Origin: an uncultured Planctomycetota bacterium
Lineage (GTDB): Bacteria; Planctomycetota; Planctomycetia; Isosphaerales; Isosphaeraceae
Length of the DNA stretch: 64,000 nt
Reading direction: 5' to 3'
NCBI GenBank assembly: GCA_963823665.1
Contig: CAWGMQ010000004.1
Span: 1,696,001-1,760,000 of the forward strand
Positions 1 to 64,000 of the stretch are shown here, piece after piece. The position numbers and the translations under genes were made by a program. How positions within the stretch are numbered: the first letter of the stretch is position 1; each line of letters starts with the position of its first letter. The notes under the pieces are model-generated. The model was not told where the DNA came from, ran no database searches, and worked only from the letters and a program-made list of their open reading frames with translations.

Positions 1-613
1 TACGATACATGGTGGCGCCCAGATTGTAGATGTCGGTCTTCTCGTCGACCACCTTCTCGCTGGCCTGCTCGGGGGCGATGTACTGGGGTGTTCCCTGGAC
101 GCGATTCTTCTCCTGCCCGCGCACCCACGCCGTGCCGAAGTCGATCAGCTTCACCTGGCCTGACTTGGTCAACATGATGTTGCCGGGCTTCAGATCGCTG
201 TGATAGACACCGCGGCGGTGCATGTGGGTCAGCGCCGAGACGACCTGGCAAAAAATCAGCACGAGCTGCCCGAGCTCGGGGGCCTCGATCTCGTCGAGGG
301 TCTTGCCATCGACGTACTCCATCAAGAGTTCGACGCCTTTCACCTTGAACCAGGCCTTCTTGAGCCGGCAATCGTGAACCTTCGCGATCGCCGGATGGTT
401 CAACTTCTTGGCGGCCTCGAATTCGGTGAGGGCTTGCTGCACGTAGATCTCGTCATCGGCATCTTGCTTTCGGACCACCTTCAGCGCGTAACGCTTTCCT
501 CCGGCGGTCTTGTCGCTGATTAACAGGATCGTGCTGCCGGCGCCGGTGCCGAGCTGGTTGACCACGCGGTACTTCATGCCTGAGAACGTCGGCGTGCTCG
601 AGCCTCGTGTCAT
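1..613 (-). CDS. Ser/Thr protein kinase (runs off window start)
   Basis: Manual translation from ATG 613: LGTGAGS, YALK, YHSDLKPGN, DFG, GTPQYIAPE kinase motifs. Confidence 0.9.
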   Translation of the reverse strand, partial: MTRGSSTPTFSGMKYRVVNQLGTGAGSTILLISDKTAGGKRYALKVVRKQDADDEIYVQQALTEFEAAKKLNHPAIAKVHDCRLKKAWFKVKGVELLMEYVDGKTLDEIEAPELGQLVLIFCQVVSALTHMHRRGVYHSDLKPGNIMLTKSGQVKLIDFGTAWVRGQEKNRVQGTPQYIAPEQASEKVVDEKTDIYNLGATMYR

Positions 614-773
614 TCGGTTCCTCGCTGCCTCGAAAATGCTCGCCACCCGTCCTGCGGGCGCGGGCTCAGATGTCGTTCCGGGTTAATTGCGGTGATCGTC
701 AGGAAGCACAACGAAGCGGCCGGACCGTCGGTCCGGCCCGGGGAGCGGCACGAAGTCACTCGGAATGAAGACC

Positions 774-1364
774 TTACTTCTCGACGGCTATGCTGAGAAG
801 CTCAACCTCAAAGACAAGATTTGAATTTGGCGGGATCGGCGGCTTCCCCTTTTCTCCATAAGCGAGCGGCGCAGGAATGAATAACTTGCGAAGCTCGCCA
901 ACCTTCATCCCGGGCAAGCCCTCTTCCCAACCGCGTATTAGCTGGTCGCCGCCGATGCGAAAACTCTCCGATGAGCCCTTGCTCCGGGACGACCAGAACT
1001 CCTTGCCGCTATCCGCAAGTGTGCCCACGTAGTGGAACGTGCCGCGCTGGCCCCACTTGTACACGGGTCCGGTTCCCTCCTTGAGAGTCTCGTACTTGAC
1101 TCCGCCCTCGGTCGTGCGGGATTCGCCGATGGCCGTCGGAGGCGCGGGTTTGTATGCGGCGGAAGAAGTCGTCACCACTGGAGCGGAAGGGGTGTCGGTG
1201 GACGGCGGGACCTCTCCCTGAGCCTCAGCGGGCGATGCATCGGGGGAAACCTTGGGTATATTCGCACCGGGAGGCGCGGTCGGAACGATTTCACCGGGAT
1301 CCCCGCACCCGGAGAGAGCCAGCAAAGCCAGTCCGGTAATGATTCCCGCACACGGCGATCTCAT
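774..1364 (-). CDS. FKBP-type peptidyl-prolyl cis-trans isomerase, lipoprotein
   Basis: Lipobox LSGC; HYVGTL, LIRGWEEGLPGMKVGE, LAYG, IPPNSNLVFEVELL; start ATG 1364 chosen. Confidence 0.9.
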   Translation of the reverse strand: MRSPCAGIITGLALLALSGCGDPGEIVPTAPPGANIPKVSPDASPAEAQGEVPPSTDTPSAPVVTTSSAAYKPAPPTAIGESRTTEGGVKYETLKEGTGPVYKWGQRGTFHYVGTLADSGKEFWSSRSKGSSESFRIGGDQLIRGWEEGLPGMKVGELRKLFIPAPLAYGEKGKPPIPPNSNLVFEVELLSIAVEK

Positions 1365-1633
1365 GGAAGTCTTCCCCCTTACACCGACGCTGAGACGAAA
1401 AAAGTATGCTGTGTCAACCATTATGGCATCTTCGGCCCGGCCGCGGCCAGAGTTTCAAGTGTGACTTGCGTGCCCCGCGCCAGGCAAGGCGGTTCCGCCG
1501 AGTGCTTCCGGCTCGCTCCTACTGCCCATAGCGGTTTTCGTTCGCTGTGGTCAAACTCCTCTCGCCATGATAAGTTATCTCGATTCGTACCTCGATCGGG
1601 ATGGTGTTGGCGTCGTGTCTTCGAGGCGTATTG

Positions 1634-2380
1634 ATGGGGGAGTTTTTTGGCCTTCATGGCCGGGTTGCACTCGTGACAGGGGGCGGGCGGGGAATCGGCG
1701 CCGGGATCGCCCGCCGCTTGAATGCCGCCGGAGCGCGGATCGCCGTCTTCGACCGCGACGAAACCTCGGCCAAGGCCGTCGCTTCCGAGGTGGGGGGGCT
1801 CGCGCTTGCGGGCGACGTGTGCTCGCCCGAGCAGGTTGCCGAGGCGGTCGAAGCGGCCCATTCGCAGCTCGGGCCGGTTTCGATCCTGGTGAACAACGCC
1901 GGAATCACCGGCCGCACGGATTCGAGCTGGAGGCTCGACCTCGATGAAGTACGTCAGGTCTTCGACGTGAACTTCATGGGGCCATTCCTCTTCTGCAAGG
2001 CTCTGGTTCCCAGGCTGCTCGACCGCGGATTTGGCCGGATCGTCAACGTGGCGTCGATCGCGGGCAAAGAAGGGAACCCGACCCTCATGCCCTATTCTGC
2101 GTCCAAGGCCGCGGTGATCGCCATGACCAAGTCGCTGGCAAAGGAGCTCGCAGGAAAAGGGGACATCACGGTCAACGCGATCTCGCCGGCGGTCATCAAA
2201 ACGGCGATCCTGGACGGTGTGGCTCCGAGCACTGTCGAATACATGATCTCGAAGATCCCGCTGGGACGAACCGGAACCATCGACGAAGTCGCCGCGCTCG
2301 TGCACTATCTCGTCAGTGCAGAAGCGAGCTTCACAACCGGCCAATGCTATGATATCAGCGGAGGTCGCGCCACTTATTGA
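1634..2380 (+). CDS. SDR family NAD(P)-dependent oxidoreductase
   Basis: TGGGRGIG, NNAG, YSASK motifs. Confidence 0.92.
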   Translation: MGEFFGLHGRVALVTGGGRGIGAGIARRLNAAGARIAVFDRDETSAKAVASEVGGLALAGDVCSPEQVAEAVEAAHSQLGPVSILVNNAGITGRTDSSWRLDLDEVRQVFDVNFMGPFLFCKALVPRLLDRGFGRIVNVASIAGKEGNPTLMPYSASKAAVIAMTKSLAKELAGKGDITVNAISPAVIKTAILDGVAPSTVEYMISKIPLGRTGTIDEVAALVHYLVSAEASFTTGQCYDISGGRATY

Positions 2381-2475
2381 GCGTGCTGTGCCTTCAGCCG
2401 ATCACCGCCGGGGTGATCTCTTCCAGCCGGCGACGCCTCGCCCGACGCCTCCCGCGCCTCTTCTCGGAAGGATCC

Positions 2476-2976
2476 ATGAACGACCGTGACCTACCACCAG
2501 AGCCCCGGGAACGGGGCACGGACCGCGACGGCGACGTGCTCGGCGCCAGGAACTTGCCCCCGGTTGCGGCTCGGCCGCCGGGCGCCAGTCCACCTGGCCG
2601 ATTCGAGCCGCCGACATCGGCGCTGGGCCCACTGTTCCGCTACCGGCTGGAACAGATCCACGTCTGCCGGGTGAGCCTTGCGGTGGAAGTGAACACGCGG
2701 CCCACCCAGCGGGTGCTCGGGGGTTATTACAAGTCGCGACGGCTGGTGAGGGTGTATTCACACGATCGGGTTGAGGGCGCGCGGCCACTCGAGAAGCTCT
2801 TCGAAACGTTTCTGCACGAGGTTGCCCATCATCTCGAGTACACGGAGCCTCAAAGCTTCGGCTCGCAAGGATGCCGCCGAAAGTACGGGCTGATGCACAG
2901 CCGGCTCTTCTGGCGGATTCTCGGCGAGCTCAAGTGGCGCTGGGCCAATGTCGAAGCACGCCGGCCCATTCGCTAG
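2476..2976 (+). CDS. SprT-like putative zinc metalloprotease
   Basis: TFLHEVAHH (HExxH) and downstream H-S-R-L-F-W; start uncertain. Confidence 0.55.
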   Translation: MNDRDLPPEPRERGTDRDGDVLGARNLPPVAARPPGASPPGRFEPPTSALGPLFRYRLEQIHVCRVSLAVEVNTRPTQRVLGGYYKSRRLVRVYSHDRVEGARPLEKLFETFLHEVAHHLEYTEPQSFGSQGCRRKYGLMHSRLFWRILGELKWRWANVEARRPIR

Positions 2977-3515
2977 TCGGCAAGGCCGAGCTCTTTCACT
3001 TTCGCCGCCACGTCCTCACCGGCCTTTTCGACCTTGATCTCCTTATCGATCGACTTGATCACCCCTTCCTTGTCCACATAGAACGTCCAGCGCCTGGCGA
3101 CCCCTCGCTCCGGGTTCATCACTCCGTAGGCTTCGGCGACCTTCTTGTCGGGATCGCTCAGGATTGGGTAGTCGAGATCGAGCGACTTGGCGAACTTCGT
3201 ATTTTCTTCGGCGGTATCGACGCTCGCGGTGAAATAGGCGATTTTGAGATCCTTGAGCGCTTTGCTGTTCTCGCGCAGCGACTTGCATTCCTTCGTGCAG
3301 CCCTTGGTGAAGGCCTTCGGGAACCAAGCGATCACGACGGCCGACTTTCCTTTGTATTGCTCGAGCGTGTAAGTCTTGCCATCGGAGGCCTCGAGCGAGA
3401 ACGCGGGCGCCTTGTCGCCGGTTTTCAACTCGTCAGCGACGGCTCCGGCAATGAAGAACAGGGCGAAGACGCCCAGGCCCAAAAACGCCATTTTCCGCCC
3501 AACGATTCGGAGCAT
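2973..3515 (-). CDS. Peroxiredoxin (BCP/PrxQ-like), exported
   Basis: WFPKAFTKGCTKEC, GDKAPAFSL, RWTFYVD; N-terminal signal peptide. Confidence 0.9.
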   Translation of the reverse strand: MLRIVGRKMAFLGLGVFALFFIAGAVADELKTGDKAPAFSLEASDGKTYTLEQYKGKSAVVIAWFPKAFTKGCTKECKSLRENSKALKDLKIAYFTASVDTAEENTKFAKSLDLDYPILSDPDKKVAEAYGVMNPERGVARRWTFYVDKEGVIKSIDKEIKVEKAGEDVAAKVKELGLAD

Positions 3516-3842
3516 GTTTACCTCCTGCAAGTTGCCGTTCTACGTACACGCCTCGGACGAGAAGGGATTGGCCCCTGGCTTCCGATCTCGACAGAGCGTA
3601 GCACCACCAGCGGCCCGACGCAACTGCGTGGGCTGATTCGTTTTTCTCTTGCATCTCGCAGGAAAACGTGTCCTATTTATTGATGTTTGCGGGGCTCCTG
3701 CTGGTGCGTGGGGTTTTTCGTGCGTCTTTCGATTGGCGACCGGGCCGCCTCGCTTGTGAGCGTGCGGGGTCGCCCTGGGCCGGCTTGAGCCGATCGCGGT
3801 TGCCAGCGTAGGCCAACAGAGAAGAAAAGGAAAACCCGAGCC

Positions 3843-4316
3843 ATGATCGACAACCGGGGTGGATACTCAAGGTTCTGGTCCATTCTGGCGCTGGCCACGG
3901 CCGGGATCGCGCTGCCGGCCTGTTCGGGCACGAGCGACGACACCTTGCCGCGGCAGCCTCTTGCGGGGAGAGTCCTGCTGGACGGGAAGCCGCTCTCCCA
4001 CGGGACGATCATGTTCTTTCCCGAGGAAGTTTCCACAAAACAGCACGAAACGGTCCCGTCGGGAAACACGATTGTCAACGGCTGGTTCTCCATCCCGCGC
4101 GAAAAAGGGCCGGTGCCGGGAAAGTACAAGATCGCGGTGTCGTCGGAAAAGATCGTGAAGCACCCGGATCGCACGGACCGGGAAGACACCCCTGCCGAGC
4201 CCCACTCGCCAGCGGAGGAAATCATCCCCGCACGATTCAACGCCGACACCGAGCTCGAGGTCGAGATCAAGGAGGGGGGAATCAAGGAATTGAGGATCGA
4301 TCTTCAATCGAGCTGA
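3843..4316 (+). CDS. Planctomycete lipoprotein, carboxypeptidase-regulatory-like fold (usual DUF1559 partner)
   Basis: Lipobox LPAC; GRVLLDGKPL..GTIMFFP, GPVPGKYKI, IPARFN. Confidence 0.8.
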   Translation: MIDNRGGYSRFWSILALATAGIALPACSGTSDDTLPRQPLAGRVLLDGKPLSHGTIMFFPEEVSTKQHETVPSGNTIVNGWFSIPREKGPVPGKYKIAVSSEKIVKHPDRTDREDTPAEPHSPAEEIIPARFNADTELEVEIKEGGIKELRIDLQSS

Positions 4317-4330
4317 GGTCCAGGGGTCAC

Positions 4331-5344
4331 ATGAACAACAGCCGTCTCGGGTTCACCTTGATCGAGCTGTTGATGGTGGTTGCCATCGTGGGGATGGCGA
4401 TCATGCTTCTCCTGCCGGCCGCCCAATCGGCGCGCGAGGCCGCGCGCCGCGTTCAGTGTGCGAGCAACCTGAGACAGATCGGCCTGGCCATGCACGATTA
4501 TCACGACGAACAGGGGACGCTGCCTCCCGGCGCTAACGGCTGCTGCCGAGGAACGTGGCTGCTCTTCGTCCTTCCCTACATCGAGCAATCGAATCTGTAC
4601 AATTCCTGGAACTTCGCCGGAGCCAACGACTCGGATGACGCGAGCGGGCGGGAAATGTTCGGTTACTCAGGCGCTGCCAACATCACGGTCACTGGAACGC
4701 GGGTGAGCGTGTTTTACTGCCCGACCGATCCGGGCCATGCCGCCCTCGCCGGCGCTCGAGTTGTGACCTCACAGAACTACGTCGTGAATTTCGGGAACAC
4801 GATCAGCAGCCAGCCGCCGTTTTATCAGTATTGCGGCCGGAAGATCCCATTTCTGGGCGCGCCGTTCGGGGACGCAGACGCACCGGGCGGCAGCCGGACG
4901 CTGGACGAAGCGGCCGAGCCTGGTCTGGGGACAATCCGGTTTGCCGCAATCACCGACGGACTGGGTGGGACGCTGCTCACATCCGAAGTTCTCGTGGGCA
5001 CCGGCGGCGACCTGCGTGGGTTCTCGTGGTGGGGTTACGCCGCGATGTTCACCGGGTTCTTACCACCGAACTCGCCGTTTCCCGACGTCATGCCTTCCTC
5101 GCGCCATTGCGGCCCCGTTCCCCCGAACCCACCCTGCACCGGTGCGACCGGCGGGAAGAACGCGGACGGAACTTACGTCGGACTCGGGCTCCTCAACAAC
5201 CCCCGAAGCAAGCACAATGGTGGCGTCACCATGGGCATGGCCGACGGCAGCGTGCGATTCATCAAGAACTCGGTCGACGTCTTTGTGTTCCAGGCGCTCT
5301 CGTCGACTTCCGGAAACGAAGTCACGAGTGGGGATTCGTATTGA
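4331..5344 (+). CDS. DUF1559 prepilin-type N-terminal cleavage/methylation protein
   Basis: GFTLIELL..AREAARRVQCASNLRQIGLAMHDY; C-terminal HNGG..MADGSVRFI. Confidence 0.95.
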   Translation: MNNSRLGFTLIELLMVVAIVGMAIMLLLPAAQSAREAARRVQCASNLRQIGLAMHDYHDEQGTLPPGANGCCRGTWLLFVLPYIEQSNLYNSWNFAGANDSDDASGREMFGYSGAANITVTGTRVSVFYCPTDPGHAALAGARVVTSQNYVVNFGNTISSQPPFYQYCGRKIPFLGAPFGDADAPGGSRTLDEAAEPGLGTIRFAAITDGLGGTLLTSEVLVGTGGDLRGFSWWGYAAMFTGFLPPNSPFPDVMPSSRHCGPVPPNPPCTGATGGKNADGTYVGLGLLNNPRSKHNGGVTMGMADGSVRFIKNSVDVFVFQALSSTSGNEVTSGDSY

Positions 5345-5735
5345 TTAATCCGAGTTGAATCAAGTCCCAACGATTCCCGTAAAGATCCTCGAATATGACC
5401 ACTGTACCGTACGGCTCGTGGCGCGGTTCCTCAGTGAATTTGACATTCCGCGCCATGAGGTCGTCGTAATCGCGCCAGAAATCGTCCGTGTGCAGAAACA
5501 GGAACACGCGGCCGCCGGTCTGATTGCCGACGCGCGTGGCCTGCTCCGGGGATGCCGCCCTCGCAAGGAGAAGCGCGGTTCCGGTCGATCCGGGTGGCGC
5601 GACGAGGACCCACCGCTTGCCACCGCCGAGATCGGTGTCTTCGATCAGGTTGAAGCCAAGGGTGCCGGTGTAATACGCGATGGCTTCGTCGTATTCGCGG
5701 ACGACGAGCGCAACGTAGCCGATCTTCTGGCTCAC
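5322..5735 (-). CDS. VOC/glyoxalase family protein
   Basis: IGYVALVVREYDEAIAYY..RWVLVAPPG..FEDLYGNRWDL; GTG start overlaps upstream stop. Confidence 0.88.
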   Translation of the reverse strand: MSQKIGYVALVVREYDEAIAYYTGTLGFNLIEDTDLGGGKRWVLVAPPGSTGTALLLARAASPEQATRVGNQTGGRVFLFLHTDDFWRDYDDLMARNVKFTEEPRHEPYGTVVIFEDLYGNRWDLIQLGLINTNPHS

Positions 5736-6712
5736 TGGTTGTCCTTTTTGCTCGTCGACTCTTCTTTCTTTTTTTTGAACGCTTTCAGCATCTTCTCGAC
5801 GTCCGGGAAGATCTTGCCTTCGAACTCGGGCAGAATCGTGCTGACGACGAAGTAACACTTGTCGTCGTCCATAAAGACCCAGTGTCGCCAGCGCATTTTC
5901 TTATCCAATTGCGAATCAACCATCGCCTCAAAAAACAGAGCATCGAATGAGCCGACCTTGGCGGGCTTCAAGTCCTCCTTCCTGGCAGCTTCGCTGACGC
6001 GCTGTGCCCATTCCAGGGCGACATCCTGGCGCACGTTGTTCAGAACCTCTTTCCTCTTTCCCTTGTCGTCGCAAGAGTATGTTCCCATCTCGTAGATATC
6101 CAGTCCGACCGGAAAGGTTGGAGGGACGAACATCACCCAATTGCCCTTGTCGATCGACTTCCAGCCGTTTGCGATGGTGATTTGGAACGGCTTCTCGCGT
6201 TTGGATGGCGTGAATTCGAACATCGCCAGATCTTCTACGGGTTTGTCGTGCTCGACATGACTCTCGAGATATTTACTGCTCGGATCGTATTTCCAATCCG
6301 ACCTGGTCTGAAGCGCGATCGCGTCCATAAACTCGCGGAGAGTGGGCGGGTAGGACTGAGGGAACGGAGATTGCAGCGGCAGGGCGGCTATCTCTTTCGA
6401 CGACGTCATGAGCCCGACTCCATAGCTCACATCGATCCGGCTCATGGCAAGAAACATGTTGGTGTTCTGACTAAAGGAACCAGCCATCCGGCCATTCACT
6501 CGTTGCGCCAGGAGTTTTTTCTGCTGCGCAGCCGAGAGCGGTTTGATGGTCGCGGAACCGCTTTTGTCGCCCTTGGTTGTGGGGGTGGTTTGAGCATCCT
6601 GGGGCACCGTGGTTGCCCGGACGAACGATTCAAAACGAAGCGCGGTCGTCGCACTCCATGCGGGGAATGCAGTAAGTGCGACTGCCGTCGCGACGCCAAG
6701 GAAGCGATTCAT
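5732..6712 (-). CDS. Hypothetical secreted protein
   Basis: Long ORF with signal peptide MNRFLGVATAVALTAFPAWSA; coupled to VOC gene. Confidence 0.65.
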   Translation of the reverse strand: MNRFLGVATAVALTAFPAWSATTALRFESFVRATTVPQDAQTTPTTKGDKSGSATIKPLSAAQQKKLLAQRVNGRMAGSFSQNTNMFLAMSRIDVSYGVGLMTSSKEIAALPLQSPFPQSYPPTLREFMDAIALQTRSDWKYDPSSKYLESHVEHDKPVEDLAMFEFTPSKREKPFQITIANGWKSIDKGNWVMFVPPTFPVGLDIYEMGTYSCDDKGKRKEVLNNVRQDVALEWAQRVSEAARKEDLKPAKVGSFDALFFEAMVDSQLDKKMRWRHWVFMDDDKCYFVVSTILPEFEGKIFPDVEKMLKAFKKKKEESTSKKDNQ

Positions 6713-6897
6713 GACGTGCCTCCAGCTTGAAGGAGAGGCGGCAACTTGACCCTTCAACTGCACTGCGGTGGAAAGCACCACTCCGGCCCGCCCAACAAGG
6801 CCCATCCTAGTGCGGCCTGACGCGGCCGGGAATGGCATCGCCGCGCTGAGATTGAGGTCTTTCCGAACGTTCCGTATATAGTACGCTGCCGTACTAA

Positions 6898-8097
<1,200 letters not shown>

Positions 8098-8109
8098 TTC
8101 GACGAGCGA

Positions 8110-9705
8110 TCACCCCGACTCCGGGAAGCCGAACGCCACGAGCTCACTGCCGACATCAACGAAGACGTGACCGTCGCTCGTGATGGCCGGAATGGCGAAA
8201 TGGGAGTAGTCGGGCAGGGGGGCTGACCAGAGGATCTTGCTCAAATCTGTAGGGTCGTACGCGATCAACTCGTTCGAGGGTGAGACGACCCAGACAATGC
8301 CGTTCGTTGTGCCGTCGGATGAGATCACGGGACTGGCGCCGGGAAAGGGAAGCGTATTGGTGGACTGCCCTGTTTGCACCAGAAGGCCGTTCTCGATCGT
8401 GAACGACTTCACGGTATCGTCGACTCCGGCGTAGTAGATCGTGTTGTTGAAAATGGCGGGAGTGTCGTAGGAGCCGCCAATCACAGCCGGCAGCGTCTGA
8501 ACGACGTGATTCGAGAATGGACTGTAATGACCCATGCTGTTGCGATTGATCACGTAGACCGTTCCCGATTTGCCGGAGGCGAGCAGCAGGTTGGGATGCT
8601 TCGGCCCGCCCATTCCGTCGGGAAGGATGAGAACGCCCGATGAAGCGAGATCGCCGTCGTATTTCTCGAGCTTCGCTTGATTCCTGGGCGCAAAGTAGTC
8701 GACCACTTTGAAACCGGTGCCATTCGGGCCCTGGTAGCCGGGAATGAGCGCGAGCTTGAGCACGGTGTCGCCGTAGTCGCCGTGCGACGGCAACCCGGCG
8801 CGGTTGTGGGTCGTGTCGAACGTGCCGTTGCCCGTCTCCGTGTAAAGAAAGCCTTGCGAGTCGACCTGGATCGGGCTACCCGAATTCCAGATGCCGCCGT
8901 CACTACCATTGGGGGTATCGTTGAAAACGCCGGTCGGTTGCAACGTGGTCTTGTTGTAGGCGAGGATCCAGCCGTGGAACGGCGGGATGTCACCGTAGGA
9001 TCCGAACGCGATCAGCAAGTTGCTGCCGTCGAGCGAGAGGGCAGGGCGCTGGAGCTGCCGTGGGACGTCGAATTGGACCAGCCCGTTCACGCTTCCGGCT
9101 CCGGTGCCCTTGACGCTCGGCCCGAAGAAGCTGACCGGCTGGCCATTTGAGTAGCCGGTATCCGCGATCACGACCGGAGAACCGGGCATTTCCTGACCGG
9201 TACTCATGTCGACCGCGTGGAGCGTCTTCGTGTAGTGGTTTACGGCTCCGGCGTTGTAGGCTTCGGTTGTCGTGAGATAAATCGTGTTGGTTGAAGGGTC
9301 GATGAGCGGCGTGCTGGTCGTGCCATCTACACCGGTTTCTATCAGAGCCGTCGGGAGAACGGATTCGCCGGGCTTCAGAAAGTTCGTTTGCCACACGAGC
9401 TGGCCGGTCGCGGTATTGAACGCGTAGAGGCTCTCGTTCGCGGTTGCGACGAACACGAGGTTCTGGGTTCCCTGATCGGGCCCGACCGTGACGTCCACGG
9501 TTGCGGAAACCGGCGCGGGAAGAATGATGCCGTCGAGGGTGTGTGAAAACTGTTCGGTCAAGCTCGAAATGTTTGCCGGCGTGATGAGCGAATCGGAATT
9601 CCCACCACCGTTACCTCCACCCCAGCCCAGAACGTCTGAAAGCAAGGCTCTTGTCTCAAGTCCTTCCCCGCACGGGCGATAGCAGTTCTTTCGGCGGCTT
9701 GACAT
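8110..9705 (-). CDS. PQQ-like beta-propeller protein with planctomycete export motif
   Basis: GLETRALLS; VFVATANESLYAF, TPLID, QRPAL, HGWILAY, GGIW. Confidence 0.8.
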   Translation of the reverse strand: MSSRRKNCYRPCGEGLETRALLSDVLGWGGGNGGGNSDSLITPANISSLTEQFSHTLDGIILPAPVSATVDVTVGPDQGTQNLVFVATANESLYAFNTATGQLVWQTNFLKPGESVLPTALIETGVDGTTSTPLIDPSTNTIYLTTTEAYNAGAVNHYTKTLHAVDMSTGQEMPGSPVVIADTGYSNGQPVSFFGPSVKGTGAGSVNGLVQFDVPRQLQRPALSLDGSNLLIAFGSYGDIPPFHGWILAYNKTTLQPTGVFNDTPNGSDGGIWNSGSPIQVDSQGFLYTETGNGTFDTTHNRAGLPSHGDYGDTVLKLALIPGYQGPNGTGFKVVDYFAPRNQAKLEKYDGDLASSGVLILPDGMGGPKHPNLLLASGKSGTVYVINRNSMGHYSPFSNHVVQTLPAVIGGSYDTPAIFNNTIYYAGVDDTVKSFTIENGLLVQTGQSTNTLPFPGASPVISSDGTTNGIVWVVSPSNELIAYDPTDLSKILWSAPLPDYSHFAIPAITSDGHVFVDVGSELVAFGFPESG

Positions 9706-9928
9706 CGGCGTCGCTCCCCATCATCGGTTCGATACGATGGCCGTCAATTCTACATCATGTTTGATGGGGCTGGCGGAGAGCGCCCGGAGTTGCTCAGGCG
9801 GCTGTGAGCTCCAGTTCGGTCATCAGAAGCAGATCAATCCCATCAGGATCACCCCGTGAAGGGCAGAATGTCTCCTGGTAAGATCGTCGCGTCCAAACCT
9901 CCATCGGCACACCACCGGAGCGACTTCT

Positions 9929-11243
9929 GTGATCATCCCGACCAACTTGCTTGTTCTTGTGTTCCTCTCGTTCCAAGCTCCCGTGCCCGGGCCTGGACCC
10001 GCGCCCACTCCCATCGTGCTCAAGGCCGCGCGACTGTTCGACGGCAAGTCCGAATCCCTGCTCCAAAACGCGACGGTGATCGTCGAGGGCAAGGTGATCA
10101 AGGCGGTCGGCGGCGAGCTTGCCATTCCGGATGGATCAAAGGTGATCGATCTGGGCGATGCGACGCTCTGCCCAGGGTTCATCGACGCCCACACCCACCT
10201 GACGCACGAACGGACGGACGACTTCAATCAAGGATTTGTCGACGGGCATGCGCCGCGAGGTCGCGGAGCAGGCGATCCTCTCGACCGTCTACGCCCGGCG
10301 CACGATCGAAGCCGGGTTCACCACTGTGCGGGACGTCGGCTCGGACGACTTGCTCGACGTCGGGCTGCGGAACTCGATCGCCAAGGGGGTCGTCCCGGGC
10401 CCGCGGATGCTGGTCTGCGTGCACGCGCTGGGGGCCCTCGGCGGGCATTCCGACCGGAACGGTCTGCGGCACGACCTGCTGCCCGCAACGGCACGAGGCC
10501 GAAGGAATCGCGAGCGGGCCCGGACCGCATTCGCGAGGCGGTGCGCTACCAGGTCAAGTTTGGTGCCGACGTGATCAAGTTCTGCGCCTCGGGCGGCGTG
10601 CTCTCGCTGGCCGACGAGGTCGACACGCCCCAGCTCACGCTGGCCGAGATGACCGCCCTTTGCGACGAGGCCCACCGGCTGCGCAAGAAGGTCGCCTGCC
10701 ACAGCCACGGCGACCAGGCCGCCCGCGACGCGGTGCTCGCGGGCGTCAACTCGATCGAGCACGGGTCGTTCCTCTCGCAGCGACACGCTGAAGCTGATGA
10801 AGGAACGCGGCACGTATTTGATCCCCACGCTGATGGCGCCGGATTCGATCATGCCGAATCTGGCCAAGTTTCCGCCCGAGATCGCCGCCAAGGCCGTCGC
10901 GGCGAACGCGTCGCTCGCAAAGACGTTCGCCGAGGCGGTCAAGACTCGGCGTGAAGATCGGCTTCGGCACCGATTCGGGCGTCTCGAAGCACGGCGAAAA
11001 CGCTCGCGAGTTCCGCTTGATGGTGAAGCACGGCATGTCGCCGATCGCTGCACTCAAGGCCGCGACTTCCGCCGATGCCGAACTGCTCGGGATTGGCCAA
11101 AGTCGATCGGCACGCTCGAGCCGGGCAAGCTCGCCGACATCGTGGCGGTGCCCGGTGACCCGCTCGCCGATATCTCGGCGACCGAGCGTGTGATTTTCGT
11201 GATGAAGGAGGGGGCGGTGGTTGTGGCGAAGGGGAAACCGTGA
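9929..11243 (+). CDS. Metal-dependent amidohydrolase (Xaa-Pro dipeptidase-like), multiply frameshifted
   Basis: [50 protein letters not shown] spread over three frames. Confidence 0.85.
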
Positions 11244-11411
11244 GGAAAAGATCAAACGCTGGCGAGTTTCATGCGCCGAGCGACCTGCACGGAGCCAGCC
11301 GCCAAACCGGCGAGCTTCCGGACTGACCTTGATGGATCAGCCGGTATAGGGTATTTGGGTCGTTCAGCGATTGTTACGCCCACCCTCGATTACTCCGCGA
11401 AAGGTACAAGG

Positions 11412-12155
11412 ATGTACAAACACTGCATCTGGTGGCTGGCCTTCACTGCTTCCTTGTCAACCGGCTGGTCTTCGACCCAGGCATCGCCGATCAGCTACGC
11501 GTTCAGTGGGACGCTGGCGCAGCCTTTCAACGGGTCAAGCCAATTTTCCGGCACCTTCACTTATGACACCGATCTGCCGCCTTATCCCGGCATCACGGGG
11601 ACGCCTGGGTGGAGTTATTATTCGGGTGTGCCGGCCGATCCGTCCGAGCCGGTCTTGTCGTTGACATTCAACCTGGGCAGCACGCCTTCCTCGTCATTTG
11701 GGCCGATCGAAAGCGACGAACTCATCGTCGCTCACACTTCCGGATCCGACGGGTTCTTCATTCAGGAAAGCTTCAGCTACGCGGGCGGCCAGAACCTCTG
11801 GGCCGAGTTTGGCATGTCGAGCAACAATCTGGTTTCGCGCGCGCCCTTCACGTCATCGAACCCGCCCACGAGCTTGAACCTTGCCGATTTTTCGGGGGCG
11901 AACCTGGTCGTCCAGGGCACGACTTCGGATGGTCAGCAACTGAACGTCGTGGGAACAGTTACGTCGCTGGTGCCGCTGGGTGACAGCCAGATGCCGGTGC
12001 CCGAGCCGGCGTCGTTTCTGGTGTTCGCGGTAATGGGAGCCGGTGTGTTGTGCTACCTTCGCCGACGTGATCGCGATCGGGCCTATTCTGGTCATCGGCC
12101 GCCGAGTTCACCAGCGCCGCCTTTGGGAAAAGCTGCTGTGATCATGTCGAAGTGA
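11412..12155 (+). CDS. PEP-CTERM surface protein
   Basis: Signal peptide; C-terminal VPEPAS + TM helix + RRR. Confidence 0.85.
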   Translation: MYKHCIWWLAFTASLSTGWSSTQASPISYAFSGTLAQPFNGSSQFSGTFTYDTDLPPYPGITGTPGWSYYSGVPADPSEPVLSLTFNLGSTPSSSFGPIESDELIVAHTSGSDGFFIQESFSYAGGQNLWAEFGMSSNNLVSRAPFTSSNPPTSLNLADFSGANLVVQGTTSDGQQLNVVGTVTSLVPLGDSQMPVPEPASFLVFAVMGAGVLCYLRRRDRDRAYSGHRPPSSPAPPLGKAAVIMSK

Positions 12156-12784
12156 TCTCGTATTGCCACACTATCCCTGGTCAGTGATTCGACTCTGACT
12201 CTTCGCGCTGAATCGGTCATGGCGTCGTCGCCGGCGCTCAAGCTGGCACTGGCAAGATCGGGCACGTCGAAACGCACGGCCTGCGTCGAGACCATGAAGA
12301 CATCACCTTTTTTGATTCCATATTTTTCGTCCAAGGCATTGTTCGCCGCAACGCGTACATCAAAAGGGCGATCCATGTTACGTGTGCCGATAAGCTGAGT
12401 CGTGGCCTTTTTCAGATCAATGCCCGCTTCTTCCGCGGCCTCACGAGTTGCCGCCTGAATGGCTGATTCGACGCCACCACCTTGAGTCGGATCGATAAAC
12501 CCGCCCGGCAAAGCTGGTTTTCCCATGCCTGGGTCATGCTTTCGATTGATCATCACGATGTATTCGCCATCCGTAATAATTGGATCCACGGCGTGAACGA
12601 CATGGGCATTGACGGTGTTTCCATCTGCTAACGTGATCTCCCCCAATGGGTGAGATGCTTTTTCGGGTGTTCCCGTGATTCCAAGTGCCTTCGCTCGTCT
12701 GGCAATTTCCAGACGTGCGGGGTCATTATCGTCGATCATCCAGCTCGTCATGAATGTTGCTCCTACACTGGGGGGGAAGGCCAT
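12092..12784 (-). CDS. NUDIX hydrolase
   Basis: ALPGGFID..ESAIQAATREAAEEAG Nudix box, AGDDA; start may be the second Met. Confidence 0.85.
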   Translation of the reverse strand: MAFPPSVGATFMTSWMIDDNDPARLEIARRAKALGITGTPEKASHPLGEITLADGNTVNAHVVHAVDPIITDGEYIVMINRKHDPGMGKPALPGGFIDPTQGGGVESAIQAATREAAEEAGIDLKKATTQLIGTRNMDRPFDVRVAANNALDEKYGIKKGDVFMVSTQAVRFDVPDLASASLSAGDDAMTDSARRVRVESLTRDSVAIRDHFDMITAAFPKGGAGELGGR

Positions 12785-12806
12785 GCGGGCTCTCCATCTT
12801 CGCCGG

Positions 12807-13180
12807 TTAATCGTGGACGACTACCATTTTACCGCCAGCCTGGTTGGCTTCCATGACGCGATGCGCCTCGCGGATCTCTTCGAAGCGGAAGATGCGAGAT
12901 GGCTTCGCTTCGAGGCGGCCTGCCGCCACGTCGTCGGCGATCTTCTGAAGCGGGAGGTCGGAGCGCGGGAAGCGTGGGGTGCCGAAGACGAAGCTGCCGA
13001 AGAACGTCAGGTAGATGCCGCTCGCCATCTGCAAGAGCGGGTTGAAGGCAGCGATCGGCGCGAGGCCGCCCAGCCAGCCGGCAAGGCAGGCGCGCCCGCC
13101 GCGGCGGAGCATCGCCAGCGAATCGATGATCGTGCTGTTGCCGACCAGGTCGAGCACCGCGTCGAGCTTCTTTGCCTCGG
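12807..13180 (-). pseudogene. C-terminal fragment of zinc-binding dehydrogenase/quinone oxidoreductase
   Basis: LDAVLDLVG..LRRGGR..FEEIREAHRVMEANQAGGKMVV; N-terminal domain absent, abuts hydrolase stop. Confidence 0.7.
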
Positions 13181-13189
13181 CAATCCGTG

Positions 13190-14044
13190 TCACGCTGAAA
13201 GGAACTCCCGGATCGCCGCGGCGATTGGCTCGGCGTGCGTTTCGAGCGCGAAGTGCCCGGTGTCGAAGAAGCGGATGTCGGCGTCCGGGATGTCGCGATT
13301 GAACGCCTCTGCGCCGGCAGGGAGGAAGAAGGGGTCGTTGCGGCCCCACACCGCCAGGAAGCGCGGGTGGTGCGTGCGGAAGTAGTCCTGGAAGGCCGGG
13401 TAGAGCGCCACGTTGCTCGCGTAATCGCGGAAGAGGTCGAGCTGGATCTCGTGCGCTCCCGGCCGCGTCAGGTAGAAGTCGTCGAGCGAATAGCCGTCGG
13501 GGGAAACGGCGGTCGCGTCGGGCACGCCGTGGGTATACTGCCAGAGTGTCGCCTCGGGGGTCAAGAAGGCGCAGAGCGCCTCCCGGTTGGCTGGCGACGG
13601 CTCCCGCCAATACGCACGGATGGGATTCCAGCCGTCGCTCAGGCCTTCCTCGTACGCGTTGCCGTTCTGGGAGATGATCGCGGCGATCCGTGTCGGGTGC
13701 CGCATCGCGATGCGGAAGCCAGTCGGGGCGCCGTAGTCGAAGACGTAGACGGCGAATCGGTCGAAGCCGACGAGCTCGGTGAAACGATCGATGACCCCGG
13801 CGAGACTGTCGAACGTGTAAGCGAACTTCTCCCGCGCGGGCATCGCCGTCCGGCCGAAGCCCGGAAGATCAGGTGCGACGATGTGAAAGCGGTCGGCCAG
13901 GCGCGGGAGCAGGTCGCGAAACATGTGGCTCGAGCTGGGAAAGCCGTGAAGCAGCAGCAGCTTGGGCGCGCCGGAATTCCCGGCTTCGCGATAGAACACG
14001 TCGAGCCCCTCGACGTCGATCGTGCGGTATCTCACGGTGGTCAT
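13190..14044 (-). CDS. Alpha/beta hydrolase (epoxide hydrolase-like)
   Basis: LLLHGFPSS, APDLPGFG, FDYGAP, GHFALE. Confidence 0.92.
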   Translation of the reverse strand: MTTVRYRTIDVEGLDVFYREAGNSGAPKLLLLHGFPSSSHMFRDLLPRLADRFHIVAPDLPGFGRTAMPAREKFAYTFDSLAGVIDRFTELVGFDRFAVYVFDYGAPTGFRIAMRHPTRIAAIISQNGNAYEEGLSDGWNPIRAYWREPSPANREALCAFLTPEATLWQYTHGVPDATAVSPDGYSLDDFYLTRPGAHEIQLDLFRDYASNVALYPAFQDYFRTHHPRFLAVWGRNDPFFLPAGAEAFNRDIPDADIRFFDTGHFALETHAEPIAAAIREFLSA

Positions 14045-14166
14045 GTCAACTCTCCTCGTGGATGATAATCGGTCAAGGCGAATCCCAGATCTTGATCGTC
14101 CAGTCGTGGCCGGCGGTCGCCATCAATTTACCGCGCCTCGTGATCGCCGGCTGTCGAAACCGGGGC

Positions 14167-15429
14167 TCACCTGCCGCCGATTGGAAGCGTCAGGAGGGGG
14201 CCGCCGGGTTTATCGGCCGATTCTTGAAGCGCGAACACCATCTCGAGGATTGCCAGGGTCGCTCGCGAGTTCACGTCGTTTGAGGCTATGTAGAACCAGT
14301 AACCTCGATAGGGAACTGCGACCTCCGCGTCGCGAGGGCGGTGCTTCTGTACGTGAACGAGGAAATTTCCCGCAGTGACGTGCGTCCAGTCGTACGGCTG
14401 ACCGTTCTGGTCGAGCGTCACCGGGGCTACTCCGGACGATACGTGCTCTTCGGGGACACACACGCCTCTGGAGAGAAACGTCATGATCTGCAGGACGGAT
14501 CGCAGATTCATATAGATCGTGTCGTTTTCCAGGGGCTTCGGCAGCTTTTGGTTAACCTCCTCGTTCAACTCCGACTTGATGCGATACTTGCTGAGCCCCG
14601 GGGTCAAGTGGAAGATCCGCGCGACCTCCTGCATCTCGGGTGAGTCGACGAACGGCGGCCGGATCCGGAGATACAGTCCCTTTTCACGCTTGAGCAACTT
14701 GACCCTCTCCTCCGGTTCAGCACGGTAGACATACCCGTCGCGGGCGGCGTCGAGCAGGTCGCGCCCCTTGACGGTGCTCTTGGCCATCGGGTCGGACGCG
14801 TCGTCGGATTCGTCGCCGGTTCCGAACGCCAGCTCGGTGCCGTCGCGGTCCCGCAGTGACGCCAGGAGCCGAATTCCTCTCACGAACGTCGCGTTGTCGT
14901 CGGGCACCTTGGGGAGCAGAGTCGTGGCCCGGTAGGCGTTGGACACATCGTTGATGTCGTTGATGGAGAATAATAACAGTTGCTCGAGGTTGGCGCCGCC
15001 GTTGACCACGATGAACAGATCAGCCGACAAGGGGGTCAATAGTGCCTTGGCGATCTCGCGTCCTTCTCGCGGGTGATAGCTCAGGGTCGGCGTGTCGCGG
15101 AGAGACATGTTGCCGAAGCCGAGGCTCGCCGGGGCATTTGTCTGGTTGCCGTAGCCGCCGAGATAATTGCCCCCACCGGCCACCTCGAACTGGCTGGTGA
15201 TATTTGGCAGGTCGATGAACACCGGAGAGTCGGCGTAGCGAAGGCGCACGATGTTGATCAAGAGTTGCTCATCGTTCGTGTCGCGGACGACTTCGTTGTA
15301 CCGCAGGCGCGTGTAGCGCACTGCTTTGGGGCCCAAGCAGCCGCTCATGCCGGCACACGCGGCAAGCACGATGACAAAATGCTGAAACGACCGGCGCCCT
15401 GGCGTCGGACGCCGACGCTGATCGTGCAT
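14167..15429 (-). CDS. Hypothetical lipoprotein
   Basis: 420-aa ORF, lipobox MSGC, EQLLINIVRLRY. Confidence 0.75.
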   Translation of the reverse strand: MHDQRRRPTPGRRSFQHFVIVLAACAGMSGCLGPKAVRYTRLRYNEVVRDTNDEQLLINIVRLRYADSPVFIDLPNITSQFEVAGGGNYLGGYGNQTNAPASLGFGNMSLRDTPTLSYHPREGREIAKALLTPLSADLFIVVNGGANLEQLLLFSINDINDVSNAYRATTLLPKVPDDNATFVRGIRLLASLRDRDGTELAFGTGDESDDASDPMAKSTVKGRDLLDAARDGYVYRAEPEERVKLLKREKGLYLRIRPPFVDSPEMQEVARIFHLTPGLSKYRIKSELNEEVNQKLPKPLENDTIYMNLRSVLQIMTFLSRGVCVPEEHVSSGVAPVTLDQNGQPYDWTHVTAGNFLVHVQKHRPRDAEVAVPYRGYWFYIASNDVNSRATLAILEMVFALQESADKPGGPLLTLPIGGR

Positions 15430-15577
15430 GAGAGTCTCTCAAATCCGTCAGGGAGTGCCCCTGCTCCTGCCTTACGCGCAGTGCCCAGGCGCGCTCTATC
15501 ATTGTTATCGGCGGCATAAACCCTAAACTTCACCAAATCGGAACACTCGCTCGAGAACTGCGGAACCGATTGGTTGT

Positions 15578-15814
15578 CCAGCTTGGATCGGTTGGCCTAC
15601 CTGGGCGGATACCTTGTCCACGCTCAAGGCGGGCTTGAATGGTTCTTATCCGGCTGTTACTTCCATGTGCCCCTGCGTCCGGGCACGGGCCTTGGACAGC
15701 TTGATCTGCACGTCATAGCCCAGGCGGATGATGAAGCGGAGCAGCCTGTCGGTCGAGAATCCATCGAGGCGGCCTCTGAGCAGTTCGGAAACCTTGGGCT
15801 GGCGGATGCCGAGC
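15578..15814 (-). repeat. Scaffold repeat A copy 1 (3' part of XRE/HTH_37 gene + downstream DNA)
   Basis: Aligns by eye with parts of 27743-28179 and 34491-35150. Confidence 0.85.
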
Positions 15815-15910
15815 TATCTGGCACCGTGTACCTTCATCAACCTCCACAGCAACACGCGGCAATCCCGCTGCGGATCGTCGTGGCAGTCAATTATTATCAT
15901 ACTCATAGCA

Positions 15911-16414
15911 TTACTTCGTTTTATTATGACATAAAAGTCCATTAGCGACGTAATTCTCATGAACGTCGTCGACGGACAGGTCGAACACCTCGAAGAGGCC
16001 CTCGACGGCTTCAAGCGAGCGGATCCGGACCAAGATGCCGTCGCCGTTCATCACGCGGTCGCCCAGCTTGATCGCCCCGGCTGGAACCCACTCGGTGGCG
16101 GTTCGCACGGGCTGGCCTGGAGTGACCAGCCACGACTGGTTCATACGGATACAGCGGGTGCTGGTCGAGGTCGCAACGTGCGTGATCTTTGCCCTCACCC
16201 GATCGTTCCCGGTTCGCAGTCGTATTGACAGCACTTCATCGCCGGGCCGCAGGTGCTCAACGGCGCGCTGGCCCTGCGGAGTATCGATGAGGCTCCCGGA
16301 CGGAACGCACGAGCTGCGTTTGCCCGGCACGGGCCAGTACTCTTTCGGGATCGCCTCGTGCAATTGCTCATTTCTCTCGGAACGAAGGAGCTGCAGATCG
16401 TGGTCATGCTCCAT
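15911..16414 (-). CDS. Hint (intein-like/BIL-type) domain protein
   Basis: SCVPSGSLIDTPQG..VEHLRPGDEV ... VFDLSVDDVHENYVANGLLCHN. Confidence 0.85.
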   Translation of the reverse strand: MEHDHDLQLLRSERNEQLHEAIPKEYWPVPGKRSSCVPSGSLIDTPQGQRAVEHLRPGDEVLSIRLRTGNDRVRAKITHVATSTSTRCIRMNQSWLVTPGQPVRTATEWVPAGAIKLGDRVMNGDGILVRIRSLEAVEGLFEVFDLSVDDVHENYVANGLLCHNKTK

Positions 16415-16866
16415 TATTTGCCGATGACCTCCTCATCGGCAAAATGGCTGCACTCGGCGGCAATGTCCTTGCTGCTGGAGTGGCTCACGACTGCGGCGGC
16501 AATGATTTCCTTGTCGATATTATTGATGATATAGGCATTATGTGCGTCGCCCTCGAGAAGAGCCTTCGAGATCTCCTCATGGCGCTTCCGCTGTTGAAGG
16601 AGGCCGATATCGTGATAGAGTATCGCCATCATGGCCAGGAATAACTCATAAGGATCGAGATGCGCGAGCGGTTTCGGGCCGACGAGGTGATCAAGGTTCT
16701 CTAGAACGCGGGTAATGTGTCCCCGGCCATGATTGTTCCCCCCGGGAAAGCCCGCCGCCCAGTGCTCGTACTCGATGCTCAGCAATCGATCCTTCATCAG
16801 ATCGAATTTCGTGATGAAGGGCTCCTTGAGGGCTCTCTCGATCCGGAGCCGCTTTGCGGTGGCCAT
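16414..16866 (-). CDS. HD-domain protein (HD-CE-like N-terminal part)
   Basis: NHGRGHITRV, YELFLAMMAILYHDIG, H, SH; TAATG overlap with Hint ORF. Confidence 0.75.
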   Translation of the reverse strand: MATAKRLRIERALKEPFITKFDLMKDRLLSIEYEHWAAGFPGGNNHGRGHITRVLENLDHLVGPKPLAHLDPYELFLAMMAILYHDIGLLQQRKRHEEISKALLEGDAHNAYIINNIDKEIIAAAVVSHSSSKDIAAECSHFADEEVIGK

Positions 16867-16939
16867 GGCATGATCCTCATTCCTGGGCGTCGACGGACGG
16901 CGCGAACGATCAGCTTAACAGGGGTTCTTCCGGGTTTGC

Positions 16940-17090
16940 AGTGGGTATGGGCCTTCGTCCCCTCGTAGGCCAGGGTTACGAGGGCCGGGGCCAGGTTGCG
17001 GATCACGGTGTAAACCGTGCTGTAGCTCGGCGGGCGTTCCGCGAGCTGTTTGGCGAGCGTGACAGCCTGGCTGGTTCTTTTGAAGGGTCG
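16940..17090 (-). pseudogene. TnsB/TniA-like (Mu-type) transposase fragment
   Basis: PPSYSTVYTVIRNLAPALVTLAYEGTKA resembles the pre-catalytic HTH segment. Confidence 0.55.
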
Positions 17091-17276
17091 GTGGGCCATT
17101 GGTTCCGATAGCACACTTCAGCGACAATAACGATGCGAGAAGATGTCTGTGCGTGCTGCGGCGATTCCGCGCAATTCGAACACGAGCACGTAACTCCCAA
17201 AAGCTTCGCACGGGTTGAATGGACCTACGCCGTCCTGACGAGCGGCCAAGTCAAATTGAAGAGGAGCGGAATGAAG

Positions 17277-17672
17277 ATGGCACGCAGCGTTTCGACGCAT
17301 CTCATGTTCGAGGGGGTTGCCGAGGAGGCGATGACTTTTTAGGTCTCGCTGTTTCGAGGGTCAGAGATCGTCAAGGTTGAGCGATACGGACCTGGGGAGC
17401 ATGGGGCGGAGGGCACCGTCAAGGTAGCGAACTTTACTCTCTGTGGGCGAGAGTTCATGTGCATCGACAGCCCGATCAAGCATGAGTTCACATTTACTCC
17501 GTCGATTTCGATATTTGTCGAATGCGAGAGCGACGCCGAAATCGAAGACGTGTTCGGCCGGCTTTTGTCCGGTGGGAACGTATTGATGCCGCTCGGCAAT
17601 TACGGGTTCAGCACAAAATTCGGCTGGTTGAAGGATCGGTTTGGTCCGTCGTGGCAACTGGACCTCTTATGA
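17277..17672 (+). pseudogene. VOC/PhnB-like protein, scaffold repeat B copy 1, nonsense codon
   Basis: TAG at 17340 where other copies have TAT; FTPSISIFVEC..FGWLKDRFGPSWQL. Confidence 0.85.
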
Positions 17673-17831
17673 ACATGGTGGAGATCGAGCGATCGGTGCG
17701 GCCGACGTCCGGTCACACGCGCGGCGCGGTCGGAGACCCGCGAACATTGTGCGACGGCATGGAAGTGCTGGGCGGACGGATAGTCATGGCCCCGTCGAGA
17801 CATCCGCTCGCGATCAGCGCGAACGGCATAC

Positions 17832-17867
17832 CCCTTCGCGGAGCGAAGGGCGACAATGGGCTCAGCG
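17832..17867 (+). repeat. REP-like hairpin CCCTTCGC-GGA-GCGAAGGG-CGACAATGG
   Basis: Perfect 8-bp stem; related copies at 50039, 50165 and split at 51418/53081. Confidence 0.8.
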
Positions 17868-17875
17868 GAAAGCCG

Positions 17876-20381
17876 TTACTTTTTGGAGAGGGCGCATTCG
17901 AGCTGGTCGGGAACTTGCAGGCTCAAGGTGGATAGTCTTTGCCTGAGTGCCCCGAGGTAGTCGAAGTTGAACTGCTGGGCGTCGGGTGCGTGCCAGAGAA
18001 TGCAGCGTTCCTTGTATTGCCAGTCGAGGTGGACGACCGCCATGCTCGCGTCCTGGTAGATCCAGATGGCAATCACCTTTCTTGAGGCCGCGTCTTTTGC
18101 GAGGGCAGAAGGCGTGAAGATCTCGATCTGCTTGCCCCCCTGCATGCCCTTCATGACCGCCCGAACGGACTGCCGGCTTCGGCCGATCGGGATGACCGCG
18201 AGCTCGTAAGGCCCGACAGGGATCGTCCGGTGAGGGACGGTGGGCCGCGTGGCGTTCTCCAGCGTTTCCATCGCCGCTTCCCACAGGGAGTGGAGGGTGT
18301 TCTGTGTGAACAGGAAAGGCTCGGCCGTGGCGAGCGGGACTGTCGGCTTGACGCGCGGGGCGTCGTCGTCGTCGTTTGACCGCTCGTCCCGGGGGATGAC
18401 GCCTCCGACGTAAAACGGGCGCTTCTCCTGAGTCACCGGGCTCTCGGTGGGACTCGCGTCGGTCTCGTCCTCGTCGAGGTGAGGGTCGTCGATGACGGTG
18501 AGGAGGTCCTCGTCGAGTTGTTCGGCGACGTCCAGCGGAATCGCGATGACCATCATCTTGTCGAGCTGGACGCCCGCCACGGGAACGTGGAGCAGCTTGC
18601 CGACCACGTAGTCCCAGATCGCTTCGTGCCGCGGCCGGAACGTGCGCTGCCAGTGTGCCCGTTCGATCAGCGGGTAAACGACCTCCGGCCAGAAGTCGGC
18701 GCTCGCCTTATCGAGGTGGTCGGATCGCATGGCGTAGCGAAGGACCGCCTGGCGGAATTCGTCCTCTTGCGCCAGACTTCCGTGAGGCGGTTCCACAGGG
18801 ACACGCGGTGCGCGTCCAGGGTGTCGCGGGGTGGGGCGATCGTCGCCAGATCGGCGAGAGTGCGGGGCATCATGCCGGGGTTGAGCACGCCCTTGACGTC
18901 GAGCATCTGGTTGCGCGCGTAGTCGCTGGCCTCCTGGAGCCGCTTGCGGACCTGGCGGAATCGCCTGCACTTGCCGTGCGTATCGCGGCTGGCCAGGTAC
19001 TTCATCACCACGACGGGGGTGAGTGCGCCGCGAACGTCGGGGCGGTCCTGGAGCAATAAGCTGGCGCGATCGATCGCTTCCTGGGTCGGCTCAGCGGACA
19101 TCAGCCAGGTCATCGCCAGCAGAAGCCGCGCGCGGTCCGAGTTCTTCGCGTCCAGTGGTCGTCTCAGAAAGATTCCCTGTCGCCGCGAGCCGCCCAGGAG
19201 GTACGCCAGGTAGTGACCGCAAAGGTAGCGCTCTTCCGGCGAGACGACGATCGGCGTGTCGATCACCTGCTCGTACATCTCGCGGGCCACCGACTGGCCG
19301 TACGACTCCAAAGACTTGCGCGGCCGGTTTTGAACGACGTGAGGGGACCTCTGGGAAGGGAGGGCGGCGGCCCCGTGGTGTCCGAGAACCGGTGATTCGG
19401 CGACGGAGAGTCCTTTGCTCCTGGGTCGATGGGCCCCGTGTCAACCCGCCCCGTCCCGTTCCTCGCGGCATGCTCACCGTGCAGGCTGCCCACGCTCGCC
19501 GTGCTGGACGGCGGCGAGTAAACAGGCATCCGCGGGTCCGATCGCTTGAGTCCGGGGTTGATCCGGTCGAGCCGCTGCGCGCGCTCGGCTTCCTCGAATA
19601 GCTCGAGTGCCACCACGTTGCCCGAGGCCGGCCGTTTGACCGGATTCTTCGCCAGGAGCGAGAGGATCAAGGTCTCCAGGGTCGACCAGATTTCGGGGTT
19701 CTTGACCCGGGGCGGAGTAGGCGTGGCGCTCTTGTGCTGGCCCATCACCGACAGCGCATCGCCGACGAACGGAAGGTCGCCCGTTGCGCATTCGTAGAGC
19801 ATCACGCCCACGGAGTACAGATCGGTGCGATGGTCGAGCGACGTGCCCCGGGCCTGTTCCGGGCTCATGTAACTGGGCGTTCCCCGGATCGTCCAGGTCT
19901 GGTCCTTTCCGTCGCCGGTGACAAGCGACAGCCCGAAGTCGGAGAGCTTCGCCTCGTCGGTCGGCGTGAGCAAGACGTTGCCCGGTTTGACGTCGCGGTG
20001 GATCACCCCGCGGATGTGTGCGTAGTCGAGCGCCTCGGCCACCTGTGCGCAGATCCGCAGGCGATCGTCCAGGCGCAGTTCTCGCAAACGCTTCGAGAAG
20101 CTCGGCCCGTTCACCTCCTCCATGACCAGGAAACAAGTTCCCTCCGACTCGCCGAGGTCGTACAGCCGCACGATATTGTCGTGAACCAGCCGGGCGAGAA
20201 TCTGGGCCTCGAGGCGGATCTGCTTGGCTTCGTTCTCGGTGCGGGAGTCAATCAGGAATTTGATGGCCACGTTCCTGCCGAGCAACTGGTCGGTCGCCCG
20301 GTAGACGGTGCCCATGCCGCCCTGGCCCAGCTCCTTTTCCAGGGTGAATCGCTCGTTGAGCGTCGCGCCAACGCCGATCAC
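17876..20381 (-). CDS. Ser/Thr protein kinase with long C-terminal region, two frameshifts
   Basis: LGQGGMG, VAIK, HRDVKPGN, DFG, YMSPE; continues in ORFs 18667-19311 and 17876-18970. Confidence 0.85.
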
Positions 20382-20437
20382 TGGAATATCCCCCGCGAGA
20401 GCAGAAGTTAAACGAAAGATGCGGTAGCCCTGTCAGG

Positions 20438-23400
20438 TCAACCTGGCATGATCCTTCGCGCGGTCGGCGAGATGGTGAACTCGGTGGAACCCGCCAGTAA
20501 TACACCGTCAGCGCTTGATACGCCAGTCGGCGGCGAGTTGATCACCGTGATTTGACCTCCCTTGGCGAACGTCTGTTTCCCCTTGATGGTCAAGGTGACG
20601 GAGTTGTTCGACGGGTTATAGGCCGCGTTGAATGCGACGCTCCTGAGTTTCTTGCCGGCCGCGGCGATCCTCGAATCCACCTTGTAATTGCCCATCGATT
20701 CGACCGACGCTGGACTCATCGCGGTGCTGAAATCGAGCACAAAGCCCTCGAGCACGGCCTTCCCGACCGGCTTGCCCTTCTTGTTCTTGTTCCGCATCGT
20801 CAGAACCTGCTCGCCGATAATCGTCGGAGTCAGAGGGACAGTCACGTTCAGAGAGTGGCGCGTGTCGGTGGAACCGAAGAAGTCGGCGGTCCCGTTGTAA
20901 ACAGCCTGGATGGTGTAGGTGCCTGGTGAAGTGCCGGCGGGCAGAGGGTAGCTGGCGCTGGCCGTGCCATTCGTGACATTGACGGTGACGGCCGAGCCGA
21001 TCAAGGTCGTGCCGCTCACGATCGTGAAAGTCTCGGTGCCCTCGTTGACCGTACCGGCTTCACTGGTCACGGTGGCGCTGAGAAGAACGGCCTGGCCGGT
21101 GGGGCTGAACAAGGCCGAAGTGCTCGCAGCGGACGTGGACGTGGCACCCGTCACGACGAGCGTCGTGCTGCCCGTGATCGTGCGGGTGACAGAGTCTGTC
21201 GCCGTGATCATGCGGTGCCCGGCCGTATTCAAGACAACCTGCGTGAAGGTGTGCGATCCGGCGTCGCCGGCGGTGAAGGTGTAGGTGGCCGGCAGGCCCG
21301 GTGATCCGGCCGTCGGTGCTGCTCGAGGTCCACCGTGCCCTCATACTGGTTGGGGCCGCTCTTGACGGCATTGTCGTACTTGTCCATCGCCGTGACGGTG
21401 ACCGCGCCCACCGTTCCGGCCGGGTCCGGGTTCGCGAAGCTGGTGGTCACCACGAAGTCGTCGGCCGCCGCCGGGTTCACCGTCTCCGTCTGGGTGGGTG
21501 AGGAACTCAGGGCGGTGTCGGCGGCGGTCAGGGTCGGCGTACCGGCCTTGGTGTCGCCGTAATAGAAGCTGGCAGTGCTCTCGCCGGCGCTGATGACGAC
21601 GCTGGTGATGGGGCTGGTGCTACTTTGGGTCGCATAGAGGACGCCGGCTGTGCTGGTCGTGCTCAGATTGATTGTCTGCGCGATGGTGGAGGTGGCGCCC
21701 GGGTTGCCATAGACGTCCTCGAGCTGCACGGTGACCTGGCCGCGGCTTCCGGCGATCAGGCTCAGCGCCGGGCTGGTAATCGTCATGTCGACGGCCGCTG
21801 CTGGGATGACGTTGACCGAGGCGTTGCCGGTAATCGTGCGGGTCATGGAGTCGGTCGCGGTGATCGTCTGACTGCCCGCCGTCTTCAGGACCACGTTGGT
21901 GAAGGTGTGCGATCCGGCGTCGGCGGGTGTGAAGGTATAGCTGGCCGGTAGGCCCGCGACCTGAATGTCGGTGCTGCTGAGGTTCACCGTGCGCTCATAC
22001 TGGTTCGGGCCACTGCCCACGACGTTGCCGTAGTGGTCCATCGCGGTTACCGTGACCGAGCCCGCGGTACCGGCGACGTCCGCGTTCGCGAAGGCGGTGG
22101 TAACCGCGAAGCCTTGAACGGTTGCCGGAACGACGTTGACCGTGGCGCTGCCGGTGATCGTGCTGGTGACGGAGTCCGTCGCAGTGATCGTCTGGCTGCC
22201 CGCCGTTTTCAGCGCGACGCCGGTGAAGGTGTGCGATCCGGCGTCAGCGGGGTGAAGGTATAGCTGGCCGGTAGGCCCGCGACGTGAATGTCGGTGCTGC
22301 TGAGGTTCACCGTGCGCTCATACTGGTTCGGGCCACTGCCCACGACGTTGCCGTAGTGGTCCATTGCGGTGACCGTGACTGTGCCCGCGGTACCGGCCAA
22401 GTCGGGGTTCGCGAAGCTGGTGGTGACCGCGAGGTCTTGAGCCGCTGCTGCGTCGACTGTCTCCCGCTGGGTCGGTGCGGAGTTGAAGGCGGTGTCGGCG
22501 GCGGTCACGGTCGGAGTGCCCGCCAGCGTGTCGCCGGAGTAGAAGGTGGCGCTGGTCTGGCCGGCAGGGATGCCGACGCTGGTGGTCGGGTCGGTGCTGC
22601 CTTGGGTTGCATAGAAGGCGCCTGCCGTGCTGGTGGTGCTCAGGCCGATCGTCTGGTAGCTGGTGGAAGTGGCTCCCGGGTTGTCGAAGGTGTCCAAGAG
22701 CTGCACGGTGATCTGCCCGCGGCCGCCCGCTGCGAGGGTCAGCGGCGCGCTGGTGATCGTCACCTGGCTGGCCACCGCCGGGCTGACGAAGATGGTCTGG
22801 GAAGTGGTCGAACTCACCCCGCTCGAGTCGGTGCTGAAACCGATATCCATGGTCTCGGCCTTGTCGTGCGACAGGCCACTGAACGTCGCCACCCCGTTGG
22901 CGAGTGTGACCGTCAGGTTGCTCCCCTGGAGACCGGCTGTGCCGGTATTGCCTGACGCCGCGGTCACTGTGTTCGTGCTGTCGCTGGTGATCACGTTGCC
23001 GTATTCGTCCTCTTCCTCGACGACCGGCTGAATCGTGAATAGCACGCCTGCGGTTGCCGCGGGCGATGGCTGCTGTGTGACAAACAACTGGCTGGCAGTC
23101 GCCGCCTCGACGGTGACCGCGGGGCTGGTGCCGGTGATCGTTTCGTTGGCCGAATCGGTGGCGGTGATCGTCTGGCTCCCCGCCGTCTCCAGGATCACGC
23201 CGGTGAATTCATGCGAACCGGCGTCGGCGGCGGTGAACTTGTAGGTGGCGGGCAAGCCAGCCACCTGGCCGTCGGTGCTGCTGAATTCCACCGCGCCCTC
23301 GTACTGGTTGGGACCGCTGCTGACGGGATTGTGGTTCGCGTCGAAAGCCATGACGGTGACCGTGGCGGCGGTACCGGCCACGTCTGGGTTCGCGAAGCTG

Positions 23401-26369
23401 GTGGTCACCACGAAGGAGGCGGCTTCCGCCGGGTCGACCTGAATGCTATTGGAGGCGACCCCTGTGAGATTGCCGCTGGAGACCTGAAGCGTGTAGCCGG
23501 TCCCGGCGGTGTCCAGGGTCAGGCCGGAGAAAGTGGCCACGCCCTCATTCGCGGTCACGGTGGCGGTGCCCCCCAGACTCGCTCCGCCGGGGCCGCCGGC
23601 CAGCGCAACTGTCACCATGCTGTTGTAGGTCGTGTCGATCTGACCCTGATCGGTCTCGGCGTCGACGACGACGACGAATCCGGCGCCGGCGGCCAGCTCG
23701 GTTGGCGGCGGAGTCGCCAGTACCAGATGCGTGGCCGGCGGCGCAATGACGTTGAAGCCGGCGGTGGTGGCCGAGCTGAGGCCGGTCGCTGCGGCGAGGA
23801 TTGTGTAATTGCTGCCAGGCTCATTCAGCGTCAAGTCGGAAAAGCTCGCGATTCCGTTCGTCGCCCCGATCTCGAGCGTGCCACCCAGGGTCGCATTGCC
23901 CGGATTGGTCGCCAGCGTCAACGTGATGGGGCCGTCGTAGGAGGTGTCGACGTCACCCCGGCCATCCTCAGCCGAGACGACGATCGTGAACGTCGTCCCT
24001 GCGTCGACATTGCTGGGCGGCTGTGGCGGCTCGGTCGTTACCACCAGGTGCGTCGCACCCAGGGTGACGTTGAAGGGCTGGGTTGTGATGGCAGTCAGGC
24101 CGCTCGCAGTCGCGGTGATCGTGACCCCTTGCGCGGCATCTTTGAGGGTGAGGCCGGAAAAGACGGCGACTCCATTGTTCACGGTGGCCGTCAATGTTCC
24201 CTTGAGCGTATCGCCGCTCGGGTTGTTGCGGAGGGCGATCGTCACCGTGCCGTTGTAGTCAATACCCGGGTTTCCCAGGCTATTCTCAACGGAGACCACG
24301 ACGCCGAAGCCCTTACCGGCGGTAACGCTGCCGAGAGGCTCCGTCGTCACACCGACCTGGGTGGGAATCGCGATTGAGGAAAGCGTGACGACTCCAATGA
24401 CGCTCGGGTCGCCGTTGATTCCGGTGGCGGTAAACCAGATATTCCCATCTGTCCCGGCAGTAATCCCCTCGGGTTGGGCGTTGGCAACTGGGTATTCGTT
24501 GATCACTCCGGACGTTGTAATCGAACCGATGAACCCAGCGGCGGGGGGATTGATGTACGAATTGGGATCATCGAACCATAGGTTGCCGTCCGGACCGACG
24601 ACGATCTTCATGGCTTCGTGACCACTCGCCAGCTCATACGAATGGATCGTGGAACCGTTCGATGGATTAATGACATCAACGTAGTAGGCGGGATGGGCCT
24701 CGGTGATCCAGATGTTGCCGTCCGGGCCAGCCGTGATGCCGTAGGGCGTACCATTGACGTTGTACTCTGTGATGTGACTGGGGTCGTTCGGGGAGAACTC
24801 GCCGATCTTGTTCGAGCTTCTCTCGGTAAACCAGATGTTCCCACTCGCATCCACTGCGATACTTCCGGGATCGGCGTTCGCCGTTGGCACATTGAACTCA
24901 GTCACAGCCTTGGTCGCCGGGTCGATCCTGCCAATCTTGTCCGCATCGAACTCGGTAAACCACAGATCGCCATCCGAAGGATCGTACACGATGCTGGCAG
25001 GCCCGGAATCAGCGGTGTTTACCGTCTGCTGGCCGATAGCCCCATTCGACGGGTTGATCCAGCCAATTGCGTCTCCATCGTCAGGCCTACCAAACTCGGC
25101 GAACCAGAGATTGCCATCCGGACCGGGTGTGATTTCCTCGGGGCCGGAGAGAGGAGTCGGTAACGTGTATTCCGTCATGATGCCGGTTGTCGGAACGAGC
25201 TCGCCCAGCTGGTTGGAAGACCACTGGGTAAACCAGAGATTCCCGTTACTGTCGGACGTGATGTGGAGCGCGGGGCCGGCCAAGGTCGTCGTGTACTGAT
25301 AAGCGATTACATTGTGCGAACCTGGTCCGATCGAATCGATCGCGCTGCCGTTCGACATCACAAACCAGAGATTGCCATCCGATCCCGACGTGATTCCAAA
25401 CGGATTCGAGCCGGTGGAGAACTCTGTCACCTGGCCCGCGGTGGTGATCGTTGCGATATTCCCTGTCGCCGACTCGGTGAACCAGAGATTGCCATCTGGT
25501 CCGAGCGTGATGGAATCAGGCTCGGCACCGGCGGTCTTGACCGCAAATTCGTGAAGGAGCGCGCCGGTCGATGGGCTCATCACCGCGATCTTGTCGGTCC
25601 CGGTCAACGTGAGCCAGAGATTGCCGTCGGGGCCGACCGTGATGCCTTCGGCCTGGTCATTGCCCGCGGCGTCGATGGGAAACTCCTTCATGACATGTGT
25701 GGTCGGGTTAATCATGCCGATCTGGTTCTTGCCCGCCTCGGTAAACCAAATATTGCCATCCGGGCCCTCGACGATCCCGTACGGTTGGGCGCCGGCGGTG
25801 ATCGCGGGAAACAGCGAGATCTGGTCGGTGGCCGTGTTGATCACGCCGATCTGGTTCGTGTTGAACTCGGTGAACCAGACCGTCCCATTCGGTCCGGCGG
25901 TGATTCCGTCGACCTGCGGGTTGGCGCTGGTCAGCAGGGGAATTTCGGTAACGTGACCGTTGGTCGGGCTGATGACGCCGAACTGGTCGGCCGTCTCCTC
26001 GAAGAACCAGTAGTTTCCGTCTGGGCCGGCCGCGATCGGGCCGGGCCCGGAATTGTCGGTGGGGATGGGGTACTGGGTGACCCCGGCGCTGGTATTGCTC
26101 GGATTGATCATCCCGATGTTGTTCGAGCTCAGCGTGAACCAGATATTCTTGTCCGTCCCGGCCCCGGACGCAACTCCTTGAGGGCTACCACCCTCCACGC
26201 TAGTCGGGAAGTCGGCGACGTTGACGGAGGAAAGGAGCCTCCGCGACTCGAGGGCTTCGAGCACCGGCGAGCGGCGTCTCCAATGCCCCGCCGACTTCCG
26301 CCAGCCGTTCCGTGAATCCTTGGCCACCACGGCCTGCGGAGCCGGTCTTGTTGCCGTGTTGCCTCTCAT
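20438..26369 (-). CDS. Large surface protein: Vgb-like beta-propeller repeats + Ig-like repeats, frameshifted
   Basis: LEALESRRLLS export motif; many GPDGNLWFTE repeats; repeated YTFTPADAGSHTF units; three consecutive ORFs. Confidence 0.85.
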
Positions 26370-26676
26370 GGTCGTTCGCCCCTCGTGCCGCTTCACAATC
26401 GTTCACATCAGCTTGGGATTTGGCCGGTCGCAGGGTCTGGGACGAACCTTCCCCACCAGAAAGCAGACGTCCGAGGCGTTCCCAACTTGCGCACGATCGC
26501 CGACTTAATCCCGGGCGCAAGTTAGCCAGTGCAGGATCGTCTTTCCTTTGGCGGCGCCGCGAAGACCGCCGAAGCGCGTCGGTGCGCCGGTTGAACAGTG
26601 CACGTTATCGGGGGACATCAGTAAGTTGAGGCTGCCCATATTCGTATGTATTACGAAGGGTATATACGCGGCCCTC

Positions 26677-26904
26677 ATTCGTCGCGCGGGACGATCAGCG
26701 GCAAAGCTAGGTCGCTGTTTATCGCTCTGGAATGCCGGTTAACGCATCCTCGAGGATTTCGGCGGCGATCTGCATGGGGCTTGCCTTGCGTCCGTTGGTG
26801 CTGCTCTGCTCGGCCAGGCGGATAAGCTGTTGTCTCGTGGCGTCGCTCATCGGCACCTTGGGATGGCGTACCCAGCTTGGATCGGTTGGCCTGCCCGGGC
26901 GGAT
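26677..26904 (-). repeat. Scaffold repeat A copy 2
   Basis: Aligns with the left parts of 27743-28179 and 34491-35150. Confidence 0.85.
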
Positions 26905-26969
26905 TTCTGAAAAGCGTGAGCACTTACATGATAGTTTTGCGGGACGGGAGGTTCACCCGGGTTCAAGAC

Positions 26970-27398
26970 TCATGACGGGTTAAACAGCACGACACCGGCG
27001 GCGGCCGCGGCAGTTTTCAGCTTGCCGTCAAGGCATGCAAGCGGCAGGCCCCGGCGGATTGCCAGCTCGAGGTACGCGGCATCGTAGGCGGAGAGCTGAT
27101 GGGCTCGGGCCAGGTGCATGATGTCGCCGAACGCTCGGCTGCTGTTTTCATGGTCGATGACGATCGGCAATTTTTGAAGCAGCACGATAAATCGCTGGCT
27201 GCGGGCTTCGTCAAGCCGTTTGCGGCGTTCACCGATGATGGTGGCGTTGGCTACTTCGAGGCACCAGAGCGAGGGCACCACGGCCGGACGTTCGGCCAGG
27301 CTATCGCGGACAGCGTCAGTGTAGGGCGTGGCTTCGTCATCGAAGCACCATGTCATCGTGACGGAGCAGTCGAGCACGAAACCGTCCTTGGTTTCCAT
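26970..27398 (-). CDS. vapC: PIN-domain toxin (VapC family)
   Basis: FVLDCSV, LEVAN, LSAYDAAYLELA, LD. Confidence 0.9.
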   Translation of the reverse strand: METKDGFVLDCSVTMTWCFDDEATPYTDAVRDSLAERPAVVPSLWCLEVANATIIGERRKRLDEARSQRFIVLLQKLPIVIDHENSSRAFGDIMHLARAHQLSAYDAAYLELAIRRGLPLACLDGKLKTAAAAAGVVLFNPS

Positions 27399-27422
27399 CA
27401 GCGAATCCTTCCGACTGCGGTT

Positions 27423-27671
27423 CTAAAAGCGGCGGCCGTCCTCGATCAGGTCGCGGACGGTGAGGCCGTCGCCCAGCGTGTTGCCCTTACTGAAGGCTTT
27501 GAGCTCTTTGATAACCTGGCGCACATCCGGCTTGGGTGTCGTGACAGAGACGGGTACAAGCCGGGCAACGGGCTTGCCGTGCTTGGTGATGGTGAATTCC
27601 TCTCCGTTTGCCACCCGCTCAAGGAGCTGGGGGAGATGCGTCTTGGCTTCAAACGATCCGACCGATTCCAT
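27423..27671 (-). CDS. Phd/YefM family antitoxin
   Basis: VGSFEAKTHLPQLLERV..ITKHGKPVARLVP; directly upstream of PIN gene. Confidence 0.92.
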   Translation of the reverse strand: MESVGSFEAKTHLPQLLERVANGEEFTITKHGKPVARLVPVSVTTPKPDVRQVIKELKAFSKGNTLGDGLTVRDLIEDGRRF

Positions 27672-27742
27672 GAGCCATCTCCTACACCATTTCAACTAGT
27701 TGTAACCAGTCTACGAGAATTTACCCAATTTGACAACCGGAA

Positions 27743-28179
27743 GCTCAGTCGCTGTTTATCTGTCTGGAATGCCGGTTAAAGCATCCTCGAGGATCTGGGC
27801 GGCGATCTGCATGGGGCTTACCTTGCGTCCGCTGGTGCTGCTCTGCTCGGCCAGGCGGATAAGGCGTTGTCTGGTGGCGTCGCTCATGGGCACCTTGGGA
27901 TGCCGCCGTACCCAGCTTGGGTCGGTTGGCCTGCCTGGGCGGATACCTTGTCCAGGCTCGAGGCGGGCTTGAATGGTTCTTATCCGGCTGTTATTTCCAT
28001 GTGCCCCTGCGTCCGGGGACGGGGCCTTGGACAGCTTGATCTGCACGTCATAGCCCAGGCGGATAATGAAGCGGAGCAGCCTGTCGGTCGAGAATCCATC
28101 GAGGTGGCCTCTGAGCAATTCGGAAACCTTGGGCTGGCGGATGCCGACCAGTTTGGCAGTTTCGGCCTGCGTCAAACGC
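27743..28179 (-). repeat. Scaffold repeat A copy 3 (5'-truncated, frameshifted XRE gene)
   Basis: TQAETAKLVGIRQPKVSELLRG; 1-nt insertion relative to copy 4. Confidence 0.85.
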
Positions 28180-28253
28180 TTGATCGACGCGTTGTCAATT
28201 AACTCGATCGCTCTTAGCGGGGGCCGAGGACGATCTTCGCCGTTGGTCGATGG

Positions 28254-28284
28254 TTGACAGCGCAGGCTTGTGCTAATTTAGCAC
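28254..28284 (+). promoter_or_regulatory. Putative promoter/operator of the DUF559 operon
   Basis: TTGACA 28254-28259; TGC-TAATTT extended -10-like inside perfect palindrome GTGCTAA-T-TTAGCAC; -35/-10 spacing is only 14 bp. Confidence 0.45.
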
Positions 28285-28288
28285 CACC

Positions 28289-29494
28289 ATGAACTCTTCC
28301 GTAATCTCTCCGGTGCGCGGTGATCGCGCGGCAATCCTTGGTCGTCATGCCGTCCGCAGGAATACCGGCGTTCCTACGGTCTCGCTGCTCGTCGGACCGA
28401 TCGGGGCTGGCCTAAACGCATGGCGTCGCTGGGCAGCCGCCAGGGGACAAAGTGCAGTCGTCGCAAGCGGGAACGCGTTTCCGATTGCCGAATGGGTTCG
28501 CTCCGCCGCCGAAGAGACCGATCTGCCGGCCGCGGCGGTCCATTGCCTGGCCCGGCGATCCGAGCGTGATCCGAATGAGCTTTTTGCTGCGTGGCGGGCC
28601 AAGACCCCGTCGGATCGTGAAGGATTCTCGGATGGCCTCGCACCAAAATCGGACGATGATTTGCTTCAAGTCGTGGCGGGTTTGGCAGTCGGCCGAGCGT
28701 CACCCAGTACCGTTGCGGCTTCGCTCGGTGATCTGGGGGAACGGGTCGTACGCGTGATTGCTCACCTGGATCCCTCAACCAACTGGCCAGGTGTTCTGTT
28801 CCTCGCTCGCTCGGCGAACGACTTCTTGGCTGTCGGACGCGAAGCCGTGAAATGGGCCATGCAACTGCCAACCTTGTCAGTTGCAGTTGCAGTGCCGGCA
28901 GCGACTTGGGACGAATACCTCGCAGCCGCGCCGGAGTCGCGCACCAAAGCGCTCCTGAAAGAAGGTGAGCTCGCGGTTCCCGTAATTGATGCGGGGACTG
29001 CGGAGCAGATTTTGACCGAAGCCGGGGCGGCAAAGAGCGCGGTGGCGATGATCGCCGCGAATGACGCTGATCCAGCCCTACTGGAATCGGCTGTCGCCGC
29101 CGTTCGGGCCACCGCTGCCCCGCCGCCAACCAGAGCGGACGGCGACCGCGCCCGCAGCGCCGCCGAACGATTCCTCTACGCGTTCCTGGAATCGCTCCCT
29201 GAAACTGCGGGACGTTTCGAGCTGAATGCTGCCCTCGACTTCGAGTTCGGTCCCCGACCGGCAGAAGTCGACCTCCTGTGCCGCGCACCACGGATTGCTA
29301 TCGAGCTGGACGGCTACTTTCACTTCCTCGCGCCCGACGGCTACCGCCGCGATCGCTTGAAGGATTGGGAGCTGCAGCGACGCGGCTTCGTCGTATTGCG
29401 TTTCCTGGCCGAAGATGTCATTCCGCAGTTGGAGATGATCCGCGACCGCATCCTGGCGGCGCTTAACGTCACCTCATTCGGAGCACGCCCGTGA
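28289..29494 (+). CDS. DUF559/Vsr-like endonuclease domain protein with long N-terminal region
   Basis: RSAAE..EVDLL..IAIELDGYFH..YRRDRLKDWELQRRGFVVLRF. Confidence 0.88.
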   Translation: MNSSVISPVRGDRAAILGRHAVRRNTGVPTVSLLVGPIGAGLNAWRRWAAARGQSAVVASGNAFPIAEWVRSAAEETDLPAAAVHCLARRSERDPNELFAAWRAKTPSDREGFSDGLAPKSDDDLLQVVAGLAVGRASPSTVAASLGDLGERVVRVIAHLDPSTNWPGVLFLARSANDFLAVGREAVKWAMQLPTLSVAVAVPAATWDEYLAAAPESRTKALLKEGELAVPVIDAGTAEQILTEAGAAKSAVAMIAANDADPALLESAVAAVRATAAPPPTRADGDRARSAAERFLYAFLESLPETAGRFELNAALDFEFGPRPAEVDLLCRAPRIAIELDGYFHFLAPDGYRRDRLKDWELQRRGFVVLRFLAEDVIPQLEMIRDRILAALNVTSFGARP

Positions 29495-30516
29495 CCTCGA
29501 CTCTCACCACTCCGCCCGCCACCGATACCGCTACTGCCGATCTCGTTTTGGTTCGAATGACCCTGCCGTGCACGAAGCCAGTTGCTCCGTCGGCTGTTCG
29601 AAGAGATGTCGGCAAGCTACTCGATTCGGAGCTTTCCACCGCCGACTTCGACGAATTGCGGAACGAGCTGGCTTCCGCCGGCTTCCTCGAAAAAGGGAAA
29701 CGGAACACGTTCGTCCTCACCGACTCGGGCCGCGCGCGGGCATTGCGCTTCCTTGGTGTCGCCGAGCTCTCCGCACGCACAAACTGGTCAACGGTTATCG
29801 CCAAGCACCTGTTCCCCAAAGCCGCCGAGCTCTCGAGCAGCGTGGCGGAAGAGTTGAATAATGGCGACAAGCTGGCCGCCTTCGTGCTCAAGCGGAAGTA
29901 CGGGCTCTCCGGAGGTGCCGGCTCGACCGTGAACCAAGTCCTCGAGGCCGTGGTCTGCAAGCAGCTCGGCTTCACCCAAGAAACGACACTCGACGGCCTG
30001 TTGCGCGGGGTTTTGAATCAGCTCATCGGAACCGAAAACCTGCCGAAGGACCAGCTCGTCAAGCAGCTACCGCTCTTCGAGACAGGGCTCAAGTCGACCA
30101 AAGCCGATACGGTGCGGTGCAAGGTGGTCAGGGACTGGCTCCGCGGCCAGCGGAAACCGCCGCAACCACGGGAGCAATTTGAAGCGGGCCGCCTCGAGCA
30201 TGAGCCGTTTGACCTATCAACGTTTGCCGCGACGGTACGGAAGCTGGCGGCCGATAGCCTGCCAGAGGATCGGTTCCACGACAACAAAGTGTTCATCGCT
30301 TCCCTGTGGCGGACAAGCCAGCGCGAGCCGAGTTTCCCGCGCGTTTCGCTCGCTGAGTTCAAACAGCGGCTGGTGGAGGCAAACTCTCAGAGTCTTCTCC
30401 GCTTGAGCCGAGCCGACCTCGTTCAGGCAATGGACCCGCAGTTGGTGGCCGATTCCGAGGCGGTGTATCTAAACGCGGCGTTCCACTTCGTACTCCTGGA
30501 AGGTGACCATCGATGA
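29491..30516 (+). CDS. Hypothetical protein, probable winged-helix domains
   Basis: 341-aa ORF overlapping both neighbours (GTGA, ATGA); LASAGFLEK..FVLTDSGRARA wing-like motif. Confidence 0.8.
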   Translation: MTSTLTTPPATDTATADLVLVRMTLPCTKPVAPSAVRRDVGKLLDSELSTADFDELRNELASAGFLEKGKRNTFVLTDSGRARALRFLGVAELSARTNWSTVIAKHLFPKAAELSSSVAEELNNGDKLAAFVLKRKYGLSGGAGSTVNQVLEAVVCKQLGFTQETTLDGLLRGVLNQLIGTENLPKDQLVKQLPLFETGLKSTKADTVRCKVVRDWLRGQRKPPQPREQFEAGRLEHEPFDLSTFAATVRKLAADSLPEDRFHDNKVFIASLWRTSQREPSFPRVSLAEFKQRLVEANSQSLLRLSRADLVQAMDPQLVADSEAVYLNAAFHFVLLEGDHR

Positions 30517-33500
30517 GCACCGCCGTAGACTCCCTCGAAACTCGCGCCGCTGCAGACCCGCGTCTGGCCGCGTTCCTGGAGCCCGACTGCCCGGAGGTGT
30601 TCCACTCGGTCGCCACGCCGAGCGCCATCTGGAAGCCCGACCCTTTTGATGTAGAGACGATTCACCCCGAGGCCCGCGCGGCGTTCGAGTACCTATTGAA
30701 TCGCGCGGGCCGCACCCCTCCGCCACCCTCTGGCGCGGTCCTGGTTTTGCTCGGCGAGGCCGGCAGCGGCAAGACGCACTTGATGCGGGCATTCCGAACC
30801 CGCGCCCATGGATGTGACCTGGGCTACTGCGGCTACCTCCAGATGACCGCCGAGGCGGGCAACTACGCTCGGTACATGCTGACAAACCTGATCGACGGCC
30901 TCGAGCAGCCTTACGACGCCACCGGCCCGTCGCGCACCGGGCTCGCCCGGTTGTCGGCTGCCCTCCTTGAGTCAGTGCCGGGCCTATCCGGAATGGAAAT
31001 GGAGGCATTCCGCGAAAGTGAAAGCGGCGACGATCCCGCGGGTCTTGCGGACGATTACGCTGACCGCCTGCAAACGGCCCCACGCTTCCGAGACTGTGGT
31101 CTCGAGCTGCTCCGGGTGCTGTTGCACCTGCAGCGCAACGAGCCGAGAGTGCGCAGCCGGGCTCTCATGTGGCTACGGTGCGAGAACATGCGCTCCCAGG
31201 ATCGCGAATGGATCGGCGAGGCAGTGCCGCGCACGGACGATGCCGACCCGATGAAAATGCTACAGCAGCTCGCCAAGCTGACAGACGCCGTACACGGCGT
31301 CCCGCTCGTTCTTCTCATTGACCAGTTGGAAGACATGGCCAACCAGTCGGCTCCGGTCGATCGGTTCCTCAAGGTGATCGACGCAATCACCGCGTTCACT
31401 GACGCTGTTCCCAATACGATCATCGTGCTGGCGTGTCTCGAGGATTACTTCAGGGCGAACATCGAAAAACTCAACAAAGCCAAGCAAGATCGCTTGCTCC
31501 GCGACCCCGACCCGATTCGCCTGCTCGGCAACCGCACCTCCGACGAGATCCGCGAAATGACCGCACGGCGGCTTGCTCACCTCTACGACACTGCGGACGT
31601 CCTTGTCGACCCGGCGAACGAGCTATACCCGTTCCGCGATGACCACCTCGCCAGGCTGAACAACCTGCGGGCCCGTGATGCACTCGATTTCCTGAGGCGG
31701 CACCATCAGCACTGCCTCACCATCGGCCGATGGGAGGATCCGGGGGGAACGATCAGCACATCGGAGGCCTCGCCGGAAAATGAACTTGACCCGCTCTGGA
31801 ACGACTTTCACTCCAGTTTCCAGGCAACCGTCCCCGACGGCGAAGAAGACCTGTCCCAGATTCTGGCCGACGCGATCCGCGGAGCGTCAGCCGAGCTGCC
31901 CGACGGCTATCAATTCAGTTCCGAGCGCGACGGGCGTTATCTCGAAGTCGAGACTCACCGGCCCAGCAACGAGGTGGACAAGCTGCTCGTCGCCGTTTGC
32001 AATGCCGGCACTCGCGGCCCCAATTTCGTCAAGCAGCTCGCAGAGTTGGAGAAACGTGCCGGCGAAATTCCCGTCGCCATCGTGCGCACGACCGACTTCC
32101 CGAAAACCGGAAAGGCGACGAATCAGATTGCCGTGATGCTCAAGCGGCACGGGCGAACGGTGGTCGTCGTCGACACCGACTGGCGAAGAATGCTCGCCTT
32201 CGGGAGGTTTCGTGCGAGCCACGCGAGCAGGACCGACTTCGCCGCCTGGCAGAACACCGCCCGCCCGCTGGGTGAGCTTGACTCGCTCCGAAAGATTCTC
32301 AATTTCAGCGCGCTAGCTGCAATGCCGGCACGCGCGGCCGCTTCTCAACCACCGGCCGCTCCGCCAGTGCGAGTTGTTCCCGTTTCGGCGACCTCGGAGG
32401 ATTCGATCACTCCCAGCGCTCCGCGCGGGTCCGATCGTTCTCGGCCGCACGAACAGCGTGACGCCGTCCCCCGTCACCTTCGAGCCGAACGAGTTCGTCC
32501 AGCACGCGGCATTCCTAGGTGGGTCGGGCAGCGGCAAGACGACGGCGGCGCTGAACCTGATCGAGCAATTGCTCGCGCGCGACGTTCCGGCCGTGCTGCT
32601 CGATCGGAAGGGGGATCTGTGCCGGTACGCCGATCCAAAGGCTTGGGATCGTCCGCTTGGCGACGCGGCATGTACCGGCGCGCGTCAGGCATTACGGAAC
32701 AGGCTCGACGTGGCACTCTTCACTCCGGGCGAGCCGGCAGGCAGGCCGCTTGCCCTGCCTATCGTGCCGCCCGGCTTCGCCGATCTTCCCGAAGCCGACC
32801 GGGAGCGGTTTGCTCAGTACGCCGCAGGCGCGCTGGGCAGCATGATCGGTTTCAAGTCGTCCGACGCAGACAAGGGACAGCGGGCGATTCTGGCGAAGGC
32901 CATCGAGACGATCGCGGCGGTGGCCGGCGCGGCGATCACGTTGCCGGTCTTGAGAGCTGCGATCGAGAATCAGGATGGAGCGCTCTTGAACGCCATCGGC
33001 GGCGGCTACCCTGGCAAGTATTACGCCAACCTCGCCCAGCGCTTGCTGACGCTCGAGCTGAATAACAAGCTACTGCTGAACGCCGATGAGGGGCTGGACG
33101 TGGACGCCCTTCTGGCGCGGGCCGTTACGCTCAGCCAGGCCGCGTGCGGCTGTCGGTGATCAGCACCCGATTCCTCGGCGATGCGGCCAAGGTCGACTTC
33201 TGGGTATCGCAACTGCTTGTGGCGGTCTCGCGCTGGTGCGCAAGTCACCTCAGGCGCGGCTCCAGGCGGTATTCATGTTCGACGAGGCAGACGTGTACCT
33301 GCCCGCGGGCACCAAGCAGCCTGCCACCAAGGCGCCAATGGAGGACTTGCTCAAGCGGGCTCGGTCGGCCGGCGTCGGCGTGTTCCTGGCGACGCAGAGT
33401 CCGGGCGATTTCGACTACAAGTGCAAGGAGAACGTGCGAACCTGGCTGATCGGGCGGGTGAAGGAGCAGCGGGCGATCGACAAGCTGAAGCCGATGCTGG

Positions 33501-33667
33501 CCGCGGCCAAGATAAACGTAGCCGACAAGCTCGCCGGGCAGGCGACAGGTGAGTTCTATCTCGTGCGCGAGTCCTGCGTGACGGCAGTGCGGTCCGACGA
33601 GTCATTCATGCGCACCGAGCAACTACCAGAGAACGAGATTGCTTTGCTTGCGCGCCGATTGGCTTGA
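30513..33667 (+). CDS. Double P-loop ATPase: N-terminal AAA-like + C-terminal HerA/FtsK (DUF87/DUF853-like), about three frameshifts
   Basis: GEAGSGKT/LLIDQLE, then GGSGSGKT, LLDRKGD, FMFDEAD, RARSAG, LATQSP. Confidence 0.85.
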
Positions 33668-33739
33668 AATCCCGCAGGTACCGAGCGTCCAGCGGTCTTG
33701 GAGCACGCGGCCGCCGGGATGGCGGGGTGCCGAACAGGT

Positions 33740-34156
33740 CTACCGCCAGTTGATTATGGTGAGGGGATAGCCGAGCTGCTGGACTCGTTGGAAATGGGCG
33801 GTGTTGCCGGTGACCAGCTCCAGGCCGTGCTGGAGAGCAATAGCGGCGATCATGGGGTCGGCAACGCCGATCGGGCGGCCGGTGCGTTCAAGCTCCCCGG
33901 CGATACGGCCCGCCAGCTCGGCGGCGGAATGGTCGAAGGGGAGAATTTCCTCGAGGGCGACAGCGGCAAGGAAGGCTTGCAGGCGGCGGGCGGACTGGTT
34001 TTTCTGGAAGCCCCGGACAATCTCCATGACGGTGACGGAGGACAGGGTGAGGATGCCTTGGCTCTGACGGTAGGTGGTGGCGTTCTGGGTGACGGTCGGA
34101 TTTGACGCCTTGAGTACCTCCGAATAGATGTCGGTGTCGAGAAGGGCCTTACTCAA
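33740..34156 (-). CDS. vapC: PIN-domain toxin (VapC family)
   Basis: ALLDTDI, VMEI, DPMIAAIAL, LVTGNTAHF; TTG start. Confidence 0.9.
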   Translation of the reverse strand: MSKALLDTDIYSEVLKASNPTVTQNATTYRQSQGILTLSSVTVMEIVRGFQKNQSARRLQAFLAAVALEEILPFDHSAAELAGRIAGELERTGRPIGVADPMIAAIALQHGLELVTGNTAHFQRVQQLGYPLTIINWR

Positions 34157-34403
34157 CGGAGATGTCCCGCCAGCCGTCTTCAAGGCGGTGCTTCATGGCA
34201 TCGGCAACAACCTCGTCGAGCTCATCGGCGGCGTCGGCCATGGCACCAATGGAACCCAGGCCCTTGTCAGCCGGGCGGGCAGGGGGCTGATGCAGGAAGT
34301 CCCGCACGGCCTGTGCGACCAGGGCGTCGGCCGAAGGAAAAAGGCCGCTATGCACCTGGGCACGGACGGCAAGTTCCAAATCATCTGGTAAGTTGATCGT
34401 CAT
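34149..34403 (-). CDS. Putative RHH antitoxin
   Basis: MTINLPDDLE..VHSGLFPSADALVAQAVR (ParD-like); overlaps PIN start. Confidence 0.75.
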   Translation of the reverse strand: MTINLPDDLELAVRAQVHSGLFPSADALVAQAVRDFLHQPPARPADKGLGSIGAMADAADELDEVVADAMKHRLEDGWRDISVE

Positions 34404-34753
34404 ATTAGCTTGCCTCCGAGATGTCAGCTTAGCATAATCGAGCCGGTTTGCCAATGGGCGGATAGGCTGGTGTCAAACGACAAATCGCCGATTCGTCGCG
34501 TGGGACGATCGACGGCGGGGCTCAGTCGCTGTTTATTGGTCTGGAATGCCGGTTAAAGCATCCTCGAGGATTTGGGGGGCGATCTGCATGGGGCTTACCT
34601 TGCGTCCGCTGGTGCTGCTCTGCTCGGCCAGGCGGATAAGCCGTTGTCTGGTGGCGTCGCTCATGGGCACCTTGGGATGCCGTACCCAGTTTGCGTCGGT
34701 TGGCCTGCCTGGGCGGATACCTTGTCCAGGCTCAAGGCCGGCTTGAATGGTTC

Positions 34754-35080
34754 TTATCCGGCTGTTATTTCCATGTGCCCCTGCGTCCGGGCACTGGCCT
34801 TGGACAGCTTGATCTGCACGTCATAGCCCAAGCGGGTGATGAAGCGGATCAGCCTGTCGGTCGAAAATCCATCGAAGCGGCCTCTGAGCAATTCGGAAAC
34901 CTTGGGCTGGCGGATGCCGAGCAGTTTGGCAGCTTGGGCCTGGGTAAGACGCCGTCGCTGGACAATCCCCAGAATCTCAGCGGCAAGCTGGGATTTAGCC
35001 ATATATTCGTCGGCGTTTTCAATCCCTAGGTCGGCAAATACATTGCCGCTGCTGTCGTGGACGATGTTGTCAGCGGTCAT
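34754..35080 (-). CDS. XRE/HTH_37 (HigA-like) antitoxin/regulator
   Basis: SSGNVFADLG..LTQAQAAKLLGIRQPKVSELLRG..FSTDRL. Confidence 0.9.
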   Translation of the reverse strand: MTADNIVHDSSGNVFADLGIENADEYMAKSQLAAEILGIVQRRRLTQAQAAKLLGIRQPKVSELLRGRFDGFSTDRLIRFITRLGYDVQIKLSKASARTQGHMEITAG

Positions 35081-35150
35081 GGTTTTCTGGCCTTCTGCTG
35101 GTTCTTGTGATGCTCGACGGCTGCGCTCAGGCGTTTCTCGATCAAGTCGA
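35077..35150 (-). pseudogene. 3' remnant of Gp49/HigB-like RelE toxin
   Basis: LDLIEKRLSAAVEHHKNQQKARKP* with ATGA overlap onto the XRE gene. Confidence 0.5.
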
Positions 35151-36324
35151 GGCGGCTGTGGGATCACGTGGATCGAATCGCTTCGGGTGATTGCTTAGGC
35201 GTCGGGTATCGAGTGGAGAGGATCCGGAGGCCGAGCGGAATGGGCGGTTCCAAAGACAACCGTTGATATTCAGTATTTCCCCTTTTTCGTTGGTGAGCAC
35301 AATTGATTATAGAGTGTAGAAGTGCAAACATATTAATTGCAACATGTAATGGGGTACCACGCTCCGGTCCTAGGTGAGGGACGGGCTTATGTGGCGATCA
35401 CCGCTCGGCGGGGCCGATAAAACGAAAATGGGGAAGCGTTGGCTGAAAGCCTAAGCTCCCCCATTTTAGTCCGCGTTCAACCAAAATGGCTGACGGCGGA
35501 AAAGAGTGGGTCTTGCGTGTGAGACAACGCAAAACACCTAAAGGTACGCCCCTGGGAAAAGGGCGGCCTTTTTCGTTTGGGATTTGGCGCAGTTGCAACT
35601 ACGGCTTAGTAATCCCTGACACTCAACGTATAGGTCACGTTTTCCACCTTGTCAAATCTCTCCCCAAAAAACTGTCGATGTAGTCTCATTCAATAACATA
35701 ACATCTTACCGAATAAGGTTTTATTAATAATCACCGCGGTCCTCCTCGTCTCGCTCTTTCACCCGGCGATTTCAAAATTATTAGGTACGCATAACGGCCA
35801 GAAGCACATTGTAGATACACCAGCTACTTGACATTTCGCTCGCATGAGCAAGAGAAATCGCAGTATCGCATGCAATGCGATTGCAAGGCCTGACGAGTGA
35901 GACCGAAGGGCCTGGCAGCGGCATAAAACGGGTTTACCATGAGTACGCCCCTGGGAACCAAGCCATGTCAGAGGTTTCAGACCGCCCTCCGGGGCGAGAC
36001 GTTCGCCTTGCGCGCACCGTAGACCAGCCACCCGGGTTTGGCCGAAATCGCCCGGTGGGCGGCACCCTCATTAGCAAATTAATCAACTTCGTGTTGGCGA
36101 GTTGGACAATCACTTCCCACGGGCATCATTTGCCCCCGCCAGGTGGCGGGTCGGCATCGGTCGAACCCGAGGCCAGCCGAAAGGGAAGAAATACGATTAT
36201 CTGCCTAGGAATCATTCTGGCATTTCTTGCGGCTCTTTTGATAAGTGGCTCCTTACGGCTGGGTGTTACCGTAGAGGTCGGCAATCAGGGTAAGGCCGTG
36301 CCAGGTGTAAACGGAAAGTAAACG

Positions 36325-37182
36325 ATGACTCTTCGTCGGCTTGATCGCCGTGACGTCGATTTCTCGACTCCTTTGCAGATTTATCTGCACGATATTAATG
36401 ACACGCCATTGCTGTCGGCGCAGGAGGAACGCGCGCTTGCCGAGCGCGTGGCGGTGGGTGATCCCATTGCCCGCGAACACATGGTTAGAGCCAACTTGCG
36501 CCTCGTCGTCAATATCGCACGCGGCTATCTGGGCAAAGGTTTGAACTTGGAGGACCTTATCGAAGAAGGGAATTTGGGGTTGATGCGTGCTGTCGAAGGG
36601 TTCGATGGCATGATGGGGACTCGATTCAGGACCTACGCGATTTACTGGATCAAGCAGTCAATTCGCCGGGCGGTGATGAACACGGGGAAGCCGATCCGCC
36701 TGCCGGCGTACATGGTCAGCCTCCTTTCCAAGTGGCGGCGAGCCACGGGGGTGCTCACCGATCGACTCGGCCGGGCTCCCACGCATGACGAGGTCGGGAA
36801 AGCCCTGCGACTCTCCAAGAAGAAAATGGGAATTGTGGCCAAGGCAATCCGTGTCAACAACCTCACGCCCCACTCGGAAATCCTGGATGAGGACGGTCCC
36901 GCGCTCGACCGCGTCTTGACCGACGATCGCAGCAACAAGGGCCCTGAATCGAAGATGATCGAGGCCGACGACCTCGACCGCATCTTCCTGCACTTGGATG
37001 CCCTCGAGAGTCGTGAAGCCGCGGTCATTCGCATGCGGTTCGGCTTGGACTCTTACGAGCCGATGACCCTGCGCGAGGTCGGCGAGAACTTGGGCCTGAC
37101 TCGTGAAAGAGCTCGGCAGTTGGAGAGCCAAGCGTTGCAAAAGCTCATGAGCGCGCTGGCCGAAACGGGCGGGCGCATCTGA
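36325..37182 (+). CDS. Sigma-70 family RNA polymerase sigma factor (regions 1.2-4)
   Basis: YLHDINDTPLLS, ANLRLVV, DLIEEGNLGLMRAVEGFD, WIKQSI, TLREVGENLGLTRER. Confidence 0.95.
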   Translation: MTLRRLDRRDVDFSTPLQIYLHDINDTPLLSAQEERALAERVAVGDPIAREHMVRANLRLVVNIARGYLGKGLNLEDLIEEGNLGLMRAVEGFDGMMGTRFRTYAIYWIKQSIRRAVMNTGKPIRLPAYMVSLLSKWRRATGVLTDRLGRAPTHDEVGKALRLSKKKMGIVAKAIRVNNLTPHSEILDEDGPALDRVLTDDRSNKGPESKMIEADDLDRIFLHLDALESREAAVIRMRFGLDSYEPMTLREVGENLGLTRERARQLESQALQKLMSALAETGGRI

Positions 37183-37301
37183 ACATAGTCCAATATAGGT
37201 TACTTAATGCCTAGATGGACAATCGGCTTGCCTCGATATTCAACGAAAAAGACAAGTAGACAGCGACAGCGAAACAGACCGTTACTGAGGCAGTTGACGC
37301 T

Positions 37302-37802
37302 ATGGCAGACGACGAGTTATCTGAGCTGGCTGATTCGATACGTGATTCCTACGCGCGGCGTAGAGCCAAACATGATCGCCGCCGCCGCATCGACCCTACA
37401 ACCTTTGATAGAGAGTACACTGCCGAAGAGATGGAATTCATGCGGGCGATGCAGGCTTATAAACAAAGCAGCGGGCGCATGTTCCCAACCTGGTCGGAGG
37501 TGTTGAAGGTCTTGCGGAGCCTGGGTTATGAAAAGGTAGATCGTAGAGATGCTGACGGTGAAAGCGTCGTAGAATTTGTGCAGGCGATGCAGGCTTATAA
37601 ACAAAGCAGCGGGCGCATGTTCCCAACTTGGTCGGAGGTGTTGGAAGTCTTGCAAAATCTTGGTTATCAGAGAGCAGGCGGAGAAGCGCATAAGGATACG
37701 CAGTCCGCACGTAGCGCGTTAACGACAGCTACGAGCGAACCACATGCTGCACCGCGCACTGTCAACCGGGGTAATGTGATCGCTGAAGCGATTGGTACCT
37801 GA
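37302..37802 (+). CDS. Hypothetical protein with tandemly duplicated [18 protein letters not shown] domain
   Basis: [10 protein letters not shown]..; 138-bp-period internal repeat (37434 vs 37572). Confidence 0.75.
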
Positions 37803-37878
37803 GCACGCAGGCTAGGCTTTTGCAGCGTCGTCACGCACCTTGAGCTTAACCAGTTCAGCTTGTTTAGCTGTGCCCTAA

Positions 37879-37912
37879 ATAATGGGTAATAATCCCCTTT
37901 ATGTAACGCCAA
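37879..37912 (+). other. dif-like recombination site S1
   Basis: ATGGGTAATAA-TCCCCT-TTATGTAACGC(CAA). Confidence 0.65.
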
Positions 37913-38013
37913 TCCGGGGCAGGGGTCAAGCGGCGGTCTGGGTTCGGCGAACCTGAAACCGTAGATTTGTGCTCGAGATGTTGTAGATTGATTGTTCCAC
38001 GTCCAAGGAGGGG

Positions 38014-38377
38014 CAGCGACAATGGCGATGCGAGAAGATGTCTGTGCGTACCGCGGCGATTACAGGCAAGCCGAACAAGAGCACGTAATTCCCCAGAGGT
38101 TCGCACGGGTTTGAACGGACGTACGCCGTCCTGATGATCAGCCAAGTCAAATTGAAGAGGAGTGGAATCGAGATGGCACGCAGCGTTTCGACGCATCTCA
38201 TGTTCGAGGGAGTTGCCGAGGAGGCGATGAAGTTTTATGTCTCGCTCTTTCGACGGTCAGAGATCGTCAAGGTTGAGCGATACGGACCTGGCGAGCATGG
38301 GGCGGAGGGATCCGTCAAGGTCGCGACCTTTACTCTCTGTGGGCGAGAGTTCATGTGCATCGACAGCCCGATCAAGC
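38014..38377 (+). pseudogene. Scaffold repeat B copy 2: upstream region + 3'-truncated VOC/PhnB gene
   Basis: Aligns with 17119-17480; homology stops after CIDSPIK. Confidence 0.85.
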
Positions 38378-38409
38378 CTCTCATTTCGGGCCACGATGTG
38401 AGAGGGGTG

Positions 38410-39291
38410 TTAACTTGGAATGGATAGCGTCGAAACAAAAGCGAGCAGCTCGGCCCATGCGTGATCGAATTCGATGAACTCGGTCGTAGTCTTCCGAATC
38501 TGCGCATCGTAAGTCGACGACGCCTTCTGTCTCACCTTCTCATCAAAGGCCGACTTCGTCGCGACAATTTCCCGAGCGGCGGACTTCTGCAGAAGGAAAG
38601 ATGAAACCTTGCCGAGGTCAATCAACGCCGAGTGCTTGCGAACCATTGAGGCAATATCGAAAACGTCTTGAGGGCGTGAACGATTCCGGGGAATCTGCTG
38701 AAGGAGAGCCCGAAGCTTTTCCGCGAGAATATCCTCGAGGGTGCAGACCCGAAGTGGAATCGATTCAGGACCGAGCTGCTCATCCCCGGTTTCGCACAGC
38801 ACGTCATTCAGGCTGATTTCGACTTCGACCACTTCAGAGAGCGTCTTTCCGGCTGAAAGCCGCTCGTCGATGTTTTGGAAGTATCTGTCGCCGGGGAGCT
38901 GATAGCAGACCTTGAGGTTGTAGGTTGGCCTGGTCTTATCGACACCAGGCGGATTTCGACGAATGCTCTGACACCGAGCCTTGACCTGATATCGCCGTTC
39001 TTCTGTCTTCAACGCAGTATCCATAAGCCCCTTGATAACTTCTGCACTGTCTGGGAAATCCTCGACGGCGCTGAAATCGAGGTCGAGCGTGCTCCGCATG
39101 TTGCCGTGAATGAAGCGAAGGGCGTTTCCGCCCTTAAACGCGACGCGAGAAACGAACGCAGCCGATGAGGACATCGACACCAGAATCACGAACTGGACGA
39201 AGCGACGCCTCGCTTCCTCCGCGGTCGTGCCATGCAGCTTTCGCCAAGCATCGAGCTCGGCAATTGAGGTTGGATAGCTTCCTGCTTCCAA
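38410..39291 (-). CDS. abiEii: AbiEii/AbiGii nucleotidyltransferase toxin
   Basis: FKGGNAL..RSTLDLDF, LAEKLRALL, RPQDVFD. Confidence 0.9.
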   Translation of the reverse strand: MEAGSYPTSIAELDAWRKLHGTTAEEARRRFVQFVILVSMSSSAAFVSRVAFKGGNALRFIHGNMRSTLDLDFSAVEDFPDSAEVIKGLMDTALKTEERRYQVKARCQSIRRNPPGVDKTRPTYNLKVCYQLPGDRYFQNIDERLSAGKTLSEVVEVEISLNDVLCETGDEQLGPESIPLRVCTLEDILAEKLRALLQQIPRNRSRPQDVFDIASMVRKHSALIDLGKVSSFLLQKSAAREIVATKSAFDEKVRQKASSTYDAQIRKTTTEFIEFDHAWAELLAFVSTLSIPS

Positions 39292-39298
39292 GCGGCCT

Positions 39299-40198
39299 CT
39301 AATTCTCTTCCAAGATGGCCAAAACGGACTGCGGAACGTTTAGCGAAAGATTCCACTCCGCCGAGAACGTCGTCGCATACGGGTTACGTGCGACCAACTT
39401 TACCGACCCTCCGCGTTGCAGTCCATGCCGCCATTTGGCGAGCAGAGGATGAGTCTTCCCTAACTTTTCAAGGAGAAAGCCCACCCGCTGTCGGAGCACC
39501 TTGTGTCCATAATCGTCTGCGTAGGAGACGAGCTTGGCGACGTCGACGTTTTCGGCTGACCGCCACGCTTGAAGCACCTTCTCAATGCCGCCCGACTTTT
39601 CAGGCATCCGAATCGCGTCAAGTAACGTTCGTTCGACGTCGGTGACATAAATCGGAATGCCGAAACTGTAACCGACGATAACGCCGAAGCCAGGCTCCGA
39701 CGAAAGCTGTGTCCAGATTACCCGGACACCTCGCACCGTCAGGGGACGCTTCGCCGTGAGAAGCGAGCTCGCTTCAGACCAGTCTTCTGGTGTCGTGCCA
39801 AGCGGTAACCGGTCGGCGTTTTCTGCTCGTTCGCTCGCAATCGGGTAGACCTCTGTCGGAACGAGGTCTGTGATGCCGTGGTAAGCCATCGCGGTAAGGA
39901 AGCCGAAGACCGCCCAAGGATTTGCTTCCTGAATGATTTGCTCTTCGGAGACCTCAAGCAAATTCGCGTAGGCTACGTTCACCACATAAACGCCGGAAAC
40001 GCCTTCAACCGACACGACCTCTCCTCGTCGGACGAGCTCCTTGCGGATGGCCTGAGCCTTCTCTTCATCCGGCAGAGGGGAGTTTTCAGCTCTGGCTATC
40101 TGGCGAGCAATTACAAGAATTCGCCAGTCGGAAATGACTCGACGTCGAGTCTCTGCAAGCACTCGGAGGATGTTGGACGCAAATGTCTTAGGGCCCAT
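39299..40198 (-). CDS. abiEi: AbiEi-type antitoxin/transcriptional regulator
   Basis: TAMAYHG, VTDVERTLLD, QRVGFLLE, WNL; upstream of AbiEii. Confidence 0.85.
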   Translation of the reverse strand: MGPKTFASNILRVLAETRRRVISDWRILVIARQIARAENSPLPDEEKAQAIRKELVRRGEVVSVEGVSGVYVVNVAYANLLEVSEEQIIQEANPWAVFGFLTAMAYHGITDLVPTEVYPIASERAENADRLPLGTTPEDWSEASSLLTAKRPLTVRGVRVIWTQLSSEPGFGVIVGYSFGIPIYVTDVERTLLDAIRMPEKSGGIEKVLQAWRSAENVDVAKLVSYADDYGHKVLRQRVGFLLEKLGKTHPLLAKWRHGLQRGGSVKLVARNPYATTFSAEWNLSLNVPQSVLAILEEN

Positions 40199-40462
40199 AG
40201 AAAGAGTCGAGCATCGCGAGTAAGATGTCCTGAGGACATCTTACTCGCGATGCAACTCAAAGTCAAGGATAAAATGAAAATCTTGTCAAGATTAGGAATG
40301 GTTGTAATGATCGCCGAAACCGAAGAAGACCTGGAGCATTTCGCCGCGATGGGCGAATGCGAATTCAGTAATGGCGAGTGGGCTCGGCTGGATGCCAAGA
40401 GGCGGCCCGTGACGGCGATTAATCAGGGCTGCCAGGTCGCATCAGTCAATGCATAATCATTG

Positions 40463-40954
40463 CTAGAGTTGCGGTGGCTGCGTCTCGATCATGAGGTGTT
40501 CCACGGGCCACGTCATACCGTCACGGGGGCCAGCCATGCGGACAAGGCCCACCGTTACTTTCCCCGCACCTTTTTCGCCTTCCCATTGCGAAAAACTTTG
40601 GATCTGGCGACTGATGCCGTCGCCGACAGCCTGCTGGACCAGCCGTAGCAAGGCACTTTTCCAGTTCTCGCCAGATAGGCTCTCACCTGTCGTAAGCACC
40701 TCGCTGCTCGGTTTGCGGATCGTCATCGTGAAAATGGCAGAGTCCTCCGTTAATCGAAGCCTAAGGGATCGGGCGATCTTGTCCGCGGAATCGAGTTTCA
40801 GTCCGCGATCGCCGTCAAGAAATCGTTGCACAATGGTGTGGCTCAGCTCGGCGTCCTTAGCGACCTTATAAGCCGTAAGCCCCCGCTGGCGAATAACTTC
40901 ACGAAGCTGCTCCGAAATTGTCAGAGCGGGGGTAGAGGTCTTTTCGGAAATCAT
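40463..40954 (-). CDS. XRE-family HTH protein
   Basis: ISEQLREVIRQRGLTAYKVAKDAELSHTIVQRFLDG. Confidence 0.75.
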   Translation of the reverse strand: MISEKTSTPALTISEQLREVIRQRGLTAYKVAKDAELSHTIVQRFLDGDRGLKLDSADKIARSLRLRLTEDSAIFTMTIRKPSSEVLTTGESLSGENWKSALLRLVQQAVGDGISRQIQSFSQWEGEKGAGKVTVGLVRMAGPRDGMTWPVEHLMIETQPPQL

Positions 40955-40997
40955 AAATACCTCAATTTGTCGTGATTCTCGCCATTACCACACAGTT

Positions 40998-41025
40998 ATT
41001 ATACGCCAATTGTTCTACGAGTCAA
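40998..41025 (-). promoter_or_regulatory. Sigma70-type promoter of HTH gene
   Basis: Minus strand TTGACT-16 bp-TATAAT, -10 box ending 43 bp before the ATG. Confidence 0.6.
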
Positions 41026-41145
41026 ATGGCACATGTGACAATTGACGCCGCTTTCGCGGGCAATCCAGGATAACGGGTGAAATGCAGAGGCTTGTATCCG
41101 GAGTGCCGCAGAAAGTGGCTCGCCTTCACGAAGGGCGGTGTCGGC

Positions 41146-41176
41146 GCTTCGGATACAAGGGATTGGACTGAACCGC
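41146..41176 (+). other. dif-like recombination site S4
   Basis: GCTTCGGATAC-AAGGGA-TTGGACTGAAC(CGC); right arm inverted at 44211-44224. Confidence 0.5.
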
Positions 41177-41432
41177 GGGCAGGCGGGCGACTATGGAGAT
41201 TCAATCGCGGGCTTTCCAGCAGGTGAGCGCGTTGTCGGCCGGGAGCGGTGATTCGATCGCTGGAAAGCCGGTTGGTGTGCCGTAGCCGGTGCTCGATTTA
41301 GGCCCAACCTGGGCTTTCTTCAGGCCTATGGACACGAAATCCTGCTCGCCGAACAGGGAATCCACGGTCACCCTCGAAGGGCGGTGTTGACGATGGCGAG
41401 TCATCAGGTTGCTCCCGTCCATCTGGAAGGGT

Positions 41433-42668
41433 TTAGGAAGTATCAAATGCCACCGCCTCGGGTGTGGGACCGCAGTGAGGTCCTTCACTCGGGTCGGCCG
41501 GAAGCTCCCCGAGAATCGCGACGATGAACATATAGCCCTTGCCGCAAGCAGGGCAGACGTGCATCGCGTGTTCTCCTTCGGCAGCGACCTGCTCTTCTGG
41601 AGCCGGCTCAGGCGCCCCCGGTTCCAAGGAGGGCTCGGTCTCCTCGAGTAGCTCGCGACACAGTTCGAGATTCTCCCGGCACACCCGGTTAGCGAGGAAG
41701 CCATAATGCCGGATTCGGACGAATCCGGCGGGTAACACATGCAGGAGGAATCGGCGGATGAATTCGATCGCTTTGAGCGCCATCGTCTTCTGCTTTCCCT
41801 CGTGCGCGTAATCCTTCCAGTGGAACGTAACCTTGCCGTCCTCAACCGTGATCAGCCGGTGATTGCTGATCGCGACCCGGTGGGAGTACCGGGCCAGGTA
41901 TTTCAGCACCTGTTCCGGGCCACCAAAGGGAGGCTTGGCGTAGACAACCCATTCGGTCTTGGCACTGGCAGTGAGCCGGCGCTGAAACTCGGCCGGGTCG
42001 GCCAACGAAGCGAGCGTGCCGTGCAAGGAAAGCTTGCCCTGATCGAAGGCGAACTTAAGCAGAGCGAGAAACTTCCCCCGAAAGAGGCGGCTGAGGACAC
42101 GGACCGGTAGAAAGAAGCCGGGTTTGCAAGGGACCCATCGCGCGCGATCAGGCGACAGCCCGCCACCCGGCACAACGCAGTGGACGTGCGGGTGATGTTG
42201 CAGGTTCTGGCCCCAAGTGTGGAGGACGGCCAAGAAGCCGATCTCAGCCCCGAGGTGCTTCGGGTCGGCGGCGATCTGCTGCAAGGTCTCGGCGGCGCAT
42301 TTGAACAGGAGACCGTAGACCACCCGCTGATTCTGCAAGGCAATCGGGTCGAGCGCCGCCGGAAGCGTAAATACGACGTGATGATATTCGACCGGCAGCA
42401 ATTCCGCTTGCCGGGCCTCCATCCACTCCGCGGCGGCGGTTGCCTGGCACTTCGGACAGTGCCGATTGCGGCATGAGTTGTAGGCGATCTGCTGATGGCC
42501 GCATTGATCACATTCCTCGATGTGTCCGCCTAGGGCAGCAGTCCGACAAGCTGCGATGTCGCGCAGAGCGCGACGCTGCTCGGACGAGAGCGTGTCGCCA
42601 TATCGGTCGAGAAAAGCATCACCATAGTCGCGAACGACCTCGGCCACTTCGAGCCGAGGTCGGTTCAT
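41433..42668 (-). CDS. IS91-family (HUH/Y2) transposase
   Basis: CRTAALGG, YNSCRNRHCPKC, HVVFTLP, LHTWG..HPHVHC, YLARY. Confidence 0.95.
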   Translation of the reverse strand: MNRPRLEVAEVVRDYGDAFLDRYGDTLSSEQRRALRDIAACRTAALGGHIEECDQCGHQQIAYNSCRNRHCPKCQATAAAEWMEARQAELLPVEYHHVVFTLPAALDPIALQNQRVVYGLLFKCAAETLQQIAADPKHLGAEIGFLAVLHTWGQNLQHHPHVHCVVPGGGLSPDRARWVPCKPGFFLPVRVLSRLFRGKFLALLKFAFDQGKLSLHGTLASLADPAEFQRRLTASAKTEWVVYAKPPFGGPEQVLKYLARYSHRVAISNHRLITVEDGKVTFHWKDYAHEGKQKTMALKAIEFIRRFLLHVLPAGFVRIRHYGFLANRVCRENLELCRELLEETEPSLEPGAPEPAPEEQVAAEGEHAMHVCPACGKGYMFIVAILGELPADPSEGPHCGPTPEAVAFDTS

Positions 42669-43496
42669 GGCCGGGACTCACCGGGTAGGGGACCGATCCG
42701 GTCGAGGGGGCTGCGCGTTGCCTCGACAACGCCTGGCGACACGTGGGTATAAATGGCGGTTGTCTCGAGCTTGCGATGGCCGAGAAGCACCTGAATTGTC
42801 CGGAGGTTGGTGCCGGATTCGAGCAAATGGGTCGCGAAACTATGCCGCAGAGTATGCACCGTAACGTGCTTGCCCAAGCCGGCGTGTTGCGCGGCGCGGA
42901 CGCAGATTTTGTGCACGGCTTTTCCGGTGATGGGTTTGTCTGGGACGTCCCCGGGGAAAAGCCAGTCGGTCGGCCGAACGATTTTCCAGTATTCACGGAG
43001 CAGCGCGAGGAGACGAGGCGAGAGCATGACGTAGCGGTCCCGACGTCCTTTGGCTTGTCGGATGCGGATGACCATGCGCTTGCTGTCGAGGTCATCAACT
43101 CGAAGGCCGATGACCTCAGAGAGCCGTAAACCCGCGGTGCTTGATGTCGATCAGCCCTGCGAAGAACGTGGCGACTTCGTCTGAGCTGAGAACGACAGGG
43201 AGGCGCTTGGGTTGCTTTGGGAAGGGAATGCGATCCAGGGCATCCTTTCGACCGAGGGTGACCTCGTAAAGGAACCGCAACGCGGCGAGGGTCTGGTTGT
43301 AGACGCTCCAGGAGACCTTCTTCTCTTGAATGAGGTGGAGCAGGTAAGATCGAACCCCCTTTCTGCCGAGGTGCTCGGGCGACCGCCTGTAATGTCCTGC
43401 GAAGAATCTGACACGCGAAACGTAGGCGTTGATGGTCCGTGTTGAGAGATTCTTGAGCTTCATGTCCTCGATCATTTGGCGTCGTAGCGGTGTCAT
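42665..43496 (-). pseudogene. Tyrosine recombinase paired with IS91-like transposase, internal deletion/frameshift
   Basis: MTPLRRQMIEDM; GLRLSE, KGRRDR, HTLRHSFATH, LLGH, TAIY; frame break at about 43135. Confidence 0.88.
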
Positions 43497-43645
43497 GATG
43501 TGCTCCCGTGTTGAGGTAAAAAGGGGAAGCGTTTATCATGGCTAGGTAGAAGCGCTGAGCGTGTGCGTGTGTCACGCAACCGGGCGCCTGTGACGCGGCA
43601 AGCCGGGCTTGTGTGTTAAAGAATCAAGGACGCGGCGGACAGGCG

Positions 43646-44086
43646 ATGGGCAGCGAAGCGATCGTCCAAAACTTGATCGGTGTCTTCCCTCGAAGGATAG
43701 TGGAGGGTCCAGTAACCCCACATGATTGCCCTGAGTGTCTGGAGTTGCGCGGGCAACTCACCGGGACCACTTGGCCTGATGTCCCGCTGGAGTTCATTCG
43801 CGACCATCCTGACGTATTACCGCTGCTGTCGCCGGAAGCCTATCTGACCTTCCTACCCGCGTGGCTACACCAACGTGTCCTCGAGCCTGAGGGCGAAGTG
43901 GCTTCCATGCTCCTCGTGAACCTCGCATGTGATTCCGATCCGACAGGGTTTGCATTCGAGCAACGCGACGCCATCATCGAAGTGGCCCGATTCATCGTGC
44001 GGAACAACGGCTGGGGGCCGGAAGACCCTGAAAACGCGAAGTCCCTCGTCGCGATCGAACGGGCATGGGCGGACGTCATAGCCTAA
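43646..44086 (+). CDS. Hypothetical protein (DUF6714-like)
   Basis: HDCPECLEL..W..LPLLSPEAYLTFLPAWL. Confidence 0.6.
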   Translation: MGSEAIVQNLIGVFPRRIVEGPVTPHDCPECLELRGQLTGTTWPDVPLEFIRDHPDVLPLLSPEAYLTFLPAWLHQRVLEPEGEVASMLLVNLACDSDPTGFAFEQRDAIIEVARFIVRNNGWGPEDPENAKSLVAIERAWADVIA

Positions 44087-44210
44087 ACCCCGGGGCGGAG
44101 AATGCGCGAGTGTAACCGACGCATTTGGCGTGGACCCTGAGCGTGTGATCCCGACATACCGCTGATAGACCCGTAGCAGGAAGGCCAACGCTTCAAAGGT
44201 CTACCGCGCA

Positions 44211-44244
44211 GCGGTTTAGTCCAATGTCCTTTATTACCCGTTAT
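44211..44244 (-). other. dif-like recombination site S3 (hybrid arms)
   Basis: Minus strand ACGGGTAATAA-AGGACA-TTGGACTAAAC(CGC). Confidence 0.6.
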
Positions 44245-44386
44245 CCGCAGGCTGGACTCAAATCGCGCTTTGCCTGTAACGGCTGATTTATAAATCACCG
44301 CTTACGATCTTGGTGTCACTTGACGGTGATTCGTTTCGCTTCCGAATTCATCGGGGGCCACCCATCCGGCATACCGAGGGCTCGAT

Positions 44387-44995
44387 TTACTCTGGCTGTG
44401 CCGGGACCGATGGGCTCGAGGCGGGCGTGACGGGTTCCAGGTCTAACAGCTCCGGATCATCAAGTACCGCCGCCGGTCTGTCCGCTTCCACTGCCTCGAT
44501 TAGGCGACCATCTTTTATTACCATCTGAACCGGTGGAGGGCTGCTCGGATAATACAACCTCGCGATCCGTGCGACCAAGGACATACTCAGCGCTGACACG
44601 ATGACCGCGACGCCAATCCAGCCCGCCCTCGCGACCATCCCTGGACGGTCACGCCTGTACCTCGATCTCAGCCCTGGGATGAATCGGATTGCCAGGTAGG
44701 TGGAGGCGTAGAGGCCGCTGGCCACCACCAAGATTAAGGCCGTCGCCGCTCGCCAGAGCATCTCCCGGGCAACGCGAGCATCGTCGCTTGCCGCAATTAG
44801 ACGCTGCTCCGCGACATCGTAGGCCCCAATGGCTCGCAGTTCGGGTACCTCCGCCAGCCAGCGGGGAGCGCGCGTGAAGAGGAAGATGGAGGTCTCCAGA
44901 AAGCGGATGCTCGTGTAGAAGTAGAAGGCCAACGCAATCGCAGCCACTGCGAGCATTAATTGTTGCGCGGTGAAACGGACGCGGGGCAGGCTCAT
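44387..44995 (-). CDS. Hypothetical membrane protein
   Basis: Planctomycete-type RFTAQQLMLAVA N-terminus, three hydrophobic segments. Confidence 0.6.
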   Translation of the reverse strand: MSLPRVRFTAQQLMLAVAAIALAFYFYTSIRFLETSIFLFTRAPRWLAEVPELRAIGAYDVAEQRLIAASDDARVAREMLWRAATALILVVASGLYASTYLAIRFIPGLRSRYRRDRPGMVARAGWIGVAVIVSALSMSLVARIARLYYPSSPPPVQMVIKDGRLIEAVEADRPAAVLDDPELLDLEPVTPASSPSVPAQPE

Positions 44996-45119
44996 GAGTC
45001 GATCGACCTCTTGTGCTGGAGACGCTGCATTCGGCATGCTCGCATGTGCGGCTGATCTCTAGATGACCCGTTACACCACGGATTTGACGTAAGTTGTTAA
45101 TCGTCGTAGAAAGTTCCAT

Positions 45120-45971
45120 TCCTCGGCGTTTAATCATCCGCCAGGCGTCGATGCGGTGCATAGGCCGGTCCGTTAAGCGACGGTGGCGGTCGATGGAGCG
45201 GAAGAGGGGGGTTTTCTTCTCTCCGGCAATGCCTGCTGCCGCGATGTAGGCATCCAGATAATCCTCGGCGTTGTGGTGGGCGGGCACCTCGTGCCGTTTG
45301 CCGCCTTTCTCGTGCAAGCGGAACCATGCCCGCCGGCCCTCGGTGTAATAATCCTCTACTTTCATGCCGAGGGCGGCGGTGACGCGGGCGAAGCTGAACA
45401 CCATTACGGCGATCAGTGCCCGGTCACGTAAGCCCACCAGGCTGGGCGGCCGGTTGTCTTCCTCGCCTTCTTTCGGCTCCGGGCCGATCTTGAGGGGGAT
45501 GCTGTCGAACAACTCTCTCGCCTCGTCGGCTTTGAGGACCGGGGTTTTGCCCTTCTTCACGACGTGCTTAGCGGCCCGCACGGCGGCGGCCGGGTTGGCG
45601 TCGATCACCTGCCCGGTAATCAGCCAGTCGAACAGCATCCGTAAGGACGCAAGGTGCTGCTTGACGGTTGGCGTGCTGGCCCGAGTTTCCTTGCCGGTCA
45701 GCGTAAGCTCGGCCAGGTAGGCTGATACGTGGTAGCTCTTGATGGCGGATAGGCTCAGGCCCTTGGCGTGCGACCAGGCGAAGAATCGCATGGTGTTGCG
45801 GTAATAGGCCGCCCGGGTGTTGGCGTTGGGGATAGTGTCGGTGAAGAAGGTGAAAAACCGCTCGGCGGCTTTGTCGCCCTGGTCGGCGATGACGGCGGGC
45901 AGGGTGAAGCTGCTCCGGTGATTGGTTAACGCTCGTTGATGATTGGACGCTCTTACCAGCTCCGTACCCAT
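45120..45971 (-). pseudogene. Tyrosine recombinase, C-terminally truncated
   Basis: NTRAAY, RDRALI..FARV, HEKGGK; similarity ends at AWRMIKRR before HxxR and catalytic Tyr. Confidence 0.85.
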
Positions 45972-45990
45972 GATCAGTAGCTCCCTCCAG

Positions 45991-46021
45991 TTGGCGTAAC
46001 ATAAGAATTTTTATGTCTCGC
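45991..46021 (-). other. dif-like recombination site S2, about 20 bp upstream of recombinase ATG
   Basis: Minus strand GCGAGACATAA-AAATTC-TTATGTTACGC(CAA). Confidence 0.7.
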
Positions 46022-46353
46022 TGTTTCGAGGGTCAGAGATCATCAAGATTGAGCGATACGGACCTGGCGAGCATGGGGCGGAGGGGACCGTCAGGGTCGC
46101 TACCTTTACTCTCTTTGGACGAGAGTTCATGTGCATCGACTACCCGATCAAGCATGAGTCTACCTTTACGCCATCGATGTCTGCCTTTGACGAATGCGAG
46201 AGCGACGCGGAGATCGAAGATGTGTTCAGCCGGCTTTCGGTCGGTGGGCAAGGATTGATGCCGCTCGGCAATTATGGGTTCAGCACAAAATTCGGGTGGG
46301 TGAAGGACCGGTTTGGTCCGTCGTGGCAGCGTAACCTTTCGAGAACGCTGTAA
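46005..46353 (+). pseudogene. Scaffold repeat B copy 3: 5'-truncated VOC/PhnB gene
   Basis: Homology to the 48004 copy begins exactly at GAATTTTTATGTCTCGC. Confidence 0.85.
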
Positions 46354-46434
46354 GCCCCGTGGATGTCACAGCAAGCGCCGGATGTCCGCGAATCGCGCCT
46401 CGCCAAAGTCCGCTAAGTTTGTGTTACTTGTGGT

Positions 46435-47565
46435 TTAGTGATTTCGAGTTTTGGAGGTTGCATCGCGCTTACCTTCGAGCAACTTGCGTGTTCGTTCCAA
46501 TTCGCTGGCCAGCGTTTCCTCGCTTGGCAGGGCTGTGAGATACTCTGCGGCGAGGATCGTGCTCGAGATGCCCTCCAGGGCGTAACGGGCGACGCCTGCG
46601 CGGTGCTCGGCGCAGAGGATCAGGCCAACCGGCGGATTCTCGTCGGTTCGGGTCCAATGATGGCGAGCGTAGTTGAGGTACAGGTTCATCTGACCGATAT
46701 CGCCGGCGGTGATGGCGGCGAGTTTTAGATCAATGAGGATCAGGCAGCGGAGTCGACGGTGAAAGAACACCAGGTCGATGCGGAACCACTCATCATCGAC
46801 GCGCAGCCGCTTTTGGCGGCCGACGAAGGTGAAATCATCGCCGAGCTCGAGCAGGAACGTTTCCAGATGGCGGATCAGCGCCTCTTCAAGCTCGTTCTCA
46901 GAATACTCGTCCTTCAGGTTGAGGAATTCCAGGACGAACGGGTCCTTGATCTCCTCCTCGGGCGTGAGAGTGTCTTCGGGCCGGGCTTTCTGCCCTTTGG
47001 TGAGCGTCGCAGCCTTGTTGCGGGATAACATGGTACGCTCGTAAAACTGTGTGCTGATCTGGCGGTCGAGTTGCCGCACGTTCCACCCGGCGCGCACGGC
47101 CTCTGTTTCATAGAATGAGCGTGCGTCGGGCTTTTTGACCGACATCAGGCGGACATAGTGAGACCAGGAAAGCAGAAAGTTTTTCCCCAGTTCGACCAGG
47201 GTCGTTTCGCCATACCCGGATTTTGCAGACGCTGTCTGCAGAATTCGCGGGTAGGCCAGGTAAAATTGACGCATCTGGTAGAGGTTCCGGTGGCCGAACC
47301 CGCGGCCGCACCGGCGAGTGAGGTCTTCGGACATGCGGGTGACCAGTTGCTCGCCATAGCCAGCACGATGCTTTCCGCGTTGCTCCTCCTCGACGATCCG
47401 ACGGCCGATTTCCCAGTAAGTGGCGGTCATGATGCTGTTGACGGAACGGGCCGCGGCGTGACGGGCCGACTCCAGGACTTGAATTACTCCGGCCAGAACA
47501 GCTTCATAGGTGTCGTCGCCGGTCTTCGCAGGCATGCGCTTAGGGCGGTTGCGTTTCTTTGCCAT
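46435..47565 (-). CDS. yhcG: YhcG/DUF1016 PD-(D/E)XK nuclease family protein
   Basis: YWEIGRRI, LSWSHY, KDPFVLEFL, FLLELG..FVGRQ, IDLK, GQMNLY, GLILC. Confidence 0.92.
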   Translation of the reverse strand: MAKKRNRPKRMPAKTGDDTYEAVLAGVIQVLESARHAAARSVNSIMTATYWEIGRRIVEEEQRGKHRAGYGEQLVTRMSEDLTRRCGRGFGHRNLYQMRQFYLAYPRILQTASAKSGYGETTLVELGKNFLLSWSHYVRLMSVKKPDARSFYETEAVRAGWNVRQLDRQISTQFYERTMLSRNKAATLTKGQKARPEDTLTPEEEIKDPFVLEFLNLKDEYSENELEEALIRHLETFLLELGDDFTFVGRQKRLRVDDEWFRIDLVFFHRRLRCLILIDLKLAAITAGDIGQMNLYLNYARHHWTRTDENPPVGLILCAEHRAGVARYALEGISSTILAAEYLTALPSEETLASELERTRKLLEGKRDATSKTRNH

Positions 47566-48003
47566 GCTTCCGTATAGCATGTTCGAGGCAGGGGGCAAAC
47601 CGGAATTCCCCGGGCGGATCAAGATTCGACCAGGCGGAGGCCGAGGAGTTCTTTCAACGAATCGCGGGAGGCGAGGACGTCGCGCGCGTCGGCGGTGAGC
47701 GAGAAGCGTTCGCGAAGCTGCTCGATCTAACGGTCGGTGACGGCGGGGGTGGCGATGATCAGATCAGAGTAGCCGGATTGCAAGTGCGTAGATGGTATGC
47801 AGGCTTTCCGTCGCCGAGGACACCGGAGGCGGTGGTGCGGAGCCTGCGGTGGAATTCGCGCTTCAGGCGGAACAGCATTTCCAGCCCAGGTTGCACGTAT
47901 CCCCGATGGCTGCGTTGCGTGGGCTCGATTGCTCCAATACGCTCGAGGGATTTACCGTTGTCCCGGCGAGCGGCCAAGTCAATCGAAGAGGAGTGGAATC
48001 ACG

Positions 48004-48504
48004 ATGGCACGCAGCGTTTCGACGCATCTCATGTTCGAGGGAGTTGCCGAAGAGGCGATGAATTTTTATGTCTCGCTGTTTCGAGGGTCAGAGATCATCA
48101 AGGTTGAGCGATATGGAGCTGGCGAGCATGGGGCGAAGGGGACCCTCAGGGTAGCGACCTTTACGCTCTGTGGGCGAGAGTTCATGTGCATCGACAGCCC
48201 GATCAAGCATGAGTTTACGTTTACGCCATCGATATCTATCTTTGTCGAATGCGAGAGCGACGCGGAAATCGAAGACGTGTTCGGCCGGCTTTCGGCCGGT
48301 GGGCAAGTATTGATGCCGCTTGACAATTACTGGTTCAGCACAAAATTCGGCTGGGTGAAGGATCGGTTTGGGCCATCGTGGCAGCTTAACCTTGCGGTGG
48401 TTCACCAGGCCGCCGCTCGAGAAACGCCCCACCAGGCCGCGACCAAGCCGATGAAAAGCAGGCCCGCGAAGGTCGCAACCGCGACTGACAAGACGGCGTT
48501 CTGA
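48004..48504 (+). CDS. VOC/PhnB-like protein, scaffold repeat B copy 4 (intact, native stop lost)
   Basis: MARSVSTHLMFEG..DRFGPSWQLNL then reads into the convergent gene. Confidence 0.8.
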   Translation: MARSVSTHLMFEGVAEEAMNFYVSLFRGSEIIKVERYGAGEHGAKGTLRVATFTLCGREFMCIDSPIKHEFTFTPSISIFVECESDAEIEDVFGRLSAGGQVLMPLDNYWFSTKFGWVKDRFGPSWQLNLAVVHQAAARETPHQAATKPMKSRPAKVATATDKTAF

Positions 48505-48869
48505 GGTTCCAAAACGGCCTGCTCGGGGCGATTCGGGTGGTGATAGACGGTCACGGCCGAGCCGACGGGGTATCTCGCGACGGTCGCCTCGGCTCGGGCC
48601 CGTGAGCCGTTGTAGACATGGAAAGCGAAGTGCCGACTCTCCCGCAGCTCGCCGGCCGCGTAATACGTGAAGCGGATTCTTGGCGCGAATGACGCCCTGG
48701 GCAGTGAATCTCGCGACACCTCTTCGACGGCCGATTCAACGACCTTGCCTGTGCTCTGCGGCCAATGCCTCGCCTGAAGATGGTCGATCGCCGCTGTCAC
48801 CAGATAGGCGAAAACCAGGAAGACCACTCCGACTGCAGGGAGCCAGATGTTGAAATAATGAGAGAGCAT
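48402..48869 (-). CDS. DUF3592 family membrane protein
   Basis: WPQSTGKVVES..YPVGSAVTVYHHPNRPEQAVL between TM helices. Confidence 0.75.
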   Translation of the reverse strand: MLSHYFNIWLPAVGVVFLVFAYLVTAAIDHLQARHWPQSTGKVVESAVEEVSRDSLPRASFAPRIRFTYYAAGELRESRHFAFHVYNGSRARAEATVARYPVGSAVTVYHHPNRPEQAVLEPQNAVLSVAVATFAGLLFIGLVAAWWGVSRAAAW

Positions 48870-48896
48870 GGCGTCTCCAAGGCCTGGTTTCTTAGT

Positions 48897-49406
48897 TCAC
48901 GATCCGTGGTCAGCCAGACGCTTGATGTCTTTGACCAAGAGGTAAAGGTGGAGTGCGTCCGTTGGCGACGCGGTGAAGCCGAAATGCTCGTAGAATCGGC
49001 GGGCATTTTCGTCCTTCGCGTGGACCGCCAGGGCGCGGATACCGGCGATGCCGGCGGCCTGGACTGTCCGCAGCATCGCATCCTTGAGCAGACCCGCACC
49101 GATCCCTCGGCCTGGCGATCCGCTGCTGACCGCGAGCCGGGCCAGAAGCATGATTGGCACGGGATGGCGGGCCAGGCCTTTGGTCAGTCGGTCAGGCGCG
49201 TCGTCATAAGACACTTCGCCCACTGCCAGCGAGTAGAAGCCGACGACCGTCTCCCCGGAGAGTGCTACATAGGTCTGGGCAACGCCTGCACGAAGGTTGA
49301 CCAGGGCGAATCGCGAAAGGAAGCGGTTCAGCTCCTCCTGGCCGCAGTCGAATCCGGAAACAACGTGATCGGCCCGGAGCTTCTCGATCCGGAGTGGATC
49401 GGCCAT
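48897..49406 (-). CDS. GNAT acetyltransferase toxin (AtaT/TacT-like)
   Basis: FDCGQEELNRFL, LLARLAV, GRGIGAGLL, ARRFYEHFGF. Confidence 0.9.
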   Translation of the reverse strand: MADPLRIEKLRADHVVSGFDCGQEELNRFLSRFALVNLRAGVAQTYVALSGETVVGFYSLAVGEVSYDDAPDRLTKGLARHPVPIMLLARLAVSSGSPGRGIGAGLLKDAMLRTVQAAGIAGIRALAVHAKDENARRFYEHFGFTASPTDALHLYLLVKDIKRLADHGS

Positions 49407-49408
49407 CG

Positions 49409-49693
49409 TCAATCGCCGCGCTCAAAGACGCTCCGTTCCTGGAGCAGGCGGCCGAGGCGGGGGATTGAACGGGGAGCGGCGTCGAGCGCGTCCATAAACG
49501 CCTTCCAGCGGTCGGCATCGAGGCCGAAACGCGTCCGGTCCGCCAGGGTTTCATCGGCGCGTACGAGGGCGCTCTCGAGCACGAATTCGCTCACCGTCCG
49601 GCCCGCTGACTCTGCGGCACTCTGAAGTTTCTGCTTGGCTTCCGGCGAAAGCCGGAGGTCAAGTTTGGCGGTCCGCGTCGATCGTTGCGGCAT
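49409..49693 (-). CDS. DUF1778 antitoxin (AtaR/TacA-like)
   Basis: KLDLRLSPEAKQKLQSAA..VSEFVLESA..FMDALD. Confidence 0.9.
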   Translation of the reverse strand: MPQRSTRTAKLDLRLSPEAKQKLQSAAESAGRTVSEFVLESALVRADETLADRTRFGLDADRWKAFMDALDAAPRSIPRLGRLLQERSVFERGD

Positions 49694-50038
49694 GGTAACC
49701 TCTCCTTGTCGTTTTCCAGAAGTCAAGGATAGCACGCCTGCCCGACATTGTCACGACAAAACCGTAGATGGGTCCGCGTGTGGCGGTTCTTTGCCTGAGG
49801 ATGACCGAAATGGAGAGAATCGAGGCTAGCCCGCCTCGCGGACGTCTGAAGCGCGTCATGAAGTATTGGCCACACCTGGAGTGAAGCGCTGAGCGGGTTT
49901 GTGCGGGGTGGGGCGAGCTCGATCGGTGGTTCGGACCGCGGTGGAACACGTTGCTCGACAAAAAGAGGTTCGTTCTCTGCGATCACGCAGGGCTTCGCTC
50001 AACATGATCGCGCGTTGCGCAAAGAGCGATCGGAGTGC

Positions 50039-50187
50039 CCCTTCGCGAAGCGAAGGGCGACAATGGGCTCAGCGTGAATCGGCGGGGCGCGTGCGCTGGA
50101 TTCAGGGGAGACCTCCGGGCTGGCGGAGGGCGGGGTCTGGAGACCCGCGCCCAACCAGGACGCACTTTCGCGGAGCGAAAGGCGACA
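50039..50187 (+). repeat. Two REP-like hairpin copies
   Basis: CCCTTCGC-GAA-GCGAAGGG-CGACAATGG at 50039; CTTTCGC-GGA-GCGAAAG-GCGACA at 50165. Confidence 0.8.
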
Positions 50188-50259
50188 TTGGCGCGGGGGC
50201 GAATGGGGGGTTTTCCTTAATCCTCGCGGGGTACGGGTGCGCAGCGAATTCTCGAGAAG

Positions 50260-51330
50260 CTACTCTTCGCGTTTCGACTGCTTCGACGCAAGTCTTACCA
50301 AGCCGAGCGTGGCCCAGGAGCTGGCGGCGCAGGTGATTGGGGTCAGGAGGGTCGCGCTGCCGGGCTCGCCATTCGGGGTCGAGCGAGAGATCATCGGCCA
50401 ACTGCCGTCTGGTGTTTGCGTGGCGACCAGGAAGTTGATCGCTCGCTTGATGCCCGGTTTTTCGGCGGTGTAACCGGCTAGCGACAAGACGTACAAAGTT
50501 TGGCCGGTGGCGAAGGCGTCGCTCTTTGGGTCAGGGACGGTTTGGCTCCAGCCACCATCGGCGCGTTGGAGAGCGAGCAACTCGTCTATCGTCGTTTGGA
50601 GGGAATCGCGCGGCTTGCCAGAGCGCACTCCCATCAGCACCTTCAGGGCCTTGTCTTGATGGAGGGCAGAGGGCTTTGCGGCGTCGAGCCAGGCGATCGC
50701 TTTTGAGAGCGCGGCACGGTGGGATTCGGGCGCGTCGGGGCCTGTTTCGCCTTCGAGCGCCATGATGATCCAGGCGGCGTCGGTTGTCTGGCTTTCGTTG
50801 ATCGGCGGCCGCCTCAAAGTGGGAAAGAACTCCCAGGAACCGTCTGGTTGCTGCTTCTTGACGATTTCTTCCGCGATCAGACTCAGGCTTTGCTTTTCCC
50901 CTTTCTCCAGTGAGGGCAACGAACGAGCAGCGACGGCCAGGAACGGGAGCCCGATGTTCAGCCCGCGACCCTGAGGGCGCGGGTCGGGTGGATCGGCCGG
51001 GTTCGGAAAGATCTTCGAGGCCAGCAACCTGTCCTTACTGCCCAGCAAGGACTCGGTCACTTCGGTCACGAATTTCTTGTTGATCGGGTACCCCTGCCGT
51101 TCGGCCTCGCTCAACGCCCAAATCGGCATTGGCACATGATGGCAGGCGGCGCATTTGCGCGTTTTTAGCCAGGCGGCACTCTCGGTCTGGATGTAGCCGA
51201 TGGCGCGCTCGATCGTCTGCTCGACCTGCTGTCGCGTTGCGGAGGGAACGGAAGGCGGTTCGTCTGCCAGGGCCACATTGGAAAGGCAGAGGCTCAGCAA
51301 GAACACTGTTAGCGAACATCGGCGAGCCAT
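50260..51330 (-). CDS. Prenyltransferase/squalene-cyclase (QW) repeat exported protein
   Basis: CAACHH, QQPDGSW, QRADGGW, QTPDGSW; signal peptide. Confidence 0.8.
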   Translation of the reverse strand: MARRCSLTVFLLSLCLSNVALADEPPSVPSATRQQVEQTIERAIGYIQTESAAWLKTRKCAACHHVPMPIWALSEAERQGYPINKKFVTEVTESLLGSKDRLLASKIFPNPADPPDPRPQGRGLNIGLPFLAVAARSLPSLEKGEKQSLSLIAEEIVKKQQPDGSWEFFPTLRRPPINESQTTDAAWIIMALEGETGPDAPESHRAALSKAIAWLDAAKPSALHQDKALKVLMGVRSGKPRDSLQTTIDELLALQRADGGWSQTVPDPKSDAFATGQTLYVLSLAGYTAEKPGIKRAINFLVATQTPDGSWPMISRSTPNGEPGSATLLTPITCAASSWATLGLVRLASKQSKREE

Positions 51331-51428
51331 GGACCGGTCCAGTGTCAGAGCCATTGTTCGGCGGCAGTTTGACGCGCTGACATTGTACCGCAACCACCGC
51401 CGCAAGCGGTGGCTCATCCCTTCGCGGC

Positions 51429-53080
51429 GAGGCTGTCATCTTTTGGCCGCGTTGCGGTAACTCGGCCGTTGGGCCTAGTCGGCTGTGATTCACCGCTTGG
51501 TCGCTCGGTTAGTGCCGCCGATTCACGCCAGTTCTCCAATAGCCCAGCCGTTGACGCAAACGCGCTTTCCTATTTTGTCCCTTTTTTGCAAAGTACCGCT
51601 CATTCCGCCAGTTTGCCCATCGCTGGGCGCAGTCTCCCTGCGACAACCAGGTTGTGAGCAATTGCAAACAACAATGCGACGGCGCGGCAACGCGGTTGGC
51701 CACGCACGGGCATAAACCAGAATCCTCGATTGCGAGCCTGGGCGTTGACCCACTCGGCTGTTTGGCCTCGCAGCCGGTAGATCAGCTTCGCGGCCTCGGT
51801 CCCCATTCGGATCCGCCAAGCGGCAACCGCTTCGCTGTCGCCCTTCTTTGCGGTGTAGGGATCTTCTCCATTTGCCTGTTTCTTTTTCTCGTCTCTGATC
51901 GGCCCGTATACGATGCAGCCGCGTTGGGCCGCCTGATCGATCGAGTCCTTGGTCGTGAAGCCACCGTCAACCAATGCCTCATCCGGAATTCGTTCGTAAC
52001 GCTCCTCCAACTGGTCGAGCATGGGCGGAAGTTCTTCGCCATCGTTCCCTGCGTTGGTCACCTCCACACCCACAATCACACCGCTTTCGGTGTCTGTTGT
52101 GAATTGAACGTTATATCCCGGCCGGAATCCTCCGTCTGGAAACTTCATGATCCTCGCGTCGGGGTCGGTGGTCGAAGCACGCGCTTCCCGCCCCTTGCGG
52201 CCGTAGGACTCGTCACGTTCGCGTTGCAGCTCCTCGCACTGCCGCATCGCTTCTTCGATCCGTTGCTGTCGCTTGTTGGCGGCACGCTCCCGCGCCGCTC
52301 GCTGCCGTCGAGTCAGCTCTGCTGTGTCCTCCTCGGCCAGTTTCTTCAGCGCCTCAACCTGCTCCTTCGCCGCTTTCAGGCACTCCTCCAGGCTACCGCG
52401 ACGACGAAACGAGCTCTTGCCCGCGCTGGCACGCACTCTCATTCCGTCCTGAGCGACCCGGTCCATTTTCACCAACCCGGCATGGAGCAGGGTGCCCACG
52501 ATCTGCGTGAGCAGTTCGTTCAACTTCTCGCCCCCACAAGCGAGGAAGTGGGACAACATGCTGTGGTTGACGGTTACGCCGCCGCACAGCCACTGGTACG
52601 GCAGACTCCCTTGGTTCTTTTCGCACAGCCGTTCGATTTCACGGGCGCTGCCGACTCCCTTCAATGTGGCGAAAACCCGCAATCCGACCAGCAAGCGCGG
52701 GTCGGTGGCATCTCGGCCGACATGTCGCTCGACGGCCTTGATCTCGCCGAGCCAGGCTTTCAGATCGAGCTTGCAGACCGCCGCCCAGACGACCCGGGCC
52801 GGATGGTCGGCCTCGAGCAATTCATCGAGCGATGCCCAGCGCATCTCGATCTGGTCGCGTACGGGACACCGCAGCCGCGGCTTGCCAGTTGGCATCGACT
52901 GGGCAGCCTGGGCGGGAGAGGGCTGATCGGGCAAGTCTTCTGGGCTAAAGAGAGGAAGTGTCATGACGCTCGTCCTGCAACACCGGGGCTGCGTGGGGCT
53001 CATGCGGCGGACTACATGCATGGTATTAGAACGTGAACACTATACAAAATCAACCCCAACGCCGAAAAAATCACAGCCTC
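51429..53080 (-). mobile_element. IS1182-family insertion sequence
   Basis: Imperfect IRs GAGGCTGTCATCTTTT / AAAAAATCACAGCCTC; GGC (or CGGCG) target duplication. Confidence 0.85.
51600..52964 (-). CDS. IS1182-family transposase
   Basis: DHPARVVW, SAREIERLC, QDGMRVRASA, TDPDARIMK, YNVQ, DGGF, R..TAE, AHNL. Confidence 0.92.
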   Translation of the reverse strand: MTLPLFSPEDLPDQPSPAQAAQSMPTGKPRLRCPVRDQIEMRWASLDELLEADHPARVVWAAVCKLDLKAWLGEIKAVERHVGRDATDPRLLVGLRVFATLKGVGSAREIERLCEKNQGSLPYQWLCGGVTVNHSMLSHFLACGGEKLNELLTQIVGTLLHAGLVKMDRVAQDGMRVRASAGKSSFRRRGSLEECLKAAKEQVEALKKLAEEDTAELTRRQRAARERAANKRQQRIEEAMRQCEELQRERDESYGRKGREARASTTDPDARIMKFPDGGFRPGYNVQFTTDTESGVIVGVEVTNAGNDGEELPPMLDQLEERYERIPDEALVDGGFTTKDSIDQAAQRGCIVYGPIRDEKKKQANGEDPYTAKKGDSEAVAAWRIRMGTEAAKLIYRLRGQTAEWVNAQARNRGFWFMPVRGQPRCRAVALLFAIAHNLVVAGRLRPAMGKLAE

Positions 53081-53267
53081 GGCGCGAAGGGCGACAATGG
53101 GCTTGGCGGAAACTTGCAATCCTGGCGGTGCTACTTGGAGGGCTGGGGGGGTGGCCGTGTGGCAGTGGCGGGCCGCCGACCGGGCGCGAATCAGGGCGGC
53201 AGTCGCGCGGGGGGAAGCCCAGACGGCCCGGAATGCGGAGAAGAAGGCCCGCTACGCATAACGCCGT

Positions 53268-54281
53268 GTGATCGGGGCACTCGAGGCGTTTGCTCGGTTC
53301 GAAAGCGGCGCGCCGCAAGTGTTCATTCGCGTGGGCGGCAATAGTCCGGCTGGGCCTTATCCGATCCTGGCACTTTACGGCGAGCAAGGCTCGGCCAAGA
53401 GCACGCTGGCGAGGATCATCCGATCGCTGATCGATCCCCAGGATTCCCCGCTGCTTTCCGAGCCACGCAGTACCCGTGATCTGATGGTCACCGCCACCAA
53501 CGGGTGGCTGCTCGCTTACGACAATATCAGCGCGATTCGCCCGTGGCTGTCTGACGGCCTCTGGCGGCTGGCCACCGGCGGCGGCTTTGCGGGACGCGCC
53601 TTGTTTTCCAATGACGAGCGAACGGTACTGCACGCGCAACGACCAGTGATCCTGAACGGGATTGAAGAATTCGTCCAGCGCGGCGATCTGAGCGACCGCA
53701 CGGTCTTTCTCAATCTGGCGCCGATCCCGCCGGGCCAGCGGTGGCGCGAGGATGAGTTGTGGCACGCATTTTACCGGGACAGGCCGCTGATTCTCGGGTC
53801 TTTGCTCGATGCGATCGCGGGAGGGCTGCGCGAGCTGGCGTCGGTCAAGCTGGCGGAATTGCCCCGCATGGCCGACTTTGCCGCGTTCGCCGAAGCAGTG
53901 GGCCGGGCGCTGGGATGGAACGCCGATACGGTCCTTGCGGACTACAACAATAATCGTAAGGACGCGAGCGCGGCACAAATTGAAGACTCGGTGATCGCGA
54001 GCGCCATGCTGGAGCGTGCCCCTGAAACCTTGAACTGGTGGGGCACCCCTACCGAGCTGCTCAAGGACCTCGGCGACCAGGTGGGAAAGAAGGTGACTTC
54101 CTCGGCCGGGTGGCCCAAATCGCCTTCCGTGATGACGAATGAGCTCCGCCGGATCGCACCGCAACTCCGGAGCAACGGGGTGTCGGTCACGTTTGAGCGA
54201 ACCGCCGGAAAGCGGATCATCTGCGTCCGGACCACGCATAAGCAGGAACCGGGTCGTCATCCGCAAGTCGATATTTTATAA
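53268..54281 (+). CDS. P-loop ATPase, phage/plasmid primase-helicase-like, probably N-truncated
   Basis: GEQGSAKST, LAYDN, LATGGG, ILNGI, DLSDR, PRMADF. Confidence 0.65.
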   Translation: MIGALEAFARFESGAPQVFIRVGGNSPAGPYPILALYGEQGSAKSTLARIIRSLIDPQDSPLLSEPRSTRDLMVTATNGWLLAYDNISAIRPWLSDGLWRLATGGGFAGRALFSNDERTVLHAQRPVILNGIEEFVQRGDLSDRTVFLNLAPIPPGQRWREDELWHAFYRDRPLILGSLLDAIAGGLRELASVKLAELPRMADFAAFAEAVGRALGWNADTVLADYNNNRKDASAAQIEDSVIASAMLERAPETLNWWGTPTELLKDLGDQVGKKVTSSAGWPKSPSVMTNELRRIAPQLRSNGVSVTFERTAGKRIICVRTTHKQEPGRHPQVDIL

Positions 54282-54688
54282 TGCCTTGTGTCGACCATCT
54301 CGGCGCTGCCAAAAACGTCGTCATCCGTAAGTCCAGTTCCTGTAAGGAGATGACGACGATGACGACGTTTTGGGGGGTGTGCGGGAGCTGTTCGGTGGCT
54401 TGGAAGACAAATGCGAACGCAGGTGAGCGGGTAGTGCGGTGCCGGAGGTGGATCACTGGTTGCCTGGCGGGCGAAACAGGTCGCCGACGACTAAGAAGGG
54501 GAACCGCACCCACGCCTGGTGATTTCCGCGGCGGCTTGCCGACGCAATTGTGAACTATGCTTCGACAACTGGGGCGCGTGTTGTAGAATTGGGGCGGCAG
54601 CCCGAATCGAGAATCTCGAACGGCGATCGCGCCAGGCGTGCGGTTTCCGTTCCTTGCCCCGACGATGCACATCCTTGGATCGCTTTCG

Positions 54689-55957
54689 ATGTCCACTCGA
54701 CGCCGATGTCTACTCCGTCCGGTTCTGGATCAGCTTGATGAGCGCTGTTTGCCGTCCGGCTTGACGCCCGCGCAGTTGACCAGCGCTTACGGACTGGACT
54801 CGATCACGTTTGGCACGGGCTCCGGAGCGATCAAAGGGGATGGGACCGGGCAAGTCATCGCGCTGATTGAAGCCTACCACGACCCGTACATCGTCTCGGA
54901 CCTCGAGACTTTTGATAAGGCGTTTGGTCTGCCGGACCCGCCCAGGCTGATCGTCGCGAATCAGGCTGGAAGTGTCACGAACTCGGACTGGGCGCTCGAA
55001 GAATCGATGGATGTCGAGTGGGCACATGCTATTGCGCCGGGAGCAACCATCCTGGTTGTCGAAGCACACTCGCAAACGCGCCAGAGCCTGATCACCGCTG
55101 TGAATGCCGCACGATACACGCCCGGGGTTACCGTGATCTCGATGAGCTGGGGCTTTAACGAGTCAGCTAACGAGGATTCGTACAACAGGGTGTTCACGAC
55201 TCCGCCGGGGCATCGGGGGATCACGTTTTTCGCGGCGAGCGGTGATAGCGGAGCGGCCCTGGGGGCCGACTGGCCCTCGGTGACGCCGTCGGTGGTCGCG
55301 GTGGGCGGCACGACGCTGAACGTGACGGACTCGGGGCATTACCTCGACGAGACGGCCTGGCTGGATAGTACCGGAGGAGTTAGCCGGTACGAGCAAGAAC
55401 CTGGGTATCAGCGATCGGTGCAGGGCACCGGCAAACGAAGCACACCCGATGTCGCGTTCGATGGTGACCCCAACACGGGCGTCAGCGTCTACCAGACAGT
55501 CTACGGCGGCCACGGTTCCTGGGAGGTGGTGGGTGGAACGAGCCTGGGCACTCCGGCCTGGGCCGCGATCACGGCCATTGTCGACCAGGGGCGCGTGCTC
55601 GATGGCAAGGGCTCGCTCGACGGTGCAACGCAGACGCTGCCCATACTGTATTCGCTGCCATCGAGCGATTTCAACTTCATTCCGCCTGTGAATGCCAGGG
55701 TCAGCCAGGCGGCCGGCGGGAGCGCGAATACAACCACCGGACTGGGCACGCCGAACGGGCGCGCGCTCGTGGCCGATCTGGTTGCGAGCAACATCTCCAC
55801 TCTGCTCACAACCAGCACAGCGCGCACCGCCGCGAACGCACGGGCGAGCGCTGCGAAGAGGAACGCGCACGCAGCGGCGGCCCTGCCGGTTTCGCGGCAA
55901 CCCGTGCGATCTCCGTCAACAGCGGTCTTGTTTGCAAATCGAAGTCGCGTCAGGTAG
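54689..55957 (+). CDS. S53 (sedolisin/kumamolisin) peptidase
   Basis: EESMDVE, SGDSG, GGTS; LDERCL export motif. Confidence 0.9.
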   Translation: MSTRRRCLLRPVLDQLDERCLPSGLTPAQLTSAYGLDSITFGTGSGAIKGDGTGQVIALIEAYHDPYIVSDLETFDKAFGLPDPPRLIVANQAGSVTNSDWALEESMDVEWAHAIAPGATILVVEAHSQTRQSLITAVNAARYTPGVTVISMSWGFNESANEDSYNRVFTTPPGHRGITFFAASGDSGAALGADWPSVTPSVVAVGGTTLNVTDSGHYLDETAWLDSTGGVSRYEQEPGYQRSVQGTGKRSTPDVAFDGDPNTGVSVYQTVYGGHGSWEVVGGTSLGTPAWAAITAIVDQGRVLDGKGSLDGATQTLPILYSLPSSDFNFIPPVNARVSQAAGGSANTTTGLGTPNGRALVADLVASNISTLLTTSTARTAANARASAAKRNAHAAAALPVSRQPVRSPSTAVLFANRSRVR

Positions 55958-56053
55958 GGTTTCCACGAGGAACATGTTGACACTCGCTCATCGTCATCAT
56001 CCTTCGTGAATTCGACCTCGCAATGGAATGCGCACCCTGGGAGTTGGTCAATC

Positions 56054-57526
56054 ATGCGAAACCGCCGTCGCGGGCCGCGCTGCCGGCCTCTACTGGATGA
56101 ACTTGACGACCGCTGTTTGCTTTCGGGTTTCTCGCCGTATCAGCCGAGCGGATTCACCCCTGCCCAAATCACTGCCGCCTATGGTTTAAACGACATCACC
56201 TTCACTTCAAAGACGGGCGCCACCGTCACGGGAAACGGCAGCGGGGAAACGATCGCATTGATCGAGATGTACCACGATCCTAACATCCAGTCGGATCTGG
56301 CAACGTTCGATGCGAAATACGATCTGCCGACGCCGTCGCTCTCGGTGGTGGACCAGGCGGGCACTCAGACCAATAGTGGATGGGCGCTTGAGGAGTCCAT
56401 GGATGTCGAGTGGGCGCACGCAGTCGCCCCCGGCGCCAACATCCTGGTGGTGGAGGCGGCGCCGTCTTATTCACAAACCCAGGAATTACAGAACCTCTTG
56501 AACGCGGTGAACACGGCGCGGAACACGGCGGGCGTGGTGGCCGTCTCGATGAGCTGGGGCTTCAACGAAATGTCCAACGAGTCGTCGTACGACTCTTATT
56601 TCACGACGCCGTCCGGGCACCAAGGCGTTACCTTCATCGCGGCCAGCGGAGACAGCGGATACGTTGAGTATCCTTCTGCCTCGCCGAATGTTCTTGCTGT
56701 GGGTGGCACAACCCTCAATTTGACGGGCTCGGGGGCGTACTCGTCGGAAACCGCGTGGGCGGACAGCGGGGGCGGGTACAGCGCATACGAACAGGAGCCG
56801 AGCTACCAGGGCGGCGTGCAAACCAGCGGGGCGCGGAGCACGCCGGACGTGGCGTTCGACGCCGATCCGAATTCGGGCGTCATGGTCTACTCGACGGCGC
56901 CTGGGGGCAGGTCGGGTTCGTGGCAGGTGGTTGGGGGAACGAGCCTGGGCTCACCGTCGTGGGCGGGAATCATCGCCATTGTCGACCAGGGACGAGCTGT
57001 CGCGGGGCTCGGAAGCCTGGATGGCGCGACCCAGACGCTGCCCGCGCTTTACGCGGCAGCATCGAGCAATTTCAACAGCGTCGCGTCGGCCCCGACTTTC
57101 GGCGGCTATTCGTTCGGAGGTTTCAACCCGTTTGTAGGATTTGCGGGCAACAGCCAGGCCTCGAGCTCCTTCTGGGGCGGCTTCGGATTGGGCATCGGCC
57201 TGAACTCCGGCTCGACGACCTCGAGCGGTGAAACTGCCAATACATCGACGGGACTGGGAACGCCCAAAGGCGCGTCGCTGATCTCCGATCTGGTCGGGAG
57301 CACTCTCACGAAGGCGGTTACCTTCATCGACAGCAGCAACAGCGGCACGGGAACCACGCCGACAAGCCCGACGCAGCCGACGAAGCCGGTTGGCTCGAAG
57401 CACCGCGCGAAACATGGGCATACCACCGCCAAGCACACGAAGCACGCGGCGAAAGTGAGCGGGCGTAAGCTGGTGAATCAGGCGCACACATCCGCCAAAC
57501 ATGTCTCTGGTATACGGCTTGTGTAG
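56054..57526 (+). CDS. S53 peptidase, tandem paralog
   Basis: Same motifs; LDDRCLLS export motif. Confidence 0.9.
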   Translation: MRNRRRGPRCRPLLDELDDRCLLSGFSPYQPSGFTPAQITAAYGLNDITFTSKTGATVTGNGSGETIALIEMYHDPNIQSDLATFDAKYDLPTPSLSVVDQAGTQTNSGWALEESMDVEWAHAVAPGANILVVEAAPSYSQTQELQNLLNAVNTARNTAGVVAVSMSWGFNEMSNESSYDSYFTTPSGHQGVTFIAASGDSGYVEYPSASPNVLAVGGTTLNLTGSGAYSSETAWADSGGGYSAYEQEPSYQGGVQTSGARSTPDVAFDADPNSGVMVYSTAPGGRSGSWQVVGGTSLGSPSWAGIIAIVDQGRAVAGLGSLDGATQTLPALYAAASSNFNSVASAPTFGGYSFGGFNPFVGFAGNSQASSSFWGGFGLGIGLNSGSTTSSGETANTSTGLGTPKGASLISDLVGSTLTKAVTFIDSSNSGTGTTPTSPTQPTKPVGSKHRAKHGHTTAKHTKHAAKVSGRKLVNQAHTSAKHVSGIRLV

Positions 57527-57869
57527 GTGGCTCGATCGGAAACGGCGGGCCGACACGAGGGTCGGCCGTGCGGGCGCTGGCGGGCCGCCTGGGGTGTCGG
57601 CCTGGGCTGATGAACACTCGGGCTTATTGACGAATTTCGCCGTGAACGATTCGGCGTTTTCTGTTGCGCGACCGCCTTGTGAGCGTGGCCGCCGGGATGC
57701 ACCCCCCTGGCCCCCCCTTCTAAAGGGCTCAGAGGGAGGGGTTTTCGTCACCAACAGCTCCCACTCCCTGGGGAGGGCTGTGGTGACGGGTCGATTGCAG
57801 CAACACCGCCGCTCGAATCGAATGGCTCGCCAGAAGAGACCGTGGCCAGCGTGGGAGCCGTGGCGCCGC

Positions 57870-58080
57870 CAGATGCTAGCGTTCAGCCGCGAATAGAGAT
57901 CAACGTATCGTTTGAACAACTCGTCATAAAGGCTGGCATTGGCGGGGTTGGGCTCGACCAGAGTGTCGATCGCAACCATGGCGCGGGCGGCCTCGGAGAA
58001 ATCGGCGTAGACGCCCGCGGCGAGTGCCGCGGCCATGGCTGATCCCAGCGCGCACGACTCGCTGTCCTTGGCAGTCCCAG
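57870..58080 (-). pseudogene. FGGY carbohydrate kinase C-terminal remnant
   Basis: ESCALGSAMAAALAAGVYADFSEAARAMV..EPNPANASLYDELFKRYVDLY. Confidence 0.65.
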
Positions 58081-58320
58081 GAGGAGTGACGGTCGTTCAC
58101 CGGTAGTTTCCATGACGTGGCGACCTCGCGGCTTGCCGGCCGGAAACGCATCTCGAAGCAGGCTCAAGCTCAATCGGAAAGAAGACTATCGAGCCAGCCC
58201 CGATCGATCCGGCCGACGCAATGGCGATCGACGTCGACCGATGCCCGAGCGACTCTTTGCAGCACGGCACGCATTCACGAGATTCCCTCGACCCTGCCCG
58301 CGACCGTCGAATTGAGAGCA

Positions 58321-59044
58321 TCATACCGCGGGGCCGGGGCGGCTTTCGAGAGCCTGGTCGCGGTGCCAGAGCCAGGCGAAGAGAGGGAGCAATGCCAGGG
58401 CCCCCCACTGATAGGCAGTCAGGCCCAGGGCCACGACCGGCTCGGGGCGGATGAACTCGGTGAAGAACCGATAGATCAGGTAGGCGATCAGGTAGAGCTT
58501 GATGCGCTGGAGCCGGAACAGCCCCCGGCGTTCGGTCCAGACGAGGAACACCGCGGCCGAGGCGTGAAACGCGACCTCGTAGAGCTGGGTCGGATGTCGT
58601 GGGAGGCCGTCGTGAAATACCACGCCCCAGGGGAGGTTCGTCGGCTTGCCGTAGCAGCAGCCGCCGACGAAGCAGGCCAGCCGGCCCACGGCCACCGCAG
58701 CGGCCACCGGCACCGCAAAGCTTTCGCCGGTCTTGATCGTCACACCCAGAATCGCCTTGGCCACCTCGACGCCAAAATAGCCGCCAACCAGGCCGAACAG
58801 GATCGTCTTGCCGTTGTCGAACCACGCTCGGCCGCTGGCCAGTCCTTCCCAGTCGGCCAGCACGAACGGCACCTTCGAACCGATCATCGCGCCGCAGAAG
58901 GCCCCCAGCGCGATCCCCCACCGCTGCTACCGCCGAGAGCGGCGGTGCCCGGTCGCCGCGCCGTTCGACGAGCACCGCCGTCACGAGCGCCATCGCCATG
59001 ATCGCGGCGTAGGCCAGGCCAGGGGCGGGCGGAGAATCGGTCAT
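58321..59044 (-). CDS. Prolipoprotein diacylglyceryl transferase-like (Lgt family) protein, frameshifted
   Basis: GKTILFGLVGG, VGRLACFVGGCCYG, WG, HPTQLYE, RFFTEFIR. Confidence 0.85.
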
Positions 59045-59052
59045 CAGTTCTT

Positions 59053-59244
59053 TCACAGGCTCTCAGCGATTGAAGAGGGTGCAATAGGCGAACATGGCGC
59101 GGAAGGTGCGGAATACCCCGGTCGGACGCCGGGATACTTGCGCCAGTCCCGACGCTGGCAGAGCCAGCATTCCGCCGCGCCGGGGTCGTTCGTCGCGCCG
59201 CAGTCCCAGCAGGTCGGCTCGGGCTTTGGCTTCTGATCGCTCAT
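59053..59244 (-). CDS. Small zinc-ribbon protein (copy of upstream gene N-terminus)
   Basis: PTCWDCGATNDPGAAECWLC. Confidence 0.55.
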   Translation of the reverse strand: MSDQKPKPEPTCWDCGATNDPGAAECWLCQRRDWRKYPGVRPGYSAPSAPCSPIAPSSIAESL

Positions 59245-59335
59245 GACGGAGACCTCGCTGGGGAAGCTTCAGCCCAATTCACCTCTCGGCGGTCACCCGG
59301 GGTGGGGTGGGGCACGCGGCTCCGCGACTTCGATT

Positions 59336-60004
59336 CTAAAGGGATATTGGGCCCCTCGGGTGGCAAATCAGCAAGACGGCGATGCACAGGGACACGAACA
59401 TGAGCGCGGGGAGCAGGACCGCCATGAAGATGACCGAGGCGATCTGCTGGAGACCCGTCATCCGCCGTCCGTCATCACGGCTCCGATACCTGGCACGCGC
59501 CCAGGTGATCAACGAGGCTGGGATCAAAAAGATAGGCGATACGACGAGGAGCGCCGCCAAGCCACCGGCCGAGACGATCCGCGCGACCAGAATCGCCCCG
59601 GCGGCGATCGTGGTCACGGCGGTGGCGAATTCCAGGGTAGTCATCGACTGTCCCGGAAGCGGCCGCTTTCGAAACCGCGACCAGATGTATAGCACGACCG
59701 GAACCGGCAAGGGCAGGAAATAAAACCAGGGCAGGAAATAAAACCAGAAGTAGGTATTGTGCCCGGCGTCAAGGGCCATCCCCGCACTGAGAATGGCGAT
59801 CGCTCCGACGATGATGATGCCGGCAATGGGCAGTCGGGACCGATCGCCGCCCCGAGATACGCCGGTCTTCGCCGGCCCCGAGGCCCGATCAGAAAACCAG
59901 TCCCGGTGGTGGCAGAGCCAGCATTCCGACGCGCCGGCGTCGTTCGTCGCGCCGCAGTTCCAGCAGGTCGGCTCGAGCTTTGGCTTGGTGCTCGGTTGGC
60001 TCAT
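59336..60004 (-). CDS. Zinc-ribbon + multi-TM membrane protein
   Basis: PTCWNCGATNDAGASECWLC then about five hydrophobic segments; ATGA overlap. Confidence 0.7.
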   Translation of the reverse strand: MSQPSTKPKLEPTCWNCGATNDAGASECWLCHHRDWFSDRASGPAKTGVSRGGDRSRLPIAGIIIVGAIAILSAGMALDAGHNTYFWFYFLPWFYFLPLPVPVVLYIWSRFRKRPLPGQSMTTLEFATAVTTIAAGAILVARIVSAGGLAALLVVSPIFLIPASLITWARARYRSRDDGRRMTGLQQIASVIFMAVLLPALMFVSLCIAVLLICHPRGPISL

Positions 60005-60756
60005 GGGGTCGTTCCGACGGGACTGGAAGGCGCAGGGACTTCGGCCGTCTCGGCGGGTGCGGCCAGCCGCCGCGCGTACTCGGCGGCCATCGATTTCACC
60101 CGGCGGATCACCTGGCCCTGGATGATCCCGCTCATCGCCAGCGCCGTGCAGAAAGATGAGCTCGTGGTACCGCGGCACGCGGATGTCACGCCCACCCTGG
60201 ATCCAGACCGCCCATCCCAGCAGCCAGACGATAGCCGAGCAGGGAGGCGATCGTCGCGAACCAGACGAGCCGGAGCTGGAACCGCAAGCGTCGCCAGGGC
60301 CGGGATCAAAAAGAACCCGATCACCAGCGGGCTCTTCGGACCGTCGGCGACCATCAGCAGGAGTGTCAAGAGCATCACGTCCAGGCCCGTCGCGACGAAC
60401 TTGAGCGCCGCCGGCATGAGGTGCCGCCGCAGCCAGAGGTGCACCCCCACGCCGAGCAAGACCCAGGCCGCGGCGATCGCGGTGACGGTCTGGTGGAAGG
60501 CTCTAGTCGCTGACCTTCGGGAGCTGGATGAATCCCAGATCCACGCCGTGGTAGTTGATCAGCTCGATGGCGTAAAACGCGGCGACGGCCGCCAGGCGGA
60601 GCAGGTTGGCCCGCGTCTCCCCCTCGTATTCCTCCCATCGGCCCACGATGTACCAGGCGCGGTCGTCGGCCCCAGCAAGCGGAGTCGTGGCGGCGGCGGA
60701 TGCGGGGATGGTGCTGATGACGGAGGACTCCCGAGCAAGGGCGGGCGGGCCGGCAT
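60001..60756 (-). CDS. Hypothetical membrane protein, frameshifted
   Basis: WYIVGRWEEYEGETRANLLRL and DVMLLTLLLMVADGPKSPL in successive frames; exact start unclear. Confidence 0.6.
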
Positions 60757-62184
60757 TTACGCAATCCCCCCGATCGTGACCAGGGACGGAGGCGCCATTG
60801 CGGCTGGCGCAGGCAGCCGCGCGGCTGCCGTGTCGCGATAGAACAGGTTATAGGTGTCGAACGGGATGATCCGACCGTCCGGGTGGACGATGTGGATGCA
60901 CGACTTCTTCACCGAGCGGACGTCGAAGTTGTACGGGTCGAGGAACTGCACGATCAGGACCCGGAAGATCTTGTCGTAGGTCAATTGCGGCGGCGTAGCG
61001 AGCTCCGGCAGGCAGCAGAGGAGCTGGCGCAACGTCCACGCCGAGGAGTCGGGCGAGTGTGACGTCGAGAACAGCTCGACCACCAGCCGCCGCATCTCGG
61101 GGTCCTGCTCGTTGAGGATCGTGTTGCGCTGCATCTCCAGGAGCGTCGTCGGGTCGAGGAGCTGCGTCAGCGGCACGACCTTGCCGCCCAGCTTCAGGGC
61201 ATACGCCATGGCCAGGCAATCGGGGTGGCAGGGGACGGGCACGATGTCGCTGGGTTGAAAGTGCGGCGACTGCTCGAGGATCCGCGCGCGGACCTCGGCC
61301 AGCGTGAGCCGGTCGCGCGCCGGGTCGAAGCCCTCGACCCGGCCGGCGATCTGGACCGGCTGGAACGTCACCCCGCGCACGCAGGGCTGCGCCAGCGCGA
61401 AGTCGATGATCGCGCCGAGCTGATCGTCGTTGAGCCCCTTCTTGAGCGTGACGACCAGCGTGGTCGAGATCCCGTGCTCGTTGAGGTGCTCGAGCGCCCG
61501 GTTGCGGATCTCGACCAGGTCTTCGCCACGCAACGCCCGCTGGGGCACCGCGTCGAGCGAGTCGAACTGGAGGTACACCTCGAAGCCCGGCATGTACGCG
61601 GCGAGCCGCCGCGCGAACTCGGGGTCGCTGGCGATCCGCACGCCGTTGGTGTTGACCATCAGGTGCTTGATCGGCCGCTCGCGGGCGAGGTCGAGCACTT
61701 CGAAGAACTCGGGATGGATCGTCGGCTCGCCGCCGGAGATCTGCACGATGTCCGGCCGCCCCTCGTTCCGCACGACGCAGTCGAGCATGAACGCGATCTG
61801 CTCGAGCGACCGATGCGACGGCCGCTTGGGCGAGCTCTCGGCATAGCAGATCGGGCAGGTCAGGTTGCAGTGGTCGGTGATCTCCACCAGGGCCAGGCAA
61901 CTGTGCTGCTCGTGGTCGGGACAGAGCCCGCAGTCGTACGGACACCCGCGCTCGATCGTCGTGTTGAACTTCCGCGGCATCGTGCCGGGCTTGAGCGCCC
62001 GCCGCGAGAACTGGTAGTACTCGACGTCGGTCGAGATCAGCACCTTCTCTTGCTTGTGCTCGGGGCAGTGCTTGACCAGGTAGACCCGACCCTCCTGGAA
62101 GATGACCTTGGCCTCGACCTTGCGCAGGCAGGTCGAGCACAGGCTGTTGGTCAGCTCGAAGAAGATGTAGGGACGGTCCGCCAT
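60757..62184 (-). CDS. Radical SAM enzyme, Tes/GDGT-MAS (MJ0619)-like
   Basis: CSTC..CPEH, CPYDCGLCPDH, CNLTCPIC, SGGEPT, YLQFD, C-terminal SCIH..IIPF. Confidence 0.88.
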   Translation of the reverse strand: MADRPYIFFELTNSLCSTCLRKVEAKVIFQEGRVYLVKHCPEHKQEKVLISTDVEYYQFSRRALKPGTMPRKFNTTIERGCPYDCGLCPDHEQHSCLALVEITDHCNLTCPICYAESSPKRPSHRSLEQIAFMLDCVVRNEGRPDIVQISGGEPTIHPEFFEVLDLARERPIKHLMVNTNGVRIASDPEFARRLAAYMPGFEVYLQFDSLDAVPQRALRGEDLVEIRNRALEHLNEHGISTTLVVTLKKGLNDDQLGAIIDFALAQPCVRGVTFQPVQIAGRVEGFDPARDRLTLAEVRARILEQSPHFQPSDIVPVPCHPDCLAMAYALKLGGKVVPLTQLLDPTTLLEMQRNTILNEQDPEMRRLVVELFSTSHSPDSSAWTLRQLLCCLPELATPPQLTYDKIFRVLIVQFLDPYNFDVRSVKKSCIHIVHPDGRIIPFDTYNLFYRDTAAARLPAPAAMAPPSLVTIGGIA

Positions 62185-62498
62185 CGCGAGGGCTCCTGAT
62201 GCCGTCGTCCGACCCGTGAAGCGTTCCGGTTGAGTCGCTAAAGAGAGATGATCAAACCGCGACCGCGCGTGCCACGTTATCAAGACTACTCGCTCAACGC
62301 CACCAGCCAGACCCGCGCACCCGGGCCCTGGGCTGATGAATCGTTGGGGTTAGCCGTCCCGGCGAGATGGGCGTGAGGGTTCGCGCAACATACACTGCGG
62401 GAAGCCACCGCTCCTTCGATCGCAAGTTTTCAACGACCCAGTGTCGGCCCTATGGGCGTTGGCCGGCCGACTGAGATGTCGGACGGAAGGGCGCAGGA

Positions 62499-63296
62499 TC
62501 AAGCCGCCGGTTTCATCACTTTCTCGAGGATCGTCTGGAAGACGTCCGAGTTCACGCTGAATTCGCCGCGGAACGGGTTGTCCATCGCGGCGGTGAGGAA
62601 AATCAAGACCGCGATGAAGCAGGCCAGGATCATCACGGCCAGCGCGTGCAACTTGAAATTCTCGACCCAGAAAAGATAAGTGAGCAGACCGTTAAGCAGC
62701 GCGCCGATCAGGACCACCGCCCAGAGGGCCGCGGGCAGACCGGTCGAGACGGCCTGAAGGCGAAGCCTGCGCTGCTCGAGCACGGTATCGAGCGACCGAA
62801 GTACCTCGGCATGGACGATTTTTTCGCGCTCGCGGGTGGGCTCGAAGTTCATCACGTCGTTTTCCAGCCGGTCGAGGATCATGTCGCCGTCTTCGAGCGC
62901 GATACCCTGCTTGTGAGCGGGCCATTCCTTCTTGATGACAGTCTGGGTGTAATCGCGCATGAGCGATTCGAGGTTGTTTCGAAGAGGCTGAGGGTAACCG
63001 TCGAGATCGCGATACAGACTGGTGAGCGCGGCCGCCTCGGAGGTGACAACCGCGTCGACCTCGGTGTAATTCTCCCAGGTTGCAACAGCGATCAAACCCA
63101 GAGCCAGGCCATAGAACACTCCGAGTGACGCCAGGAAATAACTGACGAGATCGTTGTGCTTGGAACTCGCCCCGACGAGTTGCTTGACGATCGGGCGGCT
63201 GATCACGAGCCCGAGAAGCGCCAGGCCCACGGTAAAGGCTACGATGAGGGTGCACAGCATCCAGTTTGGCAGGTCATAGATCCAATAGAACGACAT
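62499..63296 (-). CDS. DUF4239 (bestrophin-like) membrane protein
   Basis: GVFYGLALGLIAVATWE, EW, RRLRL, MDNPFRGE. Confidence 0.85.
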   Translation of the reverse strand: MSFYWIYDLPNWMLCTLIVAFTVGLALLGLVISRPIVKQLVGASSKHNDLVSYFLASLGVFYGLALGLIAVATWENYTEVDAVVTSEAAALTSLYRDLDGYPQPLRNNLESLMRDYTQTVIKKEWPAHKQGIALEDGDMILDRLENDVMNFEPTREREKIVHAEVLRSLDTVLEQRRLRLQAVSTGLPAALWAVVLIGALLNGLLTYLFWVENFKLHALAVMILACFIAVLIFLTAAMDNPFRGEFSVNSDVFQTILEKVMKPAA

Positions 63297-63523
63297 GCGT
63301 CGCCACTCCTTGGTCGAACGTGATGATGGCCGTATCCGAGCCCCAAACCATAACGATTTCGTGGCGGACGGGCTATCTCAACCGATCAGGCTGGTGGGAA
63401 CGGCCCGGTGATTCGATAATGCATAACAGAGTTTTCCAGCCGAGTGATCCGGGGGCCGGCGAGTCGTATTTCGTCGACGCCGGCTCTCAGCCCTGAACCA
63501 GGTTCGACTGTCGGAGAGATTGG

Positions 63524-64000
63524 ATGTCGGTGGCGAGCCCTCCCGAGCCGGCGGAAAAATCGCAACGCCCAGGCCGGACAGGCGCCGAGCCGGCCGATTC
63601 GCTGGCGGAGCCGTCGCTCTGGACAGCGCGAGCGCTGGACGGATCACTGATCGTTCTCTTTCTGACGCTGGCGTTTCTGCTGGGCAGCTTTCCGCTCAAG
63701 GACGCCGACATTTACTGGCATCTACGAACGGGCGATCTCATCCGGCAGACGGGCACCGTTCCCCGGACCGATATCTTCACATTCACTCGTGAAGGCACAC
63801 CCTGGATCGATTTGCACTGGATCTTTCAGATCGCCATAAGCTGGCTGCATGAGCGCGGCGGGGTGCCCGCACTCAACATAGCCAAATGCGTTGTCACGTG
63901 CCTGGCGCTGCTCATATTGATTGCTGCCCGCAAACGCGATTGGCCCATCCCGGTGATGGTTCTTGCGTGGCTGCCCGCGCTGTTTGTGCTGGCAGGGCGC
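63524..64000 (+). CDS. Polytopic membrane protein (GT-C-like), runs off window end
   Basis: Manual translation: DADIYWHLRTG..VPRTDIFTFT..WIDLHWIFQ. Confidence 0.75.
   Translation, partial: MSVASPPEPAEKSQRPGRTGAEPADSLAEPSLWTARALDGSLIVLFLTLAFLLGSFPLKDADIYWHLRTGDLIRQTGTVPRTDIFTFTREGTPWIDLHWIFQIAISWLHERGGVPALNIAKCVVTCLALLILIAARKRDWPIPVMVLAWLPALFVLAGR

Follow-up and report, generated by a model that had tools for sequence, protein, structure and literature searches.

A three-gene operon of planctomycetes and myxobacteria fits the predicted Orc/CDC6-coupled HerA/FtsK capture systems as a variant

The window (the whole 64,000-nucleotide stretch of planctomycete DNA that was analysed) carries on its forward strand three overlapping open reading frames, gene A (28289-29494, 401 aa), gene B (29491-30516, 341 aa) and gene C (30513-33667), which form a real operon that is widespread in planctomycetes and myxobacteria. 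The GTGA (A/B) and ATGA (B/C) junctions described in the initial annotation can be read directly in the sequence, and the three-gene synteny that it proposed to check holds across loci. Its further claim, that the arrangement matches no described system, was wrong: the neighborhoods in section 22 of Rakesh, Aravind and Krishnan (2024; PMC10853773) share this architecture, and the operon fits a variant of the Orc/CDC6-coupled "HerA/FtsK capture systems" predicted there, rather than an undescribed system. Neither PADLOC-DB 2.0 nor NCBIfam contains a model dedicated to it. As for its function, we favor, with some reserve, a constitutive machine that captures and cuts the DNA of invaders.

Ahead of gene A lies a promoter-like site (TTGACA ... 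TGCTAATTT, 28254-28279, forward strand), a candidate that is similar in two close relatives when the window, L045 and L003 are compared; a sigma-70 scan did not pick it up. A palindrome upstream of the same gene, TGCTAA-N-TTAGCA, was considered as an operator and dropped, not being conserved in 102 other upstream regions.

Gene A encodes an AAA+ domain (28319-28993), probably catalytically dead, fused to a DUF559/Vsr-like nuclease (29132-29470). The DUF559 domain annotated earlier was recovered above cut-off (residues 327-392, E 2.2e-8), and this nuclease is conserved, its motifs being kept across relatives. The N-terminus of A found no match in an Atlas search; compared with the AAA+ profile of C, it scored 36.6 (probability 43.7, E 2.4e-4), against at most 20.3 for 40 block shuffles and 17.1 for the reversed sequence. 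Its Walker positions are in register with those of the C AAA+ domain and retain neither the GKT nor the acidic residue, and judging from sequence it is probably a dead copy of an AAA+ domain. Gene B consists of an N-terminal winged helix, a helical middle and a C-terminal domain of winged-helix-like topology (30202-30495). Its predicted model has a pLDDT of 91.5; of the winged-helix-like segments suspected at the outset, the N-terminal one is supported by a structural match (Z 10.4) and the other, probably a second winged helix, by the order of its secondary-structure elements only. Whole B matched nothing in library searches, and neither DndG nor SspB was among the structural matches listed for it.

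Gene C encodes an Orc1/Cdc6-like AAA+ ATPase domain (30513-31733), whose frame is intact and in which every catalytic motif is present; an alpha/beta domain (31782-32315) of restriction-nuclease-like topology lacking conserved catalytic residues, a putative inactive REase (iREase); and a HerA/FtsK translocase with a helical insert, hereafter the pump (32431-33667), which occupies three frames in the assembly. Both Walker A motifs reported previously were found (GEAGSGKT and GGSGSGKT), together with FDEAD, RARSAG and ATQSP. In the predicted model of C (pLDDT 89.2), the best structural matches of the AAA part were Cdc6 (7jgr_G, Z 15.3) and ORC2 (1w5s, Z 14.7), with Orc1 also at Z 14-15, and further matches were TnsC (Z 14.4), BrxC (Z 13.6) and MuB (Z 13.5). 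Among the 90 classifiable sequences, 81 keep Walker A/B, the Arg finger and sensor II with little or no variation. The middle domain (residues 420-600) had no match in sequence library searches; in the whole-C model its order is helix-three strands-helix-strand-helix-strand, with V-C-N at the expected (D/E)xK position. Next in the model come short helices, then a linker modelled at low confidence (601-635), then HerA; no winged helix stands C-terminal to the putative iREase, and pump-less forms of C end just after this domain. The nearest structure to the HerA part was DndH-C (7es4; Z 29.4, rmsd 3.4, 329 aligned), on a par with HerA (4d2i) and VirB4; the helical insert of this part is modelled at residues 759-855, and its ATQ sensor and RxRS finger are conserved.

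The systems of PMC10853773, section 22, which are a prediction only and are described as mobile, combine an Orc/CDC6 ATPase, an inactive REase, an active REase-fold nuclease from one of two named families, a HerA/FtsK with a 4-helix insert and a gene with 2-4 wHTH domains. The operon resembles them in its Orc/CDC6-family AAA+ ATPase with conserved motifs, followed by a (putative) inactive REase-like domain, in its DndH-related HerA/FtsK with a helical-bundle insert, in its separate, probably multi-wHTH gene, and in a nuclease, here predicted from sequence to be an active REase-fold enzyme, unaccompanied by a methylase, none being linked to the operon. It differs from the systems of that section in that its DUF559/Vsr-like nuclease is fused to a probable dead AAA+ copy, and in that C lacks a winged helix behind the iREase, which B may supply in trans. 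Moreover, whereas the capture systems are described as mobile, the operon family is largely vertical, sits at fixed sites and is often without nuclease or pump. No bench test of the predicted capture systems was found in the literature searched.

Other known systems resemble the operon in part. DndH-C of DndFGH is the top structural match of its HerA domain and DndG resembles its probably multi-wHTH partner, yet the operon has no DndH N-terminal helicase, TRD, inactive methylase modules or DndF kinase; the PADLOC DndH profile reached at most 14 bits on the HerA part, and A and B matched neither DndF nor DndG. The BREX core BrxA-BrxB-BrxC and the BRC system (bioRxiv 2025.10.09.681413) likewise join a wHTH protein, a nuclease-tied inactive AAA+ and an active Orc/Cdc6-like ATPase; the operon, however, lacks PglZ, PglX, TGT and GNAT, the BrxD profile gave no more than 19-25 bits, and no PglZ occurred in the neighbors scanned (all 211 set-1 clusters and 85 of the 288 set-2 clusters, including all 47 recurrent ones). 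In DUF4297-HerA, Sir2-HerA and NurA-HerA a pump is likewise combined with an effector or nuclease, and the HerA part matches them at Foldseek E 1e-8 to 1e-13; the operon's HerA, however, is fused behind the AAA+ and iREase-like domains. The NCBIfam antiphage HerA models, with cut-offs of 800-850 bits, scored it at about 17, so that the effector gene plus stand-alone antiphage HerA of DUF4297-HerA and Sir2-HerA is not what the operon encodes.

The window's copy was acquired laterally, into an island rich in toxin-antitoxin genes. Two VapBC-type pairs had been said to flank it; a Phd/YefM antitoxin with a PIN (VapC) toxin indeed lies at 26970-27695 on the reverse strand, and the second pair (33740-34454, reverse) contains a PIN gene (33740-34183, E 2e-11) whose partner, a small upstream ORF, has no Pfam match. 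Both are island cargo, the former being found also in the same-genus genome G429, whose syntenic island holds the same toxin-antitoxin cassettes and no operon. The "scaffold repeat" noted initially combines the 3' portion of an XRE/HTH_37 gene with a short ORF; copies do flank the operon on the reverse strand, one with an HTH_37 gene lacking its 5' part (27743-28179) and one with the full HTH_37 (XRE) gene (34488-35167), the two sharing 437 nt at 93.6% identity (27743-28179 versus 34520-34952); the contig holds five full or partial copies, not two. In the tree the window's copy nests among Gemmataceae-type copies, and the sodC site of its own genome is empty. Residence in a defense island holds for this copy and not for the family, in which 32 of 53 loci adjoin sodC.

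Compared with intact relatives, the window's gene C shows three frame changes, in the linker at about 32310-32410, at 33114 and at 33242; many relatives are intact at 1050-1108 aa. From the sequence comparisons, these breaks are probably assembly errors and the window's operon is probably intact. The alternative for this copy, that C is truly broken and its pump half is decaying as in the lineages without HerA, is unlikely, if still to be taken seriously. All breaks fall in the linker and the HerA half while A, B and the AAA part are unbroken, as are most of the window genes shared with G429. However, breaks in C, at varying positions, affect 15 of 22 records with CAV/CAW accessions versus 3 of 64 others, a concentration that is the pattern of assembly error; two of the breaks are single missing bases beside short runs, no in-frame stop has arisen by substitution, the HerA part has a dN/dS of 0.17 against the closest relative, and a second window gene, near 10.4-10.9 kb, is broken as well. 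Across three soil short-read runs the share of the words present did not exceed 0.10, and none of the pieces listed spans a break.

The domains, the conservation of their catalytic motifs, and the order and joint occurrence of the genes are observed; on this basis the capture-and-cut reading would work as follows. B would bind DNA via its winged helices and load C, whose AAA+ domains may oligomerise on DNA as those of Orc1/Cdc6, TnsC and BrxC do; the dead AAA+ copy would dock A on this oligomer and so position the nuclease, comparable to the part proposed for BrxB in BREX, and the HerA ring would drive double-stranded DNA past it. Since no methylase is linked, recognition probably depends on the state of the target DNA (ends, or intermediates of replication, transfer or packaging) instead of on the lack of a mark. 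In favor of an anti-invader role, no informative locus has the nuclease gene without HerA (counts below), and some loci are neighbored by McrBC, BsuBI, Vsr-Dcm-Eco29kI or toxin-antitoxin pairs; against it, defense or mobile neighbors were counted at 23 of 53 loci, a raw count with generous labels and no genome background, the family tree follows host families, with mostly vertical, single-copy inheritance at fixed addresses, part of the loci lack the nuclease or also the pump yet keep the AAA motifs, no whole-length copy was found on plasmids, phages or viral contigs, and no test of the operon for defense activity was found in the literature searched.

In another reading, unlikely but respectable, the operon is a domesticated chromosomal DNA-handling machine: a core of B and the Orc/Cdc6-like ATPase marks or remodels chromosomal sites in large-genome bacteria, and pump and nuclease are optional add-ons that process own or taken-up DNA. 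Besides the host-congruent tree, it draws on fixed housekeeping addresses (apart from sodC, pabB-type genes at 12, gshB at 8 and ycaO-tfuA at 4 of 79 loci) and on frequency, the operon being present in 65 of 121 genomes of the window's family, in 14/14 of one genus and in 59 of 151 of the Myxococcus xanthus family, all but one of these at least 8.5 Mb. It draws also on the loss of parts, which is ordered, nuclease first and pump second: among 102 informative loci (of 120), none has the nuclease gene without HerA, while 30 lack the nuclease and 13 of those 30 the pump as well. The leftover B and AAA core remains under purifying selection, the reduced loci keeping the AAA motifs (AAA-domain dN/dS 0.12-0.29 in five non-independent pairs). 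Against domestication, the whole operon was not found in 56/121 genomes searched of the window's family, 131/151 of the Gemmataceae family and 104/121 of the Polyangiaceae family, and is thus dispensable; it also moves laterally into defense islands, selection on the reduced core is somewhat relaxed, and in two g327 genomes a sister system could provide nuclease and pump in trans. Phylum-wide scans found the operon in 7/401 and 5/251, which may be undercounts with 5-8 candidates scored per genome. The nuclease gene A was not found elsewhere in three Sorangium/Minicystis genomes. The gene following pump-less copies at five loci was considered as a replacement effector and rejected; it encodes a hydrolase-like protein.

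That the operon is left over from, or assists, a mobile element, a TnsC/MuB-like ATPase with a coupling-protein-like pump persisting selfishly and a nuclease serving addiction or transfer, appears very unlikely. The likeness of the AAA part to TnsC and MuB and of the pump to TrwB/VirB4, the direct repeats bracketing the window's copy, and the presence in Polyangiaceae of B's C-terminal domain as a stand-alone unit close to second DnaB helicase genes and an integrase would all agree with it, but transposase, relaxase and recombinase genes never recur next to the operon, the repeats are island furniture present in G429 without it, and the stay at fixed sites has been long. We regard as rather unlikely a bolder proposal, that B and the Orc/Cdc6-like ATPase form, in planctomycetes and myxobacteria, a chromosome-resident, eukaryote-ORC-like DNA-site-loading machine that serves a function in its own right, to which the pump and the nuclease on its dead AAA+ are optional plug-ins, the lone B C-terminal domain of prophage-like elements being a decoy against this machine.

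M. xanthus DK1622 carries the operon intact (MXAN_1591-1593). All three genes are transcribed during growth, and the nuclease protein MXAN_1593, the only operon protein detected, showed no significant rise with mitomycin C, unlike RecA2; both observations suit the constitutive capture-and-cut reading, and the second speaks against domestication. The steady transcription, with a drop in development, agrees with domestication. An SOS-type repair role is likewise not supported by this single proteomics row. As this strain is genetically tractable and has phages, the interception of invader DNA by a pump independently of marks, as the capture-and-cut reading predicts, becomes directly testable. 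The natural deletion series, from full operons to those without nuclease and those without nuclease and pump, in turn asks what a lone Orc/Cdc6-like ATPase and its winged-helix protein do in bacteria.

The operon comprises genes A (28289-29494), B (29491-30516) and C (30513-33667), all on the plus strand, and the GTGA and ATGA overlaps by which the initial annotation had them coupled are all present in the window. The DUF559 nuclease assigned to A was confirmed by a domain match (E 2.2e-8), and C matched an AAA_16-like and a DUF87/HerA_C-like part; the same search returned no match for B. Of the winged-helix-like segments proposed for B, one appeared in its structure model (pLDDT 91.5) as an N-terminal winged helix (Z 10.4), and the last 100 residues of B have a putative winged-helix-like topology. 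In C, modelled from an intact relative (L003; pLDDT 89.2), the AAA+ domain (residues 15-405) is followed by an alpha/beta middle domain (420-600); a flexible linker then leads to the HerA domain (640-1049), which bears a helical insert. In structure comparisons the AAA part matched Cdc6, ORC2, Orc1, TnsC and BrxC (Z 13-15), and the HerA part matched DndH-C (Z 29.4), HerA and VirB4 about equally. The middle domain (a putative iREase) has the strand order of restriction nucleases and lacks their conserved catalytic residues, and none of the searches confirmed a restriction-nuclease fold.

The C-terminus of A is a Vsr-like nuclease, in which the motifs S-x-x-E, E-x-D and E-x-D-G are invariant. 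The first 230 residues of A aligned with the AAA+ profile of C over 188 columns (probability 43.7, E 2.4e-4), scoring 36.6 against a maximum of 20.3 in 40 shuffles, with the Walker A/B positions in register and their catalytic residues missing; a shallower alignment pair gave a probability of 12 only. Moderate evidence, drawn from these alignments, thus suggests that the N-terminus of A is a dead paralogue of the AAA+ domain of C. Inactive AAA+ domains tied to nucleases are a recurring theme in a paper on BREX (bioRxiv 2025.10.09.681413), the available main text of which mentions neither DUF559, Vsr, planctomycetes nor myxobacteria.

PADLOC and NCBIfam gave weak generic HerA matches only, and a literature search found no description of this operon family. 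The claim that the architecture matches no named system fell, since the available part of PMC10853773 already predicts mobile neighbourhoods that combine HerA/FtsK and a wHTH with an Orc/CDC6 ATPase and two REases, one inactive and one active; one HerA/FtsK version has a 4-helix insert, and a gene of 2-4 wHTH is sometimes present. There, the ATPase is proposed to localise the complex and HerA to intercept invader DNA. Judged by its genes, the operon probably belongs to this Orc/CDC6-HerA capture class and, by analogy, may work like it; we file it as a variant because the wHTH that follows the iREase in the available description was not encountered here and because three further features, the putative iREase, the family of the nuclease and the multi-wHTH gene, are only candidate counterparts. 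It is therefore not a new kind of system, but a testable instance of that prediction.

Relatives of B numbered 1508 at the 50%-cluster level and occurred in 65/121 genomes of the window's family, 59/151 of the M. xanthus family, 20/151 of the Gemmata family and 17/121 of the Sorangium family, being rare in phylum-wide genome samples; searches of plasmids, phages and viral contigs turned up no whole-length copy. We examined 120 distinct loci and set aside 18 as truncated or missing a core gene. Co-occurrence was observed in the 102 informative loci: 68 carried all three genes, 4 had a partial A, 17 lacked A, and 13 lacked both A and HerA (one of them, L038, decayed), while A never occurred without HerA. 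One locus set was picked by HerA motifs, and the 13 HerA-less loci thus come solely from the B-picked set. HerA was lost at at least three places in the tree, yet the AAA motifs were intact in 8/8 reduced copies, with AAA-domain dN/dS of 0.12-0.29 (5 related pairs) versus 0.05-0.18 in full copies. These forms make up a natural deletion series.

A distant sister subfamily sharing this three-gene layout was found in two g327 genomes and also in Sorangium, where no A was detected. It combines a DUF559 fusion, a winged-helix-like protein of ~215 aa and an AAA-iREase-HerA protein (L141:6746-11761, L142:6278-11174, L143:7012-11209); the main operon copy in these host genomes lacks the nuclease or pump. 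In Polyangiaceae the C-terminal domain of B also stands alone or doubled (L162:7330-9093, L165:7862-8647, L037:8675-10375, L158-L161, L166), with four copies in one genome. Twice it lies no more than 5 kb from a gene for a DnaB-like helicase, and once near an integrase. It may be a decoy, or a partner in replication, carried by mobile elements.

Most copies occupy fixed addresses: divergent from sodC (32/53 loci) and, in a 79-locus set for which 85/288 neighbour clusters were scanned, before pabB-type genes (12/79), beside gshB (8/79) or after ycaO-tfuA (4/79). By raw count and under generous labels, defence or mobile genes stand within 5 kb in 23/53 loci. In two Myxococcus genomes (L102, L106) the gene usually found upstream has given way to a Vsr-Dcm-Eco29kI restriction-modification cassette. 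The fixed addresses, together with a core that is conserved even where the nuclease is missing, lend a housekeeping role some probability, though we consider it unlikely. We favour, with some confidence, a mechanism in which B and the AAA+ part of C would load on DNA, A would dock via its dead AAA+ domain, and HerA would pump invader DNA toward the nuclease; domain content, motifs and co-occurrence are observed, and binding, pumping, cutting and defence are inferred.

Alignment with intact relatives placed three frame shifts in gene C of the window copy, the only operon copy in this 16.5 Mb, 12-contig genome. The intact homologues that had been called for exist, with more than 100 unbroken C relatives of ~1050 aa listed. 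Among named records spanning all of C, the gene is broken at scattered positions in 15/22 with CAV/CAW accessions versus 3/64 others, and in each of two breaks a single base is missing, adjacent to a short run. In three public soil runs, no piece listed spanned a break. The breaks are probably not real; as all three sit in the linker and pump half, genuine decay has a minor but appreciable chance.

A quick-method tree of 90 AAA-iREase sequences followed host families, except that the window copy and its closest relative nest among Gemmataceae-type copies; copies from the window genome's family interleaved with named Isosphaeraceae records. The operon was absent from the window genome's sodC site and from the corresponding 13 kb island of G429, a same-genus genome, which shares both flanks, Phd-VapC, AbiE, HTH_37 and repeat cassettes with the window. 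Nesting, empty site and operon-less island together argue that the window copy was acquired laterally and entered an island rich in TA genes.

The window island (~15578-53260, ~38 kb) holds two VapBC-type pairs, AbiEi/AbiEii (38410-40198), a GNAT toxin pair (48897-49594), a YhcG/DUF1016 nuclease (46435-47565), an IS91-like transposase with integrase (41433-43475), a further integrase (44649-45971) and an HD-CE fragment (16414-16866), and its cassettes reappear in shuffled order in G429. A second repeat family, with four copies 88-91% alike (17119-17665, 38014-38377, 46005-46341, 47960-48396) and one in the G429 island, may form with the HTH_37 repeat a recombination scaffold for this shuffling. 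A sigma-70 gene (36325-37182) precedes a small protein (37302-37802) with an internal duplication (37434-37529/37572-37667) and no family above the cut-off. On the minus strand, 20438-26396 encodes a large planctomycete protein of secreted type, whose repeats resemble beta-propellers and Ig domains and which this assembly splits into three ORFs; similar large genes often adjoin sodC at the resident operon site.

In M. xanthus DK1622, a cluster look-up identified MXAN_1591 as C and MXAN_1593 as A, and a literature search found MXAN_1591-1593 named in no main text. The available data of PMC6791715 show transcripts of all three genes at RPKM of about 60-200, with those of B and C dropping two- to three-fold in development; the accessible data of PMC12754779 count them as well. 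The MXAN_1593 protein was detected in the available data of PMC12288472. Its log2 changes under mitomycin (-0.19 and +1.6) carry no flag, those of RecA2 being +2.8 and +3.4; flags do mark it as lower when lexA is mutated and as higher in a single ddiA comparison. Several records and a published table in the PMC6791715 data label MXAN_1591 a 'TonB-dependent receptor', which is a misannotation.

Follow-up and report, generated by a model that had tools for sequence, protein, structure and literature searches.

Plasmid-encoded resolvases accompanied by an adjacent site include ResD/rfsF, Cre/loxP and TnpI/IRS. Insertion of IS91-family members proceeds via oriIS into a fixed tetranucleotide, and attC sites are recognized by a canonical box spacing and an invariant G|TT crossover. 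Several described systems combine a tyrosine recombinase, or an insertion sequence, with sites of the dif type. In Acinetobacter, pdif/dif modules consist of 11-6-11 sites clustered around toxin-antitoxin and accessory genes; each of these sites pairs an XerC arm with a different XerD arm, successive sites lie in inverse orientation, host enzymes act on them and near-identical spacers are needed (PMC13141974). CTXphi and the IMEX enter a dif-type target through a single-stranded hairpin attP, by one strand exchange that replication resolves, and the IMEX borrow the host XerC/D at the chromosomal dif, according to the available sections of PMC9226527 and PMC5357621; the latter also contains a general statement on plasmid-encoded resolvases with an adjacent site. 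Insertion sequences of the IS1202/ISAjo2 family seek dif-like sites in a fixed register (PMC10132070; bioRxiv 10.1101/2022.12.17.520857, as far as their accessible text goes), and the same part of PMC10132070 describes a DDE transposase, TIRs, a 5-bp duplication and insertion 5 bp beside the XerC arm. Finally, IS91 elements with an upstream tyrosine recombinase include an Integron-like subgroup, presented in the available portion of bioRxiv 10.1101/542381, which joins an IS91 transposase to an IntI-related recombinase without the IntI insertion. No account of an attC-like terminal hairpin, of the insertion register or of preferential insertion into plasmid resolution sites in IS91-integrase elements emerged from our literature search, to which ISfinder, TnPedia and the bulk of the subscription literature were closed.

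Here we analyse a window of 64,000 nt, one strand, from an uncultured Planctomycetota bacterium (GCA_963823665.1 CAWGMQ010000004.1:1696001-1760000), centred on the stretch of interest 37879..46021, where an earlier note had described four dif-like sites with reassorted arms (S1-S4) as a single module-shuffling system. We find that S1-S4 belong to two overlapping systems instead of one. S1 and S2 hold the arms of what is likely the resolution site used by a plasmid-type recombinase, while S3 and S4 are parts of an IS91-integrase element lodged in a sister site, which it likely entered as a folded single strand; we assign this reading a probability of about 0.68. The features of the locus are as follows.

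37879..37912, + strand: S1, a hybrid family site (outer arm 37879-37892, spacer 37893-37898, recombinase-cognate arm 37899-37912)
38014..38377, + strand: VOC/PF06983 5' fragment and upstream region, truncated at 38377
38410..40198, - strand: toxin-antitoxin pair AbiEi/AbiEii, preceded upstream by a perfect inverted repeat of 21 bp (40211-40253)
40463..40954, - strand: Cro/C1-type HTH gene
41069..41082, - strand: right arm of the element-split family site, one base shorter than in the intact site of L014/L147
41083..44224, - strand: integrase + IS91-family (HUH/Y2) element, 3142 bp between its true ends
41083..41176, - strand: conserved 3' terminal hairpin containing S4 (B1 41163-41176; stem arms 41143-41158 and 41092-41107; 9-nt tail 41083-41091)
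41433..42668, - strand: IS91-family transposase, open frame of 411 aa
42665..43496, - strand: IntI-like tyrosine recombinase, frameshifted in the window copy
43613..44086, + strand: cargo ORF, 157 aa, no Pfam match
44211..44244, - strand: S3 (element 5' end B2 44211-44224, target spacer 44225-44230, target left arm 44231-44244)
45052..45120, no strand: where the recombinase is cut off, what is probably one end of an unrelated third mobile element, whose other end is probably at 44253-44295
45121..45971, - strand: plasmid-type Xer-like recombinase without its C-terminal catalytic region
45991..46021, - strand: S2 (cognate arm 45991-46004, spacer 46005-46010, pseudo-arm 46011-46021)
46005..46356, + strand: 3' half of a VOC copy
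46435..47622, - strand: YhcG/DUF1016 nuclease gene

The letters, strands and positions previously given for the four sites were all exact on re-check, and arms were shared at 13/14 nt in each of the pairs S1/S2, S1/S3 and S3/S4. The statement that all four spacers differ is literally correct, but the S3 spacer is native to the target, that of S1 is common, and S4 contains no junction. When the 16.5-Mb genome was searched by pattern, with the reversed arm as control, the S1/S2 arm had 2 matches with at most one mismatch versus 3 for its control, and the S1/S3 arm had 3 (2 exact) versus 2; the rarity of one arm taken alone does not settle the matter of chance. Exact arm matches are confined to 8.2 kb, all in the 6-bp register, and the ATAA-N6-TTAT pattern occurs at 2 sites of the window versus 0, 0 and 0 in three mononucleotide shuffles, while the arms of S1-S4 are seen again as intact palindromes in relatives. 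It is the arrangement of the arms, rather than their rarity, that is non-random.

The outer recombinase is cut off near 45121, and an intact paralogue (L002) is encoded in the same genome. Proteins of this family were found on 126 plasmids (E<=1e-60), and all 6 plasmids inspected displayed one near-palindromic site upstream of the recombinase gene or operon. A strict family motif occurred 128 times, with 61 of the 121 family genomes represented (control: 7 matches), and was located within 2.5 kb upstream in 51/107 homologue matches versus 8 downstream. The assignment of the sites to the tyrosine-recombinase type is supported, and the motif is conserved upstream of recombinase homologues. The usual state of the family site is intact and adjoining the recombinase gene, plasmids included. 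An S1/S2-type arm accompanied 8/8 entries at least 80% identical to the outer recombinase, and arms vary with the recombinase protein (Mantel rho 0.40, 0/2000 permutations, n=58), the 58/68 figure of the arm-versus-recombinase comparison taking in motif-fetched loci and duplicates. As in the known plasmid resolvases, a single recombinase gene is carried on plasmids beside a symmetric core site, and on sequence grounds the palindromic site is likely the resolution site of the plasmid-type recombinase. The family differs from those resolvases in its 14-6-14 layout, in three spacer classes with AGG common to all, in arms that are specific to clades, and in mixed-arm sites that occur in chromosomal islands; no match to its motif strings was found in the literature. 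A Tn3-type resolvase context was discarded, as no Tn3 transposase was present in 96 neighbouring ORFs. One plasmid carries a Tn3 gene about 5 kb off.

Between them, S1 and S2 carry the two arms of a palindrome, ATAA-N6-TTAT, that stands intact upstream of homologues of the truncated recombinase. The outer arm of S1 is of the sister-site type, its spacer belongs to the AGGGGA class read on the - strand, which is common in the site family, and its cognate arm keeps the native flank to about 37936; a site of S1-like hybrid type, split by the integrase + IS91-like element, also exists at L283. The reassortment of arms is real but exceptional, with 4 strict hybrids among 94 catalogued sites (automated count). 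S2 retains the recombinase-cognate arm of a site, whereas its spacer and outer arm lie within the coding part of a VOC (PF06983) gene, homology to which starts exactly at 46005, i.e., at the spacer; it looks like a junction formed without spacer homology. A promoter scan across S2 found none. The two VOC fragments represent different copies because they are only 91% alike, and the S1-S2 flanks were rejected as halves of one VOC gene, given that the left flank is non-VOC and the fragments overlap at that identity only. The outer arms of S1 and S3 were also dismissed as parts of one site, the partner arm of S3 being at 41069-41082. Since the outer arms of S1 and S2 derive from unrelated loci, at least two outer events are required.

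A single Tn916-like element spanning 37899-46004, moved by its recombinase and bounded by inward arms with non-matching 6-bp coupling sequences, would explain why both cognate arms face inward with native flanks, as after the integration of a circle, and why the arm edge itself marks the S2 junction, beyond which the spacer is wholly foreign. It would also suit the 16 A-arm sites in relatives, which comprise 4 near-palindromes, 7 sites with a partner arm of another kind, 4 lacking any site-like partner and 1 that the element has split. We consider this explanation very unlikely, however, since the outer flanks (VOC 3' half versus sister-site arm) rebuild no single target, as those of Tn916 rejoin to do, a foreign spacer is present at S2 only, and the family site is usually intact beside its gene; moreover, the 8-kb unit has no second copy in the genome, and only separate parts of it were matched among the 121 family genomes.

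Pdif-like sites at which host XerC/XerD shuffle modules into an island are an even less probable explanation, and one that we regard as highly improbable. The 11-6-11 layout and the ATAA/TTAT core are those of dif, 30 of the 128 family sites have another site at most 10 kb away, toxin-antitoxin and defence genes are nearby, and the host has Xer-like genes (best XerD score 312 bits, just below the 329.6 cut-off). Nevertheless, intact sites are symmetric and show no distinct XerC/XerD arms, their arms follow the neighbouring element-encoded recombinase, and the three family sites of the window (S1, the element-split site and S2) are in direct orientation rather than in inverse alternation. The canonical XerD arm had no match in the genome and no conserved match across 60 family genomes; the canonical dif pattern had 0 matches in the former and was near control level in the latter, and no Planctomycetes dif was predicted in PMC3025954. 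A same-genus genome contains AbiE and VOC in the syntenic island, a stretch in which it has none of these sites, and the AbiE breakpoints relative to it miss S1-S4, contrary to the proposed role of the sites as builders of the island and to a coincidence with synteny breakpoints. AbiE, being resident in that island, was rejected as site-bounded cargo.

With regard to the inner segment, its bound had been placed at S4 (41163), and the true end is 41083: the outer arm of S4 and 63 more bases are inside the element, DNA homology among elements continues beyond S4 to 41081, and S4 was discarded as a boundary since homologous elements conserve its outer arm in their interior. S3 is the insertion junction, and taking out 41083-44224 restores a family site. 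The transposase matches NF033538 with 472 bits versus a cut-off of 125, and PF04986 and PF14319 also above cut-off, thus sharing the HUH/Y2 transposase of the IS91 family. An intact homologue of the integrase has IntI4 as its best PDB match; the integrase scores under the TIGR02249 cut-off, and, aligned to IntI4, lacks most of the insertion that is specific to IntI in the catalytic domain, a difference from integron IntI and a likeness to the Integron-like IS91 subgroup. Most homologous elements hold no insert at the cargo position. With the outer recombinase truncated and the integrase frameshifted, the window copy is a decayed relic, and its type of 3' motif was not found in 400 genomes sampled across the phylum outside the window's genome. 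A contig joint in sequencing runs skips 43517-44200; these runs contain at most 9% of the window words, and none of the listed contigs spans the region, so that they bear on neither habitat nor structure.

As in an integron cassette, TTRRRY opens the element, a hairpin site closes it and joining takes place at N|TT, and the outer arms of that site pair once the ends are joined. Compensatory changes affect 6/15 stem pairs (17 sequences), joined ends fold with z values of -4.5 to -10.4 in 14/14 cases, and pairing reaches 197/224 for B1.B2 versus a permuted mean of 185, and 246/256 for the stem versus 215. The pairing statistics and the p-values for the element are inflated, since the ends had been selected with regular expressions derived from these very motifs and related copies are non-independent. 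The element differs from a cassette in encoding its own integrase and an HUH protein, in an internal loop of 4-5 by 9 nt instead of the attC spacing, in an N that is not fixed as G, and in targeting palindromic resolution sites. Neither circle nor tandem joined-end junctions were found in 458 loci, where assembled DNA would rarely show one, and joined-end junctions were also absent among the contig joints listed from four sequencing runs.

The element splits its targets, which adjoin plasmid-type recombinases, where the 6-bp spacer meets the right arm; at L387/L389 a perfect 14-bp palindrome is split. By hand count, ATAA-N6 precedes 23/79 element 5' ends, 10 of these with a strict family spacer, and 9/12 in the TTGGAC subtype to which the window copy belongs, whereas 3' ends are followed by TT in 37/44 and by TTAT in 16/44; the corresponding target counts in metagenome loci were 13/52 and 6/14. 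The other 56/79 5' ends (about 70%) are away from ATAA-N6, and the target preference is partial and subtype-dependent. The last base of the element, which may be A, G, T or C, equals the last base of the target spacer in 15/18 copies (permutation p 5e-5), the remaining 3/18 breaking this rule. The one-base match and the target preference fit an inferred integron-like single-strand integration.

These data also bear on an insertion by the HUH transposase alone (IS91-type rolling circle), in which the integrase would only resolve multimers, using S4 as an 11-6-11 site in double-stranded form, and AT-rich or protein-bound DNA would account for the target bias. This alternative agrees with the full IS91-family character of the transposase, the conserved 6-bp register between the two arms of S4 among elements, the existence of solo ends and tandem 3' ends, and the majority of 5' ends lying off family sites. 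It is unlikely, in our view, as the insertion point is the exact cleavage register of a tyrosine recombinase at the spacer/arm edge, B1 co-varies with the distant 5' end, the last base matches that of the target, and the fixed tetranucleotide of IS91 is not seen, targets being N6|TT with ATAA/TTAT enriched. The element resembles IS1202/ISAjo2 in seeking dif-like sites in a fixed register, but it splits its site at the spacer edge, without such a duplication. Its proposed hairpin entry by one strand exchange is like that of CTXphi and the IMEX; in contrast to the IMEX, it brings its own recombinase and targets plasmid-type sites.

In the favoured reading of a folded single strand entering a sister site, the HUH transposase would generate a single-stranded circle, whose joined ends would fold into an attC-like hairpin with B1 paired with B2; the IntI-like integrase could then exchange one strand with the double-stranded ATAA-N6-TTAT site, requiring about one base of homology, and the junction would be resolved by replication. 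As for the outer sites, S1 may have originated by cross-recombination of two family sites with the AGG spacer half in common, and S2 by off-target recombination with a pseudo-site in the VOC gene, events that would need an intact family recombinase, e.g., the paralogue L002.

A broader proposal, possible but doubtful, sees the recombinase family together with its sites as a mix-and-match network that operates independently of XerCD, with an IS91-integrase lineage specialised on the sites as landing pads. The AGG half common to the three spacer classes would allow one strand exchange to join non-cognate sites, even pseudo-sites, so that DNA might be captured and reshuffled in planctomycete islands, and the cassette-shaped, self-mobile lineage would be an IMEX-like parasite of plasmid resolution systems with its own integrase.

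New here are the site family itself, the use of resolution sites as targets and the one-base rule. They give the recombinase that travels with some IS91 elements a concrete, testable job, namely single-strand, cassette-like integration under a one-base homology rule, which bears on a possible origin of integron integrases and attC from Xer-like ancestors. In addition, a cognate site is defined for a widespread, unnamed family of plasmid recombinases, whose clade-specific arms, each combined with one of three spacer classes, amount to a naturally occurring series of single-protein recombinase/site pairs that are possibly orthogonal. Among the neighbouring genes, YhcG has a counterpart elsewhere: in L014 and on plasmid NC_019893.1, too, a gene of the YhcG type lies upstream of the site and the recombinase.

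An earlier note had read four 11-6-11 sites as a pdif-like or homology-independent module-shuffling system that built this island. The features involved are:

37879-37912, plus strand, site S1
45991-46021, minus strand, site S2
44211-44244, minus strand, site S3
about 41146, plus strand, site S4
41083-44224, inner element (integrase and IS91-family transposase), with 3' arm B1 at 41163-41176 and 5' arm B2 at 44211-44224
45121-45971, truncated Xer-like recombinase gene

All four positions were confirmed, as was the sharing of arms at 13/14 nt in each of three pairs; the observation is real, and was misread in part. Single arms are no rarer than reversed controls in the 16.5-Mb host genome, which finds its nearest named homologues in the Isosphaeraceae (2 vs 3 matches for one arm, 3 vs 2 for the other), and the non-randomness of the sites lies instead in their 6-bp register and their recurrence in relatives.

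The Xer-like gene ends before the C-terminal catalytic motifs, and an intact paralogue in the same genome (L002; 89% identity across the shared part) lies in plasmid-like surroundings, with ORFs judged from their translations to be restriction-modification, RepA-like and ParA-like. This paralogue is preceded by a 14-6-14 palindrome, also intact, with a left flank that matches the inner flank of S1, and the intact sites of two homologous loci (L014 and L021) carry the S1/S2 arm on either side and a right flank matching that of S2; thus, S1 and S2 carry the two arms of the recombinase's cognate site. The protein family occurs on 126 plasmids, for the most part from Proteobacteria, and a near-palindromic ATAA-N6-TTAT precedes the recombinase gene or operon in 6/6 plasmids inspected (five in full, one over 50 of its 54.7 kb). 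The string ATAA-AGG(G/A)(C/G)(A/G)-TTAT gave 128 matches in 61/121 family genomes vs 7 control matches; the motif is conserved on the upstream side of recombinase homologues, lying within 2.5 kb upstream in 51 of 107 (109 rows less two second pieces of split genes) vs downstream in 8. Shared arm bases averaged 7.8/10 for pairs above 75% protein identity and 2.7/10 for pairs below 45% (Mantel rho 0.40, in a set containing duplicates and loci selected by the motif). For this recombinase and its site, a putative resolution function is the likely one. The motif strings had no match in the literature searched. In L264, L265, L266, L267, L268 and L269 a family recombinase gene is enclosed by two AGGACA/AGGACG sites that face in opposite directions across about 1.05 kb. 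Three genomes hold 3, 2 and 1 copies of this arrangement, which may be a mobile unit of one gene or an invertible segment. On a 21-kb plasmid (L217, NZ_CP034331.1), tet(G) lies about 2 kb from the recombinase and its site.

The outer partners of S1 and S2 differ in kind. The S1 outer arm is a sister-site arm that agrees at 13/14 bases with a perfect palindrome of L147/L014; its spacer class, AGGGGA, is common (23/94 catalogued sites), and a site of this hybrid type occurs in another genus (L283). The outer arm and spacer of S2 are coding sequence of a VOC gene, whose homology begins exactly at 46005, and S2 is an arm-edge junction with a foreign spacer, best read as an off-target product. Since these outer flanks do not rebuild a single target, the arrangement calls for two events or more. 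Of the 16 A-arm sites found in relatives, four are near-palindromic, seven have a different partner arm, four have no site-like partner and one is split by an inner-type element; a strict automated count gave only four hybrids among 94 sites. Four VOC (PF06983) copies of about 90% identity lie at 17119-17665, 38014-38377, 46005-46356 and 47960-48396; two of these are truncated, and one seems to contain an in-frame stop. An arm-like 14-mer at 40996-41009, upstream of an HTH gene, is two mismatches from the S2 arm, lacks a partner arm and is kept in L336/L374. Just left of S1, a 166-aa ORF contains a 96-bp internal duplication (37434-37667).

That the sites built the island is not supported by a same-genus genome, in whose syntenic island AbiE is present at 92% identity alongside one copy of VOC, with no family site in the syntenic stretch, a single unrelated ATAA-N6-TTAT match being found in 40 kb. 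The AbiE boundaries in this comparison do not fall at S1-S4; the sites appear to decorate the island, and AbiE was evidently not delivered by them. The pdif-like assignment fails likewise, as the sites lack the arm asymmetry and orientation by which PMC13141974 defines pdif. Host Xer proteins may act at the sites: Xer-like genes are present in the host genome, and no dif was predicted for Planctomycetes (PMC3025954). Fragments of a HigA-like antitoxin region (HTH_37) recur at 15578-15823, 26677-26904, 27743-28179 and 34491-34952 (about 90-94% identity).

S4 had been taken as an inner boundary; DNA homology among element copies extends beyond it to 41081, and the true ends of the inner element are 41083 and 44224. 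It encodes an IS91-family transposase and an integrase that is frameshifted in the window, and this copy is a relic. The best match of the intact integrase homologue is IntI4, most of the IntI insertion being absent; IS91-associated recombinases fall in an Integron-like subgroup according to bioRxiv 10.1101/542381. In parsed copies the 5' end is arm B2, and the 3' end runs from arm B1 through 4-5 nt, a stem of 16 bp and its variable loop to a tail of 9 nt. The window hairpin folds with z -3.15, and 6/15 consensus stem pairs show compensatory changes (17 sequences). Joining the ends in silico brings B1 into pairing with B2, and the fold z scores of 14/14 junctions lie between -4.5 and -10.4 relative to mononucleotide shuffles; B1.B2 and stem pairing each exceeded all 20,000 permutations (16 copies, two identical ones left out), values inflated by motif-selected, related copies.

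With the element removed, the S3 arm and spacer adjoin an arm at 41069-41082 and form a family site, one base shorter than the intact L014 counterpart, which lies downstream of the recombinase in the same order and orientation as in the window. In the metagenome loci L387/L389 an element splits a perfect palindrome with spacer AGGGCG. By hand count in family genomes, 23/79 element 5' ends (the search pattern left out ends with C 21 bases upstream) are preceded by ATAA-N6, vs about 0.1 expected by chance at 60% G+C; 10 of the 23 have the strict family spacer, and the window's TTGGAC subtype has ATAA-N6 at 9/12. At 3' ends TT follows in 37/44 and TTAT in 16/44, and corresponding 5'-end and 3'-end counts in 80 metagenome loci were 13/52 and 6/14. 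The last base of the element equals the last spacer base in 15/18 complete copies (p 5e-5), the second-last matching in only 8/18 and the third-last in only 4/18; three near-identical copies in one genome retain it despite differing targets, so this base belongs to the element.

Integron gene cassettes are joined at N|TT, and the inner element has a similar geometry, joined likewise at N|TT. A second parallel is CTXphi, whose hairpin attP enters by a single strand exchange that replication then resolves (PMC9226527). Because of both likenesses, we favour a single-strand, cassette-like integration: an HUH protein would produce a single-stranded circle, the joined ends would fold, and the integrase would exchange one strand with a double-stranded site. 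Counting against this mechanism, no circle junction was found among 458 loci or among the sequencing-run contig joints listed, 56/79 5' ends are not at ATAA-N6, and the one-base rule is broken in 3/18 copies. The IS1202 family also hunts sites, by a different chemistry (PMC10132070). The element and sites are variations on known kinds; in the literature searched, the main texts of mostly open-access papers, we found no account of the target rule or of the site family.

The host genome (G000) has further element 5' ends at C3:1259475, C4:641677, C4:794437, C5:1644304, C7:158384 and C8:1933376, and a 3' end at C5:1544967, and C4:1344642-1347205 holds another complete element. Of these ends, those on C5 adjoin family-type arms. 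In another genome, the 3' end stands in three tandem copies within about 250 bp (G011:C43:28194-28446). Between 5' end and integrase, most copies have about 200 bp, and L114, L115, L139, L140 and the window (43497-44224) have 0.5-0.9 kb of extra DNA, a possible cargo capture. The stretches 45052-45120, where the recombinase is cut off, and 44253-44295 are probable ends of a third mobile element and bracket a 216-aa ORF without Pfam match. The end at the cut-off has its own 6-bp-spaced core and recurs in 8 family genomes, 15 times in all; in L375 the two ends lie about 1.5 kb apart.
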